From: Candidatus Limnocylindrales bacterium | GTDB taxonomy: Bacteria; Chloroflexota; Limnocylindria; Limnocylindrales; CSP1-4 | Assembly: GCA_049520815.1 (NCBI GenBank) | Contig: JBEKPL010000007.1 | Coordinates: forward strand, 3 to 64,002 | Direction of reading: 5' to 3' | Length of the DNA stretch: 64,000 bases | Shown: piece after piece, positions 1 to 64,000 of the stretch | Layout: every line of letters begins with the position of its first letter | Position numbering within the stretch: position 1 is the first letter of the stretch | Notes under the pieces: generated by a model | The model's input: the letters and a program-made list of their open reading frames with translations, nothing else | Told to the model about the DNA's origin: nothing | The model's database searches: none | Position numbers and translations under genes: made by a program

Positions 1-1
1 C

Positions 2-610
2 AACCTGTGCTGCGGCCGGCCGCTCTACGACCGGGGCTTCCTGAAGCAGGGGTACCGGCTGCTGGGGCGGATCCTCGATGCCTTCGAGCCGGAGCTGGAT
101 TCGGGCGTACCGGTCGTGGTCCTGGAGCCCTCGTGCGAGGCGGTCTTCCACGACGAGCTGCCGAACCTCTTTCCCTCGGACCCGCGCGCGAAGCGCCTCG
201 CCGAGCTGGCGTGCGGCGTGGGCACGTTCGTGCAGAGGCACCCGGGCGAGCTCGGCCCGGCGTTGACGGGCCGCCTCTCCGCTCCGGCCGTGCTACACGG
301 CCACTGCCACCAGAAGGCGCTCGTGGGGATGGCGGACGAGGAGGCGACGCTGCGGGCGATCGGCCTGGCGCCGGCCCAGCCCGAACCCGGCTGTTGCGGC
401 ATGGCCGGCGCCTTCGGCTTCGAACGGGGCGAGCACTACGAACTCTCCATGAAGATCGGCGAGCGGGCGCTCCTGCCCGCAGTGCGGGCCGCATCGAACG
501 ATACGCTGCTGATCGCCGACGGCTTCAGCTGCCGCGAGCAGATCTCGCAGTCCACCGGCCGCCGTGCCCTCCACCTGGCGGAGGTGCTGGAGATGGCGCT
601 GAGCGGGTAG
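2..610 (+). CDS. (Fe-S)-binding oxidoreductase, C-terminal CCG-domain part (GlcF/GlpC-like); 5' end lies outside the window
   Basis: The frame is open from base 2 (NLCCGRPLYDRGF...). Two cysteine-rich CCG-type motifs are present (CCGRP..., PGCCGMAGAFGFE, ADGFSCREQI). High GC3. Confidence 0.7.
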   Translation, partial: NLCCGRPLYDRGFLKQGYRLLGRILDAFEPELDSGVPVVVLEPSCEAVFHDELPNLFPSDPRAKRLAELACGVGTFVQRHPGELGPALTGRLSAPAVLHGHCHQKALVGMADEEATLRAIGLAPAQPEPGCCGMAGAFGFERGEHYELSMKIGERALLPAVRAASNDTLLIADGFSCREQISQSTGRRALHLAEVLEMALSG

Positions 611-776
611 CGCGGCTGAGGACCCGACACAGGACCGAGCCCGGACTGGTCCAGTTCGAGGGGTCCCCCGGCGTAGGCGCAGCTGGAGACCGCCGAGCCC
701 CACGTCTCGGTCAGGACCTGGGGCGGGCCTGAGGCCAATCACCTCGATGTTGCGTCATCGCTCTGTTCTGTGGCGG

Positions 777-1133
777 CTACTGCCGGTTGATCCGCCGAAC
801 GGCGCGGCGGATCCGAGCGAGCCAGAGCAATTGGACCACGACATACGCGACCACCGCGACGGAAGTGGCGGGCCCAAAGGGGCCCACCAGAAAGAATGGC
901 AACGGAAGGTTGAAGAAGACCAGAAGAAGGCCCAGCCCCGGCACGGTCATTGGCGCGAAGCCCTCCGCCCTCTTGACACCCCTCATGCGCAAGGCCAGCT
1001 GGAACTCCCATGGCATCGCAGCGTCGCTGCCGACGTAGCCACCGGCAACCATCAACCCCGACCACAAATACACACTCACCGGGAAACAGAACAGGAAGAG
1101 ATACCCAACGGCCCGCAGCTCCATGACTCCCAA
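777..1133 (-). CDS. hypothetical small membrane protein (about 3 TM segments)
   Basis: 118-aa ORF with hydrophobic stretches (YLFLFCFPVSVYLWSGLMVAGG, GLGLLLVFFNLPLPFFLVGPF, VAVVAYVVVQLLW). No recognisable family. Confidence 0.45.
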   Translation of the reverse strand: MGVMELRAVGYLFLFCFPVSVYLWSGLMVAGGYVGSDAAMPWEFQLALRMRGVKRAEGFAPMTVPGLGLLLVFFNLPLPFFLVGPFGPATSVAVVAYVVVQLLWLARIRRAVRRINRQ

Positions 1134-1395
1134 TCTAGCAGCCCTCGGACCCCTTCGTTCCAGCTACACCCTGAACGACGTTCTAGGCGAGTGCCCCGAA
1201 CCCTGGGCCCACGAGGGGATGGCGCCCACGGTGCGCGGACGGGCCCAGATTCATCAGACCAACCGTACGACGGCGTGCAGCAGTCCGAAGCCAATCTGCG
1301 GCGCTCGACGGGCTTGGCCCTCACTCGGTCTAGTCCGCAGACCTCTTGAGTGAGGCGGCCAGCTCGCGGCGGTCGTCCTCGTCGAGCTGCGCGCC

Positions 1396-1647
1396 CTATA
1401 GAACGTAGATGGTGGGCCAAAGGGCTATGGAGGGAGTGTCCATGCCGGGCTCGATACCATCGATGCCGGCGCCAGCTAGCCACGGATCGGCCTCCGGTCC
1501 AGACCTGAGCCACGCTCGCGCCGAAGCCTGCACGGCGTCGATGAACGCAAGGGTGTCCGGACGTCGGAATCGATCCAGCTCGTCGGCATACTCCTGAAAC
1601 ACGCGGTCCACCTCTGCCGACCGAGGCGCGCCGCCGGCATCGAACAT
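1396..1647 (-). CDS. hypothetical protein, possibly a gene remnant
   Basis: 83-aa ORF. Protein-like sequence continues upstream of the ATG (SPEEATFLWHLYRLYAR) without a start codon, so it may be truncated or frameshifted. Confidence 0.25.
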   Translation of the reverse strand: MFDAGGAPRSAEVDRVFQEYADELDRFRRPDTLAFIDAVQASARAWLRSGPEADPWLAGAGIDGIEPGMDTPSIALWPTIYVL

Positions 1648-1776
1648 CCGCGCGTACAGGCGATACAGGTGCCACAGGAAGGTCGCTTCTTCGGGCGATC
1701 GCTGGGCATCGGGGCGTCAGGGCCCAGGCGGCGTTGCCGTCGGCGTCGTAGGTCGTTGAGGTTCCTCGGCCTTCCG

Positions 1777-2883
1777 TCAGGAGCCATACCGAGGCGCGTT
1801 CAGAAGGTAGCGAACCTGGCCACCCGTGTTCAGGCAAAGGTCAGCTTCGTACTTGTCGCCGACGCGATCGATCTCGCTGTCGAAGTCCGGCGCCTTGCTG
1901 AGACTGATCCATTCGCCCGGCCAGTTTGCGTCTGTGATGAGTTCGAAGCTGGCCCGCTGCTCGGTTCCGTAAAACGGCAACCGATAGCATGGCGAGGCGC
2001 CCTTGGGCGCCGACTGACTCGCGGCGATCAAGAACCAGGGTCGCGGCTTGCTCCCAGCTAGCAAGAGGCTGCCAGTTTCCAGGTCCTCCGACGAGAGCCC
2101 CTGAACGTAGGCGGATGTTGGAGGGCTCTCGCTCGACCAAATGGTCCCCTGCCATAGCTCGATCTCTCGACCGTCGTCGAGGGTCACGCGGACGCCCTCG
2201 TCAGACAGAGCCTCGGTCGCCGATACGACACCCACGACCTCCACAGGAAACACCTTCTGCTCCCAGGGCACGGAATCCAAGATGCTGGCCCCGAGGCACC
2301 CTACGACCACAAGGAGCATCAGTCTGGTGCCCACCCGGAAAGATGGCTGGGCCACGATGAAATACAGGGGGAGAAGGATCAACTCAACGGCCGCCGCGGC
2401 CAATGCCATGAGGACTGGGACGAACCTCGGACCCGGTCCCGGGCCCATGTAGTGATCCCGCTGATGCCAGCCCACCCAGCCGACAATGAGAAACAACAGG
2501 ACCAGCATCGCCAGGATCGCGATCGCGTTTCCCGCGGTCTTCCTGGCGTTCCCCGCCGTTGCACGTTGCGTGCTGTCCGTTTCGATCCAGATCCCGAGTT
2601 GAGCCACCACGGTCAGGATCAGTCCGGCGGCCGCCGCGGCAATGAAGATGACCTCGCCAAGAGTCCCGTCGCGCCGGTGACCGTATTCCAACGGTTGATG
2701 CCACCACAGCCAGCCCAGCACGATGCCCGATACGATGAGGACGGCCGCAAGCAGACGTGGGCGGTTGTCCGGCCCTCGCTCGGCGAGCGGCTCCGGCTCC
2801 CGGCTTCTCCAGGACCATCCTGCCGACGCCGGCGAGCCCACCCGGCGTGCCTTCGAGCTACCTCGTGGCCACTCCCGCGGCAT
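1777..2883 (-). CDS. hypothetical polytopic membrane protein with a soluble C-terminal domain
   Basis: 368-aa ORF with about 5-6 hydrophobic helices followed by a roughly 170-aa non-hydrophobic domain. The start codon is uncertain. Confidence 0.55.
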   Translation of the reverse strand: MPREWPRGSSKARRVGSPASAGWSWRSREPEPLAERGPDNRPRLLAAVLIVSGIVLGWLWWHQPLEYGHRRDGTLGEVIFIAAAAAGLILTVVAQLGIWIETDSTQRATAGNARKTAGNAIAILAMLVLLFLIVGWVGWHQRDHYMGPGPGPRFVPVLMALAAAAVELILLPLYFIVAQPSFRVGTRLMLLVVVGCLGASILDSVPWEQKVFPVEVVGVVSATEALSDEGVRVTLDDGREIELWQGTIWSSESPPTSAYVQGLSSEDLETGSLLLAGSKPRPWFLIAASQSAPKGASPCYRLPFYGTEQRASFELITDANWPGEWISLSKAPDFDSEIDRVGDKYEADLCLNTGGQVRYLLNAPRYGS

Positions 2884-2909
2884 TGACTCCCCCTCCCCTC
2901 ACCTACCCC

Positions 2910-4214
<1,305 letters not shown>

Positions 4215-4253
4215 GCGCCTTGATCCGTCCTTTTCGACTTGAGCCCTGTCCCC

Positions 4254-4934
4254 CTACTCGGGGGCCGATGCAGGGCTCGTGCCGCTGCCGGCGTCGTCCG
4301 TCGTCTCACCGGCGCCGGCGCTTCCTCCCTCACGATGCTTCATCGCGAGCGGATTGCCGCTGGCGGAGTAGACAGCGTCGATGATGCCATAGTCCTGGGC
4401 CTCCGATGGGGACATGAAGTAGTCCCTCGAGGTATCGGCAATGATCCTTTCGATCGGCTTTCCCGTGTGGTGACTCAGAATCTCGTGATTGGTGTTGACA
4501 AGAGTCTCCATCTCCTTGACCTGGATCATCACGTCCGGGGTGTTGCCGCGGAAGCCGCCCGAGCCCTGGTGGATCATGATCCGGCTGTGCGGCAAGGCGA
4601 AGCGCTTGCCGGGCGCGCCTGCGGCGAGCAGGACGGCGGCCATGCTGGCCGCCATACCGATGCAGATCGTGCTGACCGGGGCTCGAACGTACTGCATCGT
4701 GTCGTAGATCGCCAGGCCGGCGGTGATGACTCCGCCGGGCGAGTTGATGTAGAGGCTGATGTCCCGTTCAGGATCCTCGGCGTCGAGGAAGAGGAGCTGG
4801 GCGATGACCAGATTCGCGACGTTGTCCTCGACGGTGTCGCCCAGGAAGATGATCCTCTCGCGGAGCAATCGCGAGTAGATGTCGTAGGCACGCTCGCCAC
4901 GGCTCGAGGACTCGATCACCATCGGCACGAGCAT
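4254..4934 (-). CDS. clpP: ATP-dependent Clp protease proteolytic subunit ClpP, with a roughly 30-aa Gly/Ser/Ala-rich C-terminal tail
   Basis: [27 protein letters not shown] (catalytic Ser context) and the IMIHQ motif. Lies between tig and clpX. Confidence 0.95.
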
Positions 4935-4963
4935 CGGATCGTCTCCTGTACAGCTGAATCTGG

Positions 4964-6397
4964 CTACGCGCCCGCCTGGGCGGTCGCTTCCTGCGACAGA
5001 TCACTTCCCGGATCCGCCACCACGACCGAAGGCGCGGCCTCGGCCGGCGGGGCTTGAACCGGCGAGCTTTCCTCGGCGTCTTCGAGATGAGGCAGCCGTG
5101 GTGACTCCGGGTGAGCGGCAAGCCACTCGTCGACGAGCTGCTCGACGGTCCGAGACCGTCGAATCGTACTTCTTACGTAGCTGCGGCCGCGCTCCGATTC
5201 GAAGTACCGGATCAAGCCCGGGTCGTCGGCGTAGCGAGACCGAGCCCGATCGATCTCGGCCTGGACCTCCGTCTCGGGGACCTCCCCGCCTTTCGCCCTG
5301 GCGATCTCCGAGAGGACCAGCAGCGTCTTCACCCGCTTCTCGGCCCGCGGCCGGAATTCGGCTTGGATCTCTTCCTGGGTCTTGCCGACGACCTTGAGGT
5401 AGCCCTCCTCGTCGATGCCCTGGCGAGCCAGCGCCGACCGAAGCTCGTCGTGCATCACCTCGATCTCCTGGTCGACCAGCACGTCCGGCAGCTCGACCGT
5501 GGCGTTTGCCGTGGCGTACTCGATGATCTTGTCCGCGAAGTCGTGGCGGGCGCGATCGATCGCGTTGGCTTCGAGACGCCTGCGCACCTCGGCGCTGAGG
5601 GCGGCCATGTCGGCGAACTTGCCGACGGACTGTGCGAAGGCGTCGTCGGCCTCGGGCTGGACCTTGTGGCGCAGCTCCTTCACCGTGACGGCGAAATGGG
5701 CCGTCTGACCTCGGAGCGATTCTTCCTGGTAGTCGTCCGGGAACACGATGTCGAACTCGCGCTCATCCCCCTTGGCCGCTCCGAGAAGGTTGTCCTCGAA
5801 ACCCGGGATGAGCCGGTCTTCGCCGAGAATCAGCGGCATCCGCTCCGAGGAGCCGCCCGGAAACGCTACGCCGTCCCGCGTGCCGACCAGGGAGACGATG
5901 GCGTAGTCGCCCTTCTCGGCCCCACGTCCGGTGACGGGCTCCAGGCTGGCATGGCTGTCGCGAAGCTCGTCGATGACCCGCTCCACCATGGTCTCGTCGA
6001 CCGGCTTGATCTCGGGCACGAAGCCGAAATGCTCGTAGTCGCCGAGCTTCGTCTCCGGACGAACCTGGATCACCGCCTTGAAGAGGACCGGCTTGCCCTC
6101 CTCGCGCTGGGTGACCTCGAATTCGGGCTCCGTCAGCGGCGAGAGATCCTGCTCGACGATCGCCTCGCGGAAGGCATCGTCGACCAGATGATCCAGGGCA
6201 TCGTCGAGGACGGCGGTGTCGCCGAGAACCCGCTCCACCATCAGGCGGGGCGCCTTGCCGGGCCGGAAGCCGGGAACGCGCGTCTGGCGTGAGAGGCGGC
6301 TCACGGCCTGGGCTATGGCCCGGCTGAGGCGCTCGGGCGGAAGCTCGAACTCGAGCTGGAGTCGGGAGTTGGGAAGGGGTGTGTTGGCGGTCTGCAT
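4964..6397 (-). CDS. tig: trigger factor
   Basis: GFRPGKAP ribosome-binding signature, a PPIase-like middle region and a C-terminal arm. Start set at the internal ATG (MQTANTPL, 6397) rather than the 6487 extension, which overlaps the neighbouring gene. Confidence 0.92.
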
Positions 6398-6537
6398 CGT
6401 CGGGCGATTATAGGTGCCGGGCCGTCCCGAGGGCCGAGGGCGGCGTGGACGTCTCCGCCGACCGCTCTGCGAGTGATCGGCGCTCACCTGTCGTCCAGCC
6501 GATAGGCAATCCGGGCCCGGTCCACTACGTTTGCGGC

Positions 6538-8331
6538 ATGGCGTCGGTCGTTCGAAGCAGCCGATCGAACACCGCCCGGCTCGATGAGCCGCCTCGGGGT
6601 TCCGAATCGCGCGCGCCCGTCCCGGAGGTCTTCTCGGTCGAGCCGCCCGCGCCTCCCCTTCCGACCGATCCGAATCGGACCGGCGTCGTCTTCGTCCACG
6701 GCATCGGCGCCCAGGCGGCCTGCGGAACGTTCCTCGACTGGTCCCGCCCGATCGTCGATCTGGTCACCGACTGGCGCCGCGATCACGACGTCGCCGGCGA
6801 CCCCGTGGTCCGTTGCACCTACGACCAGACCGGCGCGCGACTGCCGTACCTGGAGCTGGGGATCCTCGAGTACGGCGGGCATCCCGCCGGGAGCTGGGTG
6901 ATCACCGAAGCGTGGTGGGCGCAGTCGACCCGGCCGCCCACTCTCCCGGCCATGACCCACTACGTCCGCAAGGCGATGCTGCCGATCATGGTCGGCATAA
7001 TCCAGGGCTACTGGCAGCGCCAGCGCAAGTGGTCCAGGCGGGCCGAGTTCGCCCGGCGGTACGCGTCGCGAGAGACAACGTACAAGCATCGGGACATGGT
7101 CCTGGACGCCGTCCCGGCTCGCCGGCGCGACTGGATCGACCGGCTCGACTGGCTCCAGATGTGGCTGACGGCCTTCGCCTTCGTCCCGATCTACATCCTG
7201 AGCTGGCTCGCCCTCCTGGTGTACGACCCGTTCAGGCGCATTCCCATCAAGGCGCTCCGGGATTCGACGCTACTCAGATCTGTCGACAACTTCCTGACCC
7301 AGTGGTTCGGAGGGTTGCCGACGGTCGCAGACGACAAGATCCAGTCGGCCAACGTCCGCAGTCGCCTGGTCAACGCCGTGCGCGGCCTGCGGGCCCAGGG
7401 CTGCGGCCGGATCGTCGTGGTCGCCCATTCCGGCGGGGCGGTCGTCAGCTTCGAGACGCTGTGCGACTCCGCCTACCGCGATGAGCCGGTGGACAAGCTC
7501 ATCACCCTGGGCGAGGGCCTGAGCCTGGCCTGGCGCATCGATAACGCGGCCGGGGGCCTGCCGGGCGACTCCCGCCTTCGGGGCGATCTCCGGTCCGCCC
7601 GGCCCAACCTGCGCTGGGTGGACTTCTGGTCGACCTACGATCCGGCGCCGGCCGGTCCGATCCGGCCACCCGACGGCGTCAAGCTCCCCAGGCGCGACAG
7701 CCACGCCACGGTCAATCAGATGAGCATCCTCGAGGACCACGGCGGGTACTGGGACAACGACGAGGACTTCCTGATCCCGCTGCTGCAGAACATCGACACG
7801 CCCACGAGCCGTGCGAGCGAATCGCGCTTCTTCCGCGACACGACACTGGCGACGATGAGGTCGGCGTGGCGGCGCCAGCGCGTGGGAGTACTGGCGGCGT
7901 GGCGGTGGATCGTGGCTCTGCTGGCCGCCATCCCCCTGGGCGCGGCGACCGTGACCGGCGCCCTTGGGATTCCGGGACTGCAGGGCCCGGGCCGGCTGGG
8001 AGGCGAATTCGCGGGCTGGTGGCGCACCGTGCCCGGCCACGAGCTCATCGCCGGCCCGCTCGACGGGCTGTCGCAGATCGCGAGCTGGCCGTCCATCCTG
8101 CGGACGGTCGGCGAATGGGGCCTTGGCGTGGCCCTGGTCGCGGCGGCGTTCCTGGTGCTGGCACGGGTGGGCATCGCGTTCTGGGGCATCTGGGATCGGC
8201 GCGAGCGTCAGGCTGCCCACCGGAAGGAGCCGTCACGACCCTCGCGGGTGGTCCCGGCGATCGAGTTCATCCTCTTGACCGTGATCGGCCTGGAGATGGC
8301 CTTCATCACGCTGGCCTGGATGTGGCAGTAG
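6538..8331 (+). CDS. hypothetical alpha/beta-hydrolase-like protein with C-terminal transmembrane helices
   Basis: GVVFVHGIG near the N-terminus and a nucleophile-elbow-like VVVAHSGGA. Hydrophobic helices occur mid-protein and at the C-terminus. Start chosen at ATG 6538 (MASVVRSS) to avoid overlap with tig. Confidence 0.6.
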   Translation: MASVVRSSRSNTARLDEPPRGSESRAPVPEVFSVEPPAPPLPTDPNRTGVVFVHGIGAQAACGTFLDWSRPIVDLVTDWRRDHDVAGDPVVRCTYDQTGARLPYLELGILEYGGHPAGSWVITEAWWAQSTRPPTLPAMTHYVRKAMLPIMVGIIQGYWQRQRKWSRRAEFARRYASRETTYKHRDMVLDAVPARRRDWIDRLDWLQMWLTAFAFVPIYILSWLALLVYDPFRRIPIKALRDSTLLRSVDNFLTQWFGGLPTVADDKIQSANVRSRLVNAVRGLRAQGCGRIVVVAHSGGAVVSFETLCDSAYRDEPVDKLITLGEGLSLAWRIDNAAGGLPGDSRLRGDLRSARPNLRWVDFWSTYDPAPAGPIRPPDGVKLPRRDSHATVNQMSILEDHGGYWDNDEDFLIPLLQNIDTPTSRASESRFFRDTTLATMRSAWRRQRVGVLAAWRWIVALLAAIPLGAATVTGALGIPGLQGPGRLGGEFAGWWRTVPGHELIAGPLDGLSQIASWPSILRTVGEWGLGVALVAAAFLVLARVGIAFWGIWDRRERQAAHRKEPSRPSRVVPAIEFILLTVIGLEMAFITLAWMWQ

Positions 8332-8426
8332 CCGATCCCGCGAAGCGCTGAAGCCGGTTTGCTCGTGGGCGGGCCTGCCAAGCCGCATTGGTCGACTACC
8401 GAGTATCAGCCAGCACATGCCAGAAC

Positions 8427-8514
8427 TGGTGGGCGAGGTCGGGGTCGAACCGACACGCCGCTAACGCGGCACCAGCTCCTAAGGCTGGCGCGTCTGCCAT
8501 TCCGCCACTCGCCC
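8427..8514 (-). tRNA. tRNA-Leu (anticodon UAG), class II with a long variable arm and encoded CCA
   Basis: The minus strand reads GGGCGAG-TG-GCGGAATGGCAGACGC-G-CCAGC-CTTAGGA-GCTGG-TGCCGCGTTAGCGGCGT-GTCGG-TTCGACC-CCGAC-CTCGCCC-A-CCA. The 7-bp acceptor stem pairs perfectly, a T-loop TTCGA is present, and the anticodon loop is CT-TAG-GA. Confidence 0.9.
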
Positions 8515-8573
8515 GCGGCCTCAGAGTCTAGCGGGGTCTCGGGCGGCGCGGGCTCGTCGCGACGCGCGGGTCG

Positions 8574-9209
8574 TCAGCGCGGGCGGAGCACGTTGCGGCG
8601 ACGGCCGGGGCGAGGCTGCGACTTGCGATCCGGTCCGGCCGCGTCGCTAGCCGGAGCCGGGCCGGCATCTTGCTCCGCTCTCCGGGCGTCACGACGCGCC
8701 TTGATCCGACTCATCGCTTCGGCGAAGCCGCCGCCGTCCGGCGAGAAGAGCTCCTTGGCCAGCCGCTTGCCCGCCTGGGCGGTCACGGGCCGGAGAATGT
8801 TCCCACCGAGCTCTGAGAGCGTGCCTCGCAGGTCGCGCGCCTCGCGGACGGGCTTGTTCTTCTCGAGGTAACCCACGAACTCGCGCTCGAGCAGCCCTCG
8901 CACGCGATCGCCGTCGTCCCCGAGCGAGCTCAGAGCCTTGTCGATCTGTTCCGGCAGCATCGACTTCGGCAGGTCGGCCCGCGGCCCGAGAATCGCGCGG
9001 CGAACGGCATGGTAGCCACGTTTCGGGCCACCGAGAACGACGAACGCCGTCCCGGCGGCCAGCGCGGCGGTCTTGCCCGGCGCGCGCCGGATCTTCGCCG
9101 GAATATCGATCGCCGACCGGGCGGCAGCCTCGAGCCTGACGACCTCGTCCAGCAGAACCTGGCGTTGGGCTACGACTTCCGCCCGAGCGGCATCTGTTCG
9201 CGCACCCAC
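8574..9209 (-). CDS. hypothetical protein (coiled-coil N-terminus, one hydrophobic segment, basic tail)
   Basis: 211-aa ORF. It overlaps the upstream holin-X-like gene by about 40 nt, which suggests an operon. It may be DUF3618-like, but that is from memory only. Confidence 0.5.
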   Translation of the reverse strand: MGARTDAARAEVVAQRQVLLDEVVRLEAAARSAIDIPAKIRRAPGKTAALAAGTAFVVLGGPKRGYHAVRRAILGPRADLPKSMLPEQIDKALSSLGDDGDRVRGLLEREFVGYLEKNKPVREARDLRGTLSELGGNILRPVTAQAGKRLAKELFSPDGGGFAEAMSRIKARRDARRAEQDAGPAPASDAAGPDRKSQPRPGRRRNVLRPR

Positions 9210-10030
9210 TCGATCGTCTCCTTGGTAGTAGCGATTGTCTGATCGGGCATGAACCGATCCTTGAGCTTGTCAAAGTCGAAGCCGTGCCGGAAAACGAGAA
9301 CGGCCGCGCAGATCGGCCAGAACAGCAGCAGTGCGGCCACTCCCAGCGCCACGGCGACGCGCAGGCCCGGCCCGGCCGAAGCCAGCCAGCCGATCAGCAC
9401 GCCCAGCACGATTCCCAGCGCCAGACCGGCCGCGGCGGCGCCTCGCCCGAAGCTGGCGCCGAGCGCCAGGCCGAGCAGCCCGAACACCGCGACGCCGGCA
9501 AGGATGCCGAGCACGAGAGCTCCAGGCAGACCGGCATTGTTGTGACTGACCGAGGCCCAGTCCACCGCGAGCACGCCCACGACGGCCAGGCCGACCGCAA
9601 GCGCCACGACGAAGCTCGCGATGGCTCGACCCCAGCCGAGATCGATGATCGCCAGCACCAGAACAGCCGCCACGCCGGCGAAAAGCTCGGTGCCGTGCAG
9701 CACGCCCCAGCCGATCGAGCCGAAAAGGGCCTCGTCGACGAAGAGCACGGTGCCGACCACGACGAGCATTCCGGCCAGGAACAGCAGCAGCAGGGCGATG
9801 CCGCCGAGAGCCGCAGCTCGCTTGATCTCGTCGGCAATCTCAGCGAACTCGGCCCGGGCCAGCTTGACGTGGGCCGAGATCAGCCCGACGAACGCGCTTC
9901 GCGTTCGGCCGAACTGCTCGCGCAAACCGGGTGGTGCGGACTGGGCGTTCTCAGCGGGTGATGGATCGGACGAGGAGGGCCGGTCGGCCAAGGGACTCCT
10001 TCTTGGTGGAACAGACAGCAGCGGGATCAT
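9170..10030 (-). CDS. phage-holin-family (Holin-X-like) integral membrane protein
   Basis: N-terminal amphipathic segment (FVGLISAHVKLARAEFAEIADEIKRAAALGG) followed by several Gly/Ala/Leu-rich TM helices. Confidence 0.55.
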   Translation of the reverse strand: MIPLLSVPPRRSPLADRPSSSDPSPAENAQSAPPGLREQFGRTRSAFVGLISAHVKLARAEFAEIADEIKRAAALGGIALLLLFLAGMLVVVGTVLFVDEALFGSIGWGVLHGTELFAGVAAVLVLAIIDLGWGRAIASFVVALAVGLAVVGVLAVDWASVSHNNAGLPGALVLGILAGVAVFGLLGLALGASFGRGAAAAGLALGIVLGVLIGWLASAGPGLRVAVALGVAALLLFWPICAAVLVFRHGFDFDKLKDRFMPDQTIATTKETIEWVREQMPLGRKS

Positions 10031-10135
10031 AGCAGCGGCGAGCGACCCACCTGCAAGCCGCAGGTCGCTGACCGCGTTCGTCGACGGCAGCCCAGCCCGG
10101 CGGCGGCGAGGCTCCCCTCACCGTACACTCCGGCG

Positions 10136-11320
10136 GTGAGCCCCGCTACGAGAATCCCCCGATCCCTCCGCACAGCCGCGCTACTGGCCGTGGGCAGCGA
10201 GCTGACCGCCGGCGAGACGCGCGACACGAACAGCGGCGACCTGGCCCGGTCGCTCTCGGACGCCGGCGTAGACGTGTTGTGGATCTCGGCACTTCCCGAC
10301 CGACTGGCCACGGTCGCAGCCGCCCTTCGCAAGGCCCTGGCAGCCGCCGATCTGGTCGTGACTACCGGCGGTCTGGGCCCCACGCCCGACGATCTGACCC
10401 GCGAGGCGATCGCCGAGGTCCTGGGGGAGCGCCCGACCGTGGATCGCGAGCTCGAGCGCTGGCTGCGCCACCTCTTCGAGCGTCGAGGCCTCGCGTTCCC
10501 CGAGACGAACCTCAAGCAGGCATGGCTGATTCCCTCGGCGAGGCCGATCCCCAACGAGCGCGGCACCGCGCCGGGGTGGTGGATCGATCGGGCCGACGGC
10601 CGGGTGGCGGTTGCGCTGCCGGGCCCGCCCCGCGAGATGGGCCCGATGTGGCGCGATTGGGTGCTCCCCCACCTCCGCGAGCGTGGCCTGGGACGGGAGA
10701 GGGTCACCCGGACCTACCGCCTCGAGGGGATCGGTGAGTCGGCCGTGGCGGCACTTCTGGGAGATGAGCTGCTCCGCGCCGGGAATCCCGTCGTGGCCAC
10801 CTATGCACGGGCTGACGCGGTAGACGTCCGGATCTCCGCGGCGGCGGAAGCGGGACGCAGCCCGGCGGAGCTCGTCGATGAGGCAGCGGCCGCCGTCCTG
10901 GCCGCCGTTGGAGACCACGTCTGGGGCCGCGATGACGACACGTGGCCGGCGGTCCTCGGCCGCCACCTCGGCGAGCACGCCTGGACCGCAGCACTCGTAG
11001 AGGTGGGCACGGGCGGCTCGGCTGCCCGTCTCCTGGGCGACGCCGCGTGGCTGTTGGGCGCTCGCATTCTGGCCGCGGACGATGAGGCCCAGCCGCTCGG
11101 CGCCCTTGCGGAACGCGCCAGGCAGGAGGCCGGAGCCTCGATCGGGATCGCGGTGCGGGCGGTGGACACCGGCGAGGACACCCAGGTCGATCTGGCCGTC
11201 GCCGGTCCATGGGGCCTCTCGGAAGCAAGCCGGACCGCCTTCCTCGGCGGCACGCAGGGACGGCACCGGGCCGCGCTGGCGATGGCGGGATTCCTGCTCG
11301 GCGTCGCGAAGGGACACTGA
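10136..11320 (+). CDS. cinA: CinA-like competence/damage-inducible protein (MoCF-binding domain)
   Basis: LAVGSELTAGETRDTNSGDLARSL...DLVVTTGGLGPTPDDLTREAIAEV is the typical CinA N-terminal MoCF domain. Confidence 0.85.
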   Translation: MSPATRIPRSLRTAALLAVGSELTAGETRDTNSGDLARSLSDAGVDVLWISALPDRLATVAAALRKALAAADLVVTTGGLGPTPDDLTREAIAEVLGERPTVDRELERWLRHLFERRGLAFPETNLKQAWLIPSARPIPNERGTAPGWWIDRADGRVAVALPGPPREMGPMWRDWVLPHLRERGLGRERVTRTYRLEGIGESAVAALLGDELLRAGNPVVATYARADAVDVRISAAAEAGRSPAELVDEAAAAVLAAVGDHVWGRDDDTWPAVLGRHLGEHAWTAALVEVGTGGSAARLLGDAAWLLGARILAADDEAQPLGALAERARQEAGASIGIAVRAVDTGEDTQVDLAVAGPWGLSEASRTAFLGGTQGRHRAALAMAGFLLGVAKGH

Positions 11321-11424
11321 CCGCCGCGCCACCGGACCGGCCGGGCGTCCAGCGCGCAGACGGGCAGCGGGTGGACAATAGCCATCCGGGGATTCCGGCC
11401 GATCTCAAGGAGCGGGAGCGAGCG

Positions 11425-11907
11425 ATGAGCACGGCGGAGAGTGTCAGCGCAGCCGAGCTGTCGAGGCTGCCACTGTTCGAGGGCTTGAGCCCGGCCGACC
11501 TCGAGGCGCTTGCGCGATCCTCGGTGCGACGCGTGCTGGCCGACGGGGAGACTCTCGTGGAGCTGGGGGCGCCCATCTCGGAGGTTCACTGGCTCGAAAA
11601 GGGCGGGCTGGCCCTGCGCGTTCGACACGAACATCGCTGGGTCCTCGTTTCGACCCTGCACGCGGGCGACCTGCTCGGCTGGTCGGCCCTGCGCGAAGAC
11701 CCCAAGGCCCTCTCGACCGCGCGCGCGATAGGTCCGGCGGTCGTGGTCTCCGTGCCGGCCTCCGGACTGCTGGCCCTGCTCAGCGGCGGATCCGTTCAGT
11801 CGGAGTTGCTGTTGAAGCGGCTGTTCGGCATCGCCACTCATCACCTCGACGAGAGCCGGGCTCAGCTTCTCCAGCTGGGACGCGAAGGGGTCATCTCTAC
11901 GGGCTGA
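11425..11907 (+). CDS. cyclic-nucleotide-binding domain protein (no DNA-binding domain)
   Basis: LPLFEGLSPADLEALARS...GDLLGWSAL matches the cNMP-binding fold pattern. Start set at ATG 11425 (MSTAESV). Confidence 0.75.
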   Translation: MSTAESVSAAELSRLPLFEGLSPADLEALARSSVRRVLADGETLVELGAPISEVHWLEKGGLALRVRHEHRWVLVSTLHAGDLLGWSALREDPKALSTARAIGPAVVVSVPASGLLALLSGGSVQSELLLKRLFGIATHHLDESRAQLLQLGREGVISTG

Positions 11908-11951
11908 GCGACCGGACGCCGCACTGAGCCGGCTTCCCATCCCGGGCGGTG

Positions 11952-12656
11952 CTAGCGGCGAGCCGCCCTCGCCAGCGCCTGCACGTCCGGCACGACGATG
12001 CTGTCGCGCTCGAACCGCAGCAGGCCGTCTTCCTCGAACTCGCGGAGTAGCTTGTTTACGCTCTGCCGGGTAGCTCCGATCATGGCCGCGAGATCGCTCT
12101 GGGTGAGGGGTGCGTCGAGCCGGATCGAGCCGTTCGGTAGTGCTTCACCGTTCTCCTCCGCCAACCGTGCCAGCCGTGCCGCAAGCCGGCCCGTCAGGTC
12201 GAGGAAGTGCAGCTCGGCGACATGAGTCGTCAGGCGCCGCAACTCCCTGACGAGCGCCGTCAGGAGAGCGTCTCGAATCGCCGGCTCCGTATTGGCCAGG
12301 GCTCGGAACTGATCGCGTGGCAGCGCCAGCGTATCCGTGGCTTCCAGGGCGATCGCACTGGCCGAGCGCGGCGCTCCATCGAGCAACGCCAGCTCGCCCA
12401 GGAAATCGCCGCGTCTGAGAGTGGCAAGGATCGCCTCCTCACCCTCGTCCGATGGCACGACGACTTTGATGGCGCCCGAGGCAACGATGAACAGGGCATC
12501 GCCAGGATCGCCTTCGTGGAACAGGACCTCGCCACGGCGGAAGTGGCGAACCCTGAGCGTTCGAGCGATGGCCTGCAAGGTTTCGGGACCCAGACCCGAG
12601 AAGAGACGGCAGCGCCCCAGTGCCTCGAGGGCGAATTCGGATTGCAGCATGGCCAC
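11952..12656 (-). CDS. Crp/Fnr family transcriptional regulator
   Basis: cNMP-binding domain (RLFSGLGPETLQAIA...GDFLGELALLDG.PRSASA) plus a C-terminal HTH (LTQSDLAAMIGATRQSVNKLLREFE). Confidence 0.9.
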   Translation of the reverse strand: MAMLQSEFALEALGRCRLFSGLGPETLQAIARTLRVRHFRRGEVLFHEGDPGDALFIVASGAIKVVVPSDEGEEAILATLRRGDFLGELALLDGAPRSASAIALEATDTLALPRDQFRALANTEPAIRDALLTALVRELRRLTTHVAELHFLDLTGRLAARLARLAEENGEALPNGSIRLDAPLTQSDLAAMIGATRQSVNKLLREFEEDGLLRFERDSIVVPDVQALARAARR

Positions 12657-12776
12657 ATCCTAGACGGCGGCGCCGCCGCAGGAGAAGGTGATCGGTCAGG
12701 CCGCGATTCGGCGCGGGCCGCCCTCGGATCGCCACCCAGGCCTGTCCGCGACCCGCCCGGGCCTTAGGATTGGGGC

Positions 12777-13958
12777 ATGGACAGAGTGAAATCCTGGTTT
12801 GCGTCTCGCCCGCTCCTTGCCGCCGGGCTGGGCCTGCTCGCCGTGGCCGCCACCTCGCTGGTCGTCACGCTGGGCCTTGCGTCCGCGCTCGCCGGCGGGA
12901 ATCCCGCCGCCACGGCCGGGGCCTCGCCCGATGCGACGCCGTCCATTTCGGCCGCGGCGTCCACCTCGGACAGATCGCCCGGCCCAGCACCCACACCATC
13001 GAATACGCCCGAGCCTACGGCCTCGCCCACTCCTACGCCGGCCCCCACCCTGCCGCAGCTCCCGGCGCTCCTGGGGGCCATCGGCGACTCGTACAGCCAG
13101 GCCTTCAACGTCGCAGCCGCCTACCCGCGCGATCACCCTCAGTTCTCATGGGTGATCGGCACCGCCAAGAACGACGGCGTCTTCAGCCTGGCCGAGCGAT
13201 TCAGCGCCCTGGGACGCGCTCCCGTGCTGGTGGATGCCGCAACCTCCGGCCGGATGATGAACGACGCGCCACGGCAGGCTAGGGCGGTCGTGGCGGCAGC
13301 CGGGAAGCTCTCGTCGGGTCAGACTGCGTACGTCACCTTCGAACTCGGCACCAACGACCTGTGCGTCGACTCCATGACCGACCCATCGGCATTCGAGGCC
13401 GACCTGCGCTCGGCCGTCTCGATCCTGCGGGCCGGGCTGCCCGCAGGCAGCCGCATACTGATGATGTCGGTCCCCGACTTCAGCCACTTCCGAGACATCA
13501 CCCAGCTTGACCCGAAGGCCAAGGCGTTCCTGGCCATCCCTCGCGTCTCGAACAACTGCCCCCCCTTCCTGGGAGAGAACGGCACCACCACGCTGGACCA
13601 GGCGGAAACCTATCTACGGCTGTACGACGCGAGCCTGACGAGGGTCTGCGATGAGATCGCCGCCACCGATGCCCCGACCGGCAAGCTCTACTGCACCTCC
13701 AGCCAGTCGCGCCTTTCCCTGAGCGACTTCACCGTTGCCGACCTGAGCACGGTCGACTACTTCCATCCCTCGATCAGGGGTCAGGCCAAGATTGCCGACG
13801 CGGCCTGGGCAGCCGACATCTGGAGCGCAGTGCCGCTGCCCTCCGGAGCGGCGGCCGTTGAGCCGGCCGGAGGAGGCATGGGCGCTACGATGCCTGTGGC
13901 CGGACCCGCCATGGTCCTGCCGTTGATCGGGTCGAAAGCGACTCGCCGGCGGGGCTAG
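12777..13958 (+). CDS. secreted SGNH/GDSL-family hydrolase
   Basis: Signal or TM segment, a Pro/Thr/Ser-rich linker, block I (GDSYS) and block III (GTNDL). Confidence 0.8.
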   Translation: MDRVKSWFASRPLLAAGLGLLAVAATSLVVTLGLASALAGGNPAATAGASPDATPSISAAASTSDRSPGPAPTPSNTPEPTASPTPTPAPTLPQLPALLGAIGDSYSQAFNVAAAYPRDHPQFSWVIGTAKNDGVFSLAERFSALGRAPVLVDAATSGRMMNDAPRQARAVVAAAGKLSSGQTAYVTFELGTNDLCVDSMTDPSAFEADLRSAVSILRAGLPAGSRILMMSVPDFSHFRDITQLDPKAKAFLAIPRVSNNCPPFLGENGTTTLDQAETYLRLYDASLTRVCDEIAATDAPTGKLYCTSSQSRLSLSDFTVADLSTVDYFHPSIRGQAKIADAAWAADIWSAVPLPSGAAAVEPAGGGMGATMPVAGPAMVLPLIGSKATRRRG

Positions 13959-16018
13959 GGAACGGCCGGAGCCGCCTCTCCCCGGAGCTCGGCAGCGGTG
14001 CGCAGGAACGCCTCTGCCTCTGCTACCGCTCCGACCGCGGCGGCTTCCCGGGCAGCCTGTTCGAGCAACGGCAGGGCCCGCTCGATATCGCCGGCGGCGA
14101 CCCGGTGGCGCGCCAGTTCGGCGGCACCAACCCGTGGCTCCACGGTCTCGAGCTGATCCGCCAGCTCGGCGTGCAGCTGCCGTCGCCGGCCGGCCAGCAG
14201 GCGTCCATAGGCCGCGTCGAGGAAGAGCTGGTGGCGGAACCGCCACTGATCCGTGACCGCGCCGATCTCCTCGGCCTGAGTCACGATTCCGGCCTCGGCC
14301 AGCTGACGGAGATTCTCCGTCTGCGTACCGCCGCACAAAGCGCACATGAGCGGCTCCGAGAACGTCATGCCGATGACGGCGGCGACCTCCAGGGCCCTTC
14401 GGGGCGCGGGCGGCAGAGCGTCGATGCGGGCGCCGAGCAGTGCTCGCAAACTGAGCGGCACGCCTCGCCTGGCCGCGCCACGATCGATCCGCAATCGCTC
14501 ACCGACCTGCTCGAGCCAGCCGGTTTCACTCAGGGTCCGCATGATCTCGCCAACGAAGAGCGCATTCCCGGCCGTCCGCTGGTATAGCCAGTGGGCGGAC
14601 TCCGATTCCAGGGCGGCACCGGCGACGGCCGCGCCAAGCTCCTCCGTGGCAGCCTCGTCGAGGCCGCCCAGATCGATCAACTCGACGTGAGGCAAGCTCG
14701 TCCACGCCGGAGTGGCGGGCGGTCTCGAGCCCGTCAGGATGACCAGCGGCAGGTCGGCGGCCATGCAAATCATGTGGTCCATCAGCTGCCGGCTCGAAGG
14801 GTCCATCCAGTGGAAGTCGTCTATCACGATGCAGCGCGGCTGCTCGGCAACCATCCGGGTGACCCAGAATTCGGTGACGAGCTGTAGCCCGGCCGCTAGC
14901 TCGGCAGCATCCGCAAGACCCACGAGCGCCGGCTCCCAGCCCTCCTCCGCCAGCAGCGTCATCTCGGAATCGCGGGCCATCACGGCGATCGCCCCCAGCA
15001 TCAGACGCGCCTTTTCCGGATCCATACTGGGTGCCACGTCCGCCCCGAAGAGTAGCCGGCGAGCGATAAGGCCTGCTTGGACCCCCTCTTCGTCGGCCAG
15101 CCAGTCGGCCATGCCGCGGGCAGCCCGATATGGCATCTCCATGCCATGGGGCGCGTTGTCGAGCCACATCCAGGCGAAGCCCGCGGCCCGGGCATCATCT
15201 TCCATCTCGGACAGTAGCCGGGACTTGCCGATCCCTGGCTCGCCACGCACGAGCACGGCCCCGCCGCGCCCGGTCTGAGCTGCACGGCGCAGCAGATCGG
15301 TAAGGCGCGCCTTCTCGGCATCCCGACCGATCAGCGGGGCCGCCCGCCGGCAGGGGTGGCTGACGATACGGCGCTCGCTTCGGAGGCGATGCACCGCGAC
15401 CGCGCGACTCTGCCCTCGGAGAAGGCTTTCGCCGACATGCTCCACGCTGATGCGCGTTTCCACGGCCGAGGCGGTCGCGCCGTCGAGCAGGATCTCGTCA
15501 GGCTCGGCCATCTGCTGGAGCCGCACCGCGGTCGTCATGGGATCGCCCGTCAGAGCCAGAGACCGCGTTCCCGCCAGCTCCCTGACGGCCGCGACCACCT
15601 CTCCGGTGGCGATCCCGATCCTCAGCTTCAGCGGCCGATCGCGCCCGATGGCCCTGCGGGCCAGCGCGGCCTGCATCTCCAGGGCGCATAGGCAGGACCG
15701 CAGGGCATCGTCGTCGTGGGCCACGGGGGCGCCGAAGACGGCCAGGACGGCATCCCCGACGAACTTCTCGAGCGAGCCGCCGAAGCGGACGACAGCCTGG
15801 CCCAGGAGACCAAGGGCGCCGTCGACGCGCGCTCGAACCTCCTCCGGGTCGAGCTCATCGACGAGCCGTGTGTACCCGACCAGATCGGCGAACAGAGCGC
15901 TCACGACGCGCCGGTCGCCGGCGGTCAGCCCGTCCGTCAACGCGCCCAGTCTCCGACCGCACTGGTAACAGAAACGGGCGCCCGGAGCGGTCGGCGAACC
16001 GCAATCAGGACAGGGCAT
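13955..16018 (-). CDS. class III adenylate/guanylate cyclase fused to an AAA/STAND ATPase and a TPR-like C-terminus
   Basis: N-terminal zinc ribbon (CPDCGSPTAPGARFCYQCG), cyclase core (VVSALFADLVGYT...KFVGDAVLAVFGAP...IGIATGEVV) and a P-loop (GEPGIGKS). Confidence 0.85.
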   Translation of the reverse strand: MPCPDCGSPTAPGARFCYQCGRRLGALTDGLTAGDRRVVSALFADLVGYTRLVDELDPEEVRARVDGALGLLGQAVVRFGGSLEKFVGDAVLAVFGAPVAHDDDALRSCLCALEMQAALARRAIGRDRPLKLRIGIATGEVVAAVRELAGTRSLALTGDPMTTAVRLQQMAEPDEILLDGATASAVETRISVEHVGESLLRGQSRAVAVHRLRSERRIVSHPCRRAAPLIGRDAEKARLTDLLRRAAQTGRGGAVLVRGEPGIGKSRLLSEMEDDARAAGFAWMWLDNAPHGMEMPYRAARGMADWLADEEGVQAGLIARRLLFGADVAPSMDPEKARLMLGAIAVMARDSEMTLLAEEGWEPALVGLADAAELAAGLQLVTEFWVTRMVAEQPRCIVIDDFHWMDPSSRQLMDHMICMAADLPLVILTGSRPPATPAWTSLPHVELIDLGGLDEAATEELGAAVAGAALESESAHWLYQRTAGNALFVGEIMRTLSETGWLEQVGERLRIDRGAARRGVPLSLRALLGARIDALPPAPRRALEVAAVIGMTFSEPLMCALCGGTQTENLRQLAEAGIVTQAEEIGAVTDQWRFRHQLFLDAAYGRLLAGRRRQLHAELADQLETVEPRVGAAELARHRVAAGDIERALPLLEQAAREAAAVGAVAEAEAFLRTAAELRGEAAPAVP

Positions 16019-16157
16019 CGGGACCTCCTCGGGACAACCGAATACTAGCCCGAGCCGAGGCCGTTCGACGGCCGCCGTCGCAACCTACTTGATCAGTCGG
16101 TTCAGAATGCGACGAACTCACGCCGGCCAATGGGCACCGGCGATGCCCCTCGCCCCT

Positions 16158-17249
16158 TCAGGAAACCGTGAGGATCGGCTGCTTGCGCGCGGCCTGAATG
16201 CTGACCTTCCCGGCGATCGCCCGGGCGACGTGCTCGAGGGCCTTGACCGCGGGTCCCGCCTGGCTCTGAGCCACGGCCGGCACGCCGACATCCGCGCCCT
16301 GGCGGACGGTCACGTCGAGCGGGACCCCGCCGAGGAAGTCGATGCCGTTCTCGACGGCGAAGCGCTCGCCGCCGCCACGGCCGAAGATGTCGGTCACCTC
16401 GCCACAGTGAGCGCACACGAAGCCCGACATGTTCTCGACGAGGCCCAGGATCGGCACGCTGACACGCTTGAACATCGCCATCGCCTTGGCCACATCCGCG
16501 AGAGCCACCTGCTGCGGTGTGGTAACCAGCACCGCGCCGGTGAGCGGCACGGACTGCGCCAGCGTCAGCTGCGCATCGGATGTGCCGGGCGGCAGGTCCA
16601 CGACCAGATAGTCGAGGTCGCCCCACTCCACGTCCCGCAGAAACTGCTGGATGGCGCCTCCTACCAGCGGCCCGCGCCACACGACCGGCTGGCCTTCGGG
16701 CAGGAAGAACTGGATGGAGATCACCTTGACCCCGTACGCCTCGATCGGGGTGATCTTGCCGTTGGCGCTGGCCACGGGCTGACCCTCGGCGCCGATCATC
16801 ATCGGAATGTTGGGCCCGGTGATGTCGGCATCGAGCAGGCCGACCGAGGCGCCGGCCCGGGCCAGCGCCACGGCCAGGTTCACGCTCACCGTCGTCTTGC
16901 CGACCCCGCCCTTGCCGGACGCCACCGCCACGATGTTCTTCACGCCCGGCAGCATCTGCGGCGCCGTCGGAGTGGAACGTCGAACCGTGGCGCCCCAACC
17001 GACCTCGATCTCCCGTGCCCCGATCGGCTTGAGAGCCGCCTCGACCCGAGCCTGAATCTCGTCCTTGAGTGGACAGGCCGGGGTCGTCAGCTCGATCGTG
17101 AAGGCGACCCTGGCGCCATCGATCACAAGGTCCTTGATCATGTTTCGGGCGACGAGATTGCCCCCGAGCTCCGGCTCCTGGACGGTAGCCAGAGCCTTGA
17201 GAACGGCATCTTCGGTCAGGGTCGGCATGTCTGGTGACTTCCTCGACAC
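16158..17249 (-). CDS. Mrp/NBP35 (ApbC) family iron-sulfur cluster carrier ATPase
   Basis: N-terminal DUF59-like domain, deviant Walker A (ASGKGGVGKTT) and the CxxC motif (FVCAHCGE). Confidence 0.93.
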   Translation of the reverse strand: MSRKSPDMPTLTEDAVLKALATVQEPELGGNLVARNMIKDLVIDGARVAFTIELTTPACPLKDEIQARVEAALKPIGAREIEVGWGATVRRSTPTAPQMLPGVKNIVAVASGKGGVGKTTVSVNLAVALARAGASVGLLDADITGPNIPMMIGAEGQPVASANGKITPIEAYGVKVISIQFFLPEGQPVVWRGPLVGGAIQQFLRDVEWGDLDYLVVDLPPGTSDAQLTLAQSVPLTGAVLVTTPQQVALADVAKAMAMFKRVSVPILGLVENMSGFVCAHCGEVTDIFGRGGGERFAVENGIDFLGGVPLDVTVRQGADVGVPAVAQSQAGPAVKALEHVARAIAGKVSIQAARKQPILTVS

Positions 17250-17332
17250 GTGGCTTCGGCGCGCCCGGCGGCCGGCGCGACTCCGACCGATATCCTACGG
17301 CTTTGGTCGGGTTTCGTCTCCGACGGCTCGAT

Positions 17333-17770
17333 CTACTGGACGCAGAACTCGTTCCCCTCGGGGTCGTTCATGCGGACCCAGAACTCGCCGTCCTGCTCGA
17401 TCGCACCCCGATGATCGTCGGCGCCCAGTGTCCTGAGCCGCTCCACTTCGGCATAGACGTGGAGCTTGCGCTCCTCAAAGGGCACGTCCCGCCCGCCGCC
17501 TACGTTCAGGTCGAGGTGCATCCTGTTCTTGGCGACCTTCCCCTCGGGCACGCGCTGGAAGTAAAGGCGGGGCCCGAGATCGTCGGGATCTTCGACCGCC
17601 GCCCAATCGTTCCAGTTCTCCTGAGCGATGCCCTGGGCGCGCGCCCAATCCTCCCAGGTGCCGAATCCGTCTGGGGGATCAGGGAACCGGTAGTGGAGTG
17701 CCTTCGCCCAGAACTCGGCCTGTCTTCGGGGATCGGCGCAATCGAAAGTGACCTGGACGCTGGTTGCCAT
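17333..17770 (-). CDS. VOC/glyoxalase-like domain protein
   Basis: Starting at MATSVQ (ATG 17770): VTFDCADPRRQAEFWAKAL...RMHLDL...DPEGNEFCV, typical of this family. The longer 252-aa ORF extension is Arg/Gly-rich and looks non-coding. Confidence 0.75.
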   Translation of the reverse strand: MATSVQVTFDCADPRRQAEFWAKALHYRFPDPPDGFGTWEDWARAQGIAQENWNDWAAVEDPDDLGPRLYFQRVPEGKVAKNRMHLDLNVGGGRDVPFEERKLHVYAEVERLRTLGADDHRGAIEQDGEFWVRMNDPEGNEFCVQ

Positions 17771-18018
17771 CGACGTCTCCTCGCTACTCGACGACGTCAG
17801 TCTCGCAGCATTGTTGCCGGAAAGGGTCGGGAAGACCCGTCGTCGCGACGTGCGGCCATCTCCCCATCGGCGCGGCGAGCGGCCGCTCCGAACCGGTCGC
17901 CGGGCAGCGCCGGCGGGGCGCGACGCATCGACCGCCACGTCCGTCGGGGGCTCGTGAGCATCCGAACCGCCGCCAGCCACACGTCCAGGATGATCGCCGC
18001 ACAGCGGAAGATCACCGT

Positions 18019-19275
18019 CTAGGCTCCGCGGCGATCCGCCACGATCCGGCCGCCCTGCATAACGAACACGATCCGGGCGGGATCGCGCCACAGCTCCGGC
18101 TCGGCCAGCGGGTCGCCGGAAACCGCGACCAGATCGGCCTGCTTGCCCGCCTCCAGCGTCCCGATCTGGTCGGCCAGGCCGAGCAGCTCGGCAGCCTCGG
18201 TCGTGGCCGCCTGGATCGCCCGGAAGGGCCCGAGCCCGAAGTCGGCCAGGTAGGCCAGCTCGGCCGGCGGGTACATCCCATTGAAGCTGTCCGTGCCCAT
18301 CACGATTCGCACGCCGCGCTCGACGGCATGACGGAAATTGCCCTGCTGGCGCTCGAAGAGGTACCTCATCTTCTCGACGGCCCAGGGAGGAACCTCGCCC
18401 CGAGCCACGCGACCCGGGTCCATGAGCGCGAAGTTGATGTTGAAGGTCGGTACGAGAGGCACGTCCCGTTCGAGCATCAGATCGATACCCTCGTCGTCGA
18501 TCAGGTCGCCGTGCTCGATGCTGGTGATGCCGGCGCGCAGTGCGTTCTTGATGCCGGCCGTTCCCTCAGCGTGAGCGAATGTGCCCTTGATGCCGGCGGC
18601 GTGGGCCTCCTCGACGATGGCGCGGATCTCGTCGATCGTGAACTGGCTGGCGTCCGGCGTGTCCGCGGCCGAGAGAACGCCGCCCGTCGCCATGACCTTG
18701 ATCCAATCTGCGCCGGCCCGGATCTGCAGCCTGGCGGCGCGACGCACGGCGTCCACACCGTCGGCGATCCCGGGTGGAAGGTCGCTCATCTCCGTCTTCA
18801 CGACGATTCCAGAGGGCGTCCAGTCGTCGCCGTGTCCGCCCGTCTGGGAGAGCGGCTGGCAGCTGACCTGGGTACGCGGCCCAGGGAAGGCGCCCGAGGC
18901 GAAGGCACGCTTGATGCCGGCGGGGGTGTAGCCGGCGTCGCGGACCGTGGTCACGCCCGCTTCCAGGAATTCGCGGCCGGTCTGGAGCGCCCGCACGACG
19001 ATGTCGGTGACAGACCGTTGGACCTGATCGTGAAGCGGCTCGAGCTTCACCCACGCCAGATGGACGTGGCAGTCGATGATGCCCGGCAGGACGGTCAAAC
19101 CCGTGAAGTCGATGCGCTCCGCGTCACCGGGTAGTGCCGTCGTTGCGGCAGGGCCGGCCGCGGCGATTCGGCCCTGATCGTCGGTAACCAGGATTCCGTC
19201 GGCTATCCCGTCGGGCGAGCGGCCGTCTAGCAGCCGCGCGCCGATGAAGACGCCGGGTCGGACCGGCGCGGGCAT
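18019..19275 (-). CDS. amidohydrolase family protein (metal-dependent hydrolase)
   Basis: PGIIDCHVHL metal-binding motif, an internal HAEG and a C-terminal ADLVAVSGDPL motif. Confidence 0.88.
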   Translation of the reverse strand: MPAPVRPGVFIGARLLDGRSPDGIADGILVTDDQGRIAAAGPAATTALPGDAERIDFTGLTVLPGIIDCHVHLAWVKLEPLHDQVQRSVTDIVVRALQTGREFLEAGVTTVRDAGYTPAGIKRAFASGAFPGPRTQVSCQPLSQTGGHGDDWTPSGIVVKTEMSDLPPGIADGVDAVRRAARLQIRAGADWIKVMATGGVLSAADTPDASQFTIDEIRAIVEEAHAAGIKGTFAHAEGTAGIKNALRAGITSIEHGDLIDDEGIDLMLERDVPLVPTFNINFALMDPGRVARGEVPPWAVEKMRYLFERQQGNFRHAVERGVRIVMGTDSFNGMYPPAELAYLADFGLGPFRAIQAATTEAAELLGLADQIGTLEAGKQADLVAVSGDPLAEPELWRDPARIVFVMQGGRIVADRRGA

Positions 19276-19354
19276 CGCTTCCTCCGAATTCGAACGGGTC
19301 AGGACCGCCCGAACCGCTGCCCCGGGCGGCCGCCTGATCGCCTTGCCGGCGTTC

Positions 19355-19435
19355 CTATGCGCCCTTGGCGGGCGGCTGCGGCTTGGGCTTCGGCTTCTTC
19401 ACCTTTGGCGGTCGCTTGGGGGTCTTGTCGCCCAT
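19355..19435 (-). CDS. candidate 26-aa Lys/Pro-rich small protein
   Basis: GGAGG lies 7 nt upstream of the ATG. The peptide is MGDKTPKRPPKVKKPKPKPQPPAKGA. No family recognised. Confidence 0.25.
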   Translation of the reverse strand: MGDKTPKRPPKVKKPKPKPQPPAKGA

Positions 19436-19583
19436 CGTTCAGCCTCCATGCTTGCGGGCTCGCCGGTCGGTCCGCCCGACTTGGGCCAGGGATAGCGTTC
19501 CACCTTCCGGGAACGACCCCGAGTCTAGCCGGGTCGGCGAGCCGATGACAGGCCCCCTAACAACAGTTGTCGTCTCCGCAGCG

Positions 19584-20384
19584 TCACCGCCGCGATGGGA
19601 CACCCAACGACCGGAGCAGTTCCCGGTGGATCAGACCGTTCGTCGCGACCGCCGACGCCCCGTCGATGCGCCGCTCGCCCGCGGCCGTGGTGAAGAGGCC
19701 ACCGGCCTCCTCGACGATCACGAGTGGCGCGGCCCAGTCCCACGGATGCGCGCCGGTCTCGATCATGGCCTCGGCCGCCCCTTCGGCCACGAGCATGTAG
19801 CCCCAGAAATCTCCGAAGCCTCGCTCTCGCCACGCTGCGGCGAGGGTCGCGTCCAGGCCGGGCATCAAGCCGGACCGCATGTCCGCCGTTCGGCTGCCGT
19901 AGAGGAGCTTGCTCTCGGCGATGGTAGCGATCCGGCTCACGGCGATGCGATCGCTGCCGCGCCAGGCTCCCCCTCCTCGCCACGCGACCCAGCGCTCGCG
20001 CAACGCCGGAGCGCTCACGACGCCGAGCTGCACCTCGCCGCCCACGGCGGCGGCCAGCAACGTGGCGAAGATCGGGATGCCTCGCACGTAGTTGTGAGTG
20101 GCGTCGATGGGATCGACGTACCAGCAGACCGACGCGCCTGCCGCCTCGGTCCCCTCCTCCTCGCCGACAAGCCCGCAGGCCGGATATGCCGCCCGAATGC
20201 GATCGCGCAGCACATGCTCGATCGATCGGTCGACCTCGGTGACGAAGCTCCCGTCGGCCTTCTCCTCGACGCGCAGCTCGCGCCGGAAGCTAGCCATCGA
20301 CAGCCGGTCGGCCTCGTCGCACAGCGCCAGCGCCGTGTCGCGCCAGCGGAGCAGCTCGGTCGGGGAAACAGCAGGCTCTGTCAT
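19584..20384 (-). CDS. inositol monophosphatase family protein (HisN/histidinol-phosphatase-like)
   Basis: GEEEG, WYVDPIDAT.NY and a WDWAA-type motif (HPWDWAAP), characteristic of the IMPase fold. Confidence 0.85.
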   Translation of the reverse strand: MTEPAVSPTELLRWRDTALALCDEADRLSMASFRRELRVEEKADGSFVTEVDRSIEHVLRDRIRAAYPACGLVGEEEGTEAAGASVCWYVDPIDATHNYVRGIPIFATLLAAAVGGEVQLGVVSAPALRERWVAWRGGGAWRGSDRIAVSRIATIAESKLLYGSRTADMRSGLMPGLDATLAAAWRERGFGDFWGYMLVAEGAAEAMIETGAHPWDWAAPLVIVEEAGGLFTTAAGERRIDGASAVATNGLIHRELLRSLGVPSRR

Positions 20385-20535
20385 GAGCTGATCGTAGCGG
20401 GCGGAGCATCGGTCCGGCCGCTCCGTGTGACACTCTAGATGTCACACGCACAGCGGAGACTTCCCTCAGGCGAGTTCGCTCGTGGGTTGAGCGGCCTCGA
20501 CCGCCAGGCTACGGCCAGACTCCGGAGAACCGAAC

Positions 20536-21036
20536 ATGCCCCATCCTCCCCTCGACCAGCTCGAGGCCTTCATCGTCGAGGCCAAACGCCGAACGTACGT
20601 CGGCGACGGCACGCCGGCTGCGCCACTTCGCCCCGGCTCCCACGACCTCGAACACTCGGCCGGCGACTTCACATACCACGACTGCTACTTTGGCGGGACC
20701 GACTTCGTTGGCGAGGAGGTCGTCTGCTGGCGCGGGCGGCCGGTCTGGGCGGAGAACTACTTCGGCCGGGTGATCGAACCGGATCTGATCTCAGCGGAGC
20801 GCGCCGGCCAGGTCATCAAGTCGAGCCTGACGAAGATGTACGAAGAGGACCGGTTTCTGGGCGGCTTCGAGGCCACGGACGGCGACTGCGCGTACCACGA
20901 CACAAGCACCGGCGACGCCACGTGGTTCCAGGGCCGCGAATGGATCGAGCGTGCAGGCCGGACCGCCTACGAGCTCTACTACCACGGCGGCCTGATCCGC
21001 GACCAGGCTGGGCGGGCCGGTCTCGAGGCGCCGTAG
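20536..21036 (+). CDS. conserved hypothetical protein (possibly DUF5680-like)
   Basis: 166-aa ORF containing FTYHDCYFGGTDFVGEEVV..GRPVWAENYFG. The family assignment is from memory only. Confidence 0.55.
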   Translation: MPHPPLDQLEAFIVEAKRRTYVGDGTPAAPLRPGSHDLEHSAGDFTYHDCYFGGTDFVGEEVVCWRGRPVWAENYFGRVIEPDLISAERAGQVIKSSLTKMYEEDRFLGGFEATDGDCAYHDTSTGDATWFQGREWIERAGRTAYELYYHGGLIRDQAGRAGLEAP

Positions 21037-21061
21037 GTGCGCGCACTTCCCGCTAATGAAC

Positions 21062-21090
21062 GAAGGGCGCCCCTTGCGGGAACGCCCTTC
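21062..21090. terminator. hairpin between convergent genes (possible bidirectional terminator)
   Basis: GAAGGGCG-N13-CGCCCTTC, an 8-bp stem between the stops of the 20536..21036 gene and the aldolase gene. There is no clear U tract. Confidence 0.35.
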
Positions 21091-21110
21091 CGAGTCGCGC
21101 TTGAGGAACC

Positions 21111-22499
21111 CTACCGGACCGCCTTGAGAGCCTCCGGGATCGGCTTGTGAAACTCGACCGGCTTGACGCACTTCTCGACGAGAGCGCGGCTCCCGGGGGT
21201 GCCGAGCTGCTTGAACAGGAAATCGACCTTGGCGGCCTGCGAGGCAAGGATCTCGTCCTTGGCCGGCAGGTCCCAGAGCTGGCGCTTGAACGGGCCGATC
21301 GCCTTCTTGCGAGCCGTGTAGACGAACTGAGTGTCCGTCTGATCTGGTTTGCGCTCGTCGGCGGCGTTGGCGAAGCACCATTCCTCGATCGCCTTATGGA
21401 GCTCGGCCGGGAAGGCCGGGTGCTCGTACAAGGCGTTCTGGAAGCCGGTGGCGAGGTGGATCTCGACGCAGCCGGTGGCCGGGAACCTGTGGAACATCTC
21501 GTCCGGCAGGGTGCTGGCACCGTGCTGGACCGCGCCGGAGAGGCCGTACGAGCGGGCGACCGTGGAGAGCTCGGCCAGGACATCGAAGTCGAGCGCGACC
21601 TTGGCCACTCCGCCGCCCGGCAGCGGCACGCCACCGTGGCTGGTGCCGGTCTGGACTGAAACCTTGGACAGGCCGATGGAGCGCGCGTCCATTTCGCGGC
21701 GGTAGCCGTCGAGATAGGCCTTGAGCTCGTCCGGCGTGGAGTTCTTCTTGCCGACCTCGCCGATCTCGCCGCCGACGCTGACGGTCACGCCGTCGGTCTC
21801 GAGGGAACGGATGAGGGTGGTCAGCTCGGCAGCGCGCATGTAGTTCTCATGCTGCTGCGCGTCGAGCGTCGGGAAGGACAGGTCCACCAGCGTGGAGCTG
21901 TCGATGTCGATGTTCCGGTAGCCGGCGGCGATGGCGTCGCGGCAGGCCTTGCGGATCTCCTCGGTCACCTTCTCGGGATCCGCCGCGTACTTCTTGGCGT
22001 TGAACTGGTAGTGGTCGCCCTGGATGAAGACCGGGCCCTTCCACCCGGCGGCGATGGCGCCGGCGAGGACGCTCGTGGCGTACTCGGACACGCGCTGGAA
22101 GGTGTACGTCTGCTCGGAACGCGCCAGCTCGAAGATGACCGCGGCCGAGTCGTTCTTCCTGGCCGTTTCGAGGATGACGCGCGCCATGTCGAAGGTCTGG
22201 GCGCGAAGGTTGATGGCCGGAACGGTCATCCCCTCGTAGTAGCCGCGGGAGCGGACCTTGTACAGCTCCTGGATGCTCGCCGAGCGAGCGCCGACGGCCT
22301 GGCTGGCCTCCCAGACGATCCAGCGAGCGGCCTCGGCCGTGGCCTCGTCCTCGACGAAGGTGGCAGTCCAGACGAGATCGTAGATGCCGCGCGTCCGGAG
22401 GCCGTCCTCGTCGGTGACGACGAGCCGCTCCCCCTCGATCCGCACGATGCCGTCGAGGGCGGCGAGGAGTTCCTTGACGGAGCCGGCAACCTTGGGCAT
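21111..22499 (-). CDS. class II (metal-dependent) fructose-bisphosphate aldolase family protein, long form
   Basis: VPAINLR..., IQGDHYQ, GEIGEVG and SVQTGTSHGG motifs. Start set at ATG 22499, preceded by AGGAGAA. Confidence 0.8.
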   Translation of the reverse strand: MPKVAGSVKELLAALDGIVRIEGERLVVTDEDGLRTRGIYDLVWTATFVEDEATAEAARWIVWEASQAVGARSASIQELYKVRSRGYYEGMTVPAINLRAQTFDMARVILETARKNDSAAVIFELARSEQTYTFQRVSEYATSVLAGAIAAGWKGPVFIQGDHYQFNAKKYAADPEKVTEEIRKACRDAIAAGYRNIDIDSSTLVDLSFPTLDAQQHENYMRAAELTTLIRSLETDGVTVSVGGEIGEVGKKNSTPDELKAYLDGYRREMDARSIGLSKVSVQTGTSHGGVPLPGGGVAKVALDFDVLAELSTVARSYGLSGAVQHGASTLPDEMFHRFPATGCVEIHLATGFQNALYEHPAFPAELHKAIEEWCFANAADERKPDQTDTQFVYTARKKAIGPFKRQLWDLPAKDEILASQAAKVDFLFKQLGTPGSRALVEKCVKPVEFHKPIPEALKAVR

Positions 22500-22932
22500 G
22501 CGTTCGTTCTCCTGAAGATGCCCGGCCGAATGCACGCGGGGCGCACCGAAGCCGGGAACGGTTCCAAACGATGGCCCTCAGATGGTACAGCGCCCGACCT
22601 ACCCGACACCCTGCCGCATGGACCGTCGGCCGGCGCCGAACGGACGGCTCACTGGGGGTCGGTCGGAGCGCCCTGCGAGGACTGAGCCAGCGCGCGGAGC
22701 TATGCCGGCGAACCGGCAGCTTCCTTGGCTGCAGCGCGGATCTTCTTGAGCGTCTTCATGGTCGGGTCCCCGCCCGGGCGGCCGAACAGGTCGTGCAGCC
22801 CGACGTACTCGGCCTAGACGATCCCGGCCGCCCGGAGCGAGCCAGGCCGCTGCAGGCCGGTCCCGTCCCACGCGGAACCATCCCCACCCACTCCCCCGAT
22901 CACTCCTCGCCGGTTCGCGTAGGCACGAACGC

Positions 22933-24537
22933 TCAACTCAGCGCCTTCACCGCCTCGCGCTCGATGGCGAGCCCCTTCTTGTGGCGCGCGAAGAACTCGG
23001 TGAAGCCCTTCACGTCGCGAGGGTCGGGCTTGACGGGCTTGCCGATGCTCTTGGCGATGCGCTCGTCGAGGTAGTCGGGCAGCGACTTCTTGGCGTCGGT
23101 GCGGAGCATGTAGGCGGCCAGCACGGCCATGCCCCAGGCCCCGCCCTCGCCGGCGGTGGCGGGGATGCTGACAGGAACGTCGAGCGCGGCGGCCATCATG
23201 CGCTGCCCGGTGTCGCCGCCCTTGAAGAAGCCGCCGTGGCCGCGGATCTCCTCAATGATCACCCCCTCCTGCTCGGTGAGGATGTTCATGCCGGTCCGCA
23301 TGGCACAGAGCGAGGCGTAGTACATCGCCCGCACGAAGTTCTCCAGGGTGAACTTGCTGTCCTGGCTCCGTGCGAACAGCGGCCGGCCCTCGGTGAAGCC
23401 GGTCATGTGCTCGCCGGAGACGTAGTTGATGGAGAGGAGCCCGCCCGCGTCCGGATCTCCCAGCACCGCCAGCGGCAGGAGCTTGCCGTACAGGTCGTCG
23501 GGCCGTGCCTCGGCACCCAGCGCCTTGCCGACCTGGCCGAAGAGGGCGATCCAGGCGTCGAGGTCGGAGGACCCGTTGTTCGAGTGGGCCATGGCCACGG
23601 GCTTCCCGTCGGGCGTGACCACGATGTCGATCTCCTCGTGGACGCGGGCCAGGCTCTTCTCCAGCACGATCATCGCGAACACCGAGGTGCCCGCGGAAAC
23701 GTTCCCCGAGCGCGGGCGGACGGCGTTGGTGGCGACCATGCCCGTGCCCGCGTCGCCCTCGGGAGGACACAGCGGGATGCCGGCCGGAAGCTTGCCCGAA
23801 GGGTCGAGCAGCTTCGCGCCCGCGGCAGTGAGCTTCCCGGCCGGGCGGCCGGCGGGCAGGACGGCAGGGAGGATGTCCCGGAGCTTCCAGCCCAGTTTGC
23901 GCGGCGCGATGAGAGCGTCGAACTTCGCCATTCGCGCGGCGTCCCAGTCACCGCTGACTGGGTCGATGGGGAACACGCCCGAGGCCTCGCCCACACCCAT
24001 CCTGTGCTCGCCGGTGAGCTTCCAGTGCACGTAGCCGGCCAGCGTGGTGAGGTGGGCGATCCGCGGCACGTGCGGCTGCGCCTCCAGGATCGACTGGTAC
24101 AGGTGGGCGACGCTCCAGCGCTGCGGGACGGCAAAGTCGAGGAGCGGGGTCAGCTCGGCGCAGGCCTTGCCGGTTATGTTGTTCCGCCACGTGCGGAACG
24201 GCACCAGCAGCTTGCCCTCGGCGTCCAGCGCCACGTACCCGTGCATCATCCCGCTGAAGCCCATGGCCGCGACGGTCTGCAGCTCCAGGGAGTAGCGGGC
24301 GCGCACGTCCTGGACGAGCGAGGCGTAGCAGTCGGCCAGGCCCTTCCAGACGTCCTCCATGTCGTAGGTCCAGACGCCGTCCTTGAGCTGGTTCTCCCAG
24401 GCATGCGAGCCCGACGCAAGCGGCGTCGTGTCGGGCCCGATGAGGGACGCCTTGATTCGGGTCGAGCCGAACTCGATCCCGAGGATGGCGCCACCCGACC
24501 GGATCAGCTCCGCCGCGCTGCCCTGTTGCTGGTTCAC
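22933..24537 (-). CDS. FGGY-family carbohydrate kinase, probably the ribulokinase of the ara operon
   Basis: [13 protein letters not shown]-terminal ATPase motif and the FGGY C-terminal domain (GGFFKGG). Operon context with araD and araA. Start set at GTG 24537, 5-6 nt after GAGGAGG. Confidence 0.85.
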
Positions 24538-24672
24538 CGGAATCCTCCTCGGCACGTGCCAGCCGTGCCCGCCGCTGGCGTTCCCGTGGCGATCCTGACT
24601 TCTGTCCGTTCCGAAGTCCCCACTGATGGTGTAGCGGGCTCAGCCATCATTCCTCCTCCCGGTCCTGCCCGG

Positions 24673-25740
24673 TCACTCCGCGTTGGGTTGAACGATCACC
24701 TTCACGCCCCGACGTTCCGCCAGCGTCTCGAACGCCTCCTGGGCCTCGGAGAGGTGGAACCGGTGAGTGATCAACGACCTCAGATCGATCGACCCGGCTG
24801 CCACCAGCTGGATTGCGCGCGGCAGGTCCGACGCGACCATCCGACGGCACTCGAGCAGAGCTAGTTCCTTGCGGCGTGCAGCGCCCGCTTCGAACGTGGT
24901 CCTATCGCCGGTCGGGATGCCGATCAGCACGACCCGTCCACCGGGCCGAACGGCCGCGATTGCGTCCGATAACGCCGCATTGGTGCCGGAGACCTCGTAG
25001 GCGACGTCGACCGGCAGCTCTCGGGCAAGTCGGCGTTCGGGCGTAAACCCCGACCCGGCGTCACCGTCCACCAGGAATGCGTCCGTGGCGCCCATCGACT
25101 TCGCGGCGGCCACGCGGTGAGACAGCAAATCCGTGGCCACGACCGTGGACAGCCCCTGCCGGCGCAGGAGCTGCACCAGCAGCAGGCCGATGGGTCCACA
25201 GCCGTAGACTCCGGCGCGCCCGCCGGGCGCCACCAGGCCGAGGTCCAGGGCGTGAAGCGCCACGCCCAGCACTTCCAGCAACGGGGCCTCGTCGTCGCCG
25301 ATGGCGTCGGGCAGCGGCGACAACAGCCGCTCCGGCCAGGCCATGAACGTGCGCAGTCCCCCATCCGTGCTCCCGTGGCCGGCGAAACGCATGGCCACAC
25401 ACAAGTTGGCACGACCCTCGACGCACGGCCCGCAAAGGCCGCAGTCTGAGGCCGGATCGACCGCCACTCGCTGGCCCGCCCGCGGCCCCGCGGCGATGAC
25501 GGCCCCGATCTCGTGGCCCAGGATGAGGGGCCGGGTGAGAACTGAGTCGCCGATGCCGGCTTCCTCGAACCAGTGCAGATCCGAGCCGCACAGGCCCACT
25601 GCGGTCGCTCGCAGCAGGACCTCACCGGGCCCGGGACCGACCACCGGCTCGCGGCCGACGCGGATGTCGCCGGCGGCGTAGATCCGGGCCGCTTCGGTGA
25701 CGGCCGCCGGCGTCTTCATCTCGGCCGCCGGCGTCATCAT
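24673..25740 (-). CDS. zinc-dependent alcohol/polyol dehydrogenase (MDR family)
   Basis: GLCGSDLH, GHE.G, a CG.C..C structural-zinc loop and the GCGPIGLL Rossmann motif. ATGA start/stop overlap with araD. Confidence 0.88.
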   Translation of the reverse strand: MMTPAAEMKTPAAVTEAARIYAAGDIRVGREPVVGPGPGEVLLRATAVGLCGSDLHWFEEAGIGDSVLTRPLILGHEIGAVIAAGPRAGQRVAVDPASDCGLCGPCVEGRANLCVAMRFAGHGSTDGGLRTFMAWPERLLSPLPDAIGDDEAPLLEVLGVALHALDLGLVAPGGRAGVYGCGPIGLLLVQLLRRQGLSTVVATDLLSHRVAAAKSMGATDAFLVDGDAGSGFTPERRLARELPVDVAYEVSGTNAALSDAIAAVRPGGRVVLIGIPTGDRTTFEAGAARRKELALLECRRMVASDLPRAIQLVAAGSIDLRSLITHRFHLSEAQEAFETLAERRGVKVIVQPNAE

Positions 25741-26504
25741 CTCGGCCCCCGGCCGGCCTCGCCAGACCGCGCTTGCCGCCCAGCTCCCCGCGCGGGCCCC
25801 TGCCCGTAGTAAGCGTCCGGCCCGTGCTTACGCCGGAAGTGGCGTTCGAGCAGGTAGCCGGCTATCGGTTCAACCTCCGGGTTGAGGGCGAACGTCCGGA
25901 TCGCCATCGCCGCCACGGCCTCGAGGGCGGTGGCGTTGTCGGCGGCAGCTTGGGCGTCGGGACCCCAGGTGAACGGGCCGTGGGAGGCAACCAGGACGGC
26001 GGGCATCTCCGCGGCGCCCAGCCCTTGACGCTCCAGCGTCTCGATGATCACGGCACCAGTCTCTCGCTCGTACTCGCCCGCGACCTCGCTCTCGAGCATC
26101 TGCCGCGTCACCGGAACGGCTCCGTGGAAGTGGTCCGCGTGGGTCGTTCCGAGCGGCGGGATCGGCCGGCCCGCCTGGGCCCAGGCTGTGGCCGCCGTCG
26201 AGTGGGTGTGCACCACGCCGCCGATCTCCGGATAGCGCTGGTAAAGGAGGAGGTGGGTCGGAGTGTCGGACGAAGGTCGCAGGTCACCCTCCACCACGCG
26301 ACCGTCGACCAGTGAGACGGCCACGAGCTGCTCGGGACGGAGCTGGTCGTAGGGCACGCCGCTGGGCTTGATCAGCAGCACCCCGGCTGCGCGGTCGACG
26401 CCGCTGGCGTTACCGAAGGAGAGAGTCACCAAACCGGACCGAACGAGGGCCTGATTGGCGCGCCACACCAGCTCCCGCAGCTCCGGCAGCTCCAGGGCCG
26501 ACAT
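25737..26504 (-). CDS. araD: L-ribulose-5-phosphate 4-epimerase
   Basis: Class II aldolase/adducin fold with GNASGVDR, IKPSG, VVHTHS and GTTHADHF. Confidence 0.9.
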   Translation of the reverse strand: MSALELPELRELVWRANQALVRSGLVTLSFGNASGVDRAAGVLLIKPSGVPYDQLRPEQLVAVSLVDGRVVEGDLRPSSDTPTHLLLYQRYPEIGGVVHTHSTAATAWAQAGRPIPPLGTTHADHFHGAVPVTRQMLESEVAGEYERETGAVIIETLERQGLGAAEMPAVLVASHGPFTWGPDAQAAADNATALEAVAAMAIRTFALNPEVEPIAGYLLERHFRRKHGPDAYYGQGPARGAGRQARSGEAGRGPR

Positions 26505-26538
26505 AGACGTTGCTCCGTTCTACCCGGCTGTGTTGTGG

Positions 26539-28059
26539 CTACAAGCCGCGAGCCAGATGGTAGTAAGCCTGGTTCCAGCGGAGCTCCTTCTTGAAGCCCG
26601 GGATCGTCGTCTCGGCATCGATCACCAGGAACTCGAGGCCGGCCATTTCGGCGAAGTCGGCGAGCGGCTCGATTCCAATGGCCCGACTCAGAACGGTGTG
26701 ATGGGAGCCACCCGCCATGAGCCACGCCTCGGTCGCGGTCGAGAAACTCGGGCGCGGCTTCCACACCGCACGGCCGACGGGCAGTCGAGGCATCGGCTTG
26801 TCCGGCGGAACCAGGTCGATCTCGTTGGCCAGGAGCCGGAACCTGTCCCCCATGTCCATGAGAGCCACGACTACGGCCGGACCGGAACCGGCGGTGAAGA
26901 CAAGCCGGACCGGGTCGCTGCGGCCGCCGATGGACAGGGGATGGATCTCGCACGAGATCTTCCCGTCTGCGATCGTCGGGCAGACCTCGAGCATGTGGGC
27001 GCCCAGTACCTTCTCTCCCTCCGTGCCGAGGTGATAGGTGTAGTCCTCCATGAGCGATGTCCCGCCCGGGAGTCCCCTGGCCATGACCTTGAGGAGACGG
27101 ACCATGACGGCGGTCTTCCAGTCGCCCTCCGCGCCGAACCCAAAGCCGTCGGCCATCAGACGCTGGACGGCGATCCCGGGTAGCTGGCGAAGCACATCGA
27201 GGTTCTCGAAGGTGTCCGTGAAGGCACCGAAGCCACCCTCGGTCAGGAAGGCTCGAATAGCGGCCTCGATTCGAGCGGCCTCGCGCAGCGCTTCCCTGTC
27301 GGCGCCATTCGCGCGCAGGCTCGCCGCGAGGTCGTAGCTCGACTCGTAGGTTTCGATCAACCCGTCGACCGCGGCTTCCGGGACGGCGCGCACCGCGTCG
27401 GCGAGGTCGCTGACGCTGTACCCGTTGATGGCGACCCCGAGGCGGATCTGGGCCTCCACCTTGTCGCCCTCGGTCACCGCCACCTGACGCATGTTGTCGC
27501 CGAACCGCGCCACCTTGAGATGATGGGCCTCGTGCCATGCGCACGCCGCCCGCGCCCATGACCCGATCCGATCGGCCACGGCGGGGTTCTGCCAGTGGCC
27601 GGCGACGGTCTTGCGGGCGATGCCCAGCCGCGTCTCCACGTGCCCGAACTCACGATCGCCGTGAGCCGCCTGGTTCAGGTTCATGAAGTCCATGTCGATC
27701 TCGCCCCACGGGAGATCGCGATTGAACTGGGTGTGAAGGTGAAGAAGCGGCTTCTGGAGGGCTTGAAGGCCCGCGATCCACATCCGCGCCGGGGAGAAGG
27801 TGTGCATCCACGCGATGACGCCAACGCACTCGGCAGACGCCGTGGCTTCCAGGCAAGCGGCGGTGATGCCTTCAGGCGACTTCACCACTGGTTTGCTGAC
27901 GACCCGAACCGGGATCGCCGCCGACTCGCTCAGCCCCGCCGCGATCCGCTCCGAATTGGCGGTCACCTGCCGAAGCGTCTCCTCGCCGTACAGGTCCTGG
28001 CTCCCGGTCAGAAACCAGACCTCGAACTCGCCGAGCGCCTTCAATTCAACTGCTCCCAT
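26539..28059 (-). CDS. araA: L-arabinose isomerase
   Basis: 506 aa. [19 protein letters not shown]-terminus, AHGDREFG and MLEVCP motifs. Confidence 0.93.
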
Positions 28060-28196
28060 ATGTTCTGCCGTTCAACGGCAAACGCTCCGATGCGTGCCCT
28101 CCAGCAGCCTTTGCCCGAACGGGACATCGATCCATCCCGGCTGCTGCCGATGCCGGCACGAACGCCGCTCCCCCGCGCCGCCGTGCCGGCGGCAGG

Positions 28197-29147
28197 CTAC
28201 TTGGTGGTTATGTCCACCACGTGGTCTACGAAGAACTTCTGCTGCTGGGTCTCCAACGGCAGCAGGATGTAGAAGCCCTTCGCATCCTTCGGTACCGAAA
28301 CGGTCGTGTTCCACGTCGCGCTGCCCCCATCCGCGGGCGTGATCGGAACATCTATTAGGTGGGGGCTCTCATAGAACCCGTACATCACGCCGTCCGCGCC
28401 GATGACGGGAGGATTGCCGATGTGCACATATGCTCGATCGTGGCTTGGGTTCGTGCTCTTCCAGTCGAACTCGAATCCCGTGTCAGTGCGCTTGACATCA
28501 GTCAACTGGACGGTGCAATCATTGATACCTTTGATCACGGCGTCAGACTTCTCCACTTTGGCGGCCGCCACCGTCTGCGCAACCGGATACTTCGTGTCCG
28601 TGACAACCTTGTCCAGATCCAGGTTGAAGGTGCCCTTTGTCGCCTGCGAGGCCCGGTAGTAGTTGAATGGCCCGTCGATGTACGCGTAGTCGATCGAGAG
28701 TTTCTCACCCGCAGCCTTCTTCACACCAGCGCATTCAACGTAGAGCAGCTGCGTCTCCGGTTTGTCCACCGTCCCGCCCGTATATCCCTTCATGATGAAG
28801 CCGGGGGGAAGAAACCAGCCGCTGCTGTTTACGAACACTGCAGTGCCTACGAACACTGTGCCGCAATCGCTGCTCTTGCCCGTCGAGTCCGTCACTCTGG
28901 CCTTGCTGGCCGCGACATTCATCGCGCTCCAGTCATTCTCGTTATTCCGTATGGAGAGATCCACGTGCAGCGAGCCGCTGACGTCTGAGACCCCGGTGAC
29001 AATCGCGGCCCAGCCCTTTCCGGCAGCCGGTGTGGGCGTATCGAACGTGATCGGTGGAACGATGTAGTCGCAACCGCTGACCACCAATCCAAAGACGACG
29101 ACTGCGGCCAGCGTCAGTCGCATACTCATCCTGCAATCACCGTTCAT
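28197..29147 (-). CDS. hypothetical lipoprotein (two beta-rich repeats, DUF4352-like by eye)
   Basis: Signal peptide with lipobox (LAAVVVFGLVVSGC). Translationally overlaps the upstream permease stop (GTGATGA). Lower GC than araA. The exact start is uncertain (29147, 29129 or nearby). Confidence 0.65.
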   Translation of the reverse strand: MNGDCRMSMRLTLAAVVVFGLVVSGCDYIVPPITFDTPTPAAGKGWAAIVTGVSDVSGSLHVDLSIRNNENDWSAMNVAASKARVTDSTGKSSDCGTVFVGTAVFVNSSGWFLPPGFIMKGYTGGTVDKPETQLLYVECAGVKKAAGEKLSIDYAYIDGPFNYYRASQATKGTFNLDLDKVVTDTKYPVAQTVAAAKVEKSDAVIKGINDCTVQLTDVKRTDTGFEFDWKSTNPSHDRAYVHIGNPPVIGADGVMYGFYESPHLIDVPITPADGGSATWNTTVSVPKDAKGFYILLPLETQQQKFFVDHVVDITTK

Positions 29148-30741
29148 CACTGGTTACCGCCGTACAAGATTGGGGCTAGGTATCCTGTCATTAGCCAGTA
29201 GTCTGCTGGCACGTCCGTTCCGCCGTCCACGGCGTCGACTGTCTTCGTCTGCCCTTGGTACGTGACAGTCGTCGAGTACTCGAAGCAGGCGCCACAGGGC
29301 GTATGGTGCGCCGAGTAGAAGTTGGGGGTGAAGAAGCCGAGATCGTTGATCTGCTTCAGGAGTGCAGTGACCTGGTCTGCCGCGACATGCGTCGTCTTGG
29401 TGTTGTTGGCGCCGTAGTCGGAGACGATCCGGCCGTCGGGGTAGATGGCATACAGCTCGTCGACGCAGGTCGTGCCTCCGTTGCGCTCGTACACGATCAC
29501 GGCGTCACCCTGAGCGAGGGTCTTCGCTTGGTCAGGTCTCATTGGCTGGAGCGTGCAAGTGATAGTCGCCCCCGACTGGAACACGTTCGGGACGATCACG
29601 AACACGGTCGTCCCGACAACGGCGGCGACCACCACGGCCCCTACGCTGCGGCGAACTGCCTTTCTCTTGTACCACACCGTCGGCACTCTGCGCATGGCAT
29701 GACCGCCCGCACGGGCGCGCCCCACCGCCGCCGCGTTCCAGGCGGCTACGGTGCTCTGGATGACGATGAAAAGGAGCATCAGCGCACCGATGAAAATGTA
29801 CACCAACCAGGAACTCAGCTGCCCGTTGTACTGGATCAGGCTCTGTATCAGAGACGTGATCATGACGCCGACCAGAGCGCCGATCAGATACCCTTCCCCA
29901 CCAGTCAGCGCGACGCCGCCGATGACTACCGCCGCGATGGTGGTCAACTCGAAGCCAGTACCATGATTCCCACGTCCGGACATGACGTAGATGCTGTACA
30001 AGATGCCTGCCAGAGCGGAGCAGAAGCCGCTGATGACGTATACAAGAACCTTGGTCCGATCTACCGGCAACCCCATGAAGCGGGCGGATATCTCGTTCGC
30101 TCCGTTGCCGCCGCCCATCGCGTACATCGTCCGACCGAAACGCGTGTAGTGGGCCAAATACAGACCGACAAAGAACACGGCCATGGCCACGACTACAAGA
30201 TACGTGATGTAGTCGCCCCGTTTCGTGGCTGGATCAGCCAGTCCCGGGATCAGGATCTTCGTCTGTCCGAGTGTGGTGTAGGTTGCATCACTGATCCGTA
30301 CTTCGGCATCGCTGATGACGTAGCACAGACCGCGAGCCAGCCACATACCGGCCAGCGTGGCGATGAACGGCTGCACCTTCAAGTACGTAATGAACAGACC
30401 CATCACGAGCCCGAAGGCCATCCCGATCAGGAGCACGATAGGGAAGATCACCCACGGGTTCCAGCCCATGTAGAGAAGCGACGCCGCAACCACCGTCGCC
30501 AGGGCAAGGATGCCGCTGACGGAGAGGTCGATGCCGCCCGAGATGATCACGAACGTCTCACCTACGACGGTCAGGATCAGGAACGGCGCCGCATCGAACA
30601 GGGTGAAGAACGCTTGCCCATCCCGCATCACCGAATACGAGAAAACGCCCCACACATAGACGACCACAAACAGTGCGATTGTCGCGCCGAGAGGCAGGAA
30701 CTTGCGGTTCCGTCCCAGACTTGCGCTCAATGTCGCGATCA
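29147..30741 (-). CDS. sugar ABC transporter permease (YjfF-like) fused to an extra TM helix and a roughly 150-aa extracytoplasmic C-terminal domain
   Basis: Start at ATG 30741, in an ATGA overlap with the upstream permease stop. About 330 aa of ribose-type permease are followed by KRKAVRRSVGAVVVAAVVGTTVFVIV and then a Cys-containing soluble domain (HHTPCGACFEY). Confidence 0.85.
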
Positions 30742-31827
30742 TCGGGCTGCCTCCTGACGCACGAACCCCCTGCTCACTCCGCGAACGTATCTCTGTACCT
30801 GCTCGGCATACAGAAGGAGGACCGCCACAACAACCATGGCCTTGACCGCGGTGATCGCGCTCGCAGCAACACCGAAGGACAGCATCGACGTGATCGTGGT
30901 CTGCAGGACCAATGCGCCAATGGCGCTGCCCAGCAGTGAGAACCGCCCGCCAGCTCCCAGGAGCGTTCCGCCGATGACGACCGCCAGGATCGCATCCAGC
31001 TCTGAGTACAGCCCGACCTGGTTCGCGTCCGACGTTCGGATATTGGAGGCTACGATCAGGCCGGCGATGCCCGCACAGAAACCACAGAAGGCGTACGAGA
31101 AGAGTATGATCCCTCGCTGGTTGATGCCGCTGTAGAAGCTCGACCGGGCGTTGATCCCAACGGACTCGACGAAGAGCCCGATGGGCGTTCTCCACGTCAC
31201 GAGCCAGGCTCCTATGAACACGGCTGCGGCGAGGTACAGCGAGAACGGCAACACGATGAAGCCGTTGCCGATGTAGGCGTAGGTGTCATTGAAGATGATG
31301 ATCTGCATGGCATTCGTAATGAGCTGGGCGATCCCTCGGCCCGCGATCATCAGAACCAGCGTCGCAACCAGCGGCTGCATCCGCCCGTACGAGACGAGCA
31401 CTCCATTCCAAAGGCCGCAGAGCGTGGCGATGACCATTGGAACGACGATCACCATCCAGAGGGGAGCCCAGCTGTACTGGGGGTTGTTGATGAACAACCT
31501 TGGATCGGTGAGGTTCAACCCGACGATGGTCGGGTTGATCATGAGGCAGGCCGTCGAAGATGCGATCGCCATGATCGCACCCGTTGAGACGTCGACTCCC
31601 CCGGTCGCGATCACGAGCGTCATGCCCATGGCCAGGATCATCGTCGGCGAACCGTGCACCAGAATGTCGATCAGGTTGCCGTAGAGATGGCCGCCCTTCA
31701 ACTCGATCTTGAAGAAGCCGGGGATCAAGAAGAAGTCGGCGATGAGAATCAACAGCAGGGCAGCGACCGGCAGAAAAAGCATGCTCTCGGTGAACCTGCT
31801 CCACGTGCGAGAGATCGACCCTCTCAT
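30739..31827 (-). CDS. sugar ABC transporter permease (YtfT-like, ribose-type)
   Basis: 362 aa, polytopic, with a GGVDVSTGAIMA-type motif. Overlaps the ATPase stop. Confidence 0.9.
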   Translation of the reverse strand: MRGSISRTWSRFTESMLFLPVAALLLILIADFFLIPGFFKIELKGGHLYGNLIDILVHGSPTMILAMGMTLVIATGGVDVSTGAIMAIASSTACLMINPTIVGLNLTDPRLFINNPQYSWAPLWMVIVVPMVIATLCGLWNGVLVSYGRMQPLVATLVLMIAGRGIAQLITNAMQIIIFNDTYAYIGNGFIVLPFSLYLAAAVFIGAWLVTWRTPIGLFVESVGINARSSFYSGINQRGIILFSYAFCGFCAGIAGLIVASNIRTSDANQVGLYSELDAILAVVIGGTLLGAGGRFSLLGSAIGALVLQTTITSMLSFGVAASAITAVKAMVVVAVLLLYAEQVQRYVRGVSRGFVRQEAAR

Positions 31828-33347
31828 GACGCACTTCCTGCAATCGCTTGCATGATTCCCTTCTCATCGACTTGGCCGGAGAATTCGTTCACCTTGGCCC
31901 GGTCCCGCATGACGACGATACGATGGCTTGTCCGTAGCACCTCGTCCAGCTCAGACGAGACGAACACGCATGACTTGCCCTCCTCAGCGAGCGAGAGGAC
32001 CAGCTTCTGGATGTCAGCCTTCGTCCCGACGTCGATACCCCGAGTAGGCTCGTCGAGGATGAGGAGTCGGGGATTGGCAGCCAGCCAGCGAGCGAGGATC
32101 ACCTTCTGCTGATTGCCGCCACTCAGGTTCTTGACCAGCTGGTCCGCTGTCGGAGTGGTGATGTTCAGCAACTTGATGTACTTGTCCGCGATCTCGTATT
32201 GCTGGCTCGTGCCGATCCGCCTGAACCAACCGAGGCCGGCCTGCAAAGCGAGGATGATGTTCTCCCTGACGCTGAGGTCGGCGACGATGCCTTCGACCTT
32301 CCGGTCTTCCGGGCAGAGCGCCACGCCCCGAGCGATTGACCCGGCGGGAGAGTAATCCTTGACCGGCTTTCCATCCATGACTACCTTGCCGATGTCCGGC
32401 CTATCGATGCCGAAGAGCAGGTTCACCAGTTCAGTGCGGCCCGACCCCAGCAAGCCGGCAATGCCCACGACCTCGCCTGCGTGAAGCACCAGGTCGAAGG
32501 GTTCGATCGAATTGGTGAGGCCTACATCATCGGCTTTGAGGAGGGGCTCCGCGGAGATGTGGCGGCTGCTCTCGATCTTGTGGGCGGTCATGTCGTCGAG
32601 GTCGGCGATGGTCCGACCAAGCATCAGGCGGATAAGCTCGAGTCGAGACACGGAAGCCGTCGCATACGTGCCGACGAGCGCACCGTTCCTCAGAACCGTG
32701 ACCCGGTCAGAAACCTCGTAGACCTGGTTGAGGAAGTGGGTGATGAAGATGATCGCGATGCCCTCGCTCTTGAGCTTGCGCATGACCTTGAACAGCTGCG
32801 CCGTCTCGTGGGCGGTAAGGCTGGACGTGGGCTCGTCGAAGATCAGGACCTTGGCGTTGGAAATGGCAAGAGCTCGGGCGATAGCCACCATCTGCTGGAT
32901 TGCGACCGAGTAGGAGCCGAGCGGCTGGGTTACGTCGATGTCGATGTCCAGCTGCTTCAAGAACTCTCTGGCTCGGGCGTTGAGAGCCTTCCAATTGATG
33001 GCGATGCCCAGGCGCCTGGGCTGCCGCCCAATCAGGAGGTTCTCGGCGACGGTCAGGTTCGGGCACAGGTTGATTTCTTGATACACCGTGCTGATGCCGA
33101 GCTGCTGAGCCTGCAACGGAGAGTGGATCGAGACGATCCGACCGTCGAACTCAATGGTGCCCTCGTCGGCACGATCGACCCCCGTCAGGATCTTGATCAG
33201 CGTCGACTTCCCCGCTCCGTTCTCGCCCACAAGAGCATGGATCTCTCCCCTGCCGACGGAGAAGCTCACCTTCTGGAGCGCATGGACACCAGGGAACGTC
33301 TTGTCGATGCCCGTCATTACGACGATGTCGCGATTGGTGTCTGGCAT
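31824..33347 (-). CDS. sugar ABC transporter ATP-binding protein with duplicated ATPase domains (YtfR/RbsA-like)
   Basis: Walker A (GENGAGKST) and LSGGNQQK in the second half. About 500 aa, the length of a fused double-ATPase sugar importer. Confidence 0.93.
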   Translation of the reverse strand: MPDTNRDIVVMTGIDKTFPGVHALQKVSFSVGRGEIHALVGENGAGKSTLIKILTGVDRADEGTIEFDGRIVSIHSPLQAQQLGISTVYQEINLCPNLTVAENLLIGRQPRRLGIAINWKALNARAREFLKQLDIDIDVTQPLGSYSVAIQQMVAIARALAISNAKVLIFDEPTSSLTAHETAQLFKVMRKLKSEGIAIIFITHFLNQVYEVSDRVTVLRNGALVGTYATASVSRLELIRLMLGRTIADLDDMTAHKIESSRHISAEPLLKADDVGLTNSIEPFDLVLHAGEVVGIAGLLGSGRTELVNLLFGIDRPDIGKVVMDGKPVKDYSPAGSIARGVALCPEDRKVEGIVADLSVRENIILALQAGLGWFRRIGTSQQYEIADKYIKLLNITTPTADQLVKNLSGGNQQKVILARWLAANPRLLILDEPTRGIDVGTKADIQKLVLSLAEEGKSCVFVSSELDEVLRTSHRIVVMRDRAKVNEFSGQVDEKGIMQAIAGSAS

Positions 33348-33541
33348 TGAATCACCTTATGGTCTTGCGGCTCGACAGAGCCAAGAGGCACGCGCCGAGA
33401 GGACTGAGCGGCGTTCCATCGCACTGTGGACGCAGAGTGCGTTGATGACAGTGCCGTTGGTAGGCCAAGGGCGGACCACCCGGCCCGAGTTCCAAGTCGC
33501 GCCACCTTGGGCCCACCGTTCGGCCCAGTAGACCGTTCATC

Positions 33542-33576
33542 GAAAGGGAGAAGCGGCGTCGCCGCTTCTCCCTTTC
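33542..33576 (-). terminator. 35-bp perfect palindrome between the SBP and ATPase genes (intercistronic hairpin, attenuator or mRNA stabiliser)
   Basis: GAAAGGGAGAAGCGGCG-T-CGCCGCTTCTCCCTTTC with 17-nt arms, 52 nt downstream of the SBP stop. Confidence 0.5.
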
Positions 33577-33627
33577 TCGTCCTATTCGCTACATCGACTC
33601 CGAAGGGTCAACGTACCGAACGGGGCC

Positions 33628-34629
33628 TTAGTACTTGCGAGTGGCCAGGATGGCCTTCAGCGCGTCAGCACCCTGCGCGGCGAAGAACTTGCCCTCCTGC
33701 GAGGGGACCCACGCCGGCTGGCCGGTAACGCCGTTGAGGCCGTCAAGGGCGGCCTTGTAGACCTGGGGGGCCAGGAGCGGGTTGCACTCGATGTCAGCGC
33801 CCAGCTCACCGGTGATGAGGTACTTGAAGCCGTCGGCGGTCGCATCGACGCCGACGAACACGATGTCCGTGCCGGCCTTCATGCCAGCTGCATCGACGGC
33901 CTGGATGCCGGCGATGGCCAGTTCGTCGTTGTGGCCATAGACGCCATTGATCTGGTTCGGGTACTTCTTGAGGAAGGCCTCCATGATGGCCTTACCCTGC
34001 ACGGGGTCCCAACCCGGGGCGGACTGCATGTCCAGGACCTTCATGCTGCAGAGACTGAGCTTCTCGCGGAAGCCCTTGTCGCGGTCGATAGCGGCCGAAG
34101 CGGCCTGGTCGCCGCCGATCTCGACGACGTTAGTGCCGCTCTTGCCCTTCAGGAGGTCGCACATGGCGGCGGCGCTGTCCTGGCCTTCCTTGTCGAAGTC
34201 CGAGCCGATGTACGTGTAGTACAGGTTCGAGGCGGCGTCGATGCGGCGGTCTTCGATAACGACCACCTTGTTGGCGGCCTTGGCTGCCTTGAGGACGTCG
34301 TCATAGCCGGCCGTGCCAACGGCCGCGAGAACGATCACGTTGACCGCCGGGTCCTGGATGAACCCGTTGAACGCCGTGATCTGGTTCTCGATCTTGTTCT
34401 GGGAGTCGTAGAACTTGAGGGTGATGCCGTTGGCGGTCGCGGTCTCCTTGAAGGAGGAGGTGTTCGCGGCTCGCCAGCCGGACTCGGACCCGGTCTGGAT
34501 GAACCCGACCGTCATGTCCTTGTACGTGTAGACCTTAGGGCTTGGGCTCGCGGCCGACGACGAGCAAGCGGCAAACACTGTCGCCAGTACGATCGACAGG
34601 CCGATCCGAAGTGATCGAGACTTCGTCAT
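33628..34629 (-). CDS. ABC transporter substrate-binding lipoprotein, YtfQ-like (furanose-binding family)
   Basis: Lipobox (VFAACSS). VGFIQTGSESGWRAANTSSFKE resembles the remembered E. coli YtfQ sequence VGFSQVGSESGWRAAET. Confidence 0.9.
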   Translation of the reverse strand: MTKSRSLRIGLSIVLATVFAACSSSAASPSPKVYTYKDMTVGFIQTGSESGWRAANTSSFKETATANGITLKFYDSQNKIENQITAFNGFIQDPAVNVIVLAAVGTAGYDDVLKAAKAANKVVVIEDRRIDAASNLYYTYIGSDFDKEGQDSAAAMCDLLKGKSGTNVVEIGGDQAASAAIDRDKGFREKLSLCSMKVLDMQSAPGWDPVQGKAIMEAFLKKYPNQINGVYGHNDELAIAGIQAVDAAGMKAGTDIVFVGVDATADGFKYLITGELGADIECNPLLAPQVYKAALDGLNGVTGQPAWVPSQEGKFFAAQGADALKAILATRKY

Positions 34630-35180
34630 TGGTTGGTCTCCGTGTGTGTTACGGGCAGTAGTGGAGCTCTTCGTGCAACCGTCCGGATTGAGCAGCTCTC
34701 CGCTGCCTCGTCGGGATGTGCGACTCCGACTTGTGCCAGGTCCTCGCCTCCATTCGTCTCAGGTAGGGTCTGACGCCATTGGCACCTCCTCCAAGACGGC
34801 CAGCAGGGTCAGGTTCTCGCCGCGCAGGCAGCAGATCCTCGGCGCGGGAGTCCTCCTCCCCGGTTTCCTTCACTCCCCAGAGCACTGATGTGTAGGGCCT
34901 AGATGGATCAGCGATGGGCGATGCCATTGCGACGCGGCGCAAGGCGACTCAGTATGGCAGATCGTCTTCCGGCGCCATCGAACAGCCTTGCCGAGGTGCC
35001 GGCGATATTGCCTGCGGTCCCCGTTTGCGCGTCCCCCAGTCCGCCGCCTCCGCAGCGGGCTGCTGCGTAACGCGCTTCGACCTTGGCTTCACAAGGATAG
35101 TGCTGAAGTCGCTGGCAAGCAACCGTGATGGGGCTTCTCCTGGCCCCTGACCTCGTCGTTGCGGGTTTGTTAGGCCGATG

Positions 35181-35224
35181 TTATCGTTCCCGGTAACGGT
35201 AACGGGAGCGCTAGCCAGGCTAGC
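35181..35224. promoter_or_regulatory. candidate LacI-family operator region
   Basis: Imperfect palindrome TTATCG-TTCC-CGGTAA (35181-35196), the direct repeat GGTAACGGTAAC, and a perfect palindrome GCTAGCC-A-GGCTAGC (35210-35224). These lie 110-150 nt upstream of the LacI-type regulator. Confidence 0.3.
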
Positions 35225-35333
35225 ATGTGCGTCAGAGGCGAGTCAATAGGCCAAAGACGTGCGTCAAGGGGCCAAGCCATGCGCTGGCCACGCAGTAGTT
35301 GCCGGCTCTCGACCAGCGGGAAGGATTAGGGAC

Positions 35334-36479
35334 ATGGCCAGAGGGAAGCGCCTGACCATCCGCGACGTTGCTGCGGCCGCCGGCGTCTCAACTCAGACCG
35401 TGTCTCGCGTGATCAACAACCGGCCCGATGTGGCCCCGGGGACCCTCGAGCGAGTCCGGGAAGTCATTCGAGAGACAGGCTACGCGCCCAACATGCTCGC
35501 CCGTGGCTTGACTCAAGGTAGAAGCCACGTTCTGGGGGTGGTCGCCTACGGGCTCGAGTACTTCGGCCCCTCTCGCGTCGTCAGCGCAATCGAGCGCCAG
35601 GCCGCCGAGATGGGCTACGGGATCTCGCTCAATCTGATTCTGGAGCCCGAGACAGACAACGTAGACAACGTTCTCAGAAGCCTGCGCTCACGCCAGGTCG
35701 ACGGGATCATCTGGGCGATTCCGGAGGTCAGCAACAACCGCGCCTGGTCGCGAACGAAGAGCGCCGATCTGCCCGTCCCTGTGATGCTGGTTGGGGGCAT
35801 GGCCGGCACGACCTACCTCCCCTCCATAGGCATCGACAATGCCGCGATCGGCTGCCTGGCCACCGAGCACCTGCTCGCCGGCGGCGGTCGCTACGTGGGC
35901 ATCGTGACCGGCCCGCTAACCTGGTGGGAGGCTCAGCAGCGCCTGGACGGCTGGCGCCAGACGATCGCGGCGGCCGGACGCGAGGTCGAGGAACGCCTCA
36001 TCTTCGAGGGCGATTGGACCGTGTCCAGCGGAGAGCAGGGCCTGTACCGAATGCTCGAGGCCTGCCCCGAGATAGACGCCGTCTTCGCCAGCAACGACCA
36101 GATGGCTCTCGGCGTTCTCCACGCGGCTCACAGGCTCGGCCGGAAGGTGCCAGACGAGCTCTCCGTCGTAGGCGTAGACAACATCGCCGAGGCATCGCAT
36201 TTCTGGCCGCCCCTGACGACGGTCCACCAGCCGCTGCAGGACGCCGGGGCGCTCGCCGTCCGGGAGATCGACCTGCTGATCAAGAAGTCGCGCCAGACAC
36301 GGCGCACGCAGGAGTCGGCCCCCGAGGTCATCCTGCTGCAGCCCCAGCTCATCGTCCGTGAAAGCGCCCGCCGTGTGGAGCCAGTCCAGCTCTCGGTTCC
36401 GCTGCCGGAGACCATAGCTCTGCCTGCCCAGCCTGCCCTCAGCAACCAGCCGATCGAGGCCCGGACCCCCGTCAGCTGA
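35334..36479 (+). CDS. LacI family transcriptional regulator (probable arabinose-operon repressor)
   Basis: HTH (TIRDVAAAAGVSTQTVSRVINN) plus a periplasmic-binding-protein-like effector domain. Divergent from the ara operon. Confidence 0.9.
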   Translation: MARGKRLTIRDVAAAAGVSTQTVSRVINNRPDVAPGTLERVREVIRETGYAPNMLARGLTQGRSHVLGVVAYGLEYFGPSRVVSAIERQAAEMGYGISLNLILEPETDNVDNVLRSLRSRQVDGIIWAIPEVSNNRAWSRTKSADLPVPVMLVGGMAGTTYLPSIGIDNAAIGCLATEHLLAGGGRYVGIVTGPLTWWEAQQRLDGWRQTIAAAGREVEERLIFEGDWTVSSGEQGLYRMLEACPEIDAVFASNDQMALGVLHAAHRLGRKVPDELSVVGVDNIAEASHFWPPLTTVHQPLQDAGALAVREIDLLIKKSRQTRRTQESAPEVILLQPQLIVRESARRVEPVQLSVPLPETIALPAQPALSNQPIEARTPVS

Positions 36480-36507
36480 ACGCCCGGCCGTAGGGCGCAC
36501 TGCGGCA

Positions 36508-36537
36508 TTGACAGGATTTCTCCACGTCCCTTAGACT
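36508..36537 (+). promoter_or_regulatory. sigma-70-type promoter candidate
   Basis: TTGACA (36508-36513), an 18-nt spacer, then TAGACT (36532-36537). Confidence 0.45.
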
Positions 36538-36704
36538 CCCGCAGGTCTGCCAGAAGGGCAGCCGTTCACGAGGTGTGTCGTGCGCAATCTGACCAATGCA
36601 CCGGCCGGAGCCGCTGAAGCGAGCGGTAATCCCGGCGTGCGCGGGAGATTTGCGCCCACCGAGAGCTAGCCCCGGGGCGGCAGTGCCGCCCGGACGAACC
36701 TCTG

Positions 36705-36737
36705 AGCCGTGGGCCAGATCGGGCCCTCGGCTTTTTT
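36705..36737 (+). terminator. intrinsic terminator closing a roughly 190-nt leader or sRNA
   Basis: GCCGTGGGCC-AGATC-GGGCCCTCGGC followed by TTTTTT. Confidence 0.6.
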
Positions 36738-36848
36738 GATGCCCCCGGCAGGCGACACGCGCCTCCGCGGCGAGCCGCGAGCCCCTCCCATTTGTACCCA
36801 GCTCGCGGTTCCTCCACGCCGCGAGCCTTCCACCACGAGGCAGGTGAC

Positions 36849-37727
36849 ATGAGCGTCGCGGTCCTGCAGCCAACTCAATCGCCGGCTCCGAACCGGCCCG
36901 CCGTCCAACCTGTCACCGGTCCGGCAGCCCTCATCGTCGACCACGCTACCAAACGTTTTCGCGTCGACCGGCGCAAGCCGCCGGTATTGGCCGTGGACGA
37001 CTTCTCGGTCCGGATCGAGCGGGGCGAGATCTACGGCCTCCTCGGAGCAAACGGTAGTGGCAAATCCACGGTCATTCGCCTCGTCAGCGGCCTGCTGACG
37101 CTCGACGAGGGTCGGGTCGAGGTCTTCGGCCACGACCTCGCTCGAGACGAGATGGCGGTCAAGAGACTGATCAATCGGGTCAGCGTCGATGCCGCCTTCT
37201 TCAAGAAGCTCTCGCCGGCCGAGAACCTCTCGTTCGCGGCTCGCCTGTACGGTCTCGATACTCGCGAAGCCCGTCGAAAGGCGGTCGAGATCATGGCCCG
37301 GCTTGGCATCGGCGAGAAACGAATGGGCAGGCCGGTCGAGCAGATGAGCCGGGGCATGCAGCAGAAGGTCGCGATCGCCAGGGCGATCCTGACGAGTCCG
37401 GCGCTGCTCCTCCTCGACGAGCCCACCACCGGCCTGGACCCGCGCTCCAAGCTCGACGTCCAGGCATTCGTCGAAGAGCTCCAGGCCGATCACGACGCGA
37501 CGATCCTGCTGACCACGCACGACCTCGCGGAAGCGGATCGGCTGTGTGGACGGATCGGGATCCTCTCCGGCGGTCGACTGGCGGCGGAGGGCACACCCGA
37601 CCATCTGAAGGCTCAGGTCGCGCTCGAGCACGGCATGCCGCCGACTCTCGAGAGCGCCTTCATGCAGTACACCGGGCGCTCCCTCGACGACGACGTCGAG
37701 GAGGCCGACGCCGATCTGGCCGAATAG
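36849..37727 (+). CDS. ABC transporter ATP-binding protein (ABC-2/DrrA-like exporter)
   Basis: Walker A (GANGSGKST), signature (MSRGMQQK) and Walker B (LLLLDEPT). Start at ATG 36849 (MSVAVLQ). Confidence 0.9.
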   Translation: MSVAVLQPTQSPAPNRPAVQPVTGPAALIVDHATKRFRVDRRKPPVLAVDDFSVRIERGEIYGLLGANGSGKSTVIRLVSGLLTLDEGRVEVFGHDLARDEMAVKRLINRVSVDAAFFKKLSPAENLSFAARLYGLDTREARRKAVEIMARLGIGEKRMGRPVEQMSRGMQQKVAIARAILTSPALLLLDEPTTGLDPRSKLDVQAFVEELQADHDATILLTTHDLAEADRLCGRIGILSGGRLAAEGTPDHLKAQVALEHGMPPTLESAFMQYTGRSLDDDVEEADADLAE

Positions 37728-37740
37728 GCGGAGCCGCCAG

Positions 37741-37974
37741 ATGACCGGATCGGACCCAACACAGGAAAGGGATACCAGGTTGTTCAACTACCAGATCGCC
37801 AAGATCGTTCACGACGAACGGCAGCGAGAGATCGAGCGGCGGCTGCGCTTCCAACGCGAAGCGCCCGAAGCCCCGCCGCGCCTCTCCGTACGCAAGCGCC
37901 TCGGACACGGACTGATCCGGATCGGATCGTCGCTCGCGTCCGACGGCCCACTCCAGCTGGCCGCCCGACGCTGA
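37741..37974 (+). CDS. small hypothetical protein between the ABC ATPase and permease genes
   Basis: 77-aa ORF with a charged helix (HDERQREIERRLRF) and then RKRLGHGLIRIGSSLA. Its architecture is shared with ORF 52024..52239. Confidence 0.4.
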   Translation: MTGSDPTQERDTRLFNYQIAKIVHDERQREIERRLRFQREAPEAPPRLSVRKRLGHGLIRIGSSLASDGPLQLAARR

Positions 37975-38010
37975 GGCGCCGGGCGGCTACGCCCCAAAGG
38001 AGACTCAACC

Positions 38011-38811
38011 GTGACCGCACTAACTCGCGAGGCGCGCGCCGGCTACGCCTTCGTCGAGCGCAACTTCAACCTGACGAAACGCTACTTCGGCTGGGAGGTC
38101 GCCTTCCTGGTCTACGCCGTCGCGGGCGCCCTGTCCGTCTCCCTCATCGGCCAGTCCGTTGGCGATCGCCGTCTCCTCATGTCTCTCGTGATCGGCGCGG
38201 TCTTCTGGAACTACCTGTCGGTCGTCTTCCAGTCGATCGGCGACACGATCACCTGGGAACGCTGGGAGGGCACTCTCGAGTACACGATGATGGCGCCGGT
38301 CAGGCGCTCGGTTCAGCTACTCGGCTCGGCCCTGTACGCGGTCATCTACGGCCTCATCCATACCGCGATCCTGCTGGCCATCCTGGCGCTGTTCTTCTCG
38401 CTCGACCTGGGCAAGGCGAACTTCGCCGCGGCGGCGCTCTTCATGGGCGTTGGCTCGGCCAGCTTCATCGGCGTCGGCATGCTGGCCGCGATCCTGCCGA
38501 TGATGTCGGTCGAGCGCGGCTCGCAGATGGTCTTCGTGTTGCAGTCGTGCCTGCTGCTCGTCAGCGGCGTCTACTACCCCACAACCATCCTGCCCGGCTG
38601 GATGCAGCTCGTGTCGCGCATCTCGCCGGCCACCTACGTGCTCGACGCGGTCCGCAAGGCGCTCATCGACGGCGCGTCGGCGAGCCAGCTGCTGCCCGAC
38701 CTGTGGCCGCTGCTGGTCATGGCCTTCGTCTTCATCCCGGTCGGGCTGTGGGGCTTCGGTCAGGCCGAGCGCTACGCCAAGCGGACCGGCAAGCTCAAGA
38801 GGGTTGGCTAG
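38011..38811 (+). CDS. ABC-2 type transporter permease
   Basis: 266 aa with six hydrophobic helices, directly downstream of the ATPase. Confidence 0.85.
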   Translation: MTALTREARAGYAFVERNFNLTKRYFGWEVAFLVYAVAGALSVSLIGQSVGDRRLLMSLVIGAVFWNYLSVVFQSIGDTITWERWEGTLEYTMMAPVRRSVQLLGSALYAVIYGLIHTAILLAILALFFSLDLGKANFAAAALFMGVGSASFIGVGMLAAILPMMSVERGSQMVFVLQSCLLLVSGVYYPTTILPGWMQLVSRISPATYVLDAVRKALIDGASASQLLPDLWPLLVMAFVFIPVGLWGFGQAERYAKRTGKLKRVG

Positions 38812-38813
38812 CC

Positions 38814-39932
38814 ATGACATCGATTGGTGGCCCCGGCGAACCCGGCGGGTCGCAGCCGGGGCAGCTGCTTGCCTGGGGTTGGGACGAGGACTGGGCAGGG
38901 GCGTTCGCGCCGAGCGCCGCCGCCGGCCTGACCCCGGCAAGGGTCATCGCCCAGCATCGCGGCCGCTGGCTGCTGACCGGAGAGCCCGGCGAGCGGTCGG
39001 CCGAGCTGACCGGCAAGTTCCGCCACGAAGCCGAAGAGGGCGACCTCCCGGCCGTGGGCGATTGGGTCGGCTGCGTCCGGTCGCCGCACCACGGCGGAGC
39101 TCGCATCGAGGCGATCCTGCCTCGCCGCTCCGCGTTCGCCAGGCGCGCGGCCGGGTCCGGGGTGGCTGTGCAGGTCGTGGCCGCCAACGTGGACGTGCTC
39201 TTCGTGGTGACGTCGCTCAACGGCGACCTCAACCCGCGCCGCCTGGAGCGCTACGTGGCAATGGGCCGGGAGTCCGGCGCGGAACCGGTGGTGCTCCTCA
39301 CCAAGGCCGACCTCAGCGACGATGCCGACGCTCGCGCTGCGCGCCTCACGGACGAGCTGCGCGTCTCGGTCGTTGCCCTCAGCGCTCGCACCGGCCAGGG
39401 GATCGAGGCGGTCGGTCGCTGGTTCGAGGCCGGACGGACGCTCGCCCTGGTGGGATCGTCGGGCGTAGGCAAATCGACGCTGCTCAACCGGCTCGCCGGC
39501 GAGGAGCTGATGGTCACCCGAGAGATCCGCGAGGACGACTCTCGGGGCCGCCACACCACAAGCCATCGCCAGCTGTTCCGCCTCCCCGGCGGCGCGCTCA
39601 TGCTCGACACACCCGGGATGCGCGAGCTCGGGCTGTGGGACGCAGAAGACGGGGTCGACGAGACCTTCGCGGAGATGGTCGAGCTGGCCGCTCGATGCCG
39701 CTTCGCCGACTGCTCCCATCGACTCGAACCCGGATGCGCCATTCGTGCGGCCGTCTCCTCCGGTCGACTCGACGAGCGGCGACTCAAGAGCTATCGGCGG
39801 CTGTCGCACGAGCTTGCGGAGCAGCCGTCCGTCGCCGCCAGGCACGCGAAGGAGCGTCGGTTCGGGAAGATGGCGCGCAACGCCGCGGCCGAAAGCATGT
39901 CCCGCAAGACGTATCGAGGCGGGGACTACTGA
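38814..39932 (+). CDS. rsgA: ribosome small-subunit-dependent GTPase A
   Basis: Circularly permuted GTPase (TKADL, GSSGVGKSTLLNRL, DTPG) with a C-terminal zinc finger (CRFADCSH..EPGCA). Start at ATG 38814. Confidence 0.92.
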   Translation: MTSIGGPGEPGGSQPGQLLAWGWDEDWAGAFAPSAAAGLTPARVIAQHRGRWLLTGEPGERSAELTGKFRHEAEEGDLPAVGDWVGCVRSPHHGGARIEAILPRRSAFARRAAGSGVAVQVVAANVDVLFVVTSLNGDLNPRRLERYVAMGRESGAEPVVLLTKADLSDDADARAARLTDELRVSVVALSARTGQGIEAVGRWFEAGRTLALVGSSGVGKSTLLNRLAGEELMVTREIREDDSRGRHTTSHRQLFRLPGGALMLDTPGMRELGLWDAEDGVDETFAEMVELAARCRFADCSHRLEPGCAIRAAVSSGRLDERRLKSYRRLSHELAEQPSVAARHAKERRFGKMARNAAAESMSRKTYRGGDY

Positions 39933-39979
39933 CGCCCTCCAGACTGCCGACCGCTGCCGGCGGCCACTGACGCAACATC

Positions 39980-40005
39980 GGCCGGCCGGTCTTGACCGGC
40001 CGGCC
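39980..40005 (+). terminator. GC-rich hairpin downstream of rsgA
   Basis: GGCCGGCCGGTC-TT-GACCGGCCGGCC with 12-nt arms and no U tract. Confidence 0.35.
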
Positions 40006-40027
40006 TCGGAGACCGATCCTCAGCGCC

Positions 40028-40615
40028 ATGGGCGGCGTCCGGACGATCTGCGGCGGGCGCCAGCTCTTCCTGATCGTGGTCCTCATGTGCGCGGCGTGCT
40101 CCGGCGCGACGCCGCCCACCGGTTCATCCTCGCCGACGTCAGACCTGCTGCGGGAGACGGAAATGGCCGGTTTCATACTCACCAGCCCGAGCTTCAGCGA
40201 AGGGGGCCAGATCCCAGTCAAGCACACGTGCGACGGCGAGAACCTCTCGCCCGCGCTGGCGTGGGAGGGCGCCCCGCAGGGTACGGTCTCGTTCGCGCTC
40301 ATAGTCGACGACCCGGACGCCCGCGGATTCATTCACTGGGTGGCCTTCGACATCAGGGGCGGATCGTCCGGCTCGTTGCCGGAAGGCGTCCGGCCGGTCG
40401 ACACGCCGCCGCAAGGTCGCAGCGACTTCGGCCAGAGAGGCTACGGCGGCCCGTGTCCCCCCAGCGGCACGCACCGCTACCGCTTCACACTCTGGGCGCT
40501 GTCCAGCCGGCTCAACCTGAGCGGCACCCCGTCCGCGGCCGAGGTCCGGACTGCGGCCACGAACCTGATGCTGGCCCAGACCACGCTGACCGCGACCTAC
40601 ACACGGCGGCACTAG
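40028..40615 (+). CDS. YbhB/YbcL (PEBP) family protein, secreted
   Basis: Signal-like N-terminus. SPAL.W...P.GT.SFALIVDDPDA...HW and GYGGPCPPSGTHRY.F.L.AL are PEBP hallmarks. Confidence 0.85.
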   Translation: MGGVRTICGGRQLFLIVVLMCAACSGATPPTGSSSPTSDLLRETEMAGFILTSPSFSEGGQIPVKHTCDGENLSPALAWEGAPQGTVSFALIVDDPDARGFIHWVAFDIRGGSSGSLPEGVRPVDTPPQGRSDFGQRGYGGPCPPSGTHRYRFTLWALSSRLNLSGTPSAAEVRTAATNLMLAQTTLTATYTRRH

Positions 40616-40651
40616 TCACGCCAGGCTCCGGGCCGCGCCCGCGCCGGCGGC

Positions 40652-41119
40652 CTACGCGCCGGCGGCTTCCTCCGCCTCCTCCGCCTCCAGCCGTTTCTTG
40701 AGCGAGGCGAAGCCTTGCTCCGCTGCCCCCTGGAGCGGCCCCTGGATCATCGACTCGAAGGCTCCGAGCATCCCCCCCAGGGTGGCGTCGGCAACCCATG
40801 TCGTGCGCGTCAGCTTCGGACCCAGCTCGACCAGCTCGATCGATCCGGTGCCGTTGATCGGGCCGCCCATGAGGGCACCTGCCACGGTGGCCGCGATCCG
40901 ATTCGGCTCGTCGACCTCGGTCAGTTCCAAGGCCAGGACCACGTTCATGGGCATCGCCGCCGATGGCGCCGAGACGGTGACCCGATAGTGACGGTCGTCG
41001 ATCTTCTCGATCTGGGCCTGGCCCGACGTGTTGGACTCGGCAGCCCGGTTCGGGTTGCTGAGGGTCTCCCAGACCCGCTGGCGGCTGGCGGCGATCTCGG
41101 TCTCTCCGGCGAGATGCAT
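40652..41119 (-). CDS. SRPBCC-fold protein (CoxG-like)
   Basis: MHLAGETEIAASRQRVWETLSNPN... is typical of the CoxG/SRPBCC N-terminus. 155 aa. Confidence 0.7.
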   Translation of the reverse strand: MHLAGETEIAASRQRVWETLSNPNRAAESNTSGQAQIEKIDDRHYRVTVSAPSAAMPMNVVLALELTEVDEPNRIAATVAGALMGGPINGTGSIELVELGPKLTRTTWVADATLGGMLGAFESMIQGPLQGAAEQGFASLKKRLEAEEAEEAAGA

Positions 41120-41350
41120 TGGGGTCCTCCTGGTGGCGGCTGGGCCCCCTGCGAGGAGGGGCTGGGATTGGATCGTAGCCGGTCGGGGCCCTGCACGGCC
41201 GGGTCTCGCGGCCAGGCTCTCTCCTGACCGTTGACCCGCGACGAGTCACGCTCGTACGCTTGGGCGCGACGAACACACACACAGGCTCCGCCTCGTGCGT
41301 CCCTGGATCCCGAGGCGGGCCCGCGAGAGTGGCACACGGAGGTCGGGCCA

Positions 41351-42352
41351 ATGCCGCTGCGCTCCGGCGCGGTTGAATCGCGTTTCGCGACCCCCACGGG
41401 ACTCCGGCGGCTGCCAGGCCGGTGGCCTGGCAGCCGATTCCGGACGGCGGTCTCGGACCCGGCCGAGCCATGGGAAACCCCGATCTCACGCGTAGAAGCC
41501 GCCTGGCTTCCGGGCCGGCCATTCCGGCCCTCCGATATCAGCCAGGTGCCCCCCGCCGCGCTGGCGGCTCTCGGATCCGATTGCGGACCGCTGCCGCTCG
41601 ATAGCCTCTTCGTCGTACCCCGGACCACACGCCTGATCGGTCCCAGGCAATGCGTCCTGACGCCGGCCAAGGTCCTCGCCTTCGGCGATGGCGCCGTAGG
41701 CCTCTGGATCGATGACGGGCCGGGCCGCGTCATCGCGATTCCCATCGACCGGCTGATGGCTATAGACGATCGCCAGATCCTTCTCCACGGCCGGCTGCGG
41801 CTGATCGCCGTGGAAGGCGACCTGGTCGTCAGGTACAACACCACGGAGCGCGCCGACCTGCGAGACAACCTCGCCTGGCTCCGCCGCCGGGTGGCGACGA
41901 CGTCGGTGCCGACCGGATCCGGATTCCTGTGGCTGAGCCGGCGCGGTGAGCAGAACGATCCCCAGAGGCTGCCCTTCAAGTGGCGGTTCCTGCTGCAGTA
42001 CTCGTCCCTGCTGGTGGAACCAGGCGAGGAGGCCCTCGTCGCGGCCGGCGACGTAGCCGAGATTCGCGGTCGCCGGTCGGGGCCCGCCTCCGGCGTCGCC
42101 GTGCTGGCCTCCAGGGAACTCGCGATCGCATCCGAACCGGGTGAGTACCTAGAAGGCGGGCGGTACGGCGTCGACTTGTTGGCGGTTCCGCGCGACCGCC
42201 TGGAGTCCCTGGCCTGGGACGGTCGCTTCCTGACGGTCCGGCTCGCCCGCCGGGACACTGACTCCGGTTCGACCTCGATAGCCTTGCCGCTCGACCGGCA
42301 CCTGATTGAAGCGATGCGGCGGGTGTTCGGAGCCGCGGTCGCCTGGTCTTGA
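41351..42352 (+). CDS. hypothetical protein
   Basis: Long ORF with high GC3. Start placed at ATG 41351, 8-10 nt after GGAGG. No recognised motifs. Confidence 0.5.
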   Translation: MPLRSGAVESRFATPTGLRRLPGRWPGSRFRTAVSDPAEPWETPISRVEAAWLPGRPFRPSDISQVPPAALAALGSDCGPLPLDSLFVVPRTTRLIGPRQCVLTPAKVLAFGDGAVGLWIDDGPGRVIAIPIDRLMAIDDRQILLHGRLRLIAVEGDLVVRYNTTERADLRDNLAWLRRRVATTSVPTGSGFLWLSRRGEQNDPQRLPFKWRFLLQYSSLLVEPGEEALVAAGDVAEIRGRRSGPASGVAVLASRELAIASEPGEYLEGGRYGVDLLAVPRDRLESLAWDGRFLTVRLARRDTDSGSTSIALPLDRHLIEAMRRVFGAAVAWS

Positions 42353-42455
42353 ACTCGGGCGATGAGGCGGAGCACCCGCGTTCGGGCTGCCCCGCCTTAC
42401 GCGCCGCTTACAAACGGCCCGCGGATCGTGGACCTCCGGACGTATCCTGGCCTTC

Positions 42456-43196
42456 ATGAAGACGATCCTCGTCGTGGACGACGAGCGCAACATCGTCGAG
42501 CTGGTTCGGCTGTACCTCGAGAAGGATGGCTACGCCGTCGCGACCGCAGCGGACGGCGAGCAGGCCTTGATCCAGTTCGAGCGCAGCGACCCCGACCTGG
42601 TAGTGCTGGACCTGATGCTGCCGAGGATGGATGGCTTCGAGGTCTGCAGGGAAATCCGCCGGCGCGGCGACGTGCCGATCCTCATGCTGACCGCCCGCTC
42701 CGAGGACATCGACGCGATCGTAGGCCTGGAGCTCGGAGCGGACGACTACGTGACCAAGCCGTTCAATCCACGAGCCCTGGTGGCGCGAGTGAAGGCGATC
42801 CTGCGCCGGACCGAGGCGACGGCCAAGGGCAGCCGGCCCTTCCACGTCGGCAACCTGCGCATCGATCCCCGCCGGCGCGAGGCCTACGTCGGCGACCGCC
42901 GCATCGATCTCCGCGCCCGGGAATTCGACCTGCTGGCCGCCCTGGCGCGCGACCCGGGCGTGGTTCTGACCCGCGACGCACTCCTCGAGGGCGTATGGGG
43001 TACCGACTTCCCGGGCGAGACGCGGACCGTGGACGTTCACATCGCGGAGGTGCGCAAGAAGCTCGGCGACGACGGCCCGCAAGTGGAGACGGTCCGGGGC
43101 ATCGGCTACCGTCTCGTGCCGCCGCCCCGGGGCACGGCCACCACGGCCGGGGCCGAGGCGACCGCCGCCTCCGATCGCTCCCCCACTCTGGACTAG
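42456..43196 (+). CDS. OmpR-family two-component response regulator
   Basis: Receiver domain (ILVVDDE...DLVVLDLMLP.MDG) plus a winged-helix domain (TVDVHI..VRKKL...I.TVRG.GY). Confidence 0.93.
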   Translation: MKTILVVDDERNIVELVRLYLEKDGYAVATAADGEQALIQFERSDPDLVVLDLMLPRMDGFEVCREIRRRGDVPILMLTARSEDIDAIVGLELGADDYVTKPFNPRALVARVKAILRRTEATAKGSRPFHVGNLRIDPRRREAYVGDRRIDLRAREFDLLAALARDPGVVLTRDALLEGVWGTDFPGETRTVDVHIAEVRKKLGDDGPQVETVRGIGYRLVPPPRGTATTAGAEATAASDRSPTLD

Positions 43197-43206
43197 GAGC
43201 GCGCCG

Positions 43207-44661
43207 ATGATCCCGCGCGGCCTGACGGGCCGGATCGTCCTGGCGTTCGTGGGGTTGGGCGTCGCGTTGCTGATTGCCGTCAGCGCCAGCCTGTTCCTGG
43301 TGCTGCGCGACGCTCACCAGGCCGAGACAAAGTCGTCCCTGGGCAACCAGGTCGTGCTCATCCAAGCTGCCGTGTTCCTCCACCAGCCGGCGGGAGTCGG
43401 CCAGGCGCAGATCCAGCAAGCCATCAGCGACTATTCGGGCCCCATCGTCGCCGACGGCGGCTACATCATCATCCTGGGCCCAAAGGGCGCGACCAGGTTC
43501 GTCGTCGGCAATCCATCCTCGATGGACGTCCCCGCGGCGCCGACGGGCTCTGCCCCGACCAGGGTCGACACGTTCAAGACGGCCGACGGAAAGCAGTACA
43601 TATACATCGAGCCGAACACGAGCGGGACCCGCGGATTCACGCTGTACGTCGCGGTCCCTGACCGTTCGGCCCAGCGGGCGTTGAGCGACCTGTCTCGAGC
43701 GCTCGTCATCGTGGTGATCGTCCTGCTTCTCGTGGGTGTGCCGATCGCCTGGCTCCTGTCACGCTCGATGACCGGCCCGATGCGGCGCCTCGCCCAGGCG
43801 GCCAGCGACCTGCCAACCCGATCGGGCGAGTCGGCGCCTCTGCCCGTTGAGGGACCGACCGAGGTCAGGGCCCTGACCGAGCGGTTCAACGCCATGGCCC
43901 GCGAGCTCGCGGCCACGCGGCACGAGGAGACGCAGATGCTGGCCAACCTGCGCCACGATCTGCGGACGCCGCTCACCAGCATCGCCGGCTTCGCCGAGGC
44001 GATCGCCGACGGAACCGCTTCCGGCGACCGAGCCACCGCGGCCGCCCGGACCATCGCCGAGGAGGCGCAGCGCCTGGAGCGGCTGGTCGGCGAACTGGGA
44101 GTGGTCGAACGACTGCGCGAAGGACCGGCGGCGCTGCGGCCCGAGGAGCTCGACGCCACGGCCCTGCTCGAGGACGCCGCCGCGCGCTTCGAAGTCAGAG
44201 CCGCCGCGCAGGGCGTCAAATTCGAGGTGTCCGGCGCCGCTCCCGGCGAGCCCGAGCTTGCCTTCACGGGTGACAGGCTCGCGGCGGAGCGGATCCTCCA
44301 GAACCTCGTCGTGAACGCCTTGTCTGTCCTGCCGAAGGGCGGGCACGTGTGGCTGCGGGCGACTCGGCTCCAGCTCCCCGGTCGACCGCTCAGGATCTCC
44401 ATGAGCGTCACCGACGACGGCCCCGGCTTCCCGCCGGGCACCATCGAGAAGGTCTTCGAGCGTTTCTACAGAGCCAATCCCTCTCGCAGCGGCGGCGGCT
44501 CCGGCCTCGGACTGGCCATCGTCCGCGAACTGGCGAGGGCTCACGGCGGCGAGGCCTGGGCGGAGAACGTCGCGCCGCACGGGGCCCGGGTATCCGTGCT
44601 GCTGCCCATAGTGCCCCTGATCCCCCTCGAAGCGAGCGAGGCGGCCGCCGTCGACGAGTAG
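43207..44661 (+). CDS. sensor histidine kinase
   Basis: Two TM segments, HAMP, H-box (NLRHDLRTPLTSI), N-box and G-boxes (DDGPGF, GGGSGLGLAIV). Confidence 0.9.
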   Translation: MIPRGLTGRIVLAFVGLGVALLIAVSASLFLVLRDAHQAETKSSLGNQVVLIQAAVFLHQPAGVGQAQIQQAISDYSGPIVADGGYIIILGPKGATRFVVGNPSSMDVPAAPTGSAPTRVDTFKTADGKQYIYIEPNTSGTRGFTLYVAVPDRSAQRALSDLSRALVIVVIVLLLVGVPIAWLLSRSMTGPMRRLAQAASDLPTRSGESAPLPVEGPTEVRALTERFNAMARELAATRHEETQMLANLRHDLRTPLTSIAGFAEAIADGTASGDRATAAARTIAEEAQRLERLVGELGVVERLREGPAALRPEELDATALLEDAAARFEVRAAAQGVKFEVSGAAPGEPELAFTGDRLAAERILQNLVVNALSVLPKGGHVWLRATRLQLPGRPLRISMSVTDDGPGFPPGTIEKVFERFYRANPSRSGGGSGLGLAIVRELARAHGGEAWAENVAPHGARVSVLLPIVPLIPLEASEAAAVDE

Positions 44662-44721
44662 CGCCCGGCCGCACCGGCGCCCGTCGCAAGCAAAGTTCGA
44701 GGCCCCGCTATCCTTCCACGC

Positions 44722-45762
44722 GTGAGCGAACCGACGACCGCCGCCGGACCACCGGCCGAGATTTCCCACCTTGTCCGCGAGCGGATGGAGGCCCGGGCTC
44801 GCCGCGACTGGGCCGCGGCCGACGCCCTGAAGGCACAGATCGAGGCCGCGGGCTGGCGCGTCACGGACAGTGGGCGGCGGAGCAGCGTGAGCCCCGCCGC
44901 GGCCACGACTCTCGAGGTCGCAGGCGAGTTGCGCTACGGTTCCGCAGCTGCGGTTCCGTCCGTTCTCGACGAGCCGGCAACCGCTGCCTGGACGGTGGCG
45001 ATCGTGGCCTCGGAGACGCCGGACCGCGTCTCGCGGCTGCTGGCCGCGCTTCGCGCCCATGCCCCGGGCGGAACCCAGGTCGTGGTCGTAGCCAATGACC
45101 CGAGCGACTCCCAGGCAGCAGCGCTCCAGCTCGCAGCGCCGGACCGGGCACCGATCGGAGGGAGCGTCCCGGAAGTCCTCCGCACCTCGAAGCGGCTGGG
45201 CTTCGCCGCCGCGCTGAACATAGGACTGCGCCGCGCGGCGGGCGAGGTCGTCCTCCTGGCCGACGGCACGGCCTGGCCCACCGGCGACGCCCTGTCCCCG
45301 CTTGCGGCCGCGCTGGCCGCTCCGGCGGTCGCGGCCGCCGGTGGCTTCGGCCTCGTAGCACCCGAGCAAGGCCCGCTCCGGCCCAACGCGCTGCAGAGGC
45401 CGGATGCTCCGCCGGCGGCCCAGGACGTGGTAGCTCTCGAGGCCGGCTGGCTGGCCTTCCGCCGATCCGACTACCGCGCGCTCGGACCGCTCGACGAGCA
45501 CTTCCTCACGCCGGCGTGGCTAGACGTCTGGTGGACGCTTCGCCTCCGCGTCGGGGTCGAACCCAAAGCCGAGGCCGAGCCGCCGAGCACGGGGAACGAA
45601 GGGGTGGACCCAGGCGAGCCGCCACCGGTGCGTCGGGCCGTTCGCCTCGAGCTACCGCTCGCCCGCGAGGAGGTCCCGTGGCCGCCGGATCGGTCGCGCC
45701 TCAACCGCCGGAACATGTACCGCGTCCTCGATCGCTTCGGCCCCCGCGACGACCTGGCCTGA
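44722..45762 (+). CDS. glycosyltransferase-family-2-like protein with an N-terminal helical motif resembling the CysRS C-terminal tail
   Basis: The N-terminus is ARARRDWAAADALKAQIEAAGWRV. A GT-A-like core follows (VAIVASE...VVVVANDPSD...LLADG). GTG start. Confidence 0.55.
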   Translation: MSEPTTAAGPPAEISHLVRERMEARARRDWAAADALKAQIEAAGWRVTDSGRRSSVSPAAATTLEVAGELRYGSAAAVPSVLDEPATAAWTVAIVASETPDRVSRLLAALRAHAPGGTQVVVVANDPSDSQAAALQLAAPDRAPIGGSVPEVLRTSKRLGFAAALNIGLRRAAGEVVLLADGTAWPTGDALSPLAAALAAPAVAAAGGFGLVAPEQGPLRPNALQRPDAPPAAQDVVALEAGWLAFRRSDYRALGPLDEHFLTPAWLDVWWTLRLRVGVEPKAEAEPPSTGNEGVDPGEPPPVRRAVRLELPLAREEVPWPPDRSRLNRRNMYRVLDRFGPRDDLA

Positions 45763-45768
45763 GCCGTT

Positions 45769-47091
45769 CTACCGGATGGTCAGGACAACGCTCGACTGGG
45801 CCGGGGCGGTGACCGCCTCCCACTGCTCGACGGCCGAACCGGCGGTCCCGTAGAAGTAGTGGTAGACCGGGTCCGCCTGCCACCGGCTCGTGCCGACCGC
45901 GACACCCACACCGAGGACTGCGAGCAAGGCGCCCACCCCGAGCACGCGCACGGCGATCGCCCGAGCCCTGCCGCCGCCCCCGCGCCGGCCCTGCCAGAGC
46001 GAGGCGAGGGTCGGAACCTGGGCCGGGGCAATGACCAGGGCCAGCCACAGCCCCGCCACGAGGCCTCCCACGTGACAGTAGTTGTCGACGTTAAGGAGGC
46101 CGGAGAACCCGATGGCCAGGTTCAACGCGATCAAAACGCCGATCTGCGAAGCGATCATTCGCGACTGCTGGTCCAGGACCGCGTGATGGAGACGAGTTGC
46201 CACCAGGACGACCCCAAACAGACCGAAGATCGCCCCCGACGCTCCGACGCTGGGAACGATCGGTCCGAACGCGTAGCTGGCAACCGACCCCGCCGCCGCG
46301 CAAATCAGGTAGAAGGCCAGCAGCAGCGACGACCCGTACATGCGCTCGACGAGCTGCCCCGCGAACCACAGCGCGTACATGTTCAGGGCCAGGTGTATGA
46401 GGCTGCCGTGAACCAGCGTGACGCTCAAGAGCCGGTACAACTCACCGTGGGCGATGGCCAGCTTGTCCAGCTCCAGTTGACCCCCGAGACTCGAGGTGTT
46501 GTCCGACAGAGCCGTCCACGAGGCCACCACCGTGACCGCGATGATCAGGTAGGTCATGAACGGCGGCAGCGCATCCCCGCGGCTGCGGGCGAAGTATCGA
46601 GTCGCAGCCCCGGCGTTGCCGGTCTCCTTGTTCAGCCAGCCCAGGCGTGAGGCGATCTCGGCGCGGTCCTCGCGTGGAGCGCGCTTCTCGCACTGGCGGT
46701 AGGCGTCCAGCGCGCCGGGCATGTCTCCTTCGCGGACCCGGGCCGCGGCGACCTGGCGCCAAGCCCGGTAGGCTACGGGCGTCTCGTCGAAGCTGGTAGC
46801 GCGCTCCCAGGCCTGGCGCGCCTCGCTCTCGCGGTCCAGCCGGTACAGGGCGTTGCCCATGCCGTAGTAGCCGGCAGCCGAGACGTCGCGGTCCGGCATC
46901 TCCGCCGCCCTCGAGTACACGGTCAGCGCCAGCTCCGGCTCGCTCTGCTCCATCAGGCCGTCCGCGTGGCTGAGCGCGGCGATGGCCGCCGCGCGATCCA
47001 GCGGCGTTGTCGTGGATGGGTCGAAGCCAGGCGGCAGCGGAGCGGACCCCTCTGGCCCAAGCCCTCTCGTTGTGCTGTCCATGGCTCGCAC
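45769..47091 (-). CDS. rhomboid-family intramembrane serine protease with an N-terminal TPR-like domain
   Basis: HGSLIHLALNMY, GASGAIFGLFG (catalytic Ser) and HVGGLVAG (catalytic His). The N-terminal roughly 170 aa is TPR-like. Confidence 0.85.
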   Translation of the reverse strand: MRAMDSTTRGLGPEGSAPLPPGFDPSTTTPLDRAAAIAALSHADGLMEQSEPELALTVYSRAAEMPDRDVSAAGYYGMGNALYRLDRESEARQAWERATSFDETPVAYRAWRQVAAARVREGDMPGALDAYRQCEKRAPREDRAEIASRLGWLNKETGNAGAATRYFARSRGDALPPFMTYLIIAVTVVASWTALSDNTSSLGGQLELDKLAIAHGELYRLLSVTLVHGSLIHLALNMYALWFAGQLVERMYGSSLLLAFYLICAAAGSVASYAFGPIVPSVGASGAIFGLFGVVLVATRLHHAVLDQQSRMIASQIGVLIALNLAIGFSGLLNVDNYCHVGGLVAGLWLALVIAPAQVPTLASLWQGRRGGGGRARAIAVRVLGVGALLAVLGVGVAVGTSRWQADPVYHYFYGTAGSAVEQWEAVTAPAQSSVVLTIR

Positions 47092-47193
47092 TCTACAGGA
47101 AGCGGAGGAACCGGAAGCGGCGGAGCCGGGGGCGACCGACCGAGCGGCCGGCCGAGCGACCGACCGAGCGGCCAGGACGCGGACCGACTCCCC

Positions 47194-47847
47194 TCAGTCG
47201 GCGACAGGCTCCCAGCCCGAAGTCGTGACCGCCTCCCGAAATGCCGCGGCCGGATCCACTCCGGCCTCGAGCGCACCCGCGAAGGTTCCGACCAATCGGC
47301 CGAACGAACCGTCGTCCTCTTCGGGCGCCTCCAGCACGGTCGTCTCGGGCGGCACCGACGGAGCCGCGCCACCCGTCGGTACCAGCACTATCAACCTGGC
47401 TGCAGAGAAGGCCGCGCCCGCGATTCCGGCCTCAACCGTCGACTCCGGCATAGGATCGGCCAGCACGATGACGCTCGCCCCGGGCAGGTAGCGCAGCGCC
47501 AGCTCGACGTCCTCGGCCTCCAGCGCGGGCCGGGCGGCGGGATCCTCGGGGAGCAGCCTGGTCTCCGGTCCGTCCGAACCCGCATCCGCCGAGTCGTCGC
47601 GCGGCGCCTCGGTCAGCACCGGCGTGGGGCGGGCCGGATCTCGCATCAGCGCGGCGTGGCCGATGCCAAGCCGGCCCAGGGCCACGACCACCGCGTCCCC
47701 CGCCCCATCGTTGCCGACCTTGCCTACCAGCTCCACCGTTCCGCCTCGACGCCCCGCGGCGGCAGCGACCTCGACCGCGAGACCGCCCGCGCACTCCTCA
47801 CCGTCCGGGCCATCGGCGTAGGCCGGAAGCCCCACCACGACGATCAT
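47194..47847 (-). CDS. PfkB/ribokinase-like protein, apparently degenerate
   Basis: IVVVG...GG.A...A.AA.R.GG.V.LVGKVGNDG resembles the PfkB N-terminus. The C-terminal DTxGAGD catalytic motif is replaced by EDDGSFGRL. ATGA overlap with the M16 gene. Confidence 0.5.
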   Translation of the reverse strand: MIVVVGLPAYADGPDGEECAGGLAVEVAAAAGRRGGTVELVGKVGNDGAGDAVVVALGRLGIGHAALMRDPARPTPVLTEAPRDDSADAGSDGPETRLLPEDPAARPALEAEDVELALRYLPGASVIVLADPMPESTVEAGIAGAAFSAARLIVLVPTGGAAPSVPPETTVLEAPEEDDGSFGRLVGTFAGALEAGVDPAAAFREAVTTSGWEPVAD

Positions 47848-49259
47848 TCGCCCTCCTCGCCGGACACACTCGCCGCGCCCAGGGGCGGGTCCTCGACGAT
47901 CACCTCGAGTTCGCCGAGGCCCGCCGACTCGAGCTCGCCGGCGACCGCGTCTGCGTCGCCGACCGCCACGATCGCAATCCGATCGAGATCTATGTGCTCG
48001 TGGGCAGCGGCCTGCACGTCGGCGACGGTGACCGCCTCTGTCGCGTCGCGGTAGCGAGCCAGCTCGTCGTCGGGCAGCTCGTGCACGAAGAGCCCGGCCA
48101 GAGCCCCAACGACGGCACCGGGCGTCTCGAAGCGCAGCGGGAAGACTCCCACCAGGTAGTCGCGCGCGGCCGCGAGTTCCGCCTTCGTCACCGCCGTCTC
48201 GCGGATCCGGCGCAGCTCGGACAGCGTCTCGATGATCGCCGGGACCGTGGCCGCCGTCTGAACGGCCGTCCGGACGGCGAACGGGCCGGCGCCCCGGCGC
48301 ATGTCGAAGCCCGCCCCCACGCCGTAGGTGTAGCCCTTGTCCTCGCGCAGGTTCATCTGGAGTCGCGAGTTGAAGAGGCCGCCTAGGATGGCCGCCATGA
48401 CCCCGACGGCATGGAAGTCGGGCACCAGCCGTGGAAGGCCGACGTGGCCGATCCGCAGCTCCGTCTGGACCGAGCCCGGCCGGTGGTAGAAGCGCACGAC
48501 CGGTCGAGCCACGGCCGAAGCGGCGGGGGGCGATGCCGTCGCGGTAACCGGCGGCGTGGCACCCCCGAGGGAGCCGAACACCCGCTCGCCCAGTTTCGGT
48601 ACGGCGAGCCCCGTGAGATCTCCGCCCACGATCAGCGCCGCGCGACCGGGCGCCAGGATCGATGCGTGGACCGCCCGCAGCGCGTCGGGCGAGAGGCGGA
48701 TCACCGCCTCCTCGTCGCCGCCGGCCGGCCGCGCGTACGGCGAGTCCGGCGCATAGATGGTCGCGGAGAAGGCCCGCTCTACGCGTCGACGTGGGTCGGC
48801 TCTGGCCTGCATCAGGTCGTTGAGACGCTCGTCACGCAGGCGGGCAACGTCCGGCTCTGGGAACGTGGGCCGCTCGGCCAGTTCTGCCAGCAGCTCGAGG
48901 GCGGCCTCCAGACGTGGCGCCGCCACCTCCACCGCGGCCACGAACGCGTCCCACGTCGCATCAACGTGGAGAGTGGCGCCCAGTCGCTCGGCAGCCTCGA
49001 TAAGCTCCACGCCCGGGTAGCGCTCCGTCCCCTCGGTCATCGCCCGCGCCGCCAGGACCGTCGCTCCCGCGAGATCCCGAGGCTCGTCGCCGGCGCCCCA
49101 TCGGAAGACCAGATTCGCCGACACGAGCGGCCGGCCCGGAACGTGGACGGCCAGCACCTGCAGGCCGGAGGGCAGCACCGTCCGCTCGAAAGCCGGGAAG
49201 CGGTAGGTCCGGGGCTGGCCCGGCGACGGTCGCTCGGCCAGGATCTCCTCGAGCGTCAT
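47844..49259 (-). CDS. M16-family peptidase-like protein (no HxxEH motif; non-catalytic partner)
   Basis: Starts at ATG 49259 (MTLEEILAERP) in an ATGA overlap with the upstream M16 gene. Has the M16 fold pattern but no zinc motif seen. The 827-aa ORF in the track is an Arg/Gly-rich artefactual extension. Confidence 0.85.
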   Translation of the reverse strand: MTLEEILAERPSPGQPRTYRFPAFERTVLPSGLQVLAVHVPGRPLVSANLVFRWGAGDEPRDLAGATVLAARAMTEGTERYPGVELIEAAERLGATLHVDATWDAFVAAVEVAAPRLEAALELLAELAERPTFPEPDVARLRDERLNDLMQARADPRRRVERAFSATIYAPDSPYARPAGGDEEAVIRLSPDALRAVHASILAPGRAALIVGGDLTGLAVPKLGERVFGSLGGATPPVTATASPPAASAVARPVVRFYHRPGSVQTELRIGHVGLPRLVPDFHAVGVMAAILGGLFNSRLQMNLREDKGYTYGVGAGFDMRRGAGPFAVRTAVQTAATVPAIIETLSELRRIRETAVTKAELAAARDYLVGVFPLRFETPGAVVGALAGLFVHELPDDELARYRDATEAVTVADVQAAAHEHIDLDRIAIVAVGDADAVAGELESAGLGELEVIVEDPPLGAASVSGEEGE

Positions 49260-50620
49260 GCCGCCGTCTCCTCGTCCGTGGCGCCGTCCGTGGCGCCGTT
49301 CCCTGCCGCGGTGGCGGGCACGTACGTCAGCACCACCCGGTTCTCCGGGCGGAGCACCTCGGCGGCCGCGGCCTGGATCTCGGCCTTGCCCACGGCCAGG
49401 TACCGGCCGAGCTGGCGGTTGATCAGGCCCGGATCGTCGAGCAACGTGGCGTACATCGACAGCCGATCCGCGCGCTCGTCGACCCGCTGCAGAGCCTCCA
49501 GCTCGTATGTTTCGATAAGGGCGCGGGCCCGGGCCAGCTCGTCGTCTGTGATCGGTTCCCGTCCCAACCGCTCCAGCTCCTCCTCGAAGACACGCTCCAC
49601 CAACGCCGCATCGACTCCCGGACGCACGGTGGCCTGACCGGCCGCGACCGACGCCCCGCCGACCAGTCCAAGCGAGAAGAAGGACACGTCCTGGGCGATC
49701 TTCTCGTCTCGCACCAGGCGCCTGTACAACCGGCTCCCCTTGCCGCCGGCGAGAATCTGCGCGGCGACCTCCAGAGCGTCGAAGCGGGCATCTCCCAGGC
49801 GTGGTGCCCGGAAGCCGAAGAAGTGGCGCGGAAGCGGGACCCGGTCTTGGACCACCTCGCGCGACTCGCCACCCAGGACCGGCGGCAGGCTCATGTCGGC
49901 GAGCGGCGGAATCGCCCGATTCGCCGGAATCGGGCCGAAGTAGCGCTCCACCCAGGCCCGCGCCTGCGCCGGCTCCACGTCCCCCACGACGGACAGGACC
50001 GCGTTGTTGGGGACGTAGTAGGTTCGGAAGAACGCGGCCACGTCCTCCAACGACGCCGCGTCCAGATCCGCCATCGACCCGATCGTGGGGTGGTGATACG
50101 GATGCTCCGGTGGAAAGAGGTGCGCCTGCAGCCTGTGGAACCAGTCGCCGTAGGGCCGGTTGTCGTAGCTCGAGCGCTTCTCGTTCTTGACCACGTCGCG
50201 CTGGTTGTCCAGGTTCTCCTGGCTCAGGGCGTCGAGCAGAGTGGCCATCCGGTCCGCCTCGAGCCACAGCGCCAGCTCGAGCTGGTGACTCGGCATCGTC
50301 TCGAAGTAGCTCGTCCGGTCCAGCCACGTGGTGCCGTTCATCGTCCCACCCGCGGCCTGGACGAGGGCCATGTGCTCCGCCTTCGCCACGTGGCGCGAGC
50401 CCTGGAACATGACATGCTCGAAGAGGTGGGCGAAGCCGGTCTTGCCCGGAACCTCATGCTTGGAGCCGACGTTGTACCAGACGTTGACCGCCACGACCGG
50501 CGCCAGGTGATCTTCCGAGACGATCAGGCGAAGGCCGTTGGCCAGGCGTTCGTCAGTGAAGCTGACGCTCGGGGCGGTCATGCGGTCCAGTTCCTCACGG
50601 CGGCGGTGGACCCGCGGCAC
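49256..50620 (-). CDS. M16-family zinc metallopeptidase (pitrilysin-like)
   Basis: Inverted zinc motif HLFEH within GFAHLFEHVMFQGS. About 450 aa. The start may instead be the internal ATG at 50581. Confidence 0.88.
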   Translation of the reverse strand: MPRVHRRREELDRMTAPSVSFTDERLANGLRLIVSEDHLAPVVAVNVWYNVGSKHEVPGKTGFAHLFEHVMFQGSRHVAKAEHMALVQAAGGTMNGTTWLDRTSYFETMPSHQLELALWLEADRMATLLDALSQENLDNQRDVVKNEKRSSYDNRPYGDWFHRLQAHLFPPEHPYHHPTIGSMADLDAASLEDVAAFFRTYYVPNNAVLSVVGDVEPAQARAWVERYFGPIPANRAIPPLADMSLPPVLGGESREVVQDRVPLPRHFFGFRAPRLGDARFDALEVAAQILAGGKGSRLYRRLVRDEKIAQDVSFFSLGLVGGASVAAGQATVRPGVDAALVERVFEEELERLGREPITDDELARARALIETYELEALQRVDERADRLSMYATLLDDPGLINRQLGRYLAVGKAEIQAAAAEVLRPENRVVLTYVPATAAGNGATDGATDEETAA

Positions 50621-50797
50621 GGGGCGCCAACGCGGGTGGAGGCATTGTACCGGCCGCGGCCGACCACTCCCCGCAGGCGGCAGCGCGAAGTCTTCATGCC
50701 GATCCTCCAGCCACCGCCAACGCCGGCCCGGTAACCCGTCCGGCCATCAGATTATGGCTTCCGCAAGGCGCGTCCGGTATTGACTTTGGCACCGAGG

Positions 50798-50819
50798 CTG
50801 TTAGTCTTCCATCTAACAG
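50798..50819. promoter_or_regulatory. candidate ArsR-type operator (autoregulatory)
   Basis: Perfect inverted repeat CTGTTAG-N8-CTAACAG, 20 nt upstream of ATG 50840. An extra GTTAG half-site lies at 50822-50826. Confidence 0.5.
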
Positions 50820-50839
50820 GAGTTAGAGGCACAGCAACA

Positions 50840-51928
50840 ATGCCCGCCACCCAGAACCCAAGCCGAGCCAATCTCCGGAGGCCGGGCGGCCTCGTCCGCC
50901 CGGGTATCGCGGCCGCCCATCTGCCCGTGGTGGAACTCGATCCACGGACCGCCTACGACTTTCTCACGAGCGCCTGCAACGAATGCGGCGAACTCGAGGA
51001 CCTGCTGGCGGAGGATCGCCGCTGGCTGGAAGAGTCCCGCGCGGCTCTCAAGATCGAGGTGGGCGAGGACGAGTACGTCGATGGATGCAGCAGCTTCACG
51101 TTTGAGATCGGCCGCATGCTCCCGGGCCGGCCGGAGATCCGCAGCGCCCGCAACGTCGTCGACGCCATCGACGCGCTCTCCGACCTTGAGCTGACCGAGG
51201 TCATGGCAGGAGAGCTGCTGGAGGACGCCGAGCTCGGCGCGGTCACTCGCCGGGCGGTCGATGGCGATCTGGAGGCCCTACGGGACCTTCAGGCCAGGCT
51301 CGAATCGAGCAAGGGCCACCCGGTCCTCCCCCGGCCGATGTCGGATCTGGCCCCGGCGACCCGGCGCATCGTCCATTTCTGGCTCCCGCGCTACGAGACG
51401 ATCGAGGCACGCGTCGCTCACATGCTCGAGCGCGACGTGGCCGGACGCCGCGGCGACGACATGGCCGGCGACCCCCTCGGTTTCGTCGAGCGGGCAACGA
51501 ATGGCGTCCGGGTGGTCCCAGAGCAACGGATCCGCCGCATCGTCCTGGCCCCCAGCTACTTCGGCCGCCCGTACAACTCGCACACCAAGGTCGGCGACGT
51601 GCAACTGATCTGCTATCCCATCGCGGACTCGTCGCTCGGATCGGCGGACAGGCTCACTCCCCCGAACTCCACGGTGCGCCTCTACCGTGCCCTGGGCGAC
51701 GAGAGCCGCCTGCGCATCCTCAAGCTCCTGGCCGAACGCGACCGCTATCTGACCGAGATCGCCAACGAGCTCGACCTGAGCAAGCCGACGATCTTGCACC
51801 ATCTCGCCACCCTCCGAAGCGCCGGCCTGGTGACGATCACCGAGCAGGGCAAAATGACCTACTACAGCCTTCGCCACGACCGCGCCAAGGAGGCCGGGGT
51901 GGAGCTTCGCGCCTTCCTGGCGCGCTGA
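50840..51928 (+). CDS. ArsR/SmtB-family HTH regulator with an unusually long (about 270 aa) N-terminal domain
   Basis: C-terminal LYRALGDESRLRILKLLAERDRYLTEIANELDLSKPTILHHLATLRSAGLV is a canonical ArsR winged helix. Confidence 0.8.
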   Translation: MPATQNPSRANLRRPGGLVRPGIAAAHLPVVELDPRTAYDFLTSACNECGELEDLLAEDRRWLEESRAALKIEVGEDEYVDGCSSFTFEIGRMLPGRPEIRSARNVVDAIDALSDLELTEVMAGELLEDAELGAVTRRAVDGDLEALRDLQARLESSKGHPVLPRPMSDLAPATRRIVHFWLPRYETIEARVAHMLERDVAGRRGDDMAGDPLGFVERATNGVRVVPEQRIRRIVLAPSYFGRPYNSHTKVGDVQLICYPIADSSLGSADRLTPPNSTVRLYRALGDESRLRILKLLAERDRYLTEIANELDLSKPTILHHLATLRSAGLVTITEQGKMTYYSLRHDRAKEAGVELRAFLAR

Positions 51929-51964
51929 TCCCGAGGGTTCCCATGCCTGATGTCACACCTTCCC

Positions 51965-51986
51965 GAGTTAGATCAGCAACTAACTC
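51965..51986. promoter_or_regulatory. second copy of the GTTAG-N8-CTAAC operator, upstream of the small-ORF/MFS operon
   Basis: Perfect inverted repeat GAGTTAG-N8-CTAACTC, plus a solitary CTAACAG half-site at 52002-52008. It lies just upstream of GGGGAGG and ATG 52024. Confidence 0.5.
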
Positions 51987-52023
51987 ATGTCATCTCGATT
52001 ACTAACAGGGGAGGACTTCACTC

Positions 52024-52239
52024 ATGTGGCCTGACACTCCCGAGCAGCGATTCGAGTACATAGCCCAGCGGCATGCGGAGCTCCGCGCCGAGGCCGCCGC
52101 CAACCGAGCGTGTCGGAAGCGAGCGGGCTCCGGCACGTACCGAATCCGCGGCCTCCACTTCCAGGTGGGAACCTTGCTGATCGTCGTCGGGCGTAGGCTG
52201 TGCGACGAAGACCGCCACCTTCTCGACGCCGCCCACTGA
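52024..52239 (+). CDS. small hypothetical protein preceding the MFS transporter
   Basis: 71-aa ORF with a strong SD (GGGGAGGA) 9 nt upstream. A charged helix (AQRHAELRAEAAANR) is followed by RIRGLHFQVGTLLIVVGRRL. Confidence 0.5.
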   Translation: MWPDTPEQRFEYIAQRHAELRAEAAANRACRKRAGSGTYRIRGLHFQVGTLLIVVGRRLCDEDRHLLDAAH

Positions 52240-52260
52240 CCACGAGGCGAAACAGACACG

Positions 52261-53580
52261 GTGACCGGCGCCCTCTGGCGGTATCTGCGCAGCTTCACGG
52301 GCTTCAGCCGCGACGCGCGGCTATTCCTGCTGACCACGATCGTCTTCGGGGCGGCACTCAGCCTCTACTGGATCGACTTCAACCTCTACCTGGAGTCGAT
52401 CGGGCTGGGTTGGGCCATCGGCTGGCTCATGGCGGCCTCGCAGCTGGCGGGCGTCATCGTGGCCCTGCCGGCCAGCGCGATCTCCGACAGGATCGGCCGG
52501 CGCAAGGTCATGGCCGCGGGAATAGCCCTGGTCGCGGTCGCACTGTTCGCGTTTCTGCCGGGTGACTTGCCTCTGCTCTTCCTGGGCGTGGTGGCTCTGG
52601 GCGCCGGGTCCATGGCCGTGAGCGTGGTGCAGGTCCCGTTCATCGCCGAGCACACACGGCCAGATCAGCGCAACGAGTACTTCGCGATCTGGTCGGCGAT
52701 CGGGTTCCTCACCGGCGTCGTGGCCGCCCTTGTGGGCGGTGCGGCGGCCCCGGAGATCGCCTCCCTCCTGAACCTGGGTTCGGACGCGGCACCGTATCAG
52801 ATCCTGCTGAGCGGAGTCGCCGTGCTGGGCGCTCTCTCGCTTGGGACCGTGTGGCTTCTCACCGGCGATGGGCCGCCGGCCGACCGAGCCCTGGCCACGG
52901 GTGCGCGCCGATTCGGCATCGTCGTCCTGGATCGGAAGCTCTTCTTCCGGCTGCTGTTGCCCGGATTCCTCACTTCTCTGGGTGCCGGCCAGCTGATCCC
53001 GTTCCTGAACGTCTTCATCCAGAACAAGTTCGGACTGGGCCTGGCCGCCGTGAACGCCGTTTTCGCCGTGAGCAGCCTCGGCACGGCGCTTGCGATCCTG
53101 GTCCAGCCGGCCGTGGCTCGCCGATTCGGTCGTATCGGATCCATCGTTCTAGTGCAGGGGGCCAGCCTTCCGTTCCTGGTCGTGCTCGGCTTCTCGCCGG
53201 TGCTGTGGACGGTGATCGTCGCCCTTGCCGTGCGCAACTCGCTGATGAACGCGGGCAGCCCGATCTTCGACGCCTTCGCTATGGAGCGCATCTCCCCGAC
53301 GGAGCGCGCCACCCTGTCCGCCGGAATGACGATGCTGTGGTCGCTCGGTTGGACGATCGCACCGCTGTACTACGGCGTTCTGCACGCCTCGCTTTCGTTC
53401 ACGGCCGCTTTCGCCGTGGACTTCGTCACGATCATCGTGCTGTACACGGTGGCCACGTGCCTGCTCTGGACCTGGTTCCGGGGCACCGACCGCGTGGCCG
53501 CTACGGCCGCGGACGAGGAGGCGACGCTGGCGGCTGCCGTGGTGGCTTCGGAAAGCCCCTCCCTCATCGAGAGGGCCTGA
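52261..53580 (+). CDS. MFS transporter
   Basis: About 12 hydrophobic helices, with an MFS loop motif (SDRIGRRKVM) between TM2 and TM3. Confidence 0.88.
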   Translation: MTGALWRYLRSFTGFSRDARLFLLTTIVFGAALSLYWIDFNLYLESIGLGWAIGWLMAASQLAGVIVALPASAISDRIGRRKVMAAGIALVAVALFAFLPGDLPLLFLGVVALGAGSMAVSVVQVPFIAEHTRPDQRNEYFAIWSAIGFLTGVVAALVGGAAAPEIASLLNLGSDAAPYQILLSGVAVLGALSLGTVWLLTGDGPPADRALATGARRFGIVVLDRKLFFRLLLPGFLTSLGAGQLIPFLNVFIQNKFGLGLAAVNAVFAVSSLGTALAILVQPAVARRFGRIGSIVLVQGASLPFLVVLGFSPVLWTVIVALAVRNSLMNAGSPIFDAFAMERISPTERATLSAGMTMLWSLGWTIAPLYYGVLHASLSFTAAFAVDFVTIIVLYTVATCLLWTWFRGTDRVAATAADEEATLAAAVVASESPSLIERA

Positions 53581-53583
53581 AAG

Positions 53584-54774
53584 CTAGGAGCTGGCGACGG
53601 CCGGGGGTGACCCTATTGCGCTCGGCACGCCTGAGTGGAGCGGCACGCCCGAAGGCAGAGGCACGCCCGTCCCGCTCGGCACGCACGAGTGGAGCGGCCC
53701 GCACGAGGGGAGCGGAACGCCCGAGGGGAGCGGAACGCCCGAAGGCAGAGGCACGCCCGTCCCGCTCGGCACGCGCGAAGGGACTCCGACCGGACTTACA
53801 TCCGGCGAAACGATGGGCTCGGCTTCGCTGCCCCCGAGAAGCGGATAAGGTAGCCAGCCGGATTGCAGAACCGCGGCCAGCTCCTCGGCGCTTTGCGCTG
53901 TGAAGTTGCCCGAGATCTCACCCTCGCCGCCGACGATCGTCGACTTGATGTAGGGCACCGAGAGGACCCTGCCGTCCAGCGCTATCGCGAAGTACTCGTT
54001 GATGTGTTGACCGGACCACGTCTCGAATGCAGTGGCTGCCGCCTCCTTGAAGGCAAAGTTCACGACCCAGGCCTCCGGGGACATCCTGGTGTCGACCGCG
54101 GCGCTGATTGCGCCCAGGTCCAGGTCCGCGCCGGTGAACTGAGCCGGCAGCGAGGGGTCAATCGAGTCGCCAGAACTCGGCACCGGCTTCGTTCCCGGCG
54201 TCTCGCCGGTCCCGTACGTCTCGGGCGGCAGCAGCACGAACTCGAGGTGACCGGTCTGGCCGATCAGTCTCCGGGCCTCCGCCGTGTCGGCGACGCCTTC
54301 CAACCAGACCGTGATCTGATCCGGCGGCGCCTCATTGACCGAATACGACGTCGCTCCCAGGGAGCCAGCGCGCTTGATGAGGACCGCCTTGGTCGCATCC
54401 AATTCGGCGGGGGTCACCTGGGTCCCGGCCGGATGCACCAGCTGATAGGAAAGGCCGAACCCATGGTCGCTGGGCGACGCCGGCGATCCGGAGAGCCCGG
54501 GGGTCCCGGCGAATGCGGCAGATCCATTTCCCTTGAAGGCCTGACTTCCCACGCCAACCGCAACGGCGACCACCACAAGCGCCGCGACCAGGACCAGCGG
54601 CGCGAGGCCGCCCGATCCAAGCCCGCTGCGCACAACCACCCTCGGGCGGACCTGTGCAGGCTCGGTGAAGGCCGGCCCCAACGCCGGCGGCTGCGGGATG
54701 AGCGGCTCGGCGCCGGCCAGTCGGCGGCGCACTCCATTCAGAATCTCGTCATCGGAATGCGGGTTCTCATTCAT
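53584..54774 (-). CDS. single-pass membrane protein with a SecD-P1-like extracytoplasmic domain, in the anti-sigma position
   Basis: ATGA overlap with the ECF sigma gene. One TM segment (LAPLVLVAALVVVAVAVGVG). ITVWLEGVADTAEARRLIGQTGHLEFVLL and FAIALDGRVLSVPYIKSTIVGGEGEISGNFT..EELAAVLQSGWLP resemble the SecD periplasmic head. The tail is a GVPLPS repeat. Confidence 0.6.
   Translation of the reverse strand: MNENPHSDDEILNGVRRRLAGAEPLIPQPPALGPAFTEPAQVRPRVVVRSGLGSGGLAPLVLVAALVVVAVAVGVGSQAFKGNGSAAFAGTPGLSGSPASPSDHGFGLSYQLVHPAGTQVTPAELDATKAVLIKRAGSLGATSYSVNEAPPDQITVWLEGVADTAEARRLIGQTGHLEFVLLPPETYGTGETPGTKPVPSSGDSIDPSLPAQFTGADLDLGAISAAVDTRMSPEAWVVNFAFKEAAATAFETWSGQHINEYFAIALDGRVLSVPYIKSTIVGGEGEISGNFTAQSAEELAAVLQSGWLPYPLLGGSEAEPIVSPDVSPVGVPSRVPSGTGVPLPSGVPLPSGVPLPSCGPLHSCVPSGTGVPLPSGVPLHSGVPSAIGSPPAVASS
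53618..53780 (-). repeat. in-frame tandem repeat of 18 nt (hexapeptide), about 9 units
   Basis: Units such as ggagcggaacgcccgagg and gcagaggcacgcccgtcc are repeated. They encode SGVPLP/SGTGVP-type repeats at the C-terminus of the 53584..54774 protein. Confidence 0.8.
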
Positions 54775-55337
54775 TGCCAGATCTCCGGGTTGCGGCGCAG
54801 GGCTGCGCAGGCTCGCGCGACGAGCGATCGAACGGCCGAGGCGGAGATCCCCAAGATCTCGCCGATCTGGTCGTCGTCCAGGTCGCGCTGGTAGCGCAGG
54901 ATCAGTACTTCACGCTGCCTATGCGACAGCTCACGAGCGAACCGCTCGAACCAGAGCCAGAACTCCGTTCGGCTGGTCCCGGCTTCCTCGGAAGGCTCGC
55001 GGGCGGGGCTCAGAGACCCGAGCGGCAGCCACGACAGGAGTCGCCGTCGCCGGGCTCGGTCGATGACCAGGCGCCTGGTGATGAGCAGCAGCCACGGCAG
55101 GGCCTGGCCCTCGGGTCCGTGGCCGGCTTGCCAGGCCGCAAAGGCCCGATGGAATGCCTCGGCGGAGACGTCTTCTGCGTCCTCGACCCGCCTCAGCATC
55201 AGCAATGCGTAGCGATACACATCGCGGTAGCGCTGCCGGTAAAGCGTGGCGAAGGTCTCGTCAAGCTCGTCCGTGCGAGCCTCCCCTACCAGCTCGAGCA
55301 CATCATCAATCCCCTTGTCGACGGTCGCTTCCATCAT
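54771..55337 (-). CDS. ECF (group IV) sigma-70 family RNA polymerase sigma factor
   Basis: Region 2 (FATLYRQRYRDVYRYALLML...DAEDV.AEAF) and region 4 (LS.RQREVLILRY..DL.D.QIGEILGIS..AV). Confidence 0.9.
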   Translation of the reverse strand: MMEATVDKGIDDVLELVGEARTDELDETFATLYRQRYRDVYRYALLMLRRVEDAEDVSAEAFHRAFAAWQAGHGPEGQALPWLLLITRRLVIDRARRRRLLSWLPLGSLSPAREPSEEAGTSRTEFWLWFERFARELSHRQREVLILRYQRDLDDDQIGEILGISASAVRSLVARACAALRRNPEIWQ

Positions 55338-55385
55338 GAACAGACTGACGAAGCAGCGGACGGTTCCGTCCCGCGCCGCGGATAC

Positions 55386-58300
55386 CTACCCCTGCAGCAC
55401 GGCGGGGCCCCGTGGCCGGCCCGGATCGGGCATCCACTCGCCCAGCGACCGGACCTCCGCAAGCCGCTCGCGCAGGTCCGGGTCCAGGGCCTCCGCGGCG
55501 GCGACGGCGGTCTCGATTGCGGTCAGGCACAGGATCCCCTCCGCCGTTGCGGCAAGACGGATCTCGGCGGCGTCCCGGACCGGGCCGGACTTGGGCGCGG
55601 GCGTGTTCACGACGAGCCGGACGCGGCCGGAGGCGATCAGCTCTAGGATCGGCACGCTGCCCTCCGCCGCCGTCTCGCCCACCTTGGCCACGACCTGCGC
55701 TTCGTATCCCAACCCACGCAGTTCCGCGGCCGTTCCCGAGGTGGCTGCGAACCGGTACCCGGCCCGAGCCAGGGCGTGGGCCACACGCGGCAGCTCCCCG
55801 TGGTCCCGTTCCGCGATGGAGATGAGCGCCAGCGCCCCGTCCGCCCCCGGCCGCGGTGGGATCAAGGCCGCGCCCTGCATCGCCTTGGCCAGAGCCACGC
55901 GCGGGTCCGTGTGCAATCCGATGACCTCGCCGGTGGACTGCATCCCCGGACCCACCGACGGATCCACTCCCCGCAGCTTGGCCGTGGAGAAGGCCGGCGC
56001 CTTGACAGCGACCAGCGACGGCGGCTCCAGCAGCCCGTTCCCCCACCCCATTCCCGCCAGCGTCTCCCCGAGCGCGATCCGGACGGCCAGCTTCACCATC
56101 GGCACGCCGGTCACCTTGCTCATGAACGGCACCGTCCGGCTGGCCCGCGGGTTGACCTCGATCAGGTACACGCCGTCGTCGCGAACGATGAACTGGGCGT
56201 TGACCAGCCCATGTACGTCCAGCGCCCGAACGATCCGATCCATGGCGTCGACGATCAGCCCCTGGTCGGATATCGAGACCGTCTGCGGCGGGAACATCCC
56301 CACCGAGTCGCCCGAATGGACGCCCGCCCGCTCCACGTGCTCCAGGAGGCCCGGGATCAAGACCGTCTCGCCGTCGGCGATCGCGTCCACGTCCACCTCG
56401 ATCCCTTCGAGGTAGCGGTCGATCCGGACCGGCCGATCGGGGTCCACGACCGTCGCCCGCGCCAGCTGGTCCACGAGGTCGGACGGCGAATATGAGAAGT
56501 CGATGGCGAGGCCGCCGATGACGAACGACGGCCGAACGATCACCGGGTAGCCGATCCGGTCGGCCAGCGCTAGCGCCTCCTCGATCGATCGAGCCATCCC
56601 GCCCTCTGGTTGTGGAATGCCGACCAGATCGACCAGGTTAGCGAAGCGGAGGCGGTCCTCCGCCTGATCGATCGTCTCCAGGTTGGCGCCCAGGAGCGGG
56701 ATCCCGGCCGCGGCCAGGGGCTCGGCCAGGTTGAGTGGTGTCTGGCCGCCGAACTGGACGAAGGCGCCCAGCATCGGCGCTCCCTCGGGCGTTTCGGCTT
56801 CCACCACGGAGCGCACGCTCTCCGGGTCCAGAGGCTCGAAGTAGAGGCGGGACGATGCGTCGAAGTCGGTCGAGACCGTTTCCGGGTTGGAGTTGATCAT
56901 GACCGCCTGCCAGCCCAGCTCGCGAAGCTCGGCCGCGGCCTGGACCGCGCAGTAGTCGAACTCGATCCCCTGCCCGATCCGCACCGGCCCCGAGCCGATG
57001 ACCAGCGCCGCCGGCCGCTCCACGGGCGGCAGCTCCGGGTCGGAACCGGCGGCCGCGTACGTGGCGTAGAAGTAGGGCGTCTCGGCGGCGAACTCCGCGG
57101 CGCACGTATCCACCATCGCGTAGCCGGGCACGAGGCCCAGCTCCATGCGGGCCAGCCGAATAGCCTCGGCAGTGACGCCGGCCATCATTGCCAGCTCGCG
57201 ATCCCCGAAGCCTTCGCGCTTCACGGTCGCCAGGAGAGTGGCCGCCTCCTCGTCCCGTGGATCGGCGATCCGCGCCCCGTACTTGCGAACCTCGCGCTCG
57301 AGCGCGATCGCCCGCTCGAGCTCCCTCAGGAACCACGGGGAGATGCCGGTGACGCCCCGGATCGTCTCGGCCGGCATGCCGCGCCGCAACAGGGCCAGGA
57401 TCCGCCACAGGCGCGAGTCGGACGGGGCCAGAAAGCGCTTCAAGACGATTGGGTAGGCGGCTCGTTCGGCGTGGGCCCTGGCCTCGCACATCAAGCCGCC
57501 GGCGTCGATCGTGACGATGGGCTGCGCGGGAGCGGGCTCCATCAGGTAGTCCAGCGTGGCCGCCCAGCCGTCGTTCTCGGCCAGGAAGCCGGCGCCCACC
57601 TGCTCCAGCGCACGCAGGGCCTTGTTCAGGGCCGAGCCGAAGGTTCGATCGATCGCCATCACCTCGCCGGTCGCCTTCATCTGGCTGCCCAGGGTTCGGT
57701 CGGCCGTGGGGAACTTGTCGAAGGGGAAACGCGGCAGCTTGACGACCAGGTAGTCCAGGGCCGGCTCGAAGGCCGCCACCGTCGTCCCGGTCACGACGTT
57801 CGGGATCTCCGCCAGCCGCCGGCCCACCGCGATCTGGGCCGCGACGCGCGCGATCGGATATCCCGTCGCCTTGGACGCCAGGGCGGATGACCGGCTGACG
57901 CGCGGGTTGACCTCGATGACCGCGTAGTCGGCGTTGTCAGGCGAGAGCGCGAACTGGATGTTGCAGCCGCCCTCCACGCCGAGCGCCCGAATGATCGCCA
58001 GGCTCGCCGAGCGAAGGCGCTGGTGGACCGGGTCCGGCAGCGTCTGCACCGGCGCGACCACGATCGAGTCGCCGGTGTGGACGCCGAGCGGGTCCACGTT
58101 CTCCATCGAGCAGATGGCGATGCAGGTGTCGTCCGCGTCGCGCATGACCTCGTACTCGATCTCCTGCCAGCCGACCAGGCAGCGCTCGATCATGACCTGC
58201 CCGATAGGGCTAAGGCGCAGCCCCGTCCGGACGCGCTCCCAGTAGGCCTCTTCGGTCTCGACGATGCCGCCGCCGGTGCCGCCCAGGGTGAAGGCGGGCC

Positions 58301-58836
58301 GGATGATCGCCGGCAGCCCGATCTTTTGGAGAGCCTCATGCGCCGCCCCGTCGCGCTCCTCGTCCGTTTCGCCCTCGATGATCCATGACGGCGCGTACGG
58401 CTGGCCGATCCGGTCCAGGAGGTCGCGGAACTTCTCCCGGTCCTCGGCCATCTCGATCGCCTCCAGGGTCCAGGGGCGTGCCGATGAGCCGGACGTTGTA
58501 GCGGTCGAGCACGCCGGCCTTGGCCAGCGCCACGGCCAGGTTGAGGCCGGTCTGGCCGCCCAGTCCGGCGAGCAGCCCCTCCGGCCGCTCTTTGGCGATG
58601 ACCTGCTCGATGGCCTCGACGGTCAGCGGCTCGAGGTAGACCACGTCCGCCACCTCGGCGTCGGTCATGATCGTGGCCGGGTTCGAGTTGACCAGGATCG
58701 TCCGGACGCCCTCGGCCCTCAGCGCGCGGCAGGCCTGCGTGCCGGCATAGTCGAACTCGGCCGCCTGGCCGATGACCACGGGCTTGGGCTTGGGCAGGCG
58801 CGGCGCCGTCGCCCGCGCCTCCGGCTGAGCCGTCAT
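55386..58836 (-). pseudogene. carB: carbamoyl-phosphate synthase large subunit, reading frame broken by a 7-bp tandem duplication
   Basis: The N-terminal 120 codons (58836 to about 58476; [21 protein letters not shown]...VRLIGTPL) and the remaining 1021 codons ([12 protein letters not shown]... to 55386) are in different frames. The junction is TCCAGGG-TCCAGGG (58462-58475). Deleting one copy restores [14 protein letters not shown]. Confidence 0.85.
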
Positions 58837-58925
58837 ACAAAAAAGCCACCGGCCTCGCGGGCTCGGTGGTTCAGCTTACAGGCGACCATGGACCTCCTTC
58901 CCGGCCTCTCTGGACCGGTACGCCG
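58833..58925 (-). promoter_or_regulatory. PyrR-type pyrimidine attenuator or leader upstream of carB, with an 18-codon uORF
   Basis: The minus strand reads GGUCCAGAGAGGCCGG (58905-58914 core), matching the remembered PyrR-binding consensus RUCCAGAGAGG. AAGGAGG and a uORF follow (58889 to 58833, [18 protein letters not shown]). The uORF TGA overlaps the carB ATG. Confidence 0.55.
58839..58869 (-). terminator. intrinsic terminator within the carB leader
   Basis: Minus strand: CCACCGAGCC-CGCGA-GGCCGGTGG followed by CUUUUUUG. It ends 2 nt before the carB ATG. Confidence 0.65.
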
Positions 58926-59207
58926 GCCTCACAGGACCGGCCGCAAAGGTTGCGCGTAGGTTATCACGAAGGCAAACAGGGTACGCGCCAGAGCGGGTAC
59001 GGGCCAGGGCCCCGATCAATGACACAACGTGTTGCGCATGCGGGCCGCAGTTCCGCCGCGTACGGTCAAGCGCCCGCTACGCCCGCTCGATGGGATTGTC
59101 AAGCCGACGCCGCAGCGACGTACTCGACGCCTGTCATCCCCTCGAAGAGACAATCTTGAGTCCAGAGCGTCGCGCCGTTCGCACGTGTGGCGGCCAGGAT
59201 GATGGCA

Positions 59208-59261
59208 TACCAACGAAAACACCAAGCCGAAGGCCAGGTCAGCTGCAAGCGCGGGTTGGGC
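59208..59261 (-). other. terminal attC candidate (degenerate)
   Basis: The minus strand has R'' GCCCAAC (59261-59255), exactly complementary to GTTGGGC at the start of this cassette. A possible R' GTTGGTA lies at 59214-59208. Only weak internal pairing was seen. Confidence 0.35.
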
Positions 59262-59265
59262 CGCC

Positions 59266-59493
59266 CTATCCCAATAGCGAAACCACATTCTGGACAACTA
59301 CGCCAATACTCTCTAGCTCTATACGGGCTCGTTCATCAAACTTCGAGATCGCGTCTGCCACAGCCACCAATCGAAAATCGCGCTCGCTGGTTTCATATAT
59401 GGACGTCCGCGGGCAGTTTGGGTAATTACACCCCAAAAATGCTAATGTGGAAATACCCAGCATTCTAAGAATATGCCTGAACCGAGAGTGCAT
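59266..59493 (-). CDS. hypothetical small protein, second ORF of the last cassette
   Basis: ORF ending 5 nt before the R'' box. ATG at 59493 (MHSRFRHILRML...). No family recognised, and it could be non-coding. Confidence 0.3.
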   Translation of the reverse strand: MHSRFRHILRMLGISTLAFLGCNYPNCPRTSIYETSERDFRLVAVADAISKFDERARIELESIGVVVQNVVSLLG

Positions 59494-59531
59494 CTGCAAG
59501 ACTTCGGAAGTCTCTCCCCCATCCGCTAGAA

Positions 59532-60158
59532 TCACCAAGAATTCCAGTGGATCTTCTCTTCTACTTTGACGGGATACGGTTCAATCTTTGACGCATTATC
59601 AGACGGGTATCCTAGCGCCAGGTAGCACGGGATCTCGTAATCCGATGGGCATTTGACGACCTCTTTTATATGCTCGATCTCAGCACCCATGGGGATTCTA
59701 GTAACGCCGTAAATGCCCTCTGCGGAGGCTGCGATAAGCATGTTCTCGATGCAGCACCAGATCGAGGCGAAGGGATTTAGGGCTGATAGGCAGTCAGGCT
59801 TCAAAAGCGGCCACGGCTGCCGGAAGAAAGGCAGAATCAGGCATGCGGCTTCGAGGAGCATCCTGTATTGCTTCGGAACGGCGATGAGGTAACTCTCGCG
59901 TTGGATGGGGTCCGTGCTGCCCCAGCTGTCGAGCCAGGCCGCCACCCCTTCTCTCGTGAAATGTTCCTGCACTTTGTCGATCAATCTCAACCGGATCGGC
60001 TGATCCTGAACCACGACGAATTCCCATTCGCGCATGTGGTTGTGCGAAGGTGCGCGGAGACCCGCGTCGACTATCCTTCTGATGGTCTTTGCATCGATAG
60101 CCTTGGGTTGAAAATCCCTTACAGATTTTCTTTTGAGAATAGCCTCATATGCATCCAT
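59532..60158 (-). CDS. nitroreductase family protein
   Basis: AILKRKSVRDFQPKAIDAKTIRRIVDAGLRAPSHNHMREWEFVVV is typical of the nitroreductase N-terminus. The RBS is AAGGGAGA. Confidence 0.85.
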   Translation of the reverse strand: MDAYEAILKRKSVRDFQPKAIDAKTIRRIVDAGLRAPSHNHMREWEFVVVQDQPIRLRLIDKVQEHFTREGVAAWLDSWGSTDPIQRESYLIAVPKQYRMLLEAACLILPFFRQPWPLLKPDCLSALNPFASIWCCIENMLIAASAEGIYGVTRIPMGAEIEHIKEVVKCPSDYEIPCYLALGYPSDNASKIEPYPVKVEEKIHWNSW

Positions 60159-60358
60159 ACTCGATTTCTGTGTCTCCCTTTTGTTTTGTAATCACTTAGA
60201 GGGCAGACTCAGCTCCTCGAAGCAGCAGGGAGCAGTGAGAGAGACGGCAGTGCGATGAGCAATAACCGCCTGGCGGACGTAGTCCAGTGTGGTGATTACC
60301 CACAAGTATGAGAATAAGGAAGACTCTGCTGCGATATGGTAAAGTAGGCTCACCACCA

Positions 60359-60418
60359 GCCCAACGTGTGCGGCTTGAGCTGCGAGCGCAGCGAGTCTGC
60401 TCGAAGCCGTCGTTCGGA
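60359..60418 (-). other. attC site (60 bp)
   Basis: Minus strand: TCCGAAC-GA-CGGCTTCGAGC-N18-GCTCAAGCCG-CACAC-GTTGGGC. R' is a perfect GTTRRRY. There is one bulged base in the L'' arm. The site starts 9 nt after the stop of ORF 60428..61105. Confidence 0.7.
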
Positions 60419-60427
60419 AAGCCCAGC

Positions 60428-61105
60428 CTACCCACTGATTGAGTTCGCTTCCTTTTCGTAGCCAATCTGCCAGAAGTACATGTCCACGAGCTTCATGAGC
60501 GGATAGCGGATCTCACTGCTATGCTCGATGCGTGCCTGCTCATCCTGCAGCACAGACAGATGCGCGTCGCAGAAGGCGAGAACACGTTCCACAAACAGGT
60601 CATTCAGGGAGGAGTACGCGAGCCCCTCGCCCCTGAAGCCATCGATGAAGTAGCGGTCGCAGGCGGGTAGGCACCCGAAGGTTCCGAGAATGACCTTCGT
60701 GATGAGCGTGTCTGTTGGCCGTGCAGACCCCGTGGCTCGGGCGAAGGGCTTGTACGCCTCCCTGATTCCCTCGATCAGATCGTGGATACAAGGTACGAAC
60801 TGAGCATCCGTCGCTCTCGCGCCAAGATCAGCATCCCAGAGCGCATCGAAGCGCGTTTCCGCGACCAGCTCGATGACGTCGCGGTGCACGGTATATGCAC
60901 GCTGCAGCAGGAAGCTGGATCCGCGGTACATGCCCCAGCTGGCGAGGTAACAGGCAAGCTGGAGAGCGGCATGATCGCGATCAGCGACGAGGCCGTCCCG
61001 CCTGGCTTGCCGGAAATAACCATAGCAGTGGTCCCATGAGCGGTAGCGGTGATGCTCGCCAACAGCGGCACCGTGGTATGCCTGTATCACGCGCTGAATG
61101 CTCAC
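60428..61105 (-). CDS. hypothetical protein (cassette-borne)
   Basis: 225-aa ORF (HHRYRSWDHCYGYF...) that fills the cassette. GTG start 27 nt after the cassette boundary. Confidence 0.6.
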   Translation of the reverse strand: MSIQRVIQAYHGAAVGEHHRYRSWDHCYGYFRQARRDGLVADRDHAALQLACYLASWGMYRGSSFLLQRAYTVHRDVIELVAETRFDALWDADLGARATDAQFVPCIHDLIEGIREAYKPFARATGSARPTDTLITKVILGTFGCLPACDRYFIDGFRGEGLAYSSLNDLFVERVLAFCDAHLSVLQDEQARIEHSSEIRYPLMKLVDMYFWQIGYEKEANSISG

Positions 61106-61126
61106 AACCTCACTTCACCGTGGTCT

Positions 61127-61254
61127 TCCGAACGGACTGGCTCAGCGGCAGCGGCGGGACTGGCGAGACTTTTTCTCGATTATCGCGCTTCTTCTGGCAA
61201 AACGCGCCGGTCTTCGAGCGGCAGAGCTGCTGTCCGTTGGAGCCGGTGTTAGCC
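61127..61254 (-). other. attC site (128 bp)
   Basis: Minus strand: R'' GGCTAAC (61254-61248) and R' GTTCGGA (61133-61127). A long imperfect stem pairs 61136-61155 with 61226-61247. G61239 and T61233 are extrahelical. Confidence 0.65.
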
Positions 61255-61479
61255 CGCATCTTGGATTAGGAAGACGCGAACTCTAGAGTTATCTTCTCTA
61301 CAGTTGCCAAATATGTGGTGACAATGGATCTCGCCGCCGACGCTTAATCATCGCATCGGCGCTGAGCGACGGTTTACCGACAATCACTCTTTTCACGCCA
61401 AATGACTGCACTGAAGAGCGGCATCGATTGAGGTATGCCCTTTCCAGGTGATGGTTAGCCGCTCTTCAGTGGTGTGAAA

Positions 61480-61728
61480 TTACTTGGCTACAACAGCCTC
61501 ACTTCCCTTCATGAGTTGACTCTTGAGGTCAGCCAAAGCTTTCGTATGCGCCTGCAATGAATTGAGTATTGCAGAAGCGAAAACCAGTTCTGCTGGCGTC
61601 GTCCAGCCGGGACGGTGAAGGATGATGATCAGCTTTTTCCAATCATTGGGCGTTGCTAGATGTGCCAAAGCGTCGCTCAAGCTGGTAACTTGTTTTTCGA
61701 GCTGCTGGATGTCGGTTGCACTTGCCAT
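61480..61728 (-). CDS. hypothetical small protein (cassette-borne, helical)
   Basis: 82-aa ORF with a GGAG-type RBS (GAGGAGACTACT before the ATG). No family recognised. Confidence 0.55.
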   Translation of the reverse strand: MASATDIQQLEKQVTSLSDALAHLATPNDWKKLIIILHRPGWTTPAELVFASAILNSLQAHTKALADLKSQLMKGSEAVVAK

Positions 61729-61902
61729 AGTAGTCTCCTCTATTCATTCAAGCGAGTATAGGTTTGCTGTGCGAAGGGGCAACAGATATGCACAGTGGGA
61801 TCTGCATTCTTCGACCGATTGCTCCAGTACCGGATGATCAAAGAATCATGAGCTGCTCCTTTCTATTGACGCGGACGGCGTCAATCTTCCATGCAAAATG
61901 CG

Positions 61903-61984
61903 GGCTAACGTTGCCGTTCACCTGCGGCGGACCGAGCGACCGGAGGGAGTGAAGACCGGCGTCAGGTGAAACGGCTTGTTCGGC
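61903..61984 (-). other. attC site (82 bp)
   Basis: Minus strand: GCCGAAC-AAG-CCGTTTCACCTG-N38-CAGGTGAACGG-CAAC-GTTAGCC. There is one bulged base in the L'' arm. The site starts 20 nt after the stop of ORF 62004..62837. Confidence 0.7.
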
Positions 61985-62003
61985 GTGTAATGAAGGCCGG
62001 TCA

Positions 62004-62837
62004 CTACCTCAGCCAACGCTTCCGGAGTCCGTCGTTCAACAGCGCTCGCGCATACTGCTCGGGGTTCTGATCCGAAGCATTCCTGGAGCGCGTTGCTTCG
62101 CCCGAGCGCTCAGCAGCGGCATACGCCGCGATGGTTCGCTCGATATCGCGGCCATGTTCTACGAAGAGCCGCTGCATGATCTCACGTTGGGTGGCCGGCC
62201 GAGAAGCGGTACCGTCGGCGGAGGAACTCCTCGAGGGTCGAAGAGTCGAGCCACGCGGTACGGAATGGCTCGGCGGGGTAGGAATCGGGCCGAAGAGCGC
62301 CGCGCGAGCGTTCGCCGGCCACTCATCAATTCGTTGATATCGAACCGCGTAGCCGAAATGCCACATCTTAGTGAGGATCGGCACAATCTCCGGAACATGA
62401 GCCCTCAGGAGGCGATCGGCATAATCTCCGAGGGCGACGACGCGCGTCGGTCGTAGGATTGCCAGTTCCTGGCGGAAGAAAGCCACGTGCGCGGCAAAAT
62501 CGTGGGGTAAGCCGCTCCTCAAAGCGCCCGCAGATCCACGCTTCTTGCAGAGATCGGTGAGATGCGCATTGCCGACCCCGAGACTCGTAAGGAGACCATA
62601 GAACTCGCGGCGATGCCGGTGCGACGACTCCCAAGGGCTTGTCGACGGCTGATCGCCAACGATGAACAGCGGCCCGGTCCCTAGGAAACCCCGGACCGGC
62701 CCGTCAGCAGGGAACCGCCACCAGTCAGGATGCCCGTCAATGATCGCCGCCAACTCGGCCAGCGTCGGTTCGTTCATGCTCTTACATTCCGCGATTGTAT
62801 TGCCGCCGAACACCGGGGATAAGCTGCGAGGCTCCAC
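62004..62837 (-). CDS. uracil-DNA-glycosylase-superfamily-like protein with an extra C-terminal helical domain (cassette-borne)
   Basis: GPLFIVGDQPSTS (resembles UDG motif A, GE.PG)...NAHLTDLCKKRG...VVALG. The true start may be ATG 62777 (MNEPTLAEL). Confidence 0.55.
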   Translation of the reverse strand: MEPRSLSPVFGGNTIAECKSMNEPTLAELAAIIDGHPDWWRFPADGPVRGFLGTGPLFIVGDQPSTSPWESSHRHRREFYGLLTSLGVGNAHLTDLCKKRGSAGALRSGLPHDFAAHVAFFRQELAILRPTRVVALGDYADRLLRAHVPEIVPILTKMWHFGYAVRYQRIDEWPANARAALFGPIPTPPSHSVPRGSTLRPSRSSSADGTASRPATQREIMQRLFVEHGRDIERTIAAYAAAERSGEATRSRNASDQNPEQYARALLNDGLRKRWLR

Positions 62838-62842
62838 TATGC

Positions 62843-63622
62843 TCAGGCTTCGTCAGCTTCATCCCCTTGTTCGCTGGCTCGTCTCCACCGCGAGATCGTA
62901 GATGACTCGGGATCCGTCGACCTCCGCCCCGAAAGCGAGAGCTCGCAGATTGGCGCCCCGAAGATCATCTGCGCTGCGTCCCTTGTAGAACCTCCCCGTA
63001 CCCGCCGGCAAGGGCGCCTTCTCGGGGAGATCGATAGGCCGATGACGACCCAGGCTGTCTCACCGGCCCCGAGCTGCAGCGAGCCGACCAACGAAGTACC
63101 CATCGACAGCCTCCCGGGCCAGCCAGGAACCGTGACGGGCGGCTCCACTAGAAGAATGGCGATCTCCGTGGCCTTGCCGTCGGGAGCATTGGGCAACCAG
63201 GTAACCTCAGGATCAGCAGGACTGATCGGACTCGTCACCGCCGCAGAGGGAGTGACGATCCGGAACGCCAGCACGATGCCGGGGGCAAGCGGAGACGGAC
63301 GCGGCCAGCGTTCCACGAAACGGTCGCGACCCTCCGGTACGACGTCCTTGACAGCAGACTCGAAGGTCTCGTGGGTGTACGCCGTGTGCCACTTACCCGA
63401 TGCGTGCAGGCTCGTCTTCAGGTGGCCGCCGAGTGGGCGGCATGCCAAGTACAGGTCGAGCCTCTCGCCGCCACCGTCGGTCCACAGCTTCCACGTTGCG
63501 GCTCGGTACCCGCCAACAGCAGCTATTCCGAACCTGAGCTCTTCACGTGGCATCGCAGATTGTCCAGCGAACAGTGAATGGATGGATCCGCGTAACTCCC
63601 CGAACACTGGCCGGGGTCGCAT
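62843..63622 (-). CDS. hypothetical protein (first cassette ORF), probably frameshifted near 63040
   Basis: The N-terminal 190 aa look protein-like, while the last roughly 65 aa are Arg/Ser-rich. An alternative frame from about 63050 gives [59 protein letters not shown] and stops at 62859. Confidence 0.45.
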
Positions 63623-63739
63623 AGCACGCCTGGTTCGATCGAAGCGGAGAGTGCCCGGACGGTGCGGTACGAGCGCGCTGTGTTAGGTCCGTGTGCTCGC
63701 CTCGGCGTCTTATGCGGATCGGCATAGCATCCTCCTCCC

Positions 63740-64000
63740 TCAGAGCCCATCCACCGGGCTGCGAACACCCGCCGGGCCGCGGTTGAGGACGTGGATGTAG
63801 ATCAATGGTGGTCTTGACGTCGGTGTGGCCCAGGAGCTCCTGCACCGTCCGGATGTCGTAGCCGGCTTCGAGCAGGTGCGTGGCGAAGGAATGGCGGAAC
63901 GTGTGACAGCTGGCCCTCTTGGTCAGTCCGGCCCGCGTAACCGCGTCCCGTACCGCCCGCTGGACCAGGGCCTCGTCGATGTAGTGGCGGCCCTGCTCGC
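63740..64000 (-). pseudogene. intI: integron integrase (IntI-type tyrosine recombinase), C-terminal part only, with a 1-nt frameshift before the catalytic Tyr
   Basis: Translates to [64 protein letters not shown]. After an extra base at about 63804, the +1 frame reads [20 protein letters not shown] and then a stop at 63740. Confidence 0.85.

Follow-up and report, generated by a model that had tools for sequence, protein, structure and literature searches.

The window analysed here, i.e., the whole stretch of 64,000 nucleotides, contains close to its right-hand end a set of features that are all encoded on the minus strand (Table 1). Along this strand, the following order would be read: (i) the 3' end of an integron integrase gene (intI); (ii) an attI site; (iii) five cassettes, with four firm attC sites and a degenerate terminal one; (iv) the carB leader; and (v) carB. 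The region also differs in composition: the GC content of the flanks is 0.66-0.74 (about 0.70), while that of the array is 0.49-0.62 at 59200-62000 and 0.61-0.65 at 62000-63700. The five to six compact ORFs of the array, every one on the minus strand, are of lower GC (0.49-0.65) than their surroundings, as had been noticed in the original prediction, and carB is indeed the next gene. The array had been placed from 59208 onwards; it is real, but it ends about 190 nt further to the left, since the degenerate terminal attC5 lies there.

Table 1. Features of the integron and its flanking gene, in window coordinates (R1 and R2 are the covariance models described in the text; scores are for the minus strand unless indicated).
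Feature	Position	Strand	Description
carB	55386..58836	-	Carbamoyl-phosphate synthase large subunit; chromosomal gene flanking the distal array end
attC5, degenerate terminal	59022..59104	-	GCTTGAC...GTTGTGT; 186 nt upstream of carB start; R1 16.7 bits, E 0.005
Composite last cassette	59028..60364	-	Nitroreductase-family ORF 59532..60158, 89-aa ORF 59266..59535 and PIN/VapC-like remnant
attC4	60359..60418	-	TCCGAAC...GTTGGGC; 60 nt, top score; R1 41.2 bits, E 1.1e-11; R2 49.5 bits, E 3.8e-10; plus strand 7.9 bits
Cassette 4	60365..61132	-	ORF 60428..61105, 225 aa; widespread uncharacterised family
attC3	61127..61254	-	GGCTAAC...GTTCGGA; long 128-nt form; R2 24.2 bits, E 9e-4; plus strand 5.4 bits
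Cassette 3	61133..61908	-	ORF 61480..61728, 82 aa; no family match
attC2	61903..61984	-	GCCGAAC...GTTAGCC; R2 45.1 bits, E 4.9e-9; plus strand 11.6 bits
Cassette 2	61909..62810	-	ORF 62004..62777, 257 aa; weak UDG-superfamily similarity
attC1	62805..62875	-	AGCGAAC...GTTCGGC; R1 25.5 bits, E 3.6e-6; R2 43.1 bits, E 1.5e-8; plus strand 13.9 bits
Cassette 1	62811..63571	-	ORF 62843..63553, 236 aa; no family match; C-terminal third appears out of frame
attI	63566..63739	-	About 175 nt, between intI stop and cassette 1
intI 3' end, pseudogene	63740..64000	-	Stop codon 63742..63740; three-frame translation and TIGR02249

The final 260 nt of the window code for the C-terminal end of an integron integrase. 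The 85 residues present in the window have TIGR02249 as their top family (143 bits over 84 aa, vs. 85 bits for XerC in the same profile search). The integrase was lengthened beyond the window by means of two overlapping metagenome contigs, L001 and L002, and the frame-corrected reconstruction obtained from the window and L002 (211 aa) scores 329 bits against TIGR02249 (cutoff 265; profile positions 105-315) and aligns with residues 109-318 of VchIntIA (2A3V) in a colinear and gap-free manner (203 bits). The extra domain specific to IntI is found between the catalytic patches, in a region that sits in L001 and L002 just past window position 64000 and that pairs without gaps with residues ~200-235 of VchIntIA. 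XerC/XerA-type structures, instead, align as two separate stretches only, skipping query residues ~75-131, which correspond to this extra domain, and a XerD structure aligns only across the C-terminal ~50 residues. In the XerC and XerD equivalog tests, the reconstruction obtained 124 and 110 bits (cutoffs 335 and 330), both below its IntI score. The recombinase is, in consequence, an IntI and not XerC/D, in agreement with what had been predicted from its tail. It is 70% identical to the integrase of a Treponema denticola locus and up to 82% identical to those of relatives from metagenome-assembled genomes (MAGs), this being the top match among the GTDB representatives.

Downstream of the intI stop, an alignment with the corresponding regions of eight relatives from different phyla reveals three conserved blocks, namely CTATGCCGATCCGCATAAGAC (63727..63707), GGCGTGCTATGCGACCC (63630..63614) and AGTTACGCGGATCCATCCATTCACTGTTCGCT (63597..63566); similarity is kept up to a GTT and is followed by complete divergence. 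The predicted crossover box, TGTTCGCT, of the GTTRRRY type, is located at 63572..63566, at the start of cassette 1, and the crossover would take place between G63572 and T63571 in GTTCGCT. A start of cassette 1 at GTTCGGG (63606..63600) had also been considered, and it was given up for GTTCGCT after the attI alignment. The intI stop, attI and cassette 1 follow one another without interruption, with the same spacing as in relatives that have intact integrases. The fact that this attI architecture is common to several phyla of the clade is perhaps worth specialist attention.

Regarding the attC sites, an Rfam scan of 58500-64000 (E<=10) gave only chance matches (flavivirus stem-loop, lncRNA, snoRNA); Rfam contains no attC family, and specific models were therefore built: (i) R1, from nine attC sites of one Coriobacteriia MAG (22 pairs, 10 of them with compensatory changes); and (ii) R2, from 60 attC sites of the relatives' loci. 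Both were made from arrays of other genomes, and neither includes any sequence from the window. When applied to the 64 kb, on both strands, R2 matches only five times, always on the minus strand: at the four firm sites of Table 1 and at 59082..59022, within attC5. Outside 59022-62875, there are zero R2 matches on either strand. The three palindromes that had been proposed as attC sites in the original prediction (attC2, attC3 and attC4) were recovered at their exact coordinates; attC1, attC5, attI and the pseudogene state of the integrase were absent from it. The four firm sites score 24-50 bits on the minus strand vs. 5-14 bits for the same sites on the plus strand (R2). The lowest score among them is that of attC3, whose R2 E-value is 7.8e-5 when the search is limited to the 5.2-kb region. 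The terminal attC5 is marginal with R2, at 12.3-12.5 bits: its E-value is 0.92 when the whole window is searched and 0.07 when the search is limited to the 5.2-kb region. Its ortholog in a relative, L084, reaches 40.6 bits (E 5e-8). All these sites, four firm and one marginal, are co-oriented and spaced by 0.8-1.4 kb, and two or more of them lie within 4 kb of each other. In the predicted folds of attC1, attC2 and attC4, three of the four firm sites, it is the 3' arm of the window plus strand that bulges out an extra base, in keeping with an attC bottom strand. The DNA fold z-score of attC1 is -5.0, and the folding energies of attC3 (z -1.0), attC4 (z -0.7) and attC5 (z +0.95) are no better than those of shuffled sequence. 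A generic scan for AAC...GTT hairpins, using ViennaRNA DNA parameters, was dropped as not discriminating, since it picked up ~50 similar hairpins throughout the 70%-GC window.

The cassettes carry few recognisable functions. The cassette 2 ORF resembles PF03167 with an E-value of 0.0012, below the gathering score. Cassette 3 contains a perfect 14-bp hairpin (61409-61471) plus ~150 nt of apparently non-coding DNA. The cassette 4 protein belongs to a family with 3190 homologs and no Pfam domain; one of them, in contigs L089/L090, is 71% identical and is followed after 10 nt by an attC (38.7 bits, E 1.6e-7). This family is thus tied to attC sites in unrelated contigs, which bears on the mobility of the cassette, the recombination itself being predicted. 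In the composite last cassette, the nitroreductase-family ORF (PF00881, E 3.5e-19) has no attC of its own according to the R2 search of the 5.2-kb region, and the truncated PIN/VapC-like 3' end begins at about 59208. From 59208 to 58833, the window and the sequence preceding carB in L084 are 82% identical, and the VapC remnant is part of this match. A PADLOC scan of six cassette proteins gave no matches, and a tblastn search of the cassette proteins against 80 related arrays found no cassettes in common. No cassette turnover is directly observed, since the arrays are identical in the three assemblies available (the window, L001 and L002). In general terms, integron cassette genes are mostly promoterless and read from upstream; here, their expression would depend on read-through from intI/attI. 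A scan of 58800-64000 for sigma-70 consensus promoters and terminators, using a consensus that may not be that of the host, revealed nothing beyond the shuffled expectation.

As the minus strand carries the intI gene, every ORF and every attC top strand, with attI following the intI stop, the integrase reads toward its own cassettes, just as had been predicted. The original prediction also considered this layout unusual, a view that does not hold among its relatives: 90 attC matches out of 103, belonging to 39 of the 43 related loci with attC matches, T. denticola included, are found downstream of the integrase gene and share its strand. The four loci with the classical layout are among the more distant relatives (61-63% integrase identity). 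Judged by sequence, the integron belongs to the inverted integron-integrase group, already published for Treponema and others, which includes T. denticola, other Treponema, Chlorobi, Cyanobacteria and Planctomycetes, among others (PMC4889954, PMC3607928). Nor is the presence of an integron in a genome of such high GC the surprise that it was taken for, given that integrons are already reported from Chloroflexota (PMC8618304, PMC4889954) and that the same kind of array occurs in high-GC relatives (Actinomycetota, Coriobacteriia and Chloroflexia MAGs). The named matches of carB correspond to Candidatus Limnocylindrales (92% identity), and the host is probably a Limnocylindrales-like member of the Chloroflexota. 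Synteny downstream of carB is common to the window and to the relatives L083-L085, all of which lack intI.

IntI recombines the folded bottom-strand hairpin of an attC with attI, which results in insertion, or with another attC, which results in excision. In this locus, the chromosomal integron that had been predicted, comprising IntI, attI and an attC array, is established by the family score, the attI alignment and the covariance models. The best explanation, to which a probability of roughly 0.85 is assigned, is that of a sedentary chromosomal integron of the inverted type, with five cassettes, whose integrase is dead and whose array is a frozen relic, next to a carB gene nearest to that of Candidatus Limnocylindrales. 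It would add a well-delimited sedentary integron of this type from a poorly studied, high-GC and probably Chloroflexota lineage, while the known integron mechanism and layout are unchanged by it.

The decay of the integrase has two components. The first one is an extra T at 63805/63804 (ACCACCATTGATCTAC in place of ACCACCATGATCTAC), which causes a +1 frameshift just before the catalytic tyrosine (MIYIHV). It was overlooked at first: the C-terminal peptide quoted in the original prediction is encoded on the minus strand (64000..63743), but it is readable only by skipping this T, so that the "(M)" written within it conceals the frameshift. A search for an intact integrase frame including the catalytic tyrosine gave a negative result, as the frameshift precedes the MIY(T/I)HV motif; the loss of this tyrosine suggests that integrase activity has been lost. 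The second component, visible only in L001 and L002, past the end of the window, is the loss of the N-terminal domain of the integrase, about a third of the protein (~105-125 residues; positions 1-104 of TIGR02249, or ~125 residues when counted in full-length relatives), whose place is taken by a duplicated carB 5' fragment, termed carB'. In the numbering of full-length relatives, carB codon ~178 is here joined to intI codon ~125. The same N-terminal truncation is presumed for the window's own genome. Owing to the frameshift and to the replacement of the N-terminal domain, the array would be a frozen relic unless another IntI works in trans, and it is probably frozen.

The main rival to a dead integrase is that the integron is intact and active, both the frameshift and the carB'-intI junction being sequencing or assembly artefacts, with a full-length IntI of ~330 aa that still shuffles cassettes. 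In accordance with it, L001 and L002 both terminate inside a repeat, a context that assemblers handle poorly; the remainder of the integrase frame is clean and up to 82% identical to those of functional relatives; and the window carB has, compared with L002, a suspicious frame-shifting 7-nt duplication (about 58470-58476) as well as a deletion of 24 nt near 58784. Because of that odd duplication, local assembly or sequencing errors remain conceivable. Against it, the extra T is seen in the window, in the Logan assembly SRR7028477 and in the ENA MEGAHIT assembly ERZ27250059, although these three assemblies may stem from related samples, in which case the frameshift would be shared rather than independently confirmed; furthermore, it is a duplicated T inside ATTGAT, with no long homopolymer run. 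The carB'-intI junction is identical in L001 and L002, and neither contig breaks there, which argues against a full-length intI path at appreciable coverage. Finally, carB' has its own set of mostly synonymous differences, something unlikely for a chimera. An active integron is, on balance, unlikely.

Another possibility is that the cassettes form a CALIN, i.e., that a distant integrase put them into a secondary site and that the adjoining intI fragment is unrelated debris. CALINs are common (PMC4889954), and in L084 a single attC stands at the equivalent place upstream of carB, without any intI. When further attC sites were searched for in L084 and L085 with the search filters off, only the single L084 site was obtained; hence, the region with toxin-antitoxin/TIR genes between carA and carB in these two relatives contains no detectable attC array. 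The contiguity of the intI stop, the conserved attI and the first cassette, spaced as in relatives with intact integrases, nevertheless makes this origin very improbable. The last reading, that of a genomic island neighbouring a tyrosine recombinase of XerC/D-like or phage type, with palindromes that are terminators or REP-like repeats, could appeal to the ~50 comparable hairpins, the Rfam result and the weak folding z-scores, but it is counted as refuted by the TIGR02249 score above cutoff, the extra domain, the attI conserved with relatives and the attC models from other genomes, which match only this region and one strand.

The frozen inverted-type integron can be compared with three known systems. 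It shares with Treponema-type inverted integrons the R''-L''...L'-R' attC architecture, and differs from them in its probable Limnocylindrales-like Chloroflexota host, its five cassettes and its frameshifted and apparently N-terminally truncated integrase; the T. denticola array has 45 cassettes. Similarly to the Vibrio cholerae superintegron, it is a sedentary chromosomal integron whose integrase has the IntI fold and an extra domain colinear with VchIntIA, and most of its cassettes encode proteins of unknown function, with a toxin (PIN/VapC) remnant. However, the Vibrio integron has the classical divergent orientation of intI and cassettes, highly homogeneous attC sites (VCRs) and >100 cassettes, whereas here the attC sites are heterogeneous in length (60-128 nt) and the integrase is apparently inactive. 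Lastly, 15 of 279 CALINs had neighbouring intI pseudogenes, and CALINs have been proposed to arise by integrase loss (Cury et al. 2016, PMC4889954). Such CALINs resemble this locus in that a short attC cluster adjoins a decayed intI, but in this locus attI can still be recognised, as can most of the intI catalytic domain, which points to an early stage of decay. An element caught so early in this process is useful for annotation and offers one data point for the origin of CALINs.

A more tentative and, in itself, rather unlikely proposal is that the truncated intI joined to carB', together with an intact carB at the opposite end of the array, is the scar of an integrase-independent transfer via homologous recombination within carB. 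A circular or linear piece carrying the truncated intI, attI, the cassettes, the carB leader and the 5' end of carB would have come from another Limnocylindrales strain; the final 30 nt of carB' differ mostly at synonymous positions, which would fit a foreign carB allele. If true, whole arrays could move between strains as passengers of core-gene homology, even with a dead integrase. As an observation in its own right, the duplication of carB at the intI junction is perhaps worth specialist attention.

A chromosomal integron lies beside carB at the right end of the window, as the original prediction, made from the sequence alone, had proposed (59208-64000, integrase and cassettes on the same strand). 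That observation is confirmed and extended here: the integron reading is right, and the element is of an already-known type, with no support for the view that its layout or its host is unusual. The parts of the integron platform and their relative orientation are established (see table).

By its profile and structure matches, the recombinase belongs to the integron integrases. Translation of the final 260 nt of the window on the minus strand gives a 64-residue reading followed, after a one-base shift, by (M) plus 20 residues; the peptide originally quoted is thus present on that strand, but not in a continuous frame. These 85 window-encoded residues score 143 bits with the NCBIfam integron integrase profile TIGR02249 versus 85 bits with XerC. 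Two metagenome contigs overlap the right end of the window and extend the gene: (i) L001 (Logan, SRR7028477), 100% identical to window 64000..58923, adds 432 nt; and (ii) L002 (ENA ERZ27250059), 99.7% identical to window 64000..52241, adds 538 nt. With this extension and the frameshift corrected, a 211-aa integrase is obtained, which reaches 329 bits with TIGR02249, above the cutoff of 265 and over positions 105-315 of the 315-position profile, and aligns without a break to residues 109-318 of the V. cholerae integron integrase structure 2A3V (203 bits), the aligned part including the IntI-specific extra domain as a 25-residue stretch. XerC/XerA-type structures align in two separate pieces that skip the extra-domain region, and the alignment to a XerD structure is limited to the C-terminal ~50 residues. 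The alternative that the recombinase clusters with XerC/D and lacks the IntI domain is not borne out by the profile scores or the structure alignments.

Rfam holds no usable attC model for the region, and scanning for generic hairpins does not discriminate at 70% GC; therefore, covariance models were built from the arrays of other genomes. An integrase search of GTDB representative genomes yielded 80 loci, among them a 1.06-Mb Coriobacteriia contig (L029) in which a conspicuous array of repeats lies downstream of intI. Nine of its repeats were aligned as model R1 (consensus hairpin of 22 pairs, 10 with compensatory changes), which gave only three matches in the whole window, both strands searched, all of them on the minus strand. 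The broader model R2, made from 60 attCs gathered by R1 in the 80 loci and free of window sequence, gave exactly five matches in the 64 kb, again all on the minus strand, and recovered to the base the three palindromes originally proposed as attC sites. With filters off, no sixth attC was found, and minus-strand scores at the four firm sites are 24-50 bits versus 5-14 bits for the plus strand, which settles their orientation. In three of these four (attC1, 2 and 4), folding is predicted to leave one extra base unpaired on the plus-strand 3' arm, the place where attC bottom strands bear extrahelical bases. By folding energy alone, three of the five sites do not stand out (z -1.0, -0.7 and +0.95).

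Features of the integron and of the adjacent carB gene
Feature	Coordinates	Strand	Details
intI stop codon	63742..63740	minus	
attI block 1	63727..63707	minus	TTATGCCGAYCCGCATAAGAC, directly after intI stop
attI block 2	63630..63614	minus	GGCGTCTTATRCGGAC
attI block 3	63597..63566	minus	CTTATGCGGATCCATCTAATCAnTGTTRGSC
Cassette 1	63571..62811	minus	236-aa ORF, no family match
attC1	62875..62805	minus	R2 43.1 bits, E 1.5e-8; R1 25.5 bits, E 3.6e-6
Cassette 2	62810..61909	minus	257-aa ORF, weak uracil-DNA-glycosylase-superfamily similarity, below threshold
attC2	61984..61903	minus	R2 45.1 bits, E 4.9e-9
Cassette 3	61908..61133	minus	82-aa ORF, perfect 14-bp hairpin
attC3	61254..61127	minus	R2 24.2 bits, E 9e-4
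Cassette 4	61132..60365	minus	225-aa ORF
attC4	60418..60359	minus	R2 49.5 bits, E 3.8e-10; R1 41.2 bits, E 1e-11
Composite last unit	60364..59028	minus	nitroreductase-family ORF, 89-aa ORF, PIN/VapC-like 3' end (from ~59208), degenerate attC5
attC5	59082..59022	minus	R2 12.3 bits, E 0.92
R1 match at attC5	59104..59022	minus	16.7 bits, E 0.005
carB	55386-58836	minus	

The 200 nt past the intI stop can be aligned with their counterparts in eight relatives, which belong to different phyla; three blocks are conserved, and the similarity breaks off sharply past block 3. The attI crossover would fall between G63572 and T63571, 18 nt ahead of the first cassette ORF, whose ATG (63553) is the start picked by gene callers in L001 and L002. 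The conserved region (window 63566-63739; downstream of intI in L003, L005-L009, L011 and L016) contains three copies of a TTATGCSGAYC-like motif, the first of which abuts the stop codon as an imperfect palindrome; these look like putative integrase-binding repeats.

The compact same-strand ORFs of lower GC content noticed at the outset are borne out: windowed GC is 0.49-0.65 (0.49-0.62 over 59200-62000 and 0.61-0.65 over 62000-63700) versus 0.66-0.74 in the flanks, and every sizeable ORF within 59266-63622 is on the minus strand. As for the left limit, 59208 marks the onset of a remnant common with L084, a related genome in which the region upstream of carB is 82% identical to window 59208..58833, but the array itself ends at 59022. 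Since this stretch of L084 holds a well-preserved ortholog of attC5 (40.6 bits), the comparison indicates that the terminal attC5 is real and predates the low-GC cassettes.

For the cassette-4 protein, 3190 homologs and no Pfam domain were found, which places it in a large, uncharacterised family. Its gene travels as a cassette elsewhere: two JGI contigs encode a member of 71% identity with an attC (38.7 bits, E 1.6e-7) 10 nt downstream of it. Homologs also occur outside integrons (L087 1996-5285; L091 6001-6720): one overlaps the stop of an 871-aa AAA_13 ATPase, beside CTD6/MC2 conflict-system genes, and another sits among conjugative-transfer genes, neighbours which suggest a defence or conflict role for the family. 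In cassette 3, a perfect inverted repeat (arms of 14 bp, loop of 35 nt; 61409-61471) lies just past the ORF, and ~150 nt without an evident ORF separate it from attC3. This repeat, which is not matched by the attC models, may be a terminator or what remains of a different recombination site. In cassette 1, the last ~70 residues (62843-63050) are Arg/Ser-rich and apparently out of frame, and an overlapping frame (62859..63011) ends within attC1, so the gene itself may be frameshifted.

The same-strand layout had been regarded as unusual; in this clade, it is the norm. At E <= 1e-3, R2 detects 103 attC sites in 43 of the 80 related loci, 90 of them (in 39 loci) downstream of intI and on the same strand, the classical divergent layout being present in only four loci, all among more distant relatives. 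Relatives with the inverted layout include Treponema denticola, Synechococcus, Chlorobiaceae, Planctomycetota, Actinomycetota, Coriobacteriia and Chloroflexia. The layout is already in the literature, where an "inverted integron-integrase group" is treated (Cury et al., 2016, PMC4889954; also Wu et al.). Nor is the supposed rarity of the host supported: as carB of L002 shares 92% identity with proteins labelled Candidatus Limnocylindrales bacterium, the host is probably a member of Chloroflexota, already among the listed integron-bearing phyla (PMC8618304; PMC4889954).

The intI gene is damaged at its 3' end and probably also at its 5' end. An extra T at 63805/63804, immediately before the catalytic tyrosine, shifts the frame (ACCACCATTGATCTAC in the window, ACCACCATGATCTAC in relatives), identically in the window, L001 and L002. 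In both contigs, the intI frame starts at ...DEVKAVLAQL, that is, at TIGR02249 profile position ~105, equivalent to residue ~125 in full-length relatives, and a 5' carB fragment lies directly upstream (junction ...GAAGAT followed by GAGGTCAAGG). This fragment equals the resident carB over 136 nt; its last 30 nt hold 8 mostly synonymous differences and look like another allele. Located beyond window position 64000 (L002 1-170, L001 1-60), it runs through codon ~178 and is fused in the same orientation to intI, so that carB 5' sequence borders the integron on both ends. Assemblers halt at two-copy sequences. Because L001 and L002 both end inside the carB repeat yet cross the junction without a branch, there is good but indirect evidence that the N-terminal integrase domain is missing in the window's genome too. 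With the frameshift and the N-terminal defect, the integrase is, to judge by its sequence, dead.

In integrons generally, IntI acts on attC bottom strands in folded form, recombining them with attI or with further attCs, and expression of the cassettes is driven from upstream. Here, the cassettes would be read by transcription entering from intI/attI; in a promoter scan, none stands out. Without another IntI acting in trans, this copy would be unable to insert or excise cassettes, and the composite last cassette and the shortened intI would be marks of ongoing decay toward a CALIN (attC cluster without integrase).

The chromosomal setting is upheld by the gene order downstream of carB, common to the window and three relatives (L083-L085), in which intI was not found. 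Compared with L002, the window carB has a 7-nt tandem duplication (CCCTGGA, 58470-58476) resulting in two overlapping ORFs (58336-58836 and 55386-58451), a 24-nt deletion near its start (~58784) and three substitutions at about 58326-58328; it is either a pseudogene or the result of variants of the duplicated copy (carB') mis-threaded by the assembler. The ~144-nt leader ahead of carB (window 58831-58974; L085 copies at 2400-2543 and from 9789 on) and the sequence ahead of carA in relatives share 92% identity. The two genes thus apparently have one upstream element in common, which may be a regulatory leader; an Rfam scan of the window copy returned nothing. In close relatives (carB 93% identical), the carA-carB gap (L083 3900-9700; L085 3860-9620; L084 2250-10000) has no intI and at most one detectable attC (L084 9305-9386). 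Its 6-8 kb are taken up by variable accessory genes, most of them on the carA/carB strand, including PhdYeFM/PIN toxin-antitoxin pairs, TIR-domain proteins and DUF1801, and by its gene content is an accessory-gene hotspot in the lineage.

Follow-up and report, generated by a model that had tools for sequence, protein, structure and literature searches.

Exact boundary pairing in a probable decaying integron of the inverted-integrase type from an uncultured Chloroflexota lineage

Introduction

Integrons, inverted integrases and frequent intI pseudogenes have already been documented, Chloroflexi included (PMC4889954; PMC2426708). There is an inverted group of integron integrases, for example in Treponema denticola (Boucher, 2007, as cited in Cury et al., 2016, PMC4889954). 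With regard to decay, about one third of the chromosomal intI genes were reported as pseudogenes (PMC4889954; PMC2426708), and an intI pseudogene was found near 15 of the 279 CALIN (Cury et al., 2016, PMC4889954; Nemergut et al., 2008, PMC2426708). For the folded recombination site, the extrahelical positions of attCaadA7 are G16 and T23 (PMC5027507).

Here, we analyzed a 64-kb window (the whole stretch of DNA under study), for which a preliminary description had proposed three attC sites with exact 7-mers at the cassette boundaries. We consider it very likely (probability of roughly 93%) that 64000-59022 on the minus strand is a decaying sedentary chromosomal integron of the 'inverted integrase' type in an uncultured Chloroflexota bacterium. 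The proposed order of features begins with intI, which reads towards the cassettes, followed by attI and five cassettes; what is left of a sixth cassette, of toxin-antitoxin type, comes next, ahead of a conserved leader and carB.

Results

Architecture of the attC sites

Rfam gave no attC match either in the whole window (gathering thresholds) or in 58700-64000 (E-value mode); only a tRNA-Leu and two chance matches were returned. Rfam has no attC family, and therefore we built a covariance model, R1, from relatives, namely 25 attC sites at six other loci beside related integron integrases in other metagenomes, with the sites of the window excluded. The training sites were picked by an arm-complementarity scan and by the chain rule, in which R'' of each cassette complements its own 5' boundary, so that R1 is independent of the window sequence but not of these criteria, and its E-values are rough. 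Over both strands of the window (128 kb), R1 found exactly four matches, all on the minus strand and with the predicted ends (a slash marks the expected crossover point):

attC0, 62875-62805, minus strand: 71 nt; R'' AGCGAAC, R' G/TTCGGC; R1 50.1 bits, E 6e-10; the R boxes pair in the fold
attC1, 61984-61903, minus strand: 82 nt; R'' GCCGAAC, R' G/TTAGCC; R1 54.1 bits, E 7e-11; DNA fold z -2.5
attC2, 61254-61127, minus strand: 128 nt with a long variable terminal structure; R'' GGCTAAC, R' G/TTCGGA; R1 36.3 bits, E 1e-6
attC3, 60418-60359, minus strand: 60 nt; R'' TCCGAAC, R' G/TTGGGC; R1 30.8 bits, E 3e-5

The best background match in the window reached 16.2 bits (E 0.08), below attC0 and all three sites of the preliminary description (attC1 to attC3). 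The same four sites read on the plus strand gave only 5-7 bits, and R1 had no match on two integron-free Chloroflexota carB loci (L002 and L003). As inverted AAC..GTT cores 55-140 nt apart, there are these four sites (71, 82, 128 and 60 nt) and a fifth with R'' only. In the arm-complementarity scan of 559 AAC..GTT pairs over the whole window, the four sites were all in the top 10 and within 2.5 kb of each other, with attC0 at the joint top rank. Moreover, attC2 is about 74% identical to an attC at 6506-6643 of L082, a close relative.

The architecture of the sites was directly observed in the folds. The unconstrained minimum-free-energy DNA structure of the plus (bottom) strand paired AAC with GTT, and also the L arms, in each of the four sites, and in both the folds and the model alignment the bulges fall on the '' arm, at positions 16 and 23 of the top strand. 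These extrahelical bases are 62860 and 62853 in attC0 (positions 16 and 23), the T run 61971-61969 plus 61962 in attC1, 61240/61239 and 61233 in attC2, and 60403 and 60396 in attC3. The bases named before (G60403, A61971, G61239 and T61233) are consistent with the folds and the model alignment, given the ambiguity of base runs. Fold energy was significant only for attC1, while attC2 and attC3 (z -1.0 and -0.7) were no better than GC-matched shuffles; because energy alone cannot separate these two from shuffles in GC-rich DNA, we relied on architecture and the covariance model. Folding of the three sites described earlier gave the expected R/L-box architecture together with ordinary energies for two of them, and their assignment as attC stands on this architecture and on model scores above background.

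The cassette boundary chain

The crossover is expected on the bottom strand between A and C of AAC, corresponding to G/TT on the top strand. Because of this position, a linear cassette has TTNNNN from its own attC at the start and its own R'' ... G at the end, and because of this start R'' exactly complements GTTNNNN at its own 5' boundary, not the adjoining R'. All six 7-mers that had been proposed as such boundaries are present where they were placed:

GTTAGCC, 61909-61903, minus strand: R' of attC1
GGCTAAC, 61254-61248, minus strand: R'' of attC2
GTTCGGA, 61133-61127, minus strand: R' of attC2
TCCGAAC, 60418-60412, minus strand: R'' of attC3
GTTGGGC, 60365-60359, minus strand: R' of attC3
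GCCCAAC, 59261-59255, minus strand: R'' of the attC half of cassette 5

The three links formed by them, claimed as 7/7, are exact, and the complementarity is in fact longer (12, 8 and 7 nt). The 12-nt link joins the 5' end of cassette 3, GTTAGCCCGCAT, to its exact complement ATGCGGGCTAAC at R'' of attC2, and the 7-nt link joins R' of attC3 to R'' of cassette 5. The last 7-mer does follow the last ORF, with 4 nt between it and the stop codon (59268-59266). In addition, we found two links upstream of these, from attI to attC0 and from attC0 to attC1: the attI core GTTCGCT (63572-63566) is complementary to R'' of attC0 (AGCGAAC) over 9 nt, and R' of attC0 (GTTCGGC, 62811-62805) to R'' of attC1 (GCCGAAC) over 8 nt, both exactly. 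The observed chain from the attI core to R'' of cassette 5 consists of five links, all exact (9, 8, 12, 8 and 7 nt). Within one in-array site, R'' and R' are complementary over only 3-5 nt, and so the exact match is specific to the 5' end of each cassette itself.

To estimate chance, we used the R-box 4-mers of the 25 related attC sites, among which unrelated R''/R' pairs match at 4/4 in 7.7%. With these family-specific frequencies, the chance probability is 4.5e-4 for three links, in agreement with the earlier statement that three exact 7-mers are unlikely by chance, and 2.6e-6 for five. When the five R'' boxes were permuted, 20/20 was reached in only one of the 120 orders. The rule also holds in five related arrays, with an exact match of at least 7 nt in 14 of 18 links (6/6 in L082 and 2/2 in L083; mean length of the exact links 9 nt). 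Thus, the R1 ends, the folds, the adjoining intI and attI and the chain rule in relatives support the 7-mers as true cassette boundaries.

A second GGCTAAC occurs at 61460-61454 inside cassette 3 and leaves a small ambiguity within this cassette. As an alternative R'' it was rejected, with a complement of 7 nt versus 12 nt at 61254 and no R1 match. Similarly, GTTCGGG at 63605-63599 was considered as the first boundary, with a 5/7 complement to R'' of attC0; GTTCGCT at 63572-63566 was preferred for its 9 nt and for its place at the end of attI conservation.

Cassettes and their genes

The chain delimits five cassettes:

Cassette 1, 63571-62806, minus strand: ORF 63553-62843 (236 aa, no family match) and attC0, bounded by the attI core and R' of attC0
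Cassette 2, 62810-61904, minus strand: ORF 62777-62004 (257 aa) and attC1; its 5' GTTCGGC is the 8-nt complement of R'' of attC1
Cassette 3, 61908-61128, minus strand: ORF 61728-61480 (82 aa, no family match) and attC2
Cassette 4, 61132-60360, minus strand: ORF 61090-60428 (220 aa) and attC3
Cassette 5, 60364-59204, minus strand: truncated at the 3' end, with two ORFs and the 5' half of an attC

All ORFs lie on the minus strand, in the same sense as the top strand of attC, and searches with PADLOC, Pfam and NCBIfam left four of the six without a function. One of the two ORFs of cassette 5 (60158-59532) encodes a nitroreductase of 208 aa (Pfam PF00881, E 3.5e-19), and the other (59535-59266, 89 aa) has a weak isochorismatase-like match. 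The cassette 2 product is weakly similar to the uracil-DNA-glycosylase superfamily. The cassette 4 protein belongs to a family with more than 3000 homologues and has no Pfam domain; in L093/L094, a homologue of 71% identity has an attC-like site 10 nt past its stop codon, while other homologues are in non-cassette contexts. Cassette 3 contains about 225 nt of non-coding DNA between its ORF and attC2, with a perfect 14-bp inverted repeat (61409-61422 / 61458-61471). The GC content is 55-63% in the array versus 68-70% in the host. No identical cassettes were found in other contexts, with two metagenome scans by intI-region patterns coming back empty, and the exact nitroreductase protein was found only on a Logan contig of 5.5 kb (L001).

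The integrase gene and attI

Two features adjoin the array upstream of cassette 1:

intI, 3' part, 64000-63740, minus strand: two-frame translation with the stop codon at 63742-63740
attI, 63739-63566, minus strand: from the intI stop to the crossover core GTTCGCT (63572-63566)

The intI gene has a +1-nt frameshift within 63812-63797, just ahead of the catalytic Tyr motif (..DVKTT / LIYIHVL..), and is 5'-truncated, with about 105 N-terminal codons absent and only profile positions 106-315 covered. With this frameshift and truncation, there is no intact reading frame carrying the catalytic tyrosine, and because intI is incomplete the locus is strictly an attC cluster beside an intI pseudogene. 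The identity of the integrase is nevertheless plain: after repair of the frameshift and extension with L001, it matched the integron integrase model TIGR02249, the additional IntI domain included, at 324.9 bits (cutoff 265), it carries the motif ..ALDRKYPNAPTDWRWQWVFP.., and its IntI homologues number roughly 8000, thousands of them at 80-93% identity. L001 is 100% identical to the window over 5078 nt, including the frameshift, and reaches 432 nt past window position 64000; on this contig, a carB-like sequence precedes the truncated intI. Since the window and L001 may derive from the same reads, this agreement is no independent confirmation of the frameshift. These two exact-pattern scans of metagenome contigs, one with the carB'/intI junction and one with the intI end in the window, gave no match.

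Within the attI region, the YTAYGCG motif is repeated and an imperfect palindrome lies at about 63727-63709 (CTATGCCGATCCGCATAAG). Its identity is evident from an alignment of the window with seven related loci (n = 8), which is conserved from the intI stop to GTT and unrelated beyond. BLAST homology stops at about 63570 with L082 and at about 63560 with L083. Moreover, R'' of the first cassette complements the 7-mer following attI in six of the seven loci checked, the window included.

The distal end and carB

The distal end of the array is eroded, with two further features:

vapC (PIN-domain toxin) 3' remnant, 59203-59099, minus strand: aligned with L082 7051-7520 (PIN gene 6935-7315)
Degenerate terminal attC, 59104-59022, minus strand: R'' ..TTGAC instead of ..AAC, R' GTTGTGT, arms fitting the consensus by eye

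The attC of cassette 5 has an intact 5' half, from R'' at 59261-59255 to about 59225, which fits the attC consensus (GCCCAAC CCGCG CTT G CAGCTGAC), and its 3' half is missing. A complete fifth attC after GCCCAAC at 59261 was rejected, with no hairpin, only 6.7 bits on R1 and a deleted 3' half in the alignment with L082. The half-attC is fused to the vapC remnant and the degenerate terminal attC. This remnant corresponds to the end of a MazE/PIN cassette of which L082 has a complete copy; the terminal attC of the window reached 9.0 bits with R1 (E 0.36, filters off). Neither the defective integrase nor the half-attC nature of the last 'site' appeared in the preliminary description.

The flank beyond the terminal attC, which leads to carB (ATG at 58836), is 87% identical to L082 7208-7490, and L082 7668-8087 encodes CarB with 93% amino acid identity. 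The carB gene downstream of the array is frameshifted by a clean 7-nt tandem duplication at 58475-58462, and its product is 77% identical to those of two Chloroflexota MAGs. A PyrR-binding leader upstream of carB, considered because of a motif, found no support in Rfam, and carB-based synteny with L002 and L003 was uninformative on the far flank. In L082, intI is intact and both attI and the distal flank with carB are the same, but its ten cassettes are different, which shows cassette turnover between relatives. Because this close relative keeps an orthologous intact copy, the successive steps of the decay can be traced. With regard to other relatives, L083 has a 5'-truncated intI beside a carB fragment with breakpoints unlike those in L001, and L089 has arrays on both sides of a split intI.

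Discussion

From established integron biology, we infer the recombination chemistry and the past circular intermediates of this locus. Each cassette would formerly have been a circle with one complete attC, whose bottom (plus) strand would have folded into a hairpin and been recombined with attI by IntI. The platform is apparently now decaying, judging by the truncated and frameshifted intI, the attC that has lost its 3' half by deletion and the terminal attC that has lost AAC. The four intact cassettes could now be mobile only with another integrase in trans.

Several other explanations of the locus were weighed. The hairpins might be ordinary intergenic palindromes, such as terminators or REP-like repeats, with coincidental 7-mer matches. 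Exact recurrence of a 7-mer within about 1 kb has a chance of roughly 5% each, GGCTAAC occurs twice in cassette 3 and the fold z-scores of two sites are ordinary. However, the matches sit exactly at the ends of sites defined by structure, five consecutive links have p of about 2.6e-6, the sites fit an attC model from other integrons with strand asymmetry, intI and attI adjoin the array, and neither the rest of the window nor the control loci have a comparable match; coincidence is effectively refuted. The defects of intI (frameshift and truncation) and carB might alternatively be assembly or sequencing artefacts of a complete and functional integron, considering that the source is a metagenome assembly and that the sole other assembly of the region, the Logan contig L001, may have been built from these same reads. 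We regard this as very unlikely, since L001 is identical throughout its 5078-nt overlap, the lesion in carB is a clean tandem duplication of 7 nt rather than a homopolymer error, the relative L083 likewise has a 5'-truncated intI beside a carB fragment, and the truncations of vapC and attC are large-scale lesions.

Functional integrase supplied in trans from elsewhere in the genome is a different matter, by which the array would be no relic and its cassettes would still be excised and reshuffled on intact attC sites. The four structurally intact attC sites, the perfect R-box complementarity over 7-12 nt and the arrays flanking the split intI in L089 speak for this possibility, and more than one fifth of the integron-bearing lineages have more than one intI (PMC2426708). 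On the other hand, tblastn found no second intI within the 64-kb window, and the distal end reflects deletion and decay, not clean site-specific events, and we therefore think that ongoing reshuffling is rather unlikely. The junctions of carB fragments with truncated intI in L001 and L083, together with the frameshifted carB, could also mean that the integron and the carbamoyl-phosphate synthetase locus have repeatedly rearranged with each other or undergone segmental duplication, with the arrays turning over later through an integrase in trans. This is an improbable and speculative scenario; if true, a chromosomal integron would be a driver of housekeeping-locus rearrangement, beyond a passive gene store. 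A decaying sedentary integron remains our preferred reading.

The array is genuine yet ordinary biology. Publications already cover the boundary rule, the inverted layout, the presence of integrons in Chloroflexi and the frequency of intI pseudogenes; the understanding of integrons is unchanged. Our analysis shows that the by-eye rule, that R'' complements its own 5' boundary, delimits cassettes reliably even in high-GC non-proteobacterial DNA. It also adds one well-resolved case from Chloroflexota of a chromosomal integron with an inverted integrase, for which the attI crossover is defined, an attC consensus specific to the clade is available and an intact orthologous copy exists.

The locus resembles the sedentary chromosomal integrons with inverted integrases, in that intI and the cassettes are transcribed one way, attI follows the 3' end of intI, the integron sits in the chromosome beside housekeeping genes, and the cassettes mostly encode proteins of unknown function and toxin-antitoxin pairs. 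This inverted layout is common to all seven related loci examined. Unlike the known examples, the host here belongs to an uncultured Chloroflexota lineage, the integrase is truncated and frameshifted, and attI is specific to its own IntI clade. The attC cluster beside a non-functional intI is also similar to CALIN and to integrons with intI pseudogenes, whereas attI and most of intI are still recognisable here.

As for the sites themselves, they share with the attC of mobile integrons (attCaadA7, attCoxa2 and VCR; Nivina et al., 2016, PMC5027507) the R'' RYYYAAC and R' GTTRRRY boxes, the AAC crossover, a central spacer left unpaired, a bottom-strand '' arm with extrahelical bases at 16 and 23, and variable terminal structures, with lengths of 60-128 nt. 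They differ in the bottom-strand identity of the first extrahelical base, which need not be G (attC0 has C, attC1 has A), in the R boxes GCCGAAC and TCCGAAC, which break the strict RYYY/RRRY pattern, and in the R-box complementarity of the circular form, which usually exceeds 7 bp.

Four attC sites on the minus strand

The locus, in the genome of an uncultured member of the Chloroflexota, is a sedentary chromosomal integron in decay whose integrase is of the inverted type. By its CarB, which is 77% identical to those of two Chloroflexota MAGs (following matches, about 50%), the host is assigned to the Chloroflexota. Since Rfam contains no attC family, a covariance model (R1) was built from loci of integrase relatives. 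Its alignment holds 25 attC sites from loci encoding close relatives of the integrase, none from the window, with the consensus RYYYAAC-AAGnn-CnT-n-CAGCnGAC ... GnGCTnATG-nnn-ACGTTRRRY. In these sites, chosen partly on arm complementarity, 88.5% of the cells are paired vs 27-38% with partners slid by 1-3 columns, and many two-sided changes are present. Over the whole window and both strands, R1 gave exactly four matches, numbered here from attI outward, all on the minus strand and with ends exactly as predicted.

attC sites found by R1
62875-62805, minus strand, attC0, 50.1 bits, E 6e-10
61984-61903, minus strand, attC1, 54.1 bits, E 7e-11
61254-61127, minus strand, attC2, 36.3 bits, E 1e-6
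60418-60359, minus strand, attC3, 30.8 bits, E 3e-5

The sites (30.8-54.1 bits) stand clear of the next-best score in the window (16.2 bits, E 0.08). That match (43611-43670, plus strand) is isolated within GC-rich coding sequence, ends in GCCGAAC...GTTCGGC, and is probably due to chance. Read on the opposite strand, a control matched in composition and palindromes, the four sites score 5-7 bits, which demonstrates strand asymmetry. R1 had no match on two integron-free Chloroflexota carB loci. When 559 AAC...GTT pairs of the window (spacing 45-160 nt) were scored on arm complementarity, attC0, which is absent from the preliminary description, shared the top rank with attC1, and attC2 and attC3 ranked among the first ten; the four sites fall within 2.5 kb of one another.

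The proposed R-box/L-box architecture was recovered on folding: unconstrained minimum-free-energy folds of the plus (bottom) strand with DNA parameters pair AAC with GTT at 4/4 sites. They are rod-like hairpins with a central spacer of 2-3 nt and helical segments of 6 bp that alternate with single bulges, which fall at top-strand positions 16 and 23, numbered from the first R'' base, corresponding to the extrahelical bases G16 and T23 of attCaadA7 (Nivina et al., PMC5027507). The four bases previously named as extrahelical (G60403, A61971, G61239 and T61233) are bulged in the folds, as are T61962 and T60396, which had not been listed. Fold energy is significant for attC1 (z -2.5) and not for attC2 (z -1.0) or attC3 (z -0.7), and thus is not discriminating evidence.

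Chain of cassette boundaries

By the classical rule, a consequence of crossing over within the AAC/GTT triplet, the R'' box of a cassette complements the GTTNNNN at its own 5' boundary. Six boundary heptamers had been proposed, and all were found in place by minus-strand reading and scripted motif location.

Heptamers at cassette boundaries
61909-61903, minus strand, GTTAGCC
61254-61248, minus strand, GGCTAAC
61133-61127, minus strand, GTTCGGA
60418-60412, minus strand, TCCGAAC
60365-60359, minus strand, GTTGGGC
59261-59255, minus strand, GCCCAAC

The three links claimed between them as 7/7 complements are exact, and two exceed 7 nt (12, 8 and 7 nt), the longest being ATGCGGGCTAAC/GTTAGCCCGCAT with 12 nt. 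R'' and R' of the same site complement each other over only 3-5 nt, as expected if the in-array R' TTNNNN belongs to the next cassette. Moreover, R'' of attC1 (GCCGAAC) is an exact 8-nt complement of R' of attC0 (GTTCGGC), and R'' of attC0 (AGCGAAC) predicts that cassette 1 starts at a GTTCGCT, which is present at 63572-63566 with exact complementarity over 9 nt. The chain therefore comprises five consecutive exact links, two beyond the original three. With R-box 4-mer frequencies from the 25 related sites, an unrelated R''/R' pair has a 7.7% chance of matching 4/4, giving p = 4.5e-4 for three links and p = 2.6e-6 for five. On permutation of the R'' order, 20/20 was reached in the observed order only (1/120). 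Together with the R1 matches and the adjacent intI and attI, the chain shows that the sites were correctly read as attC with true cassette boundaries.

Integrase and attI

At the end of the window, 260 nt (intI, 63740-64000, minus strand) code for the C-terminal part of a tyrosine recombinase. Window 58923-64000 recurs with 100% identity in a 5.5-kb Logan contig (L001, SRR7028477), which continues for a further 432 nt; the intI region there, including the sequence ahead of the gene, is covered by positions 1-890. A +1-nt frameshift lies within 63812-63797, right after ..GHTDVKTT and just ahead of the catalytic Tyr motif. The frameshift-repaired protein matches the NCBIfam integron integrase TIGR02249 (324.9 bits, cutoff 265) over profile positions 106-315 only, and about 105 N-terminal codons are missing. 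No second intI was found within the 64-kb window, and mobility of the four intact cassettes would require an integrase acting in trans.

An alignment of eight loci over the 170 nt following the intI stop shows strong conservation as far as a GTT and no similarity past it. In the window this conservation ends at GTT 63572-63570, precisely where the chain rule places the boundary. The first-cassette R'' complements the attI-GTT heptamer in the related loci L082, L083, L086, L089 and L090, and not in L088. Conserved attI blocks (window 63566-63739 and L082-L090) are an imperfect palindrome TTATGCnGATCnGCATAA directly after the intI stop, a central GGCGTnTTATACGG, and TTATGCGGATCnATCTAATCATT immediately 5' of the crossover GTT; the YTAYGCG motif is repeated and may be where IntI binds.

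Cassette contents

The cassette ORFs include a nitroreductase (PF00881, E 3.5e-19), a weak UDG-superfamily match and a weak isochorismatase-like fragment; three had no family match. Searches for an identical cassette in other places were negative: the exact nitroreductase was seen on L001 only, and metagenomes scanned twice, with patterns from the intI region, gave no match. The cassette-4 protein (220 aa; 60428-61090, minus strand) belongs to a family of >3000 homologues with 55-75% identity, for which no Pfam, NCBIfam or PADLOC model matched. In L093/L094 an attC-like site comes after a 71% homologue; further homologues lie in non-cassette contexts. In L091/L092 the homologous gene and the end of an 871-aa AAA_13 ATPase gene overlap, with CTD6/MC2-domain genes nearby, a setting suggestive of conflict or defence.

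Cassette 3 carries a perfect 14-bp inverted repeat, CACTGAAGAGCGGC / GCCGCTCTTCAGTG (61409-61471, 35-nt loop), beginning 8 nt past the stop of its 82-aa ORF. A second GGCTAAC (61460-61454) lies inside it, the following bases fit the attC 5'-half consensus (T15, A18), and R1 had no match there. A terminator and a leftover attC from a cassette that became fused are both possible identities.

Elsewhere in the window, a region of lower GC (60-64%, 28000-36500) holds an ordinary sugar-type ABC transporter operon (periplasmic binding protein, ATPase, two BPD_transp_2 permeases) adjoining a divergent LacI-family regulator, and the only tRNA is tRNA-Leu (8427-8514).

Decay and cassette turnover

The last heptamer of the chain, GCCCAAC at 59261, is real but heads a half-site rather than a complete attC: about 30 nt agree with the consensus 5' half (GCCCAAC CCGCG CTT G CAGCTGAC), and no complementary 3' half was found downstream. 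Alignment with L082 shows that the window sequence from about 59203 is the final ~100 nt of vapC (PIN), as in that locus's terminal cassette. Hence a deletion fused the fifth attC, within its loop, to mid-vapC. A degenerate attC (59104-59022; GAC replacing AAC in R'', R1 9 bits) follows, and then the conserved carB leader (58835-59022, minus strand; 87-90% conserved with L082). Within the leader, CCAGAGAGG (58913-58905) is a putative PyrR-binding loop motif, and a hairpin resembling a terminator, with a T run, lies immediately ahead of the carB ATG; Rfam had no match in the leader region. carB itself (minus strand; ATG 58836, ORF to 55386) has a 7-nt tandem duplication, CCCTGGA|CCCTGGA (58475-58462), absent from L082 and the integron-free L002, which puts the sequence past about codon 120 out of frame. 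Unless this duplication is a variant of the assembly, carB appears to be a pseudogene. Decay is thus marked by a truncated and frameshifted intI, a halved attC, a truncated vapC, a degenerate terminal attC and a frameshifted carB.

In a close relative, the orthologous locus is L082. There, intI is full-length (311 aa, 88% identical) and attI is the same; the flank after a MazE/PIN cassette shares 87% identity with window 59206-58923, and carB shares 93% aa identity. The ten cassettes of L082 all differ from those of the window and follow the chain rule in 6/6 links. The shared attI and flank with different cassettes indicate that cassettes have been replaced while the chromosomal position stayed fixed, the hallmark of sedentary chromosomal integrons. 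Among five relatives tested, 14/18 links were exact over at least 7 nt (mean of those, 9 nt). In L089 (ENA ERZ25039513 contig_20098, 900-13100), chained attC arrays flank both sides of an intI split into two ORFs, all in the same orientation.

In L001 the truncated intI is preceded by a stretch of about 60 nt similar to carB codons 153-172 (85% aa and 90% nt identity to the window's own carB). L083 (ENA ERZ27294297 k141_1000625, 1-1300; IntI 91% identical) runs carA, carB codons 1-50, ~180 nt and a 5'-truncated intI with intact C-terminus, then different cassettes. A carB 5' fragment thus abuts a truncated intI in two lineages, with differing breakpoints, and L082, with full-length intI, has none. 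Tandem duplication and recombination between carB copies are both possibilities, and these junctions are the part that stands out from otherwise known biology. Chloroflexi are listed as an integron-bearing phylum (PMC4889954, PMC2426708), about one third of chromosomal intI genes are pseudogenes (PMC2426708), and attC clusters near intI pseudogenes are documented (PMC4889954). The orientation of intI towards the cassettes, here and in 7/7 related loci, is that of the published 'inverted integron-integrase' layout (PMC4889954).
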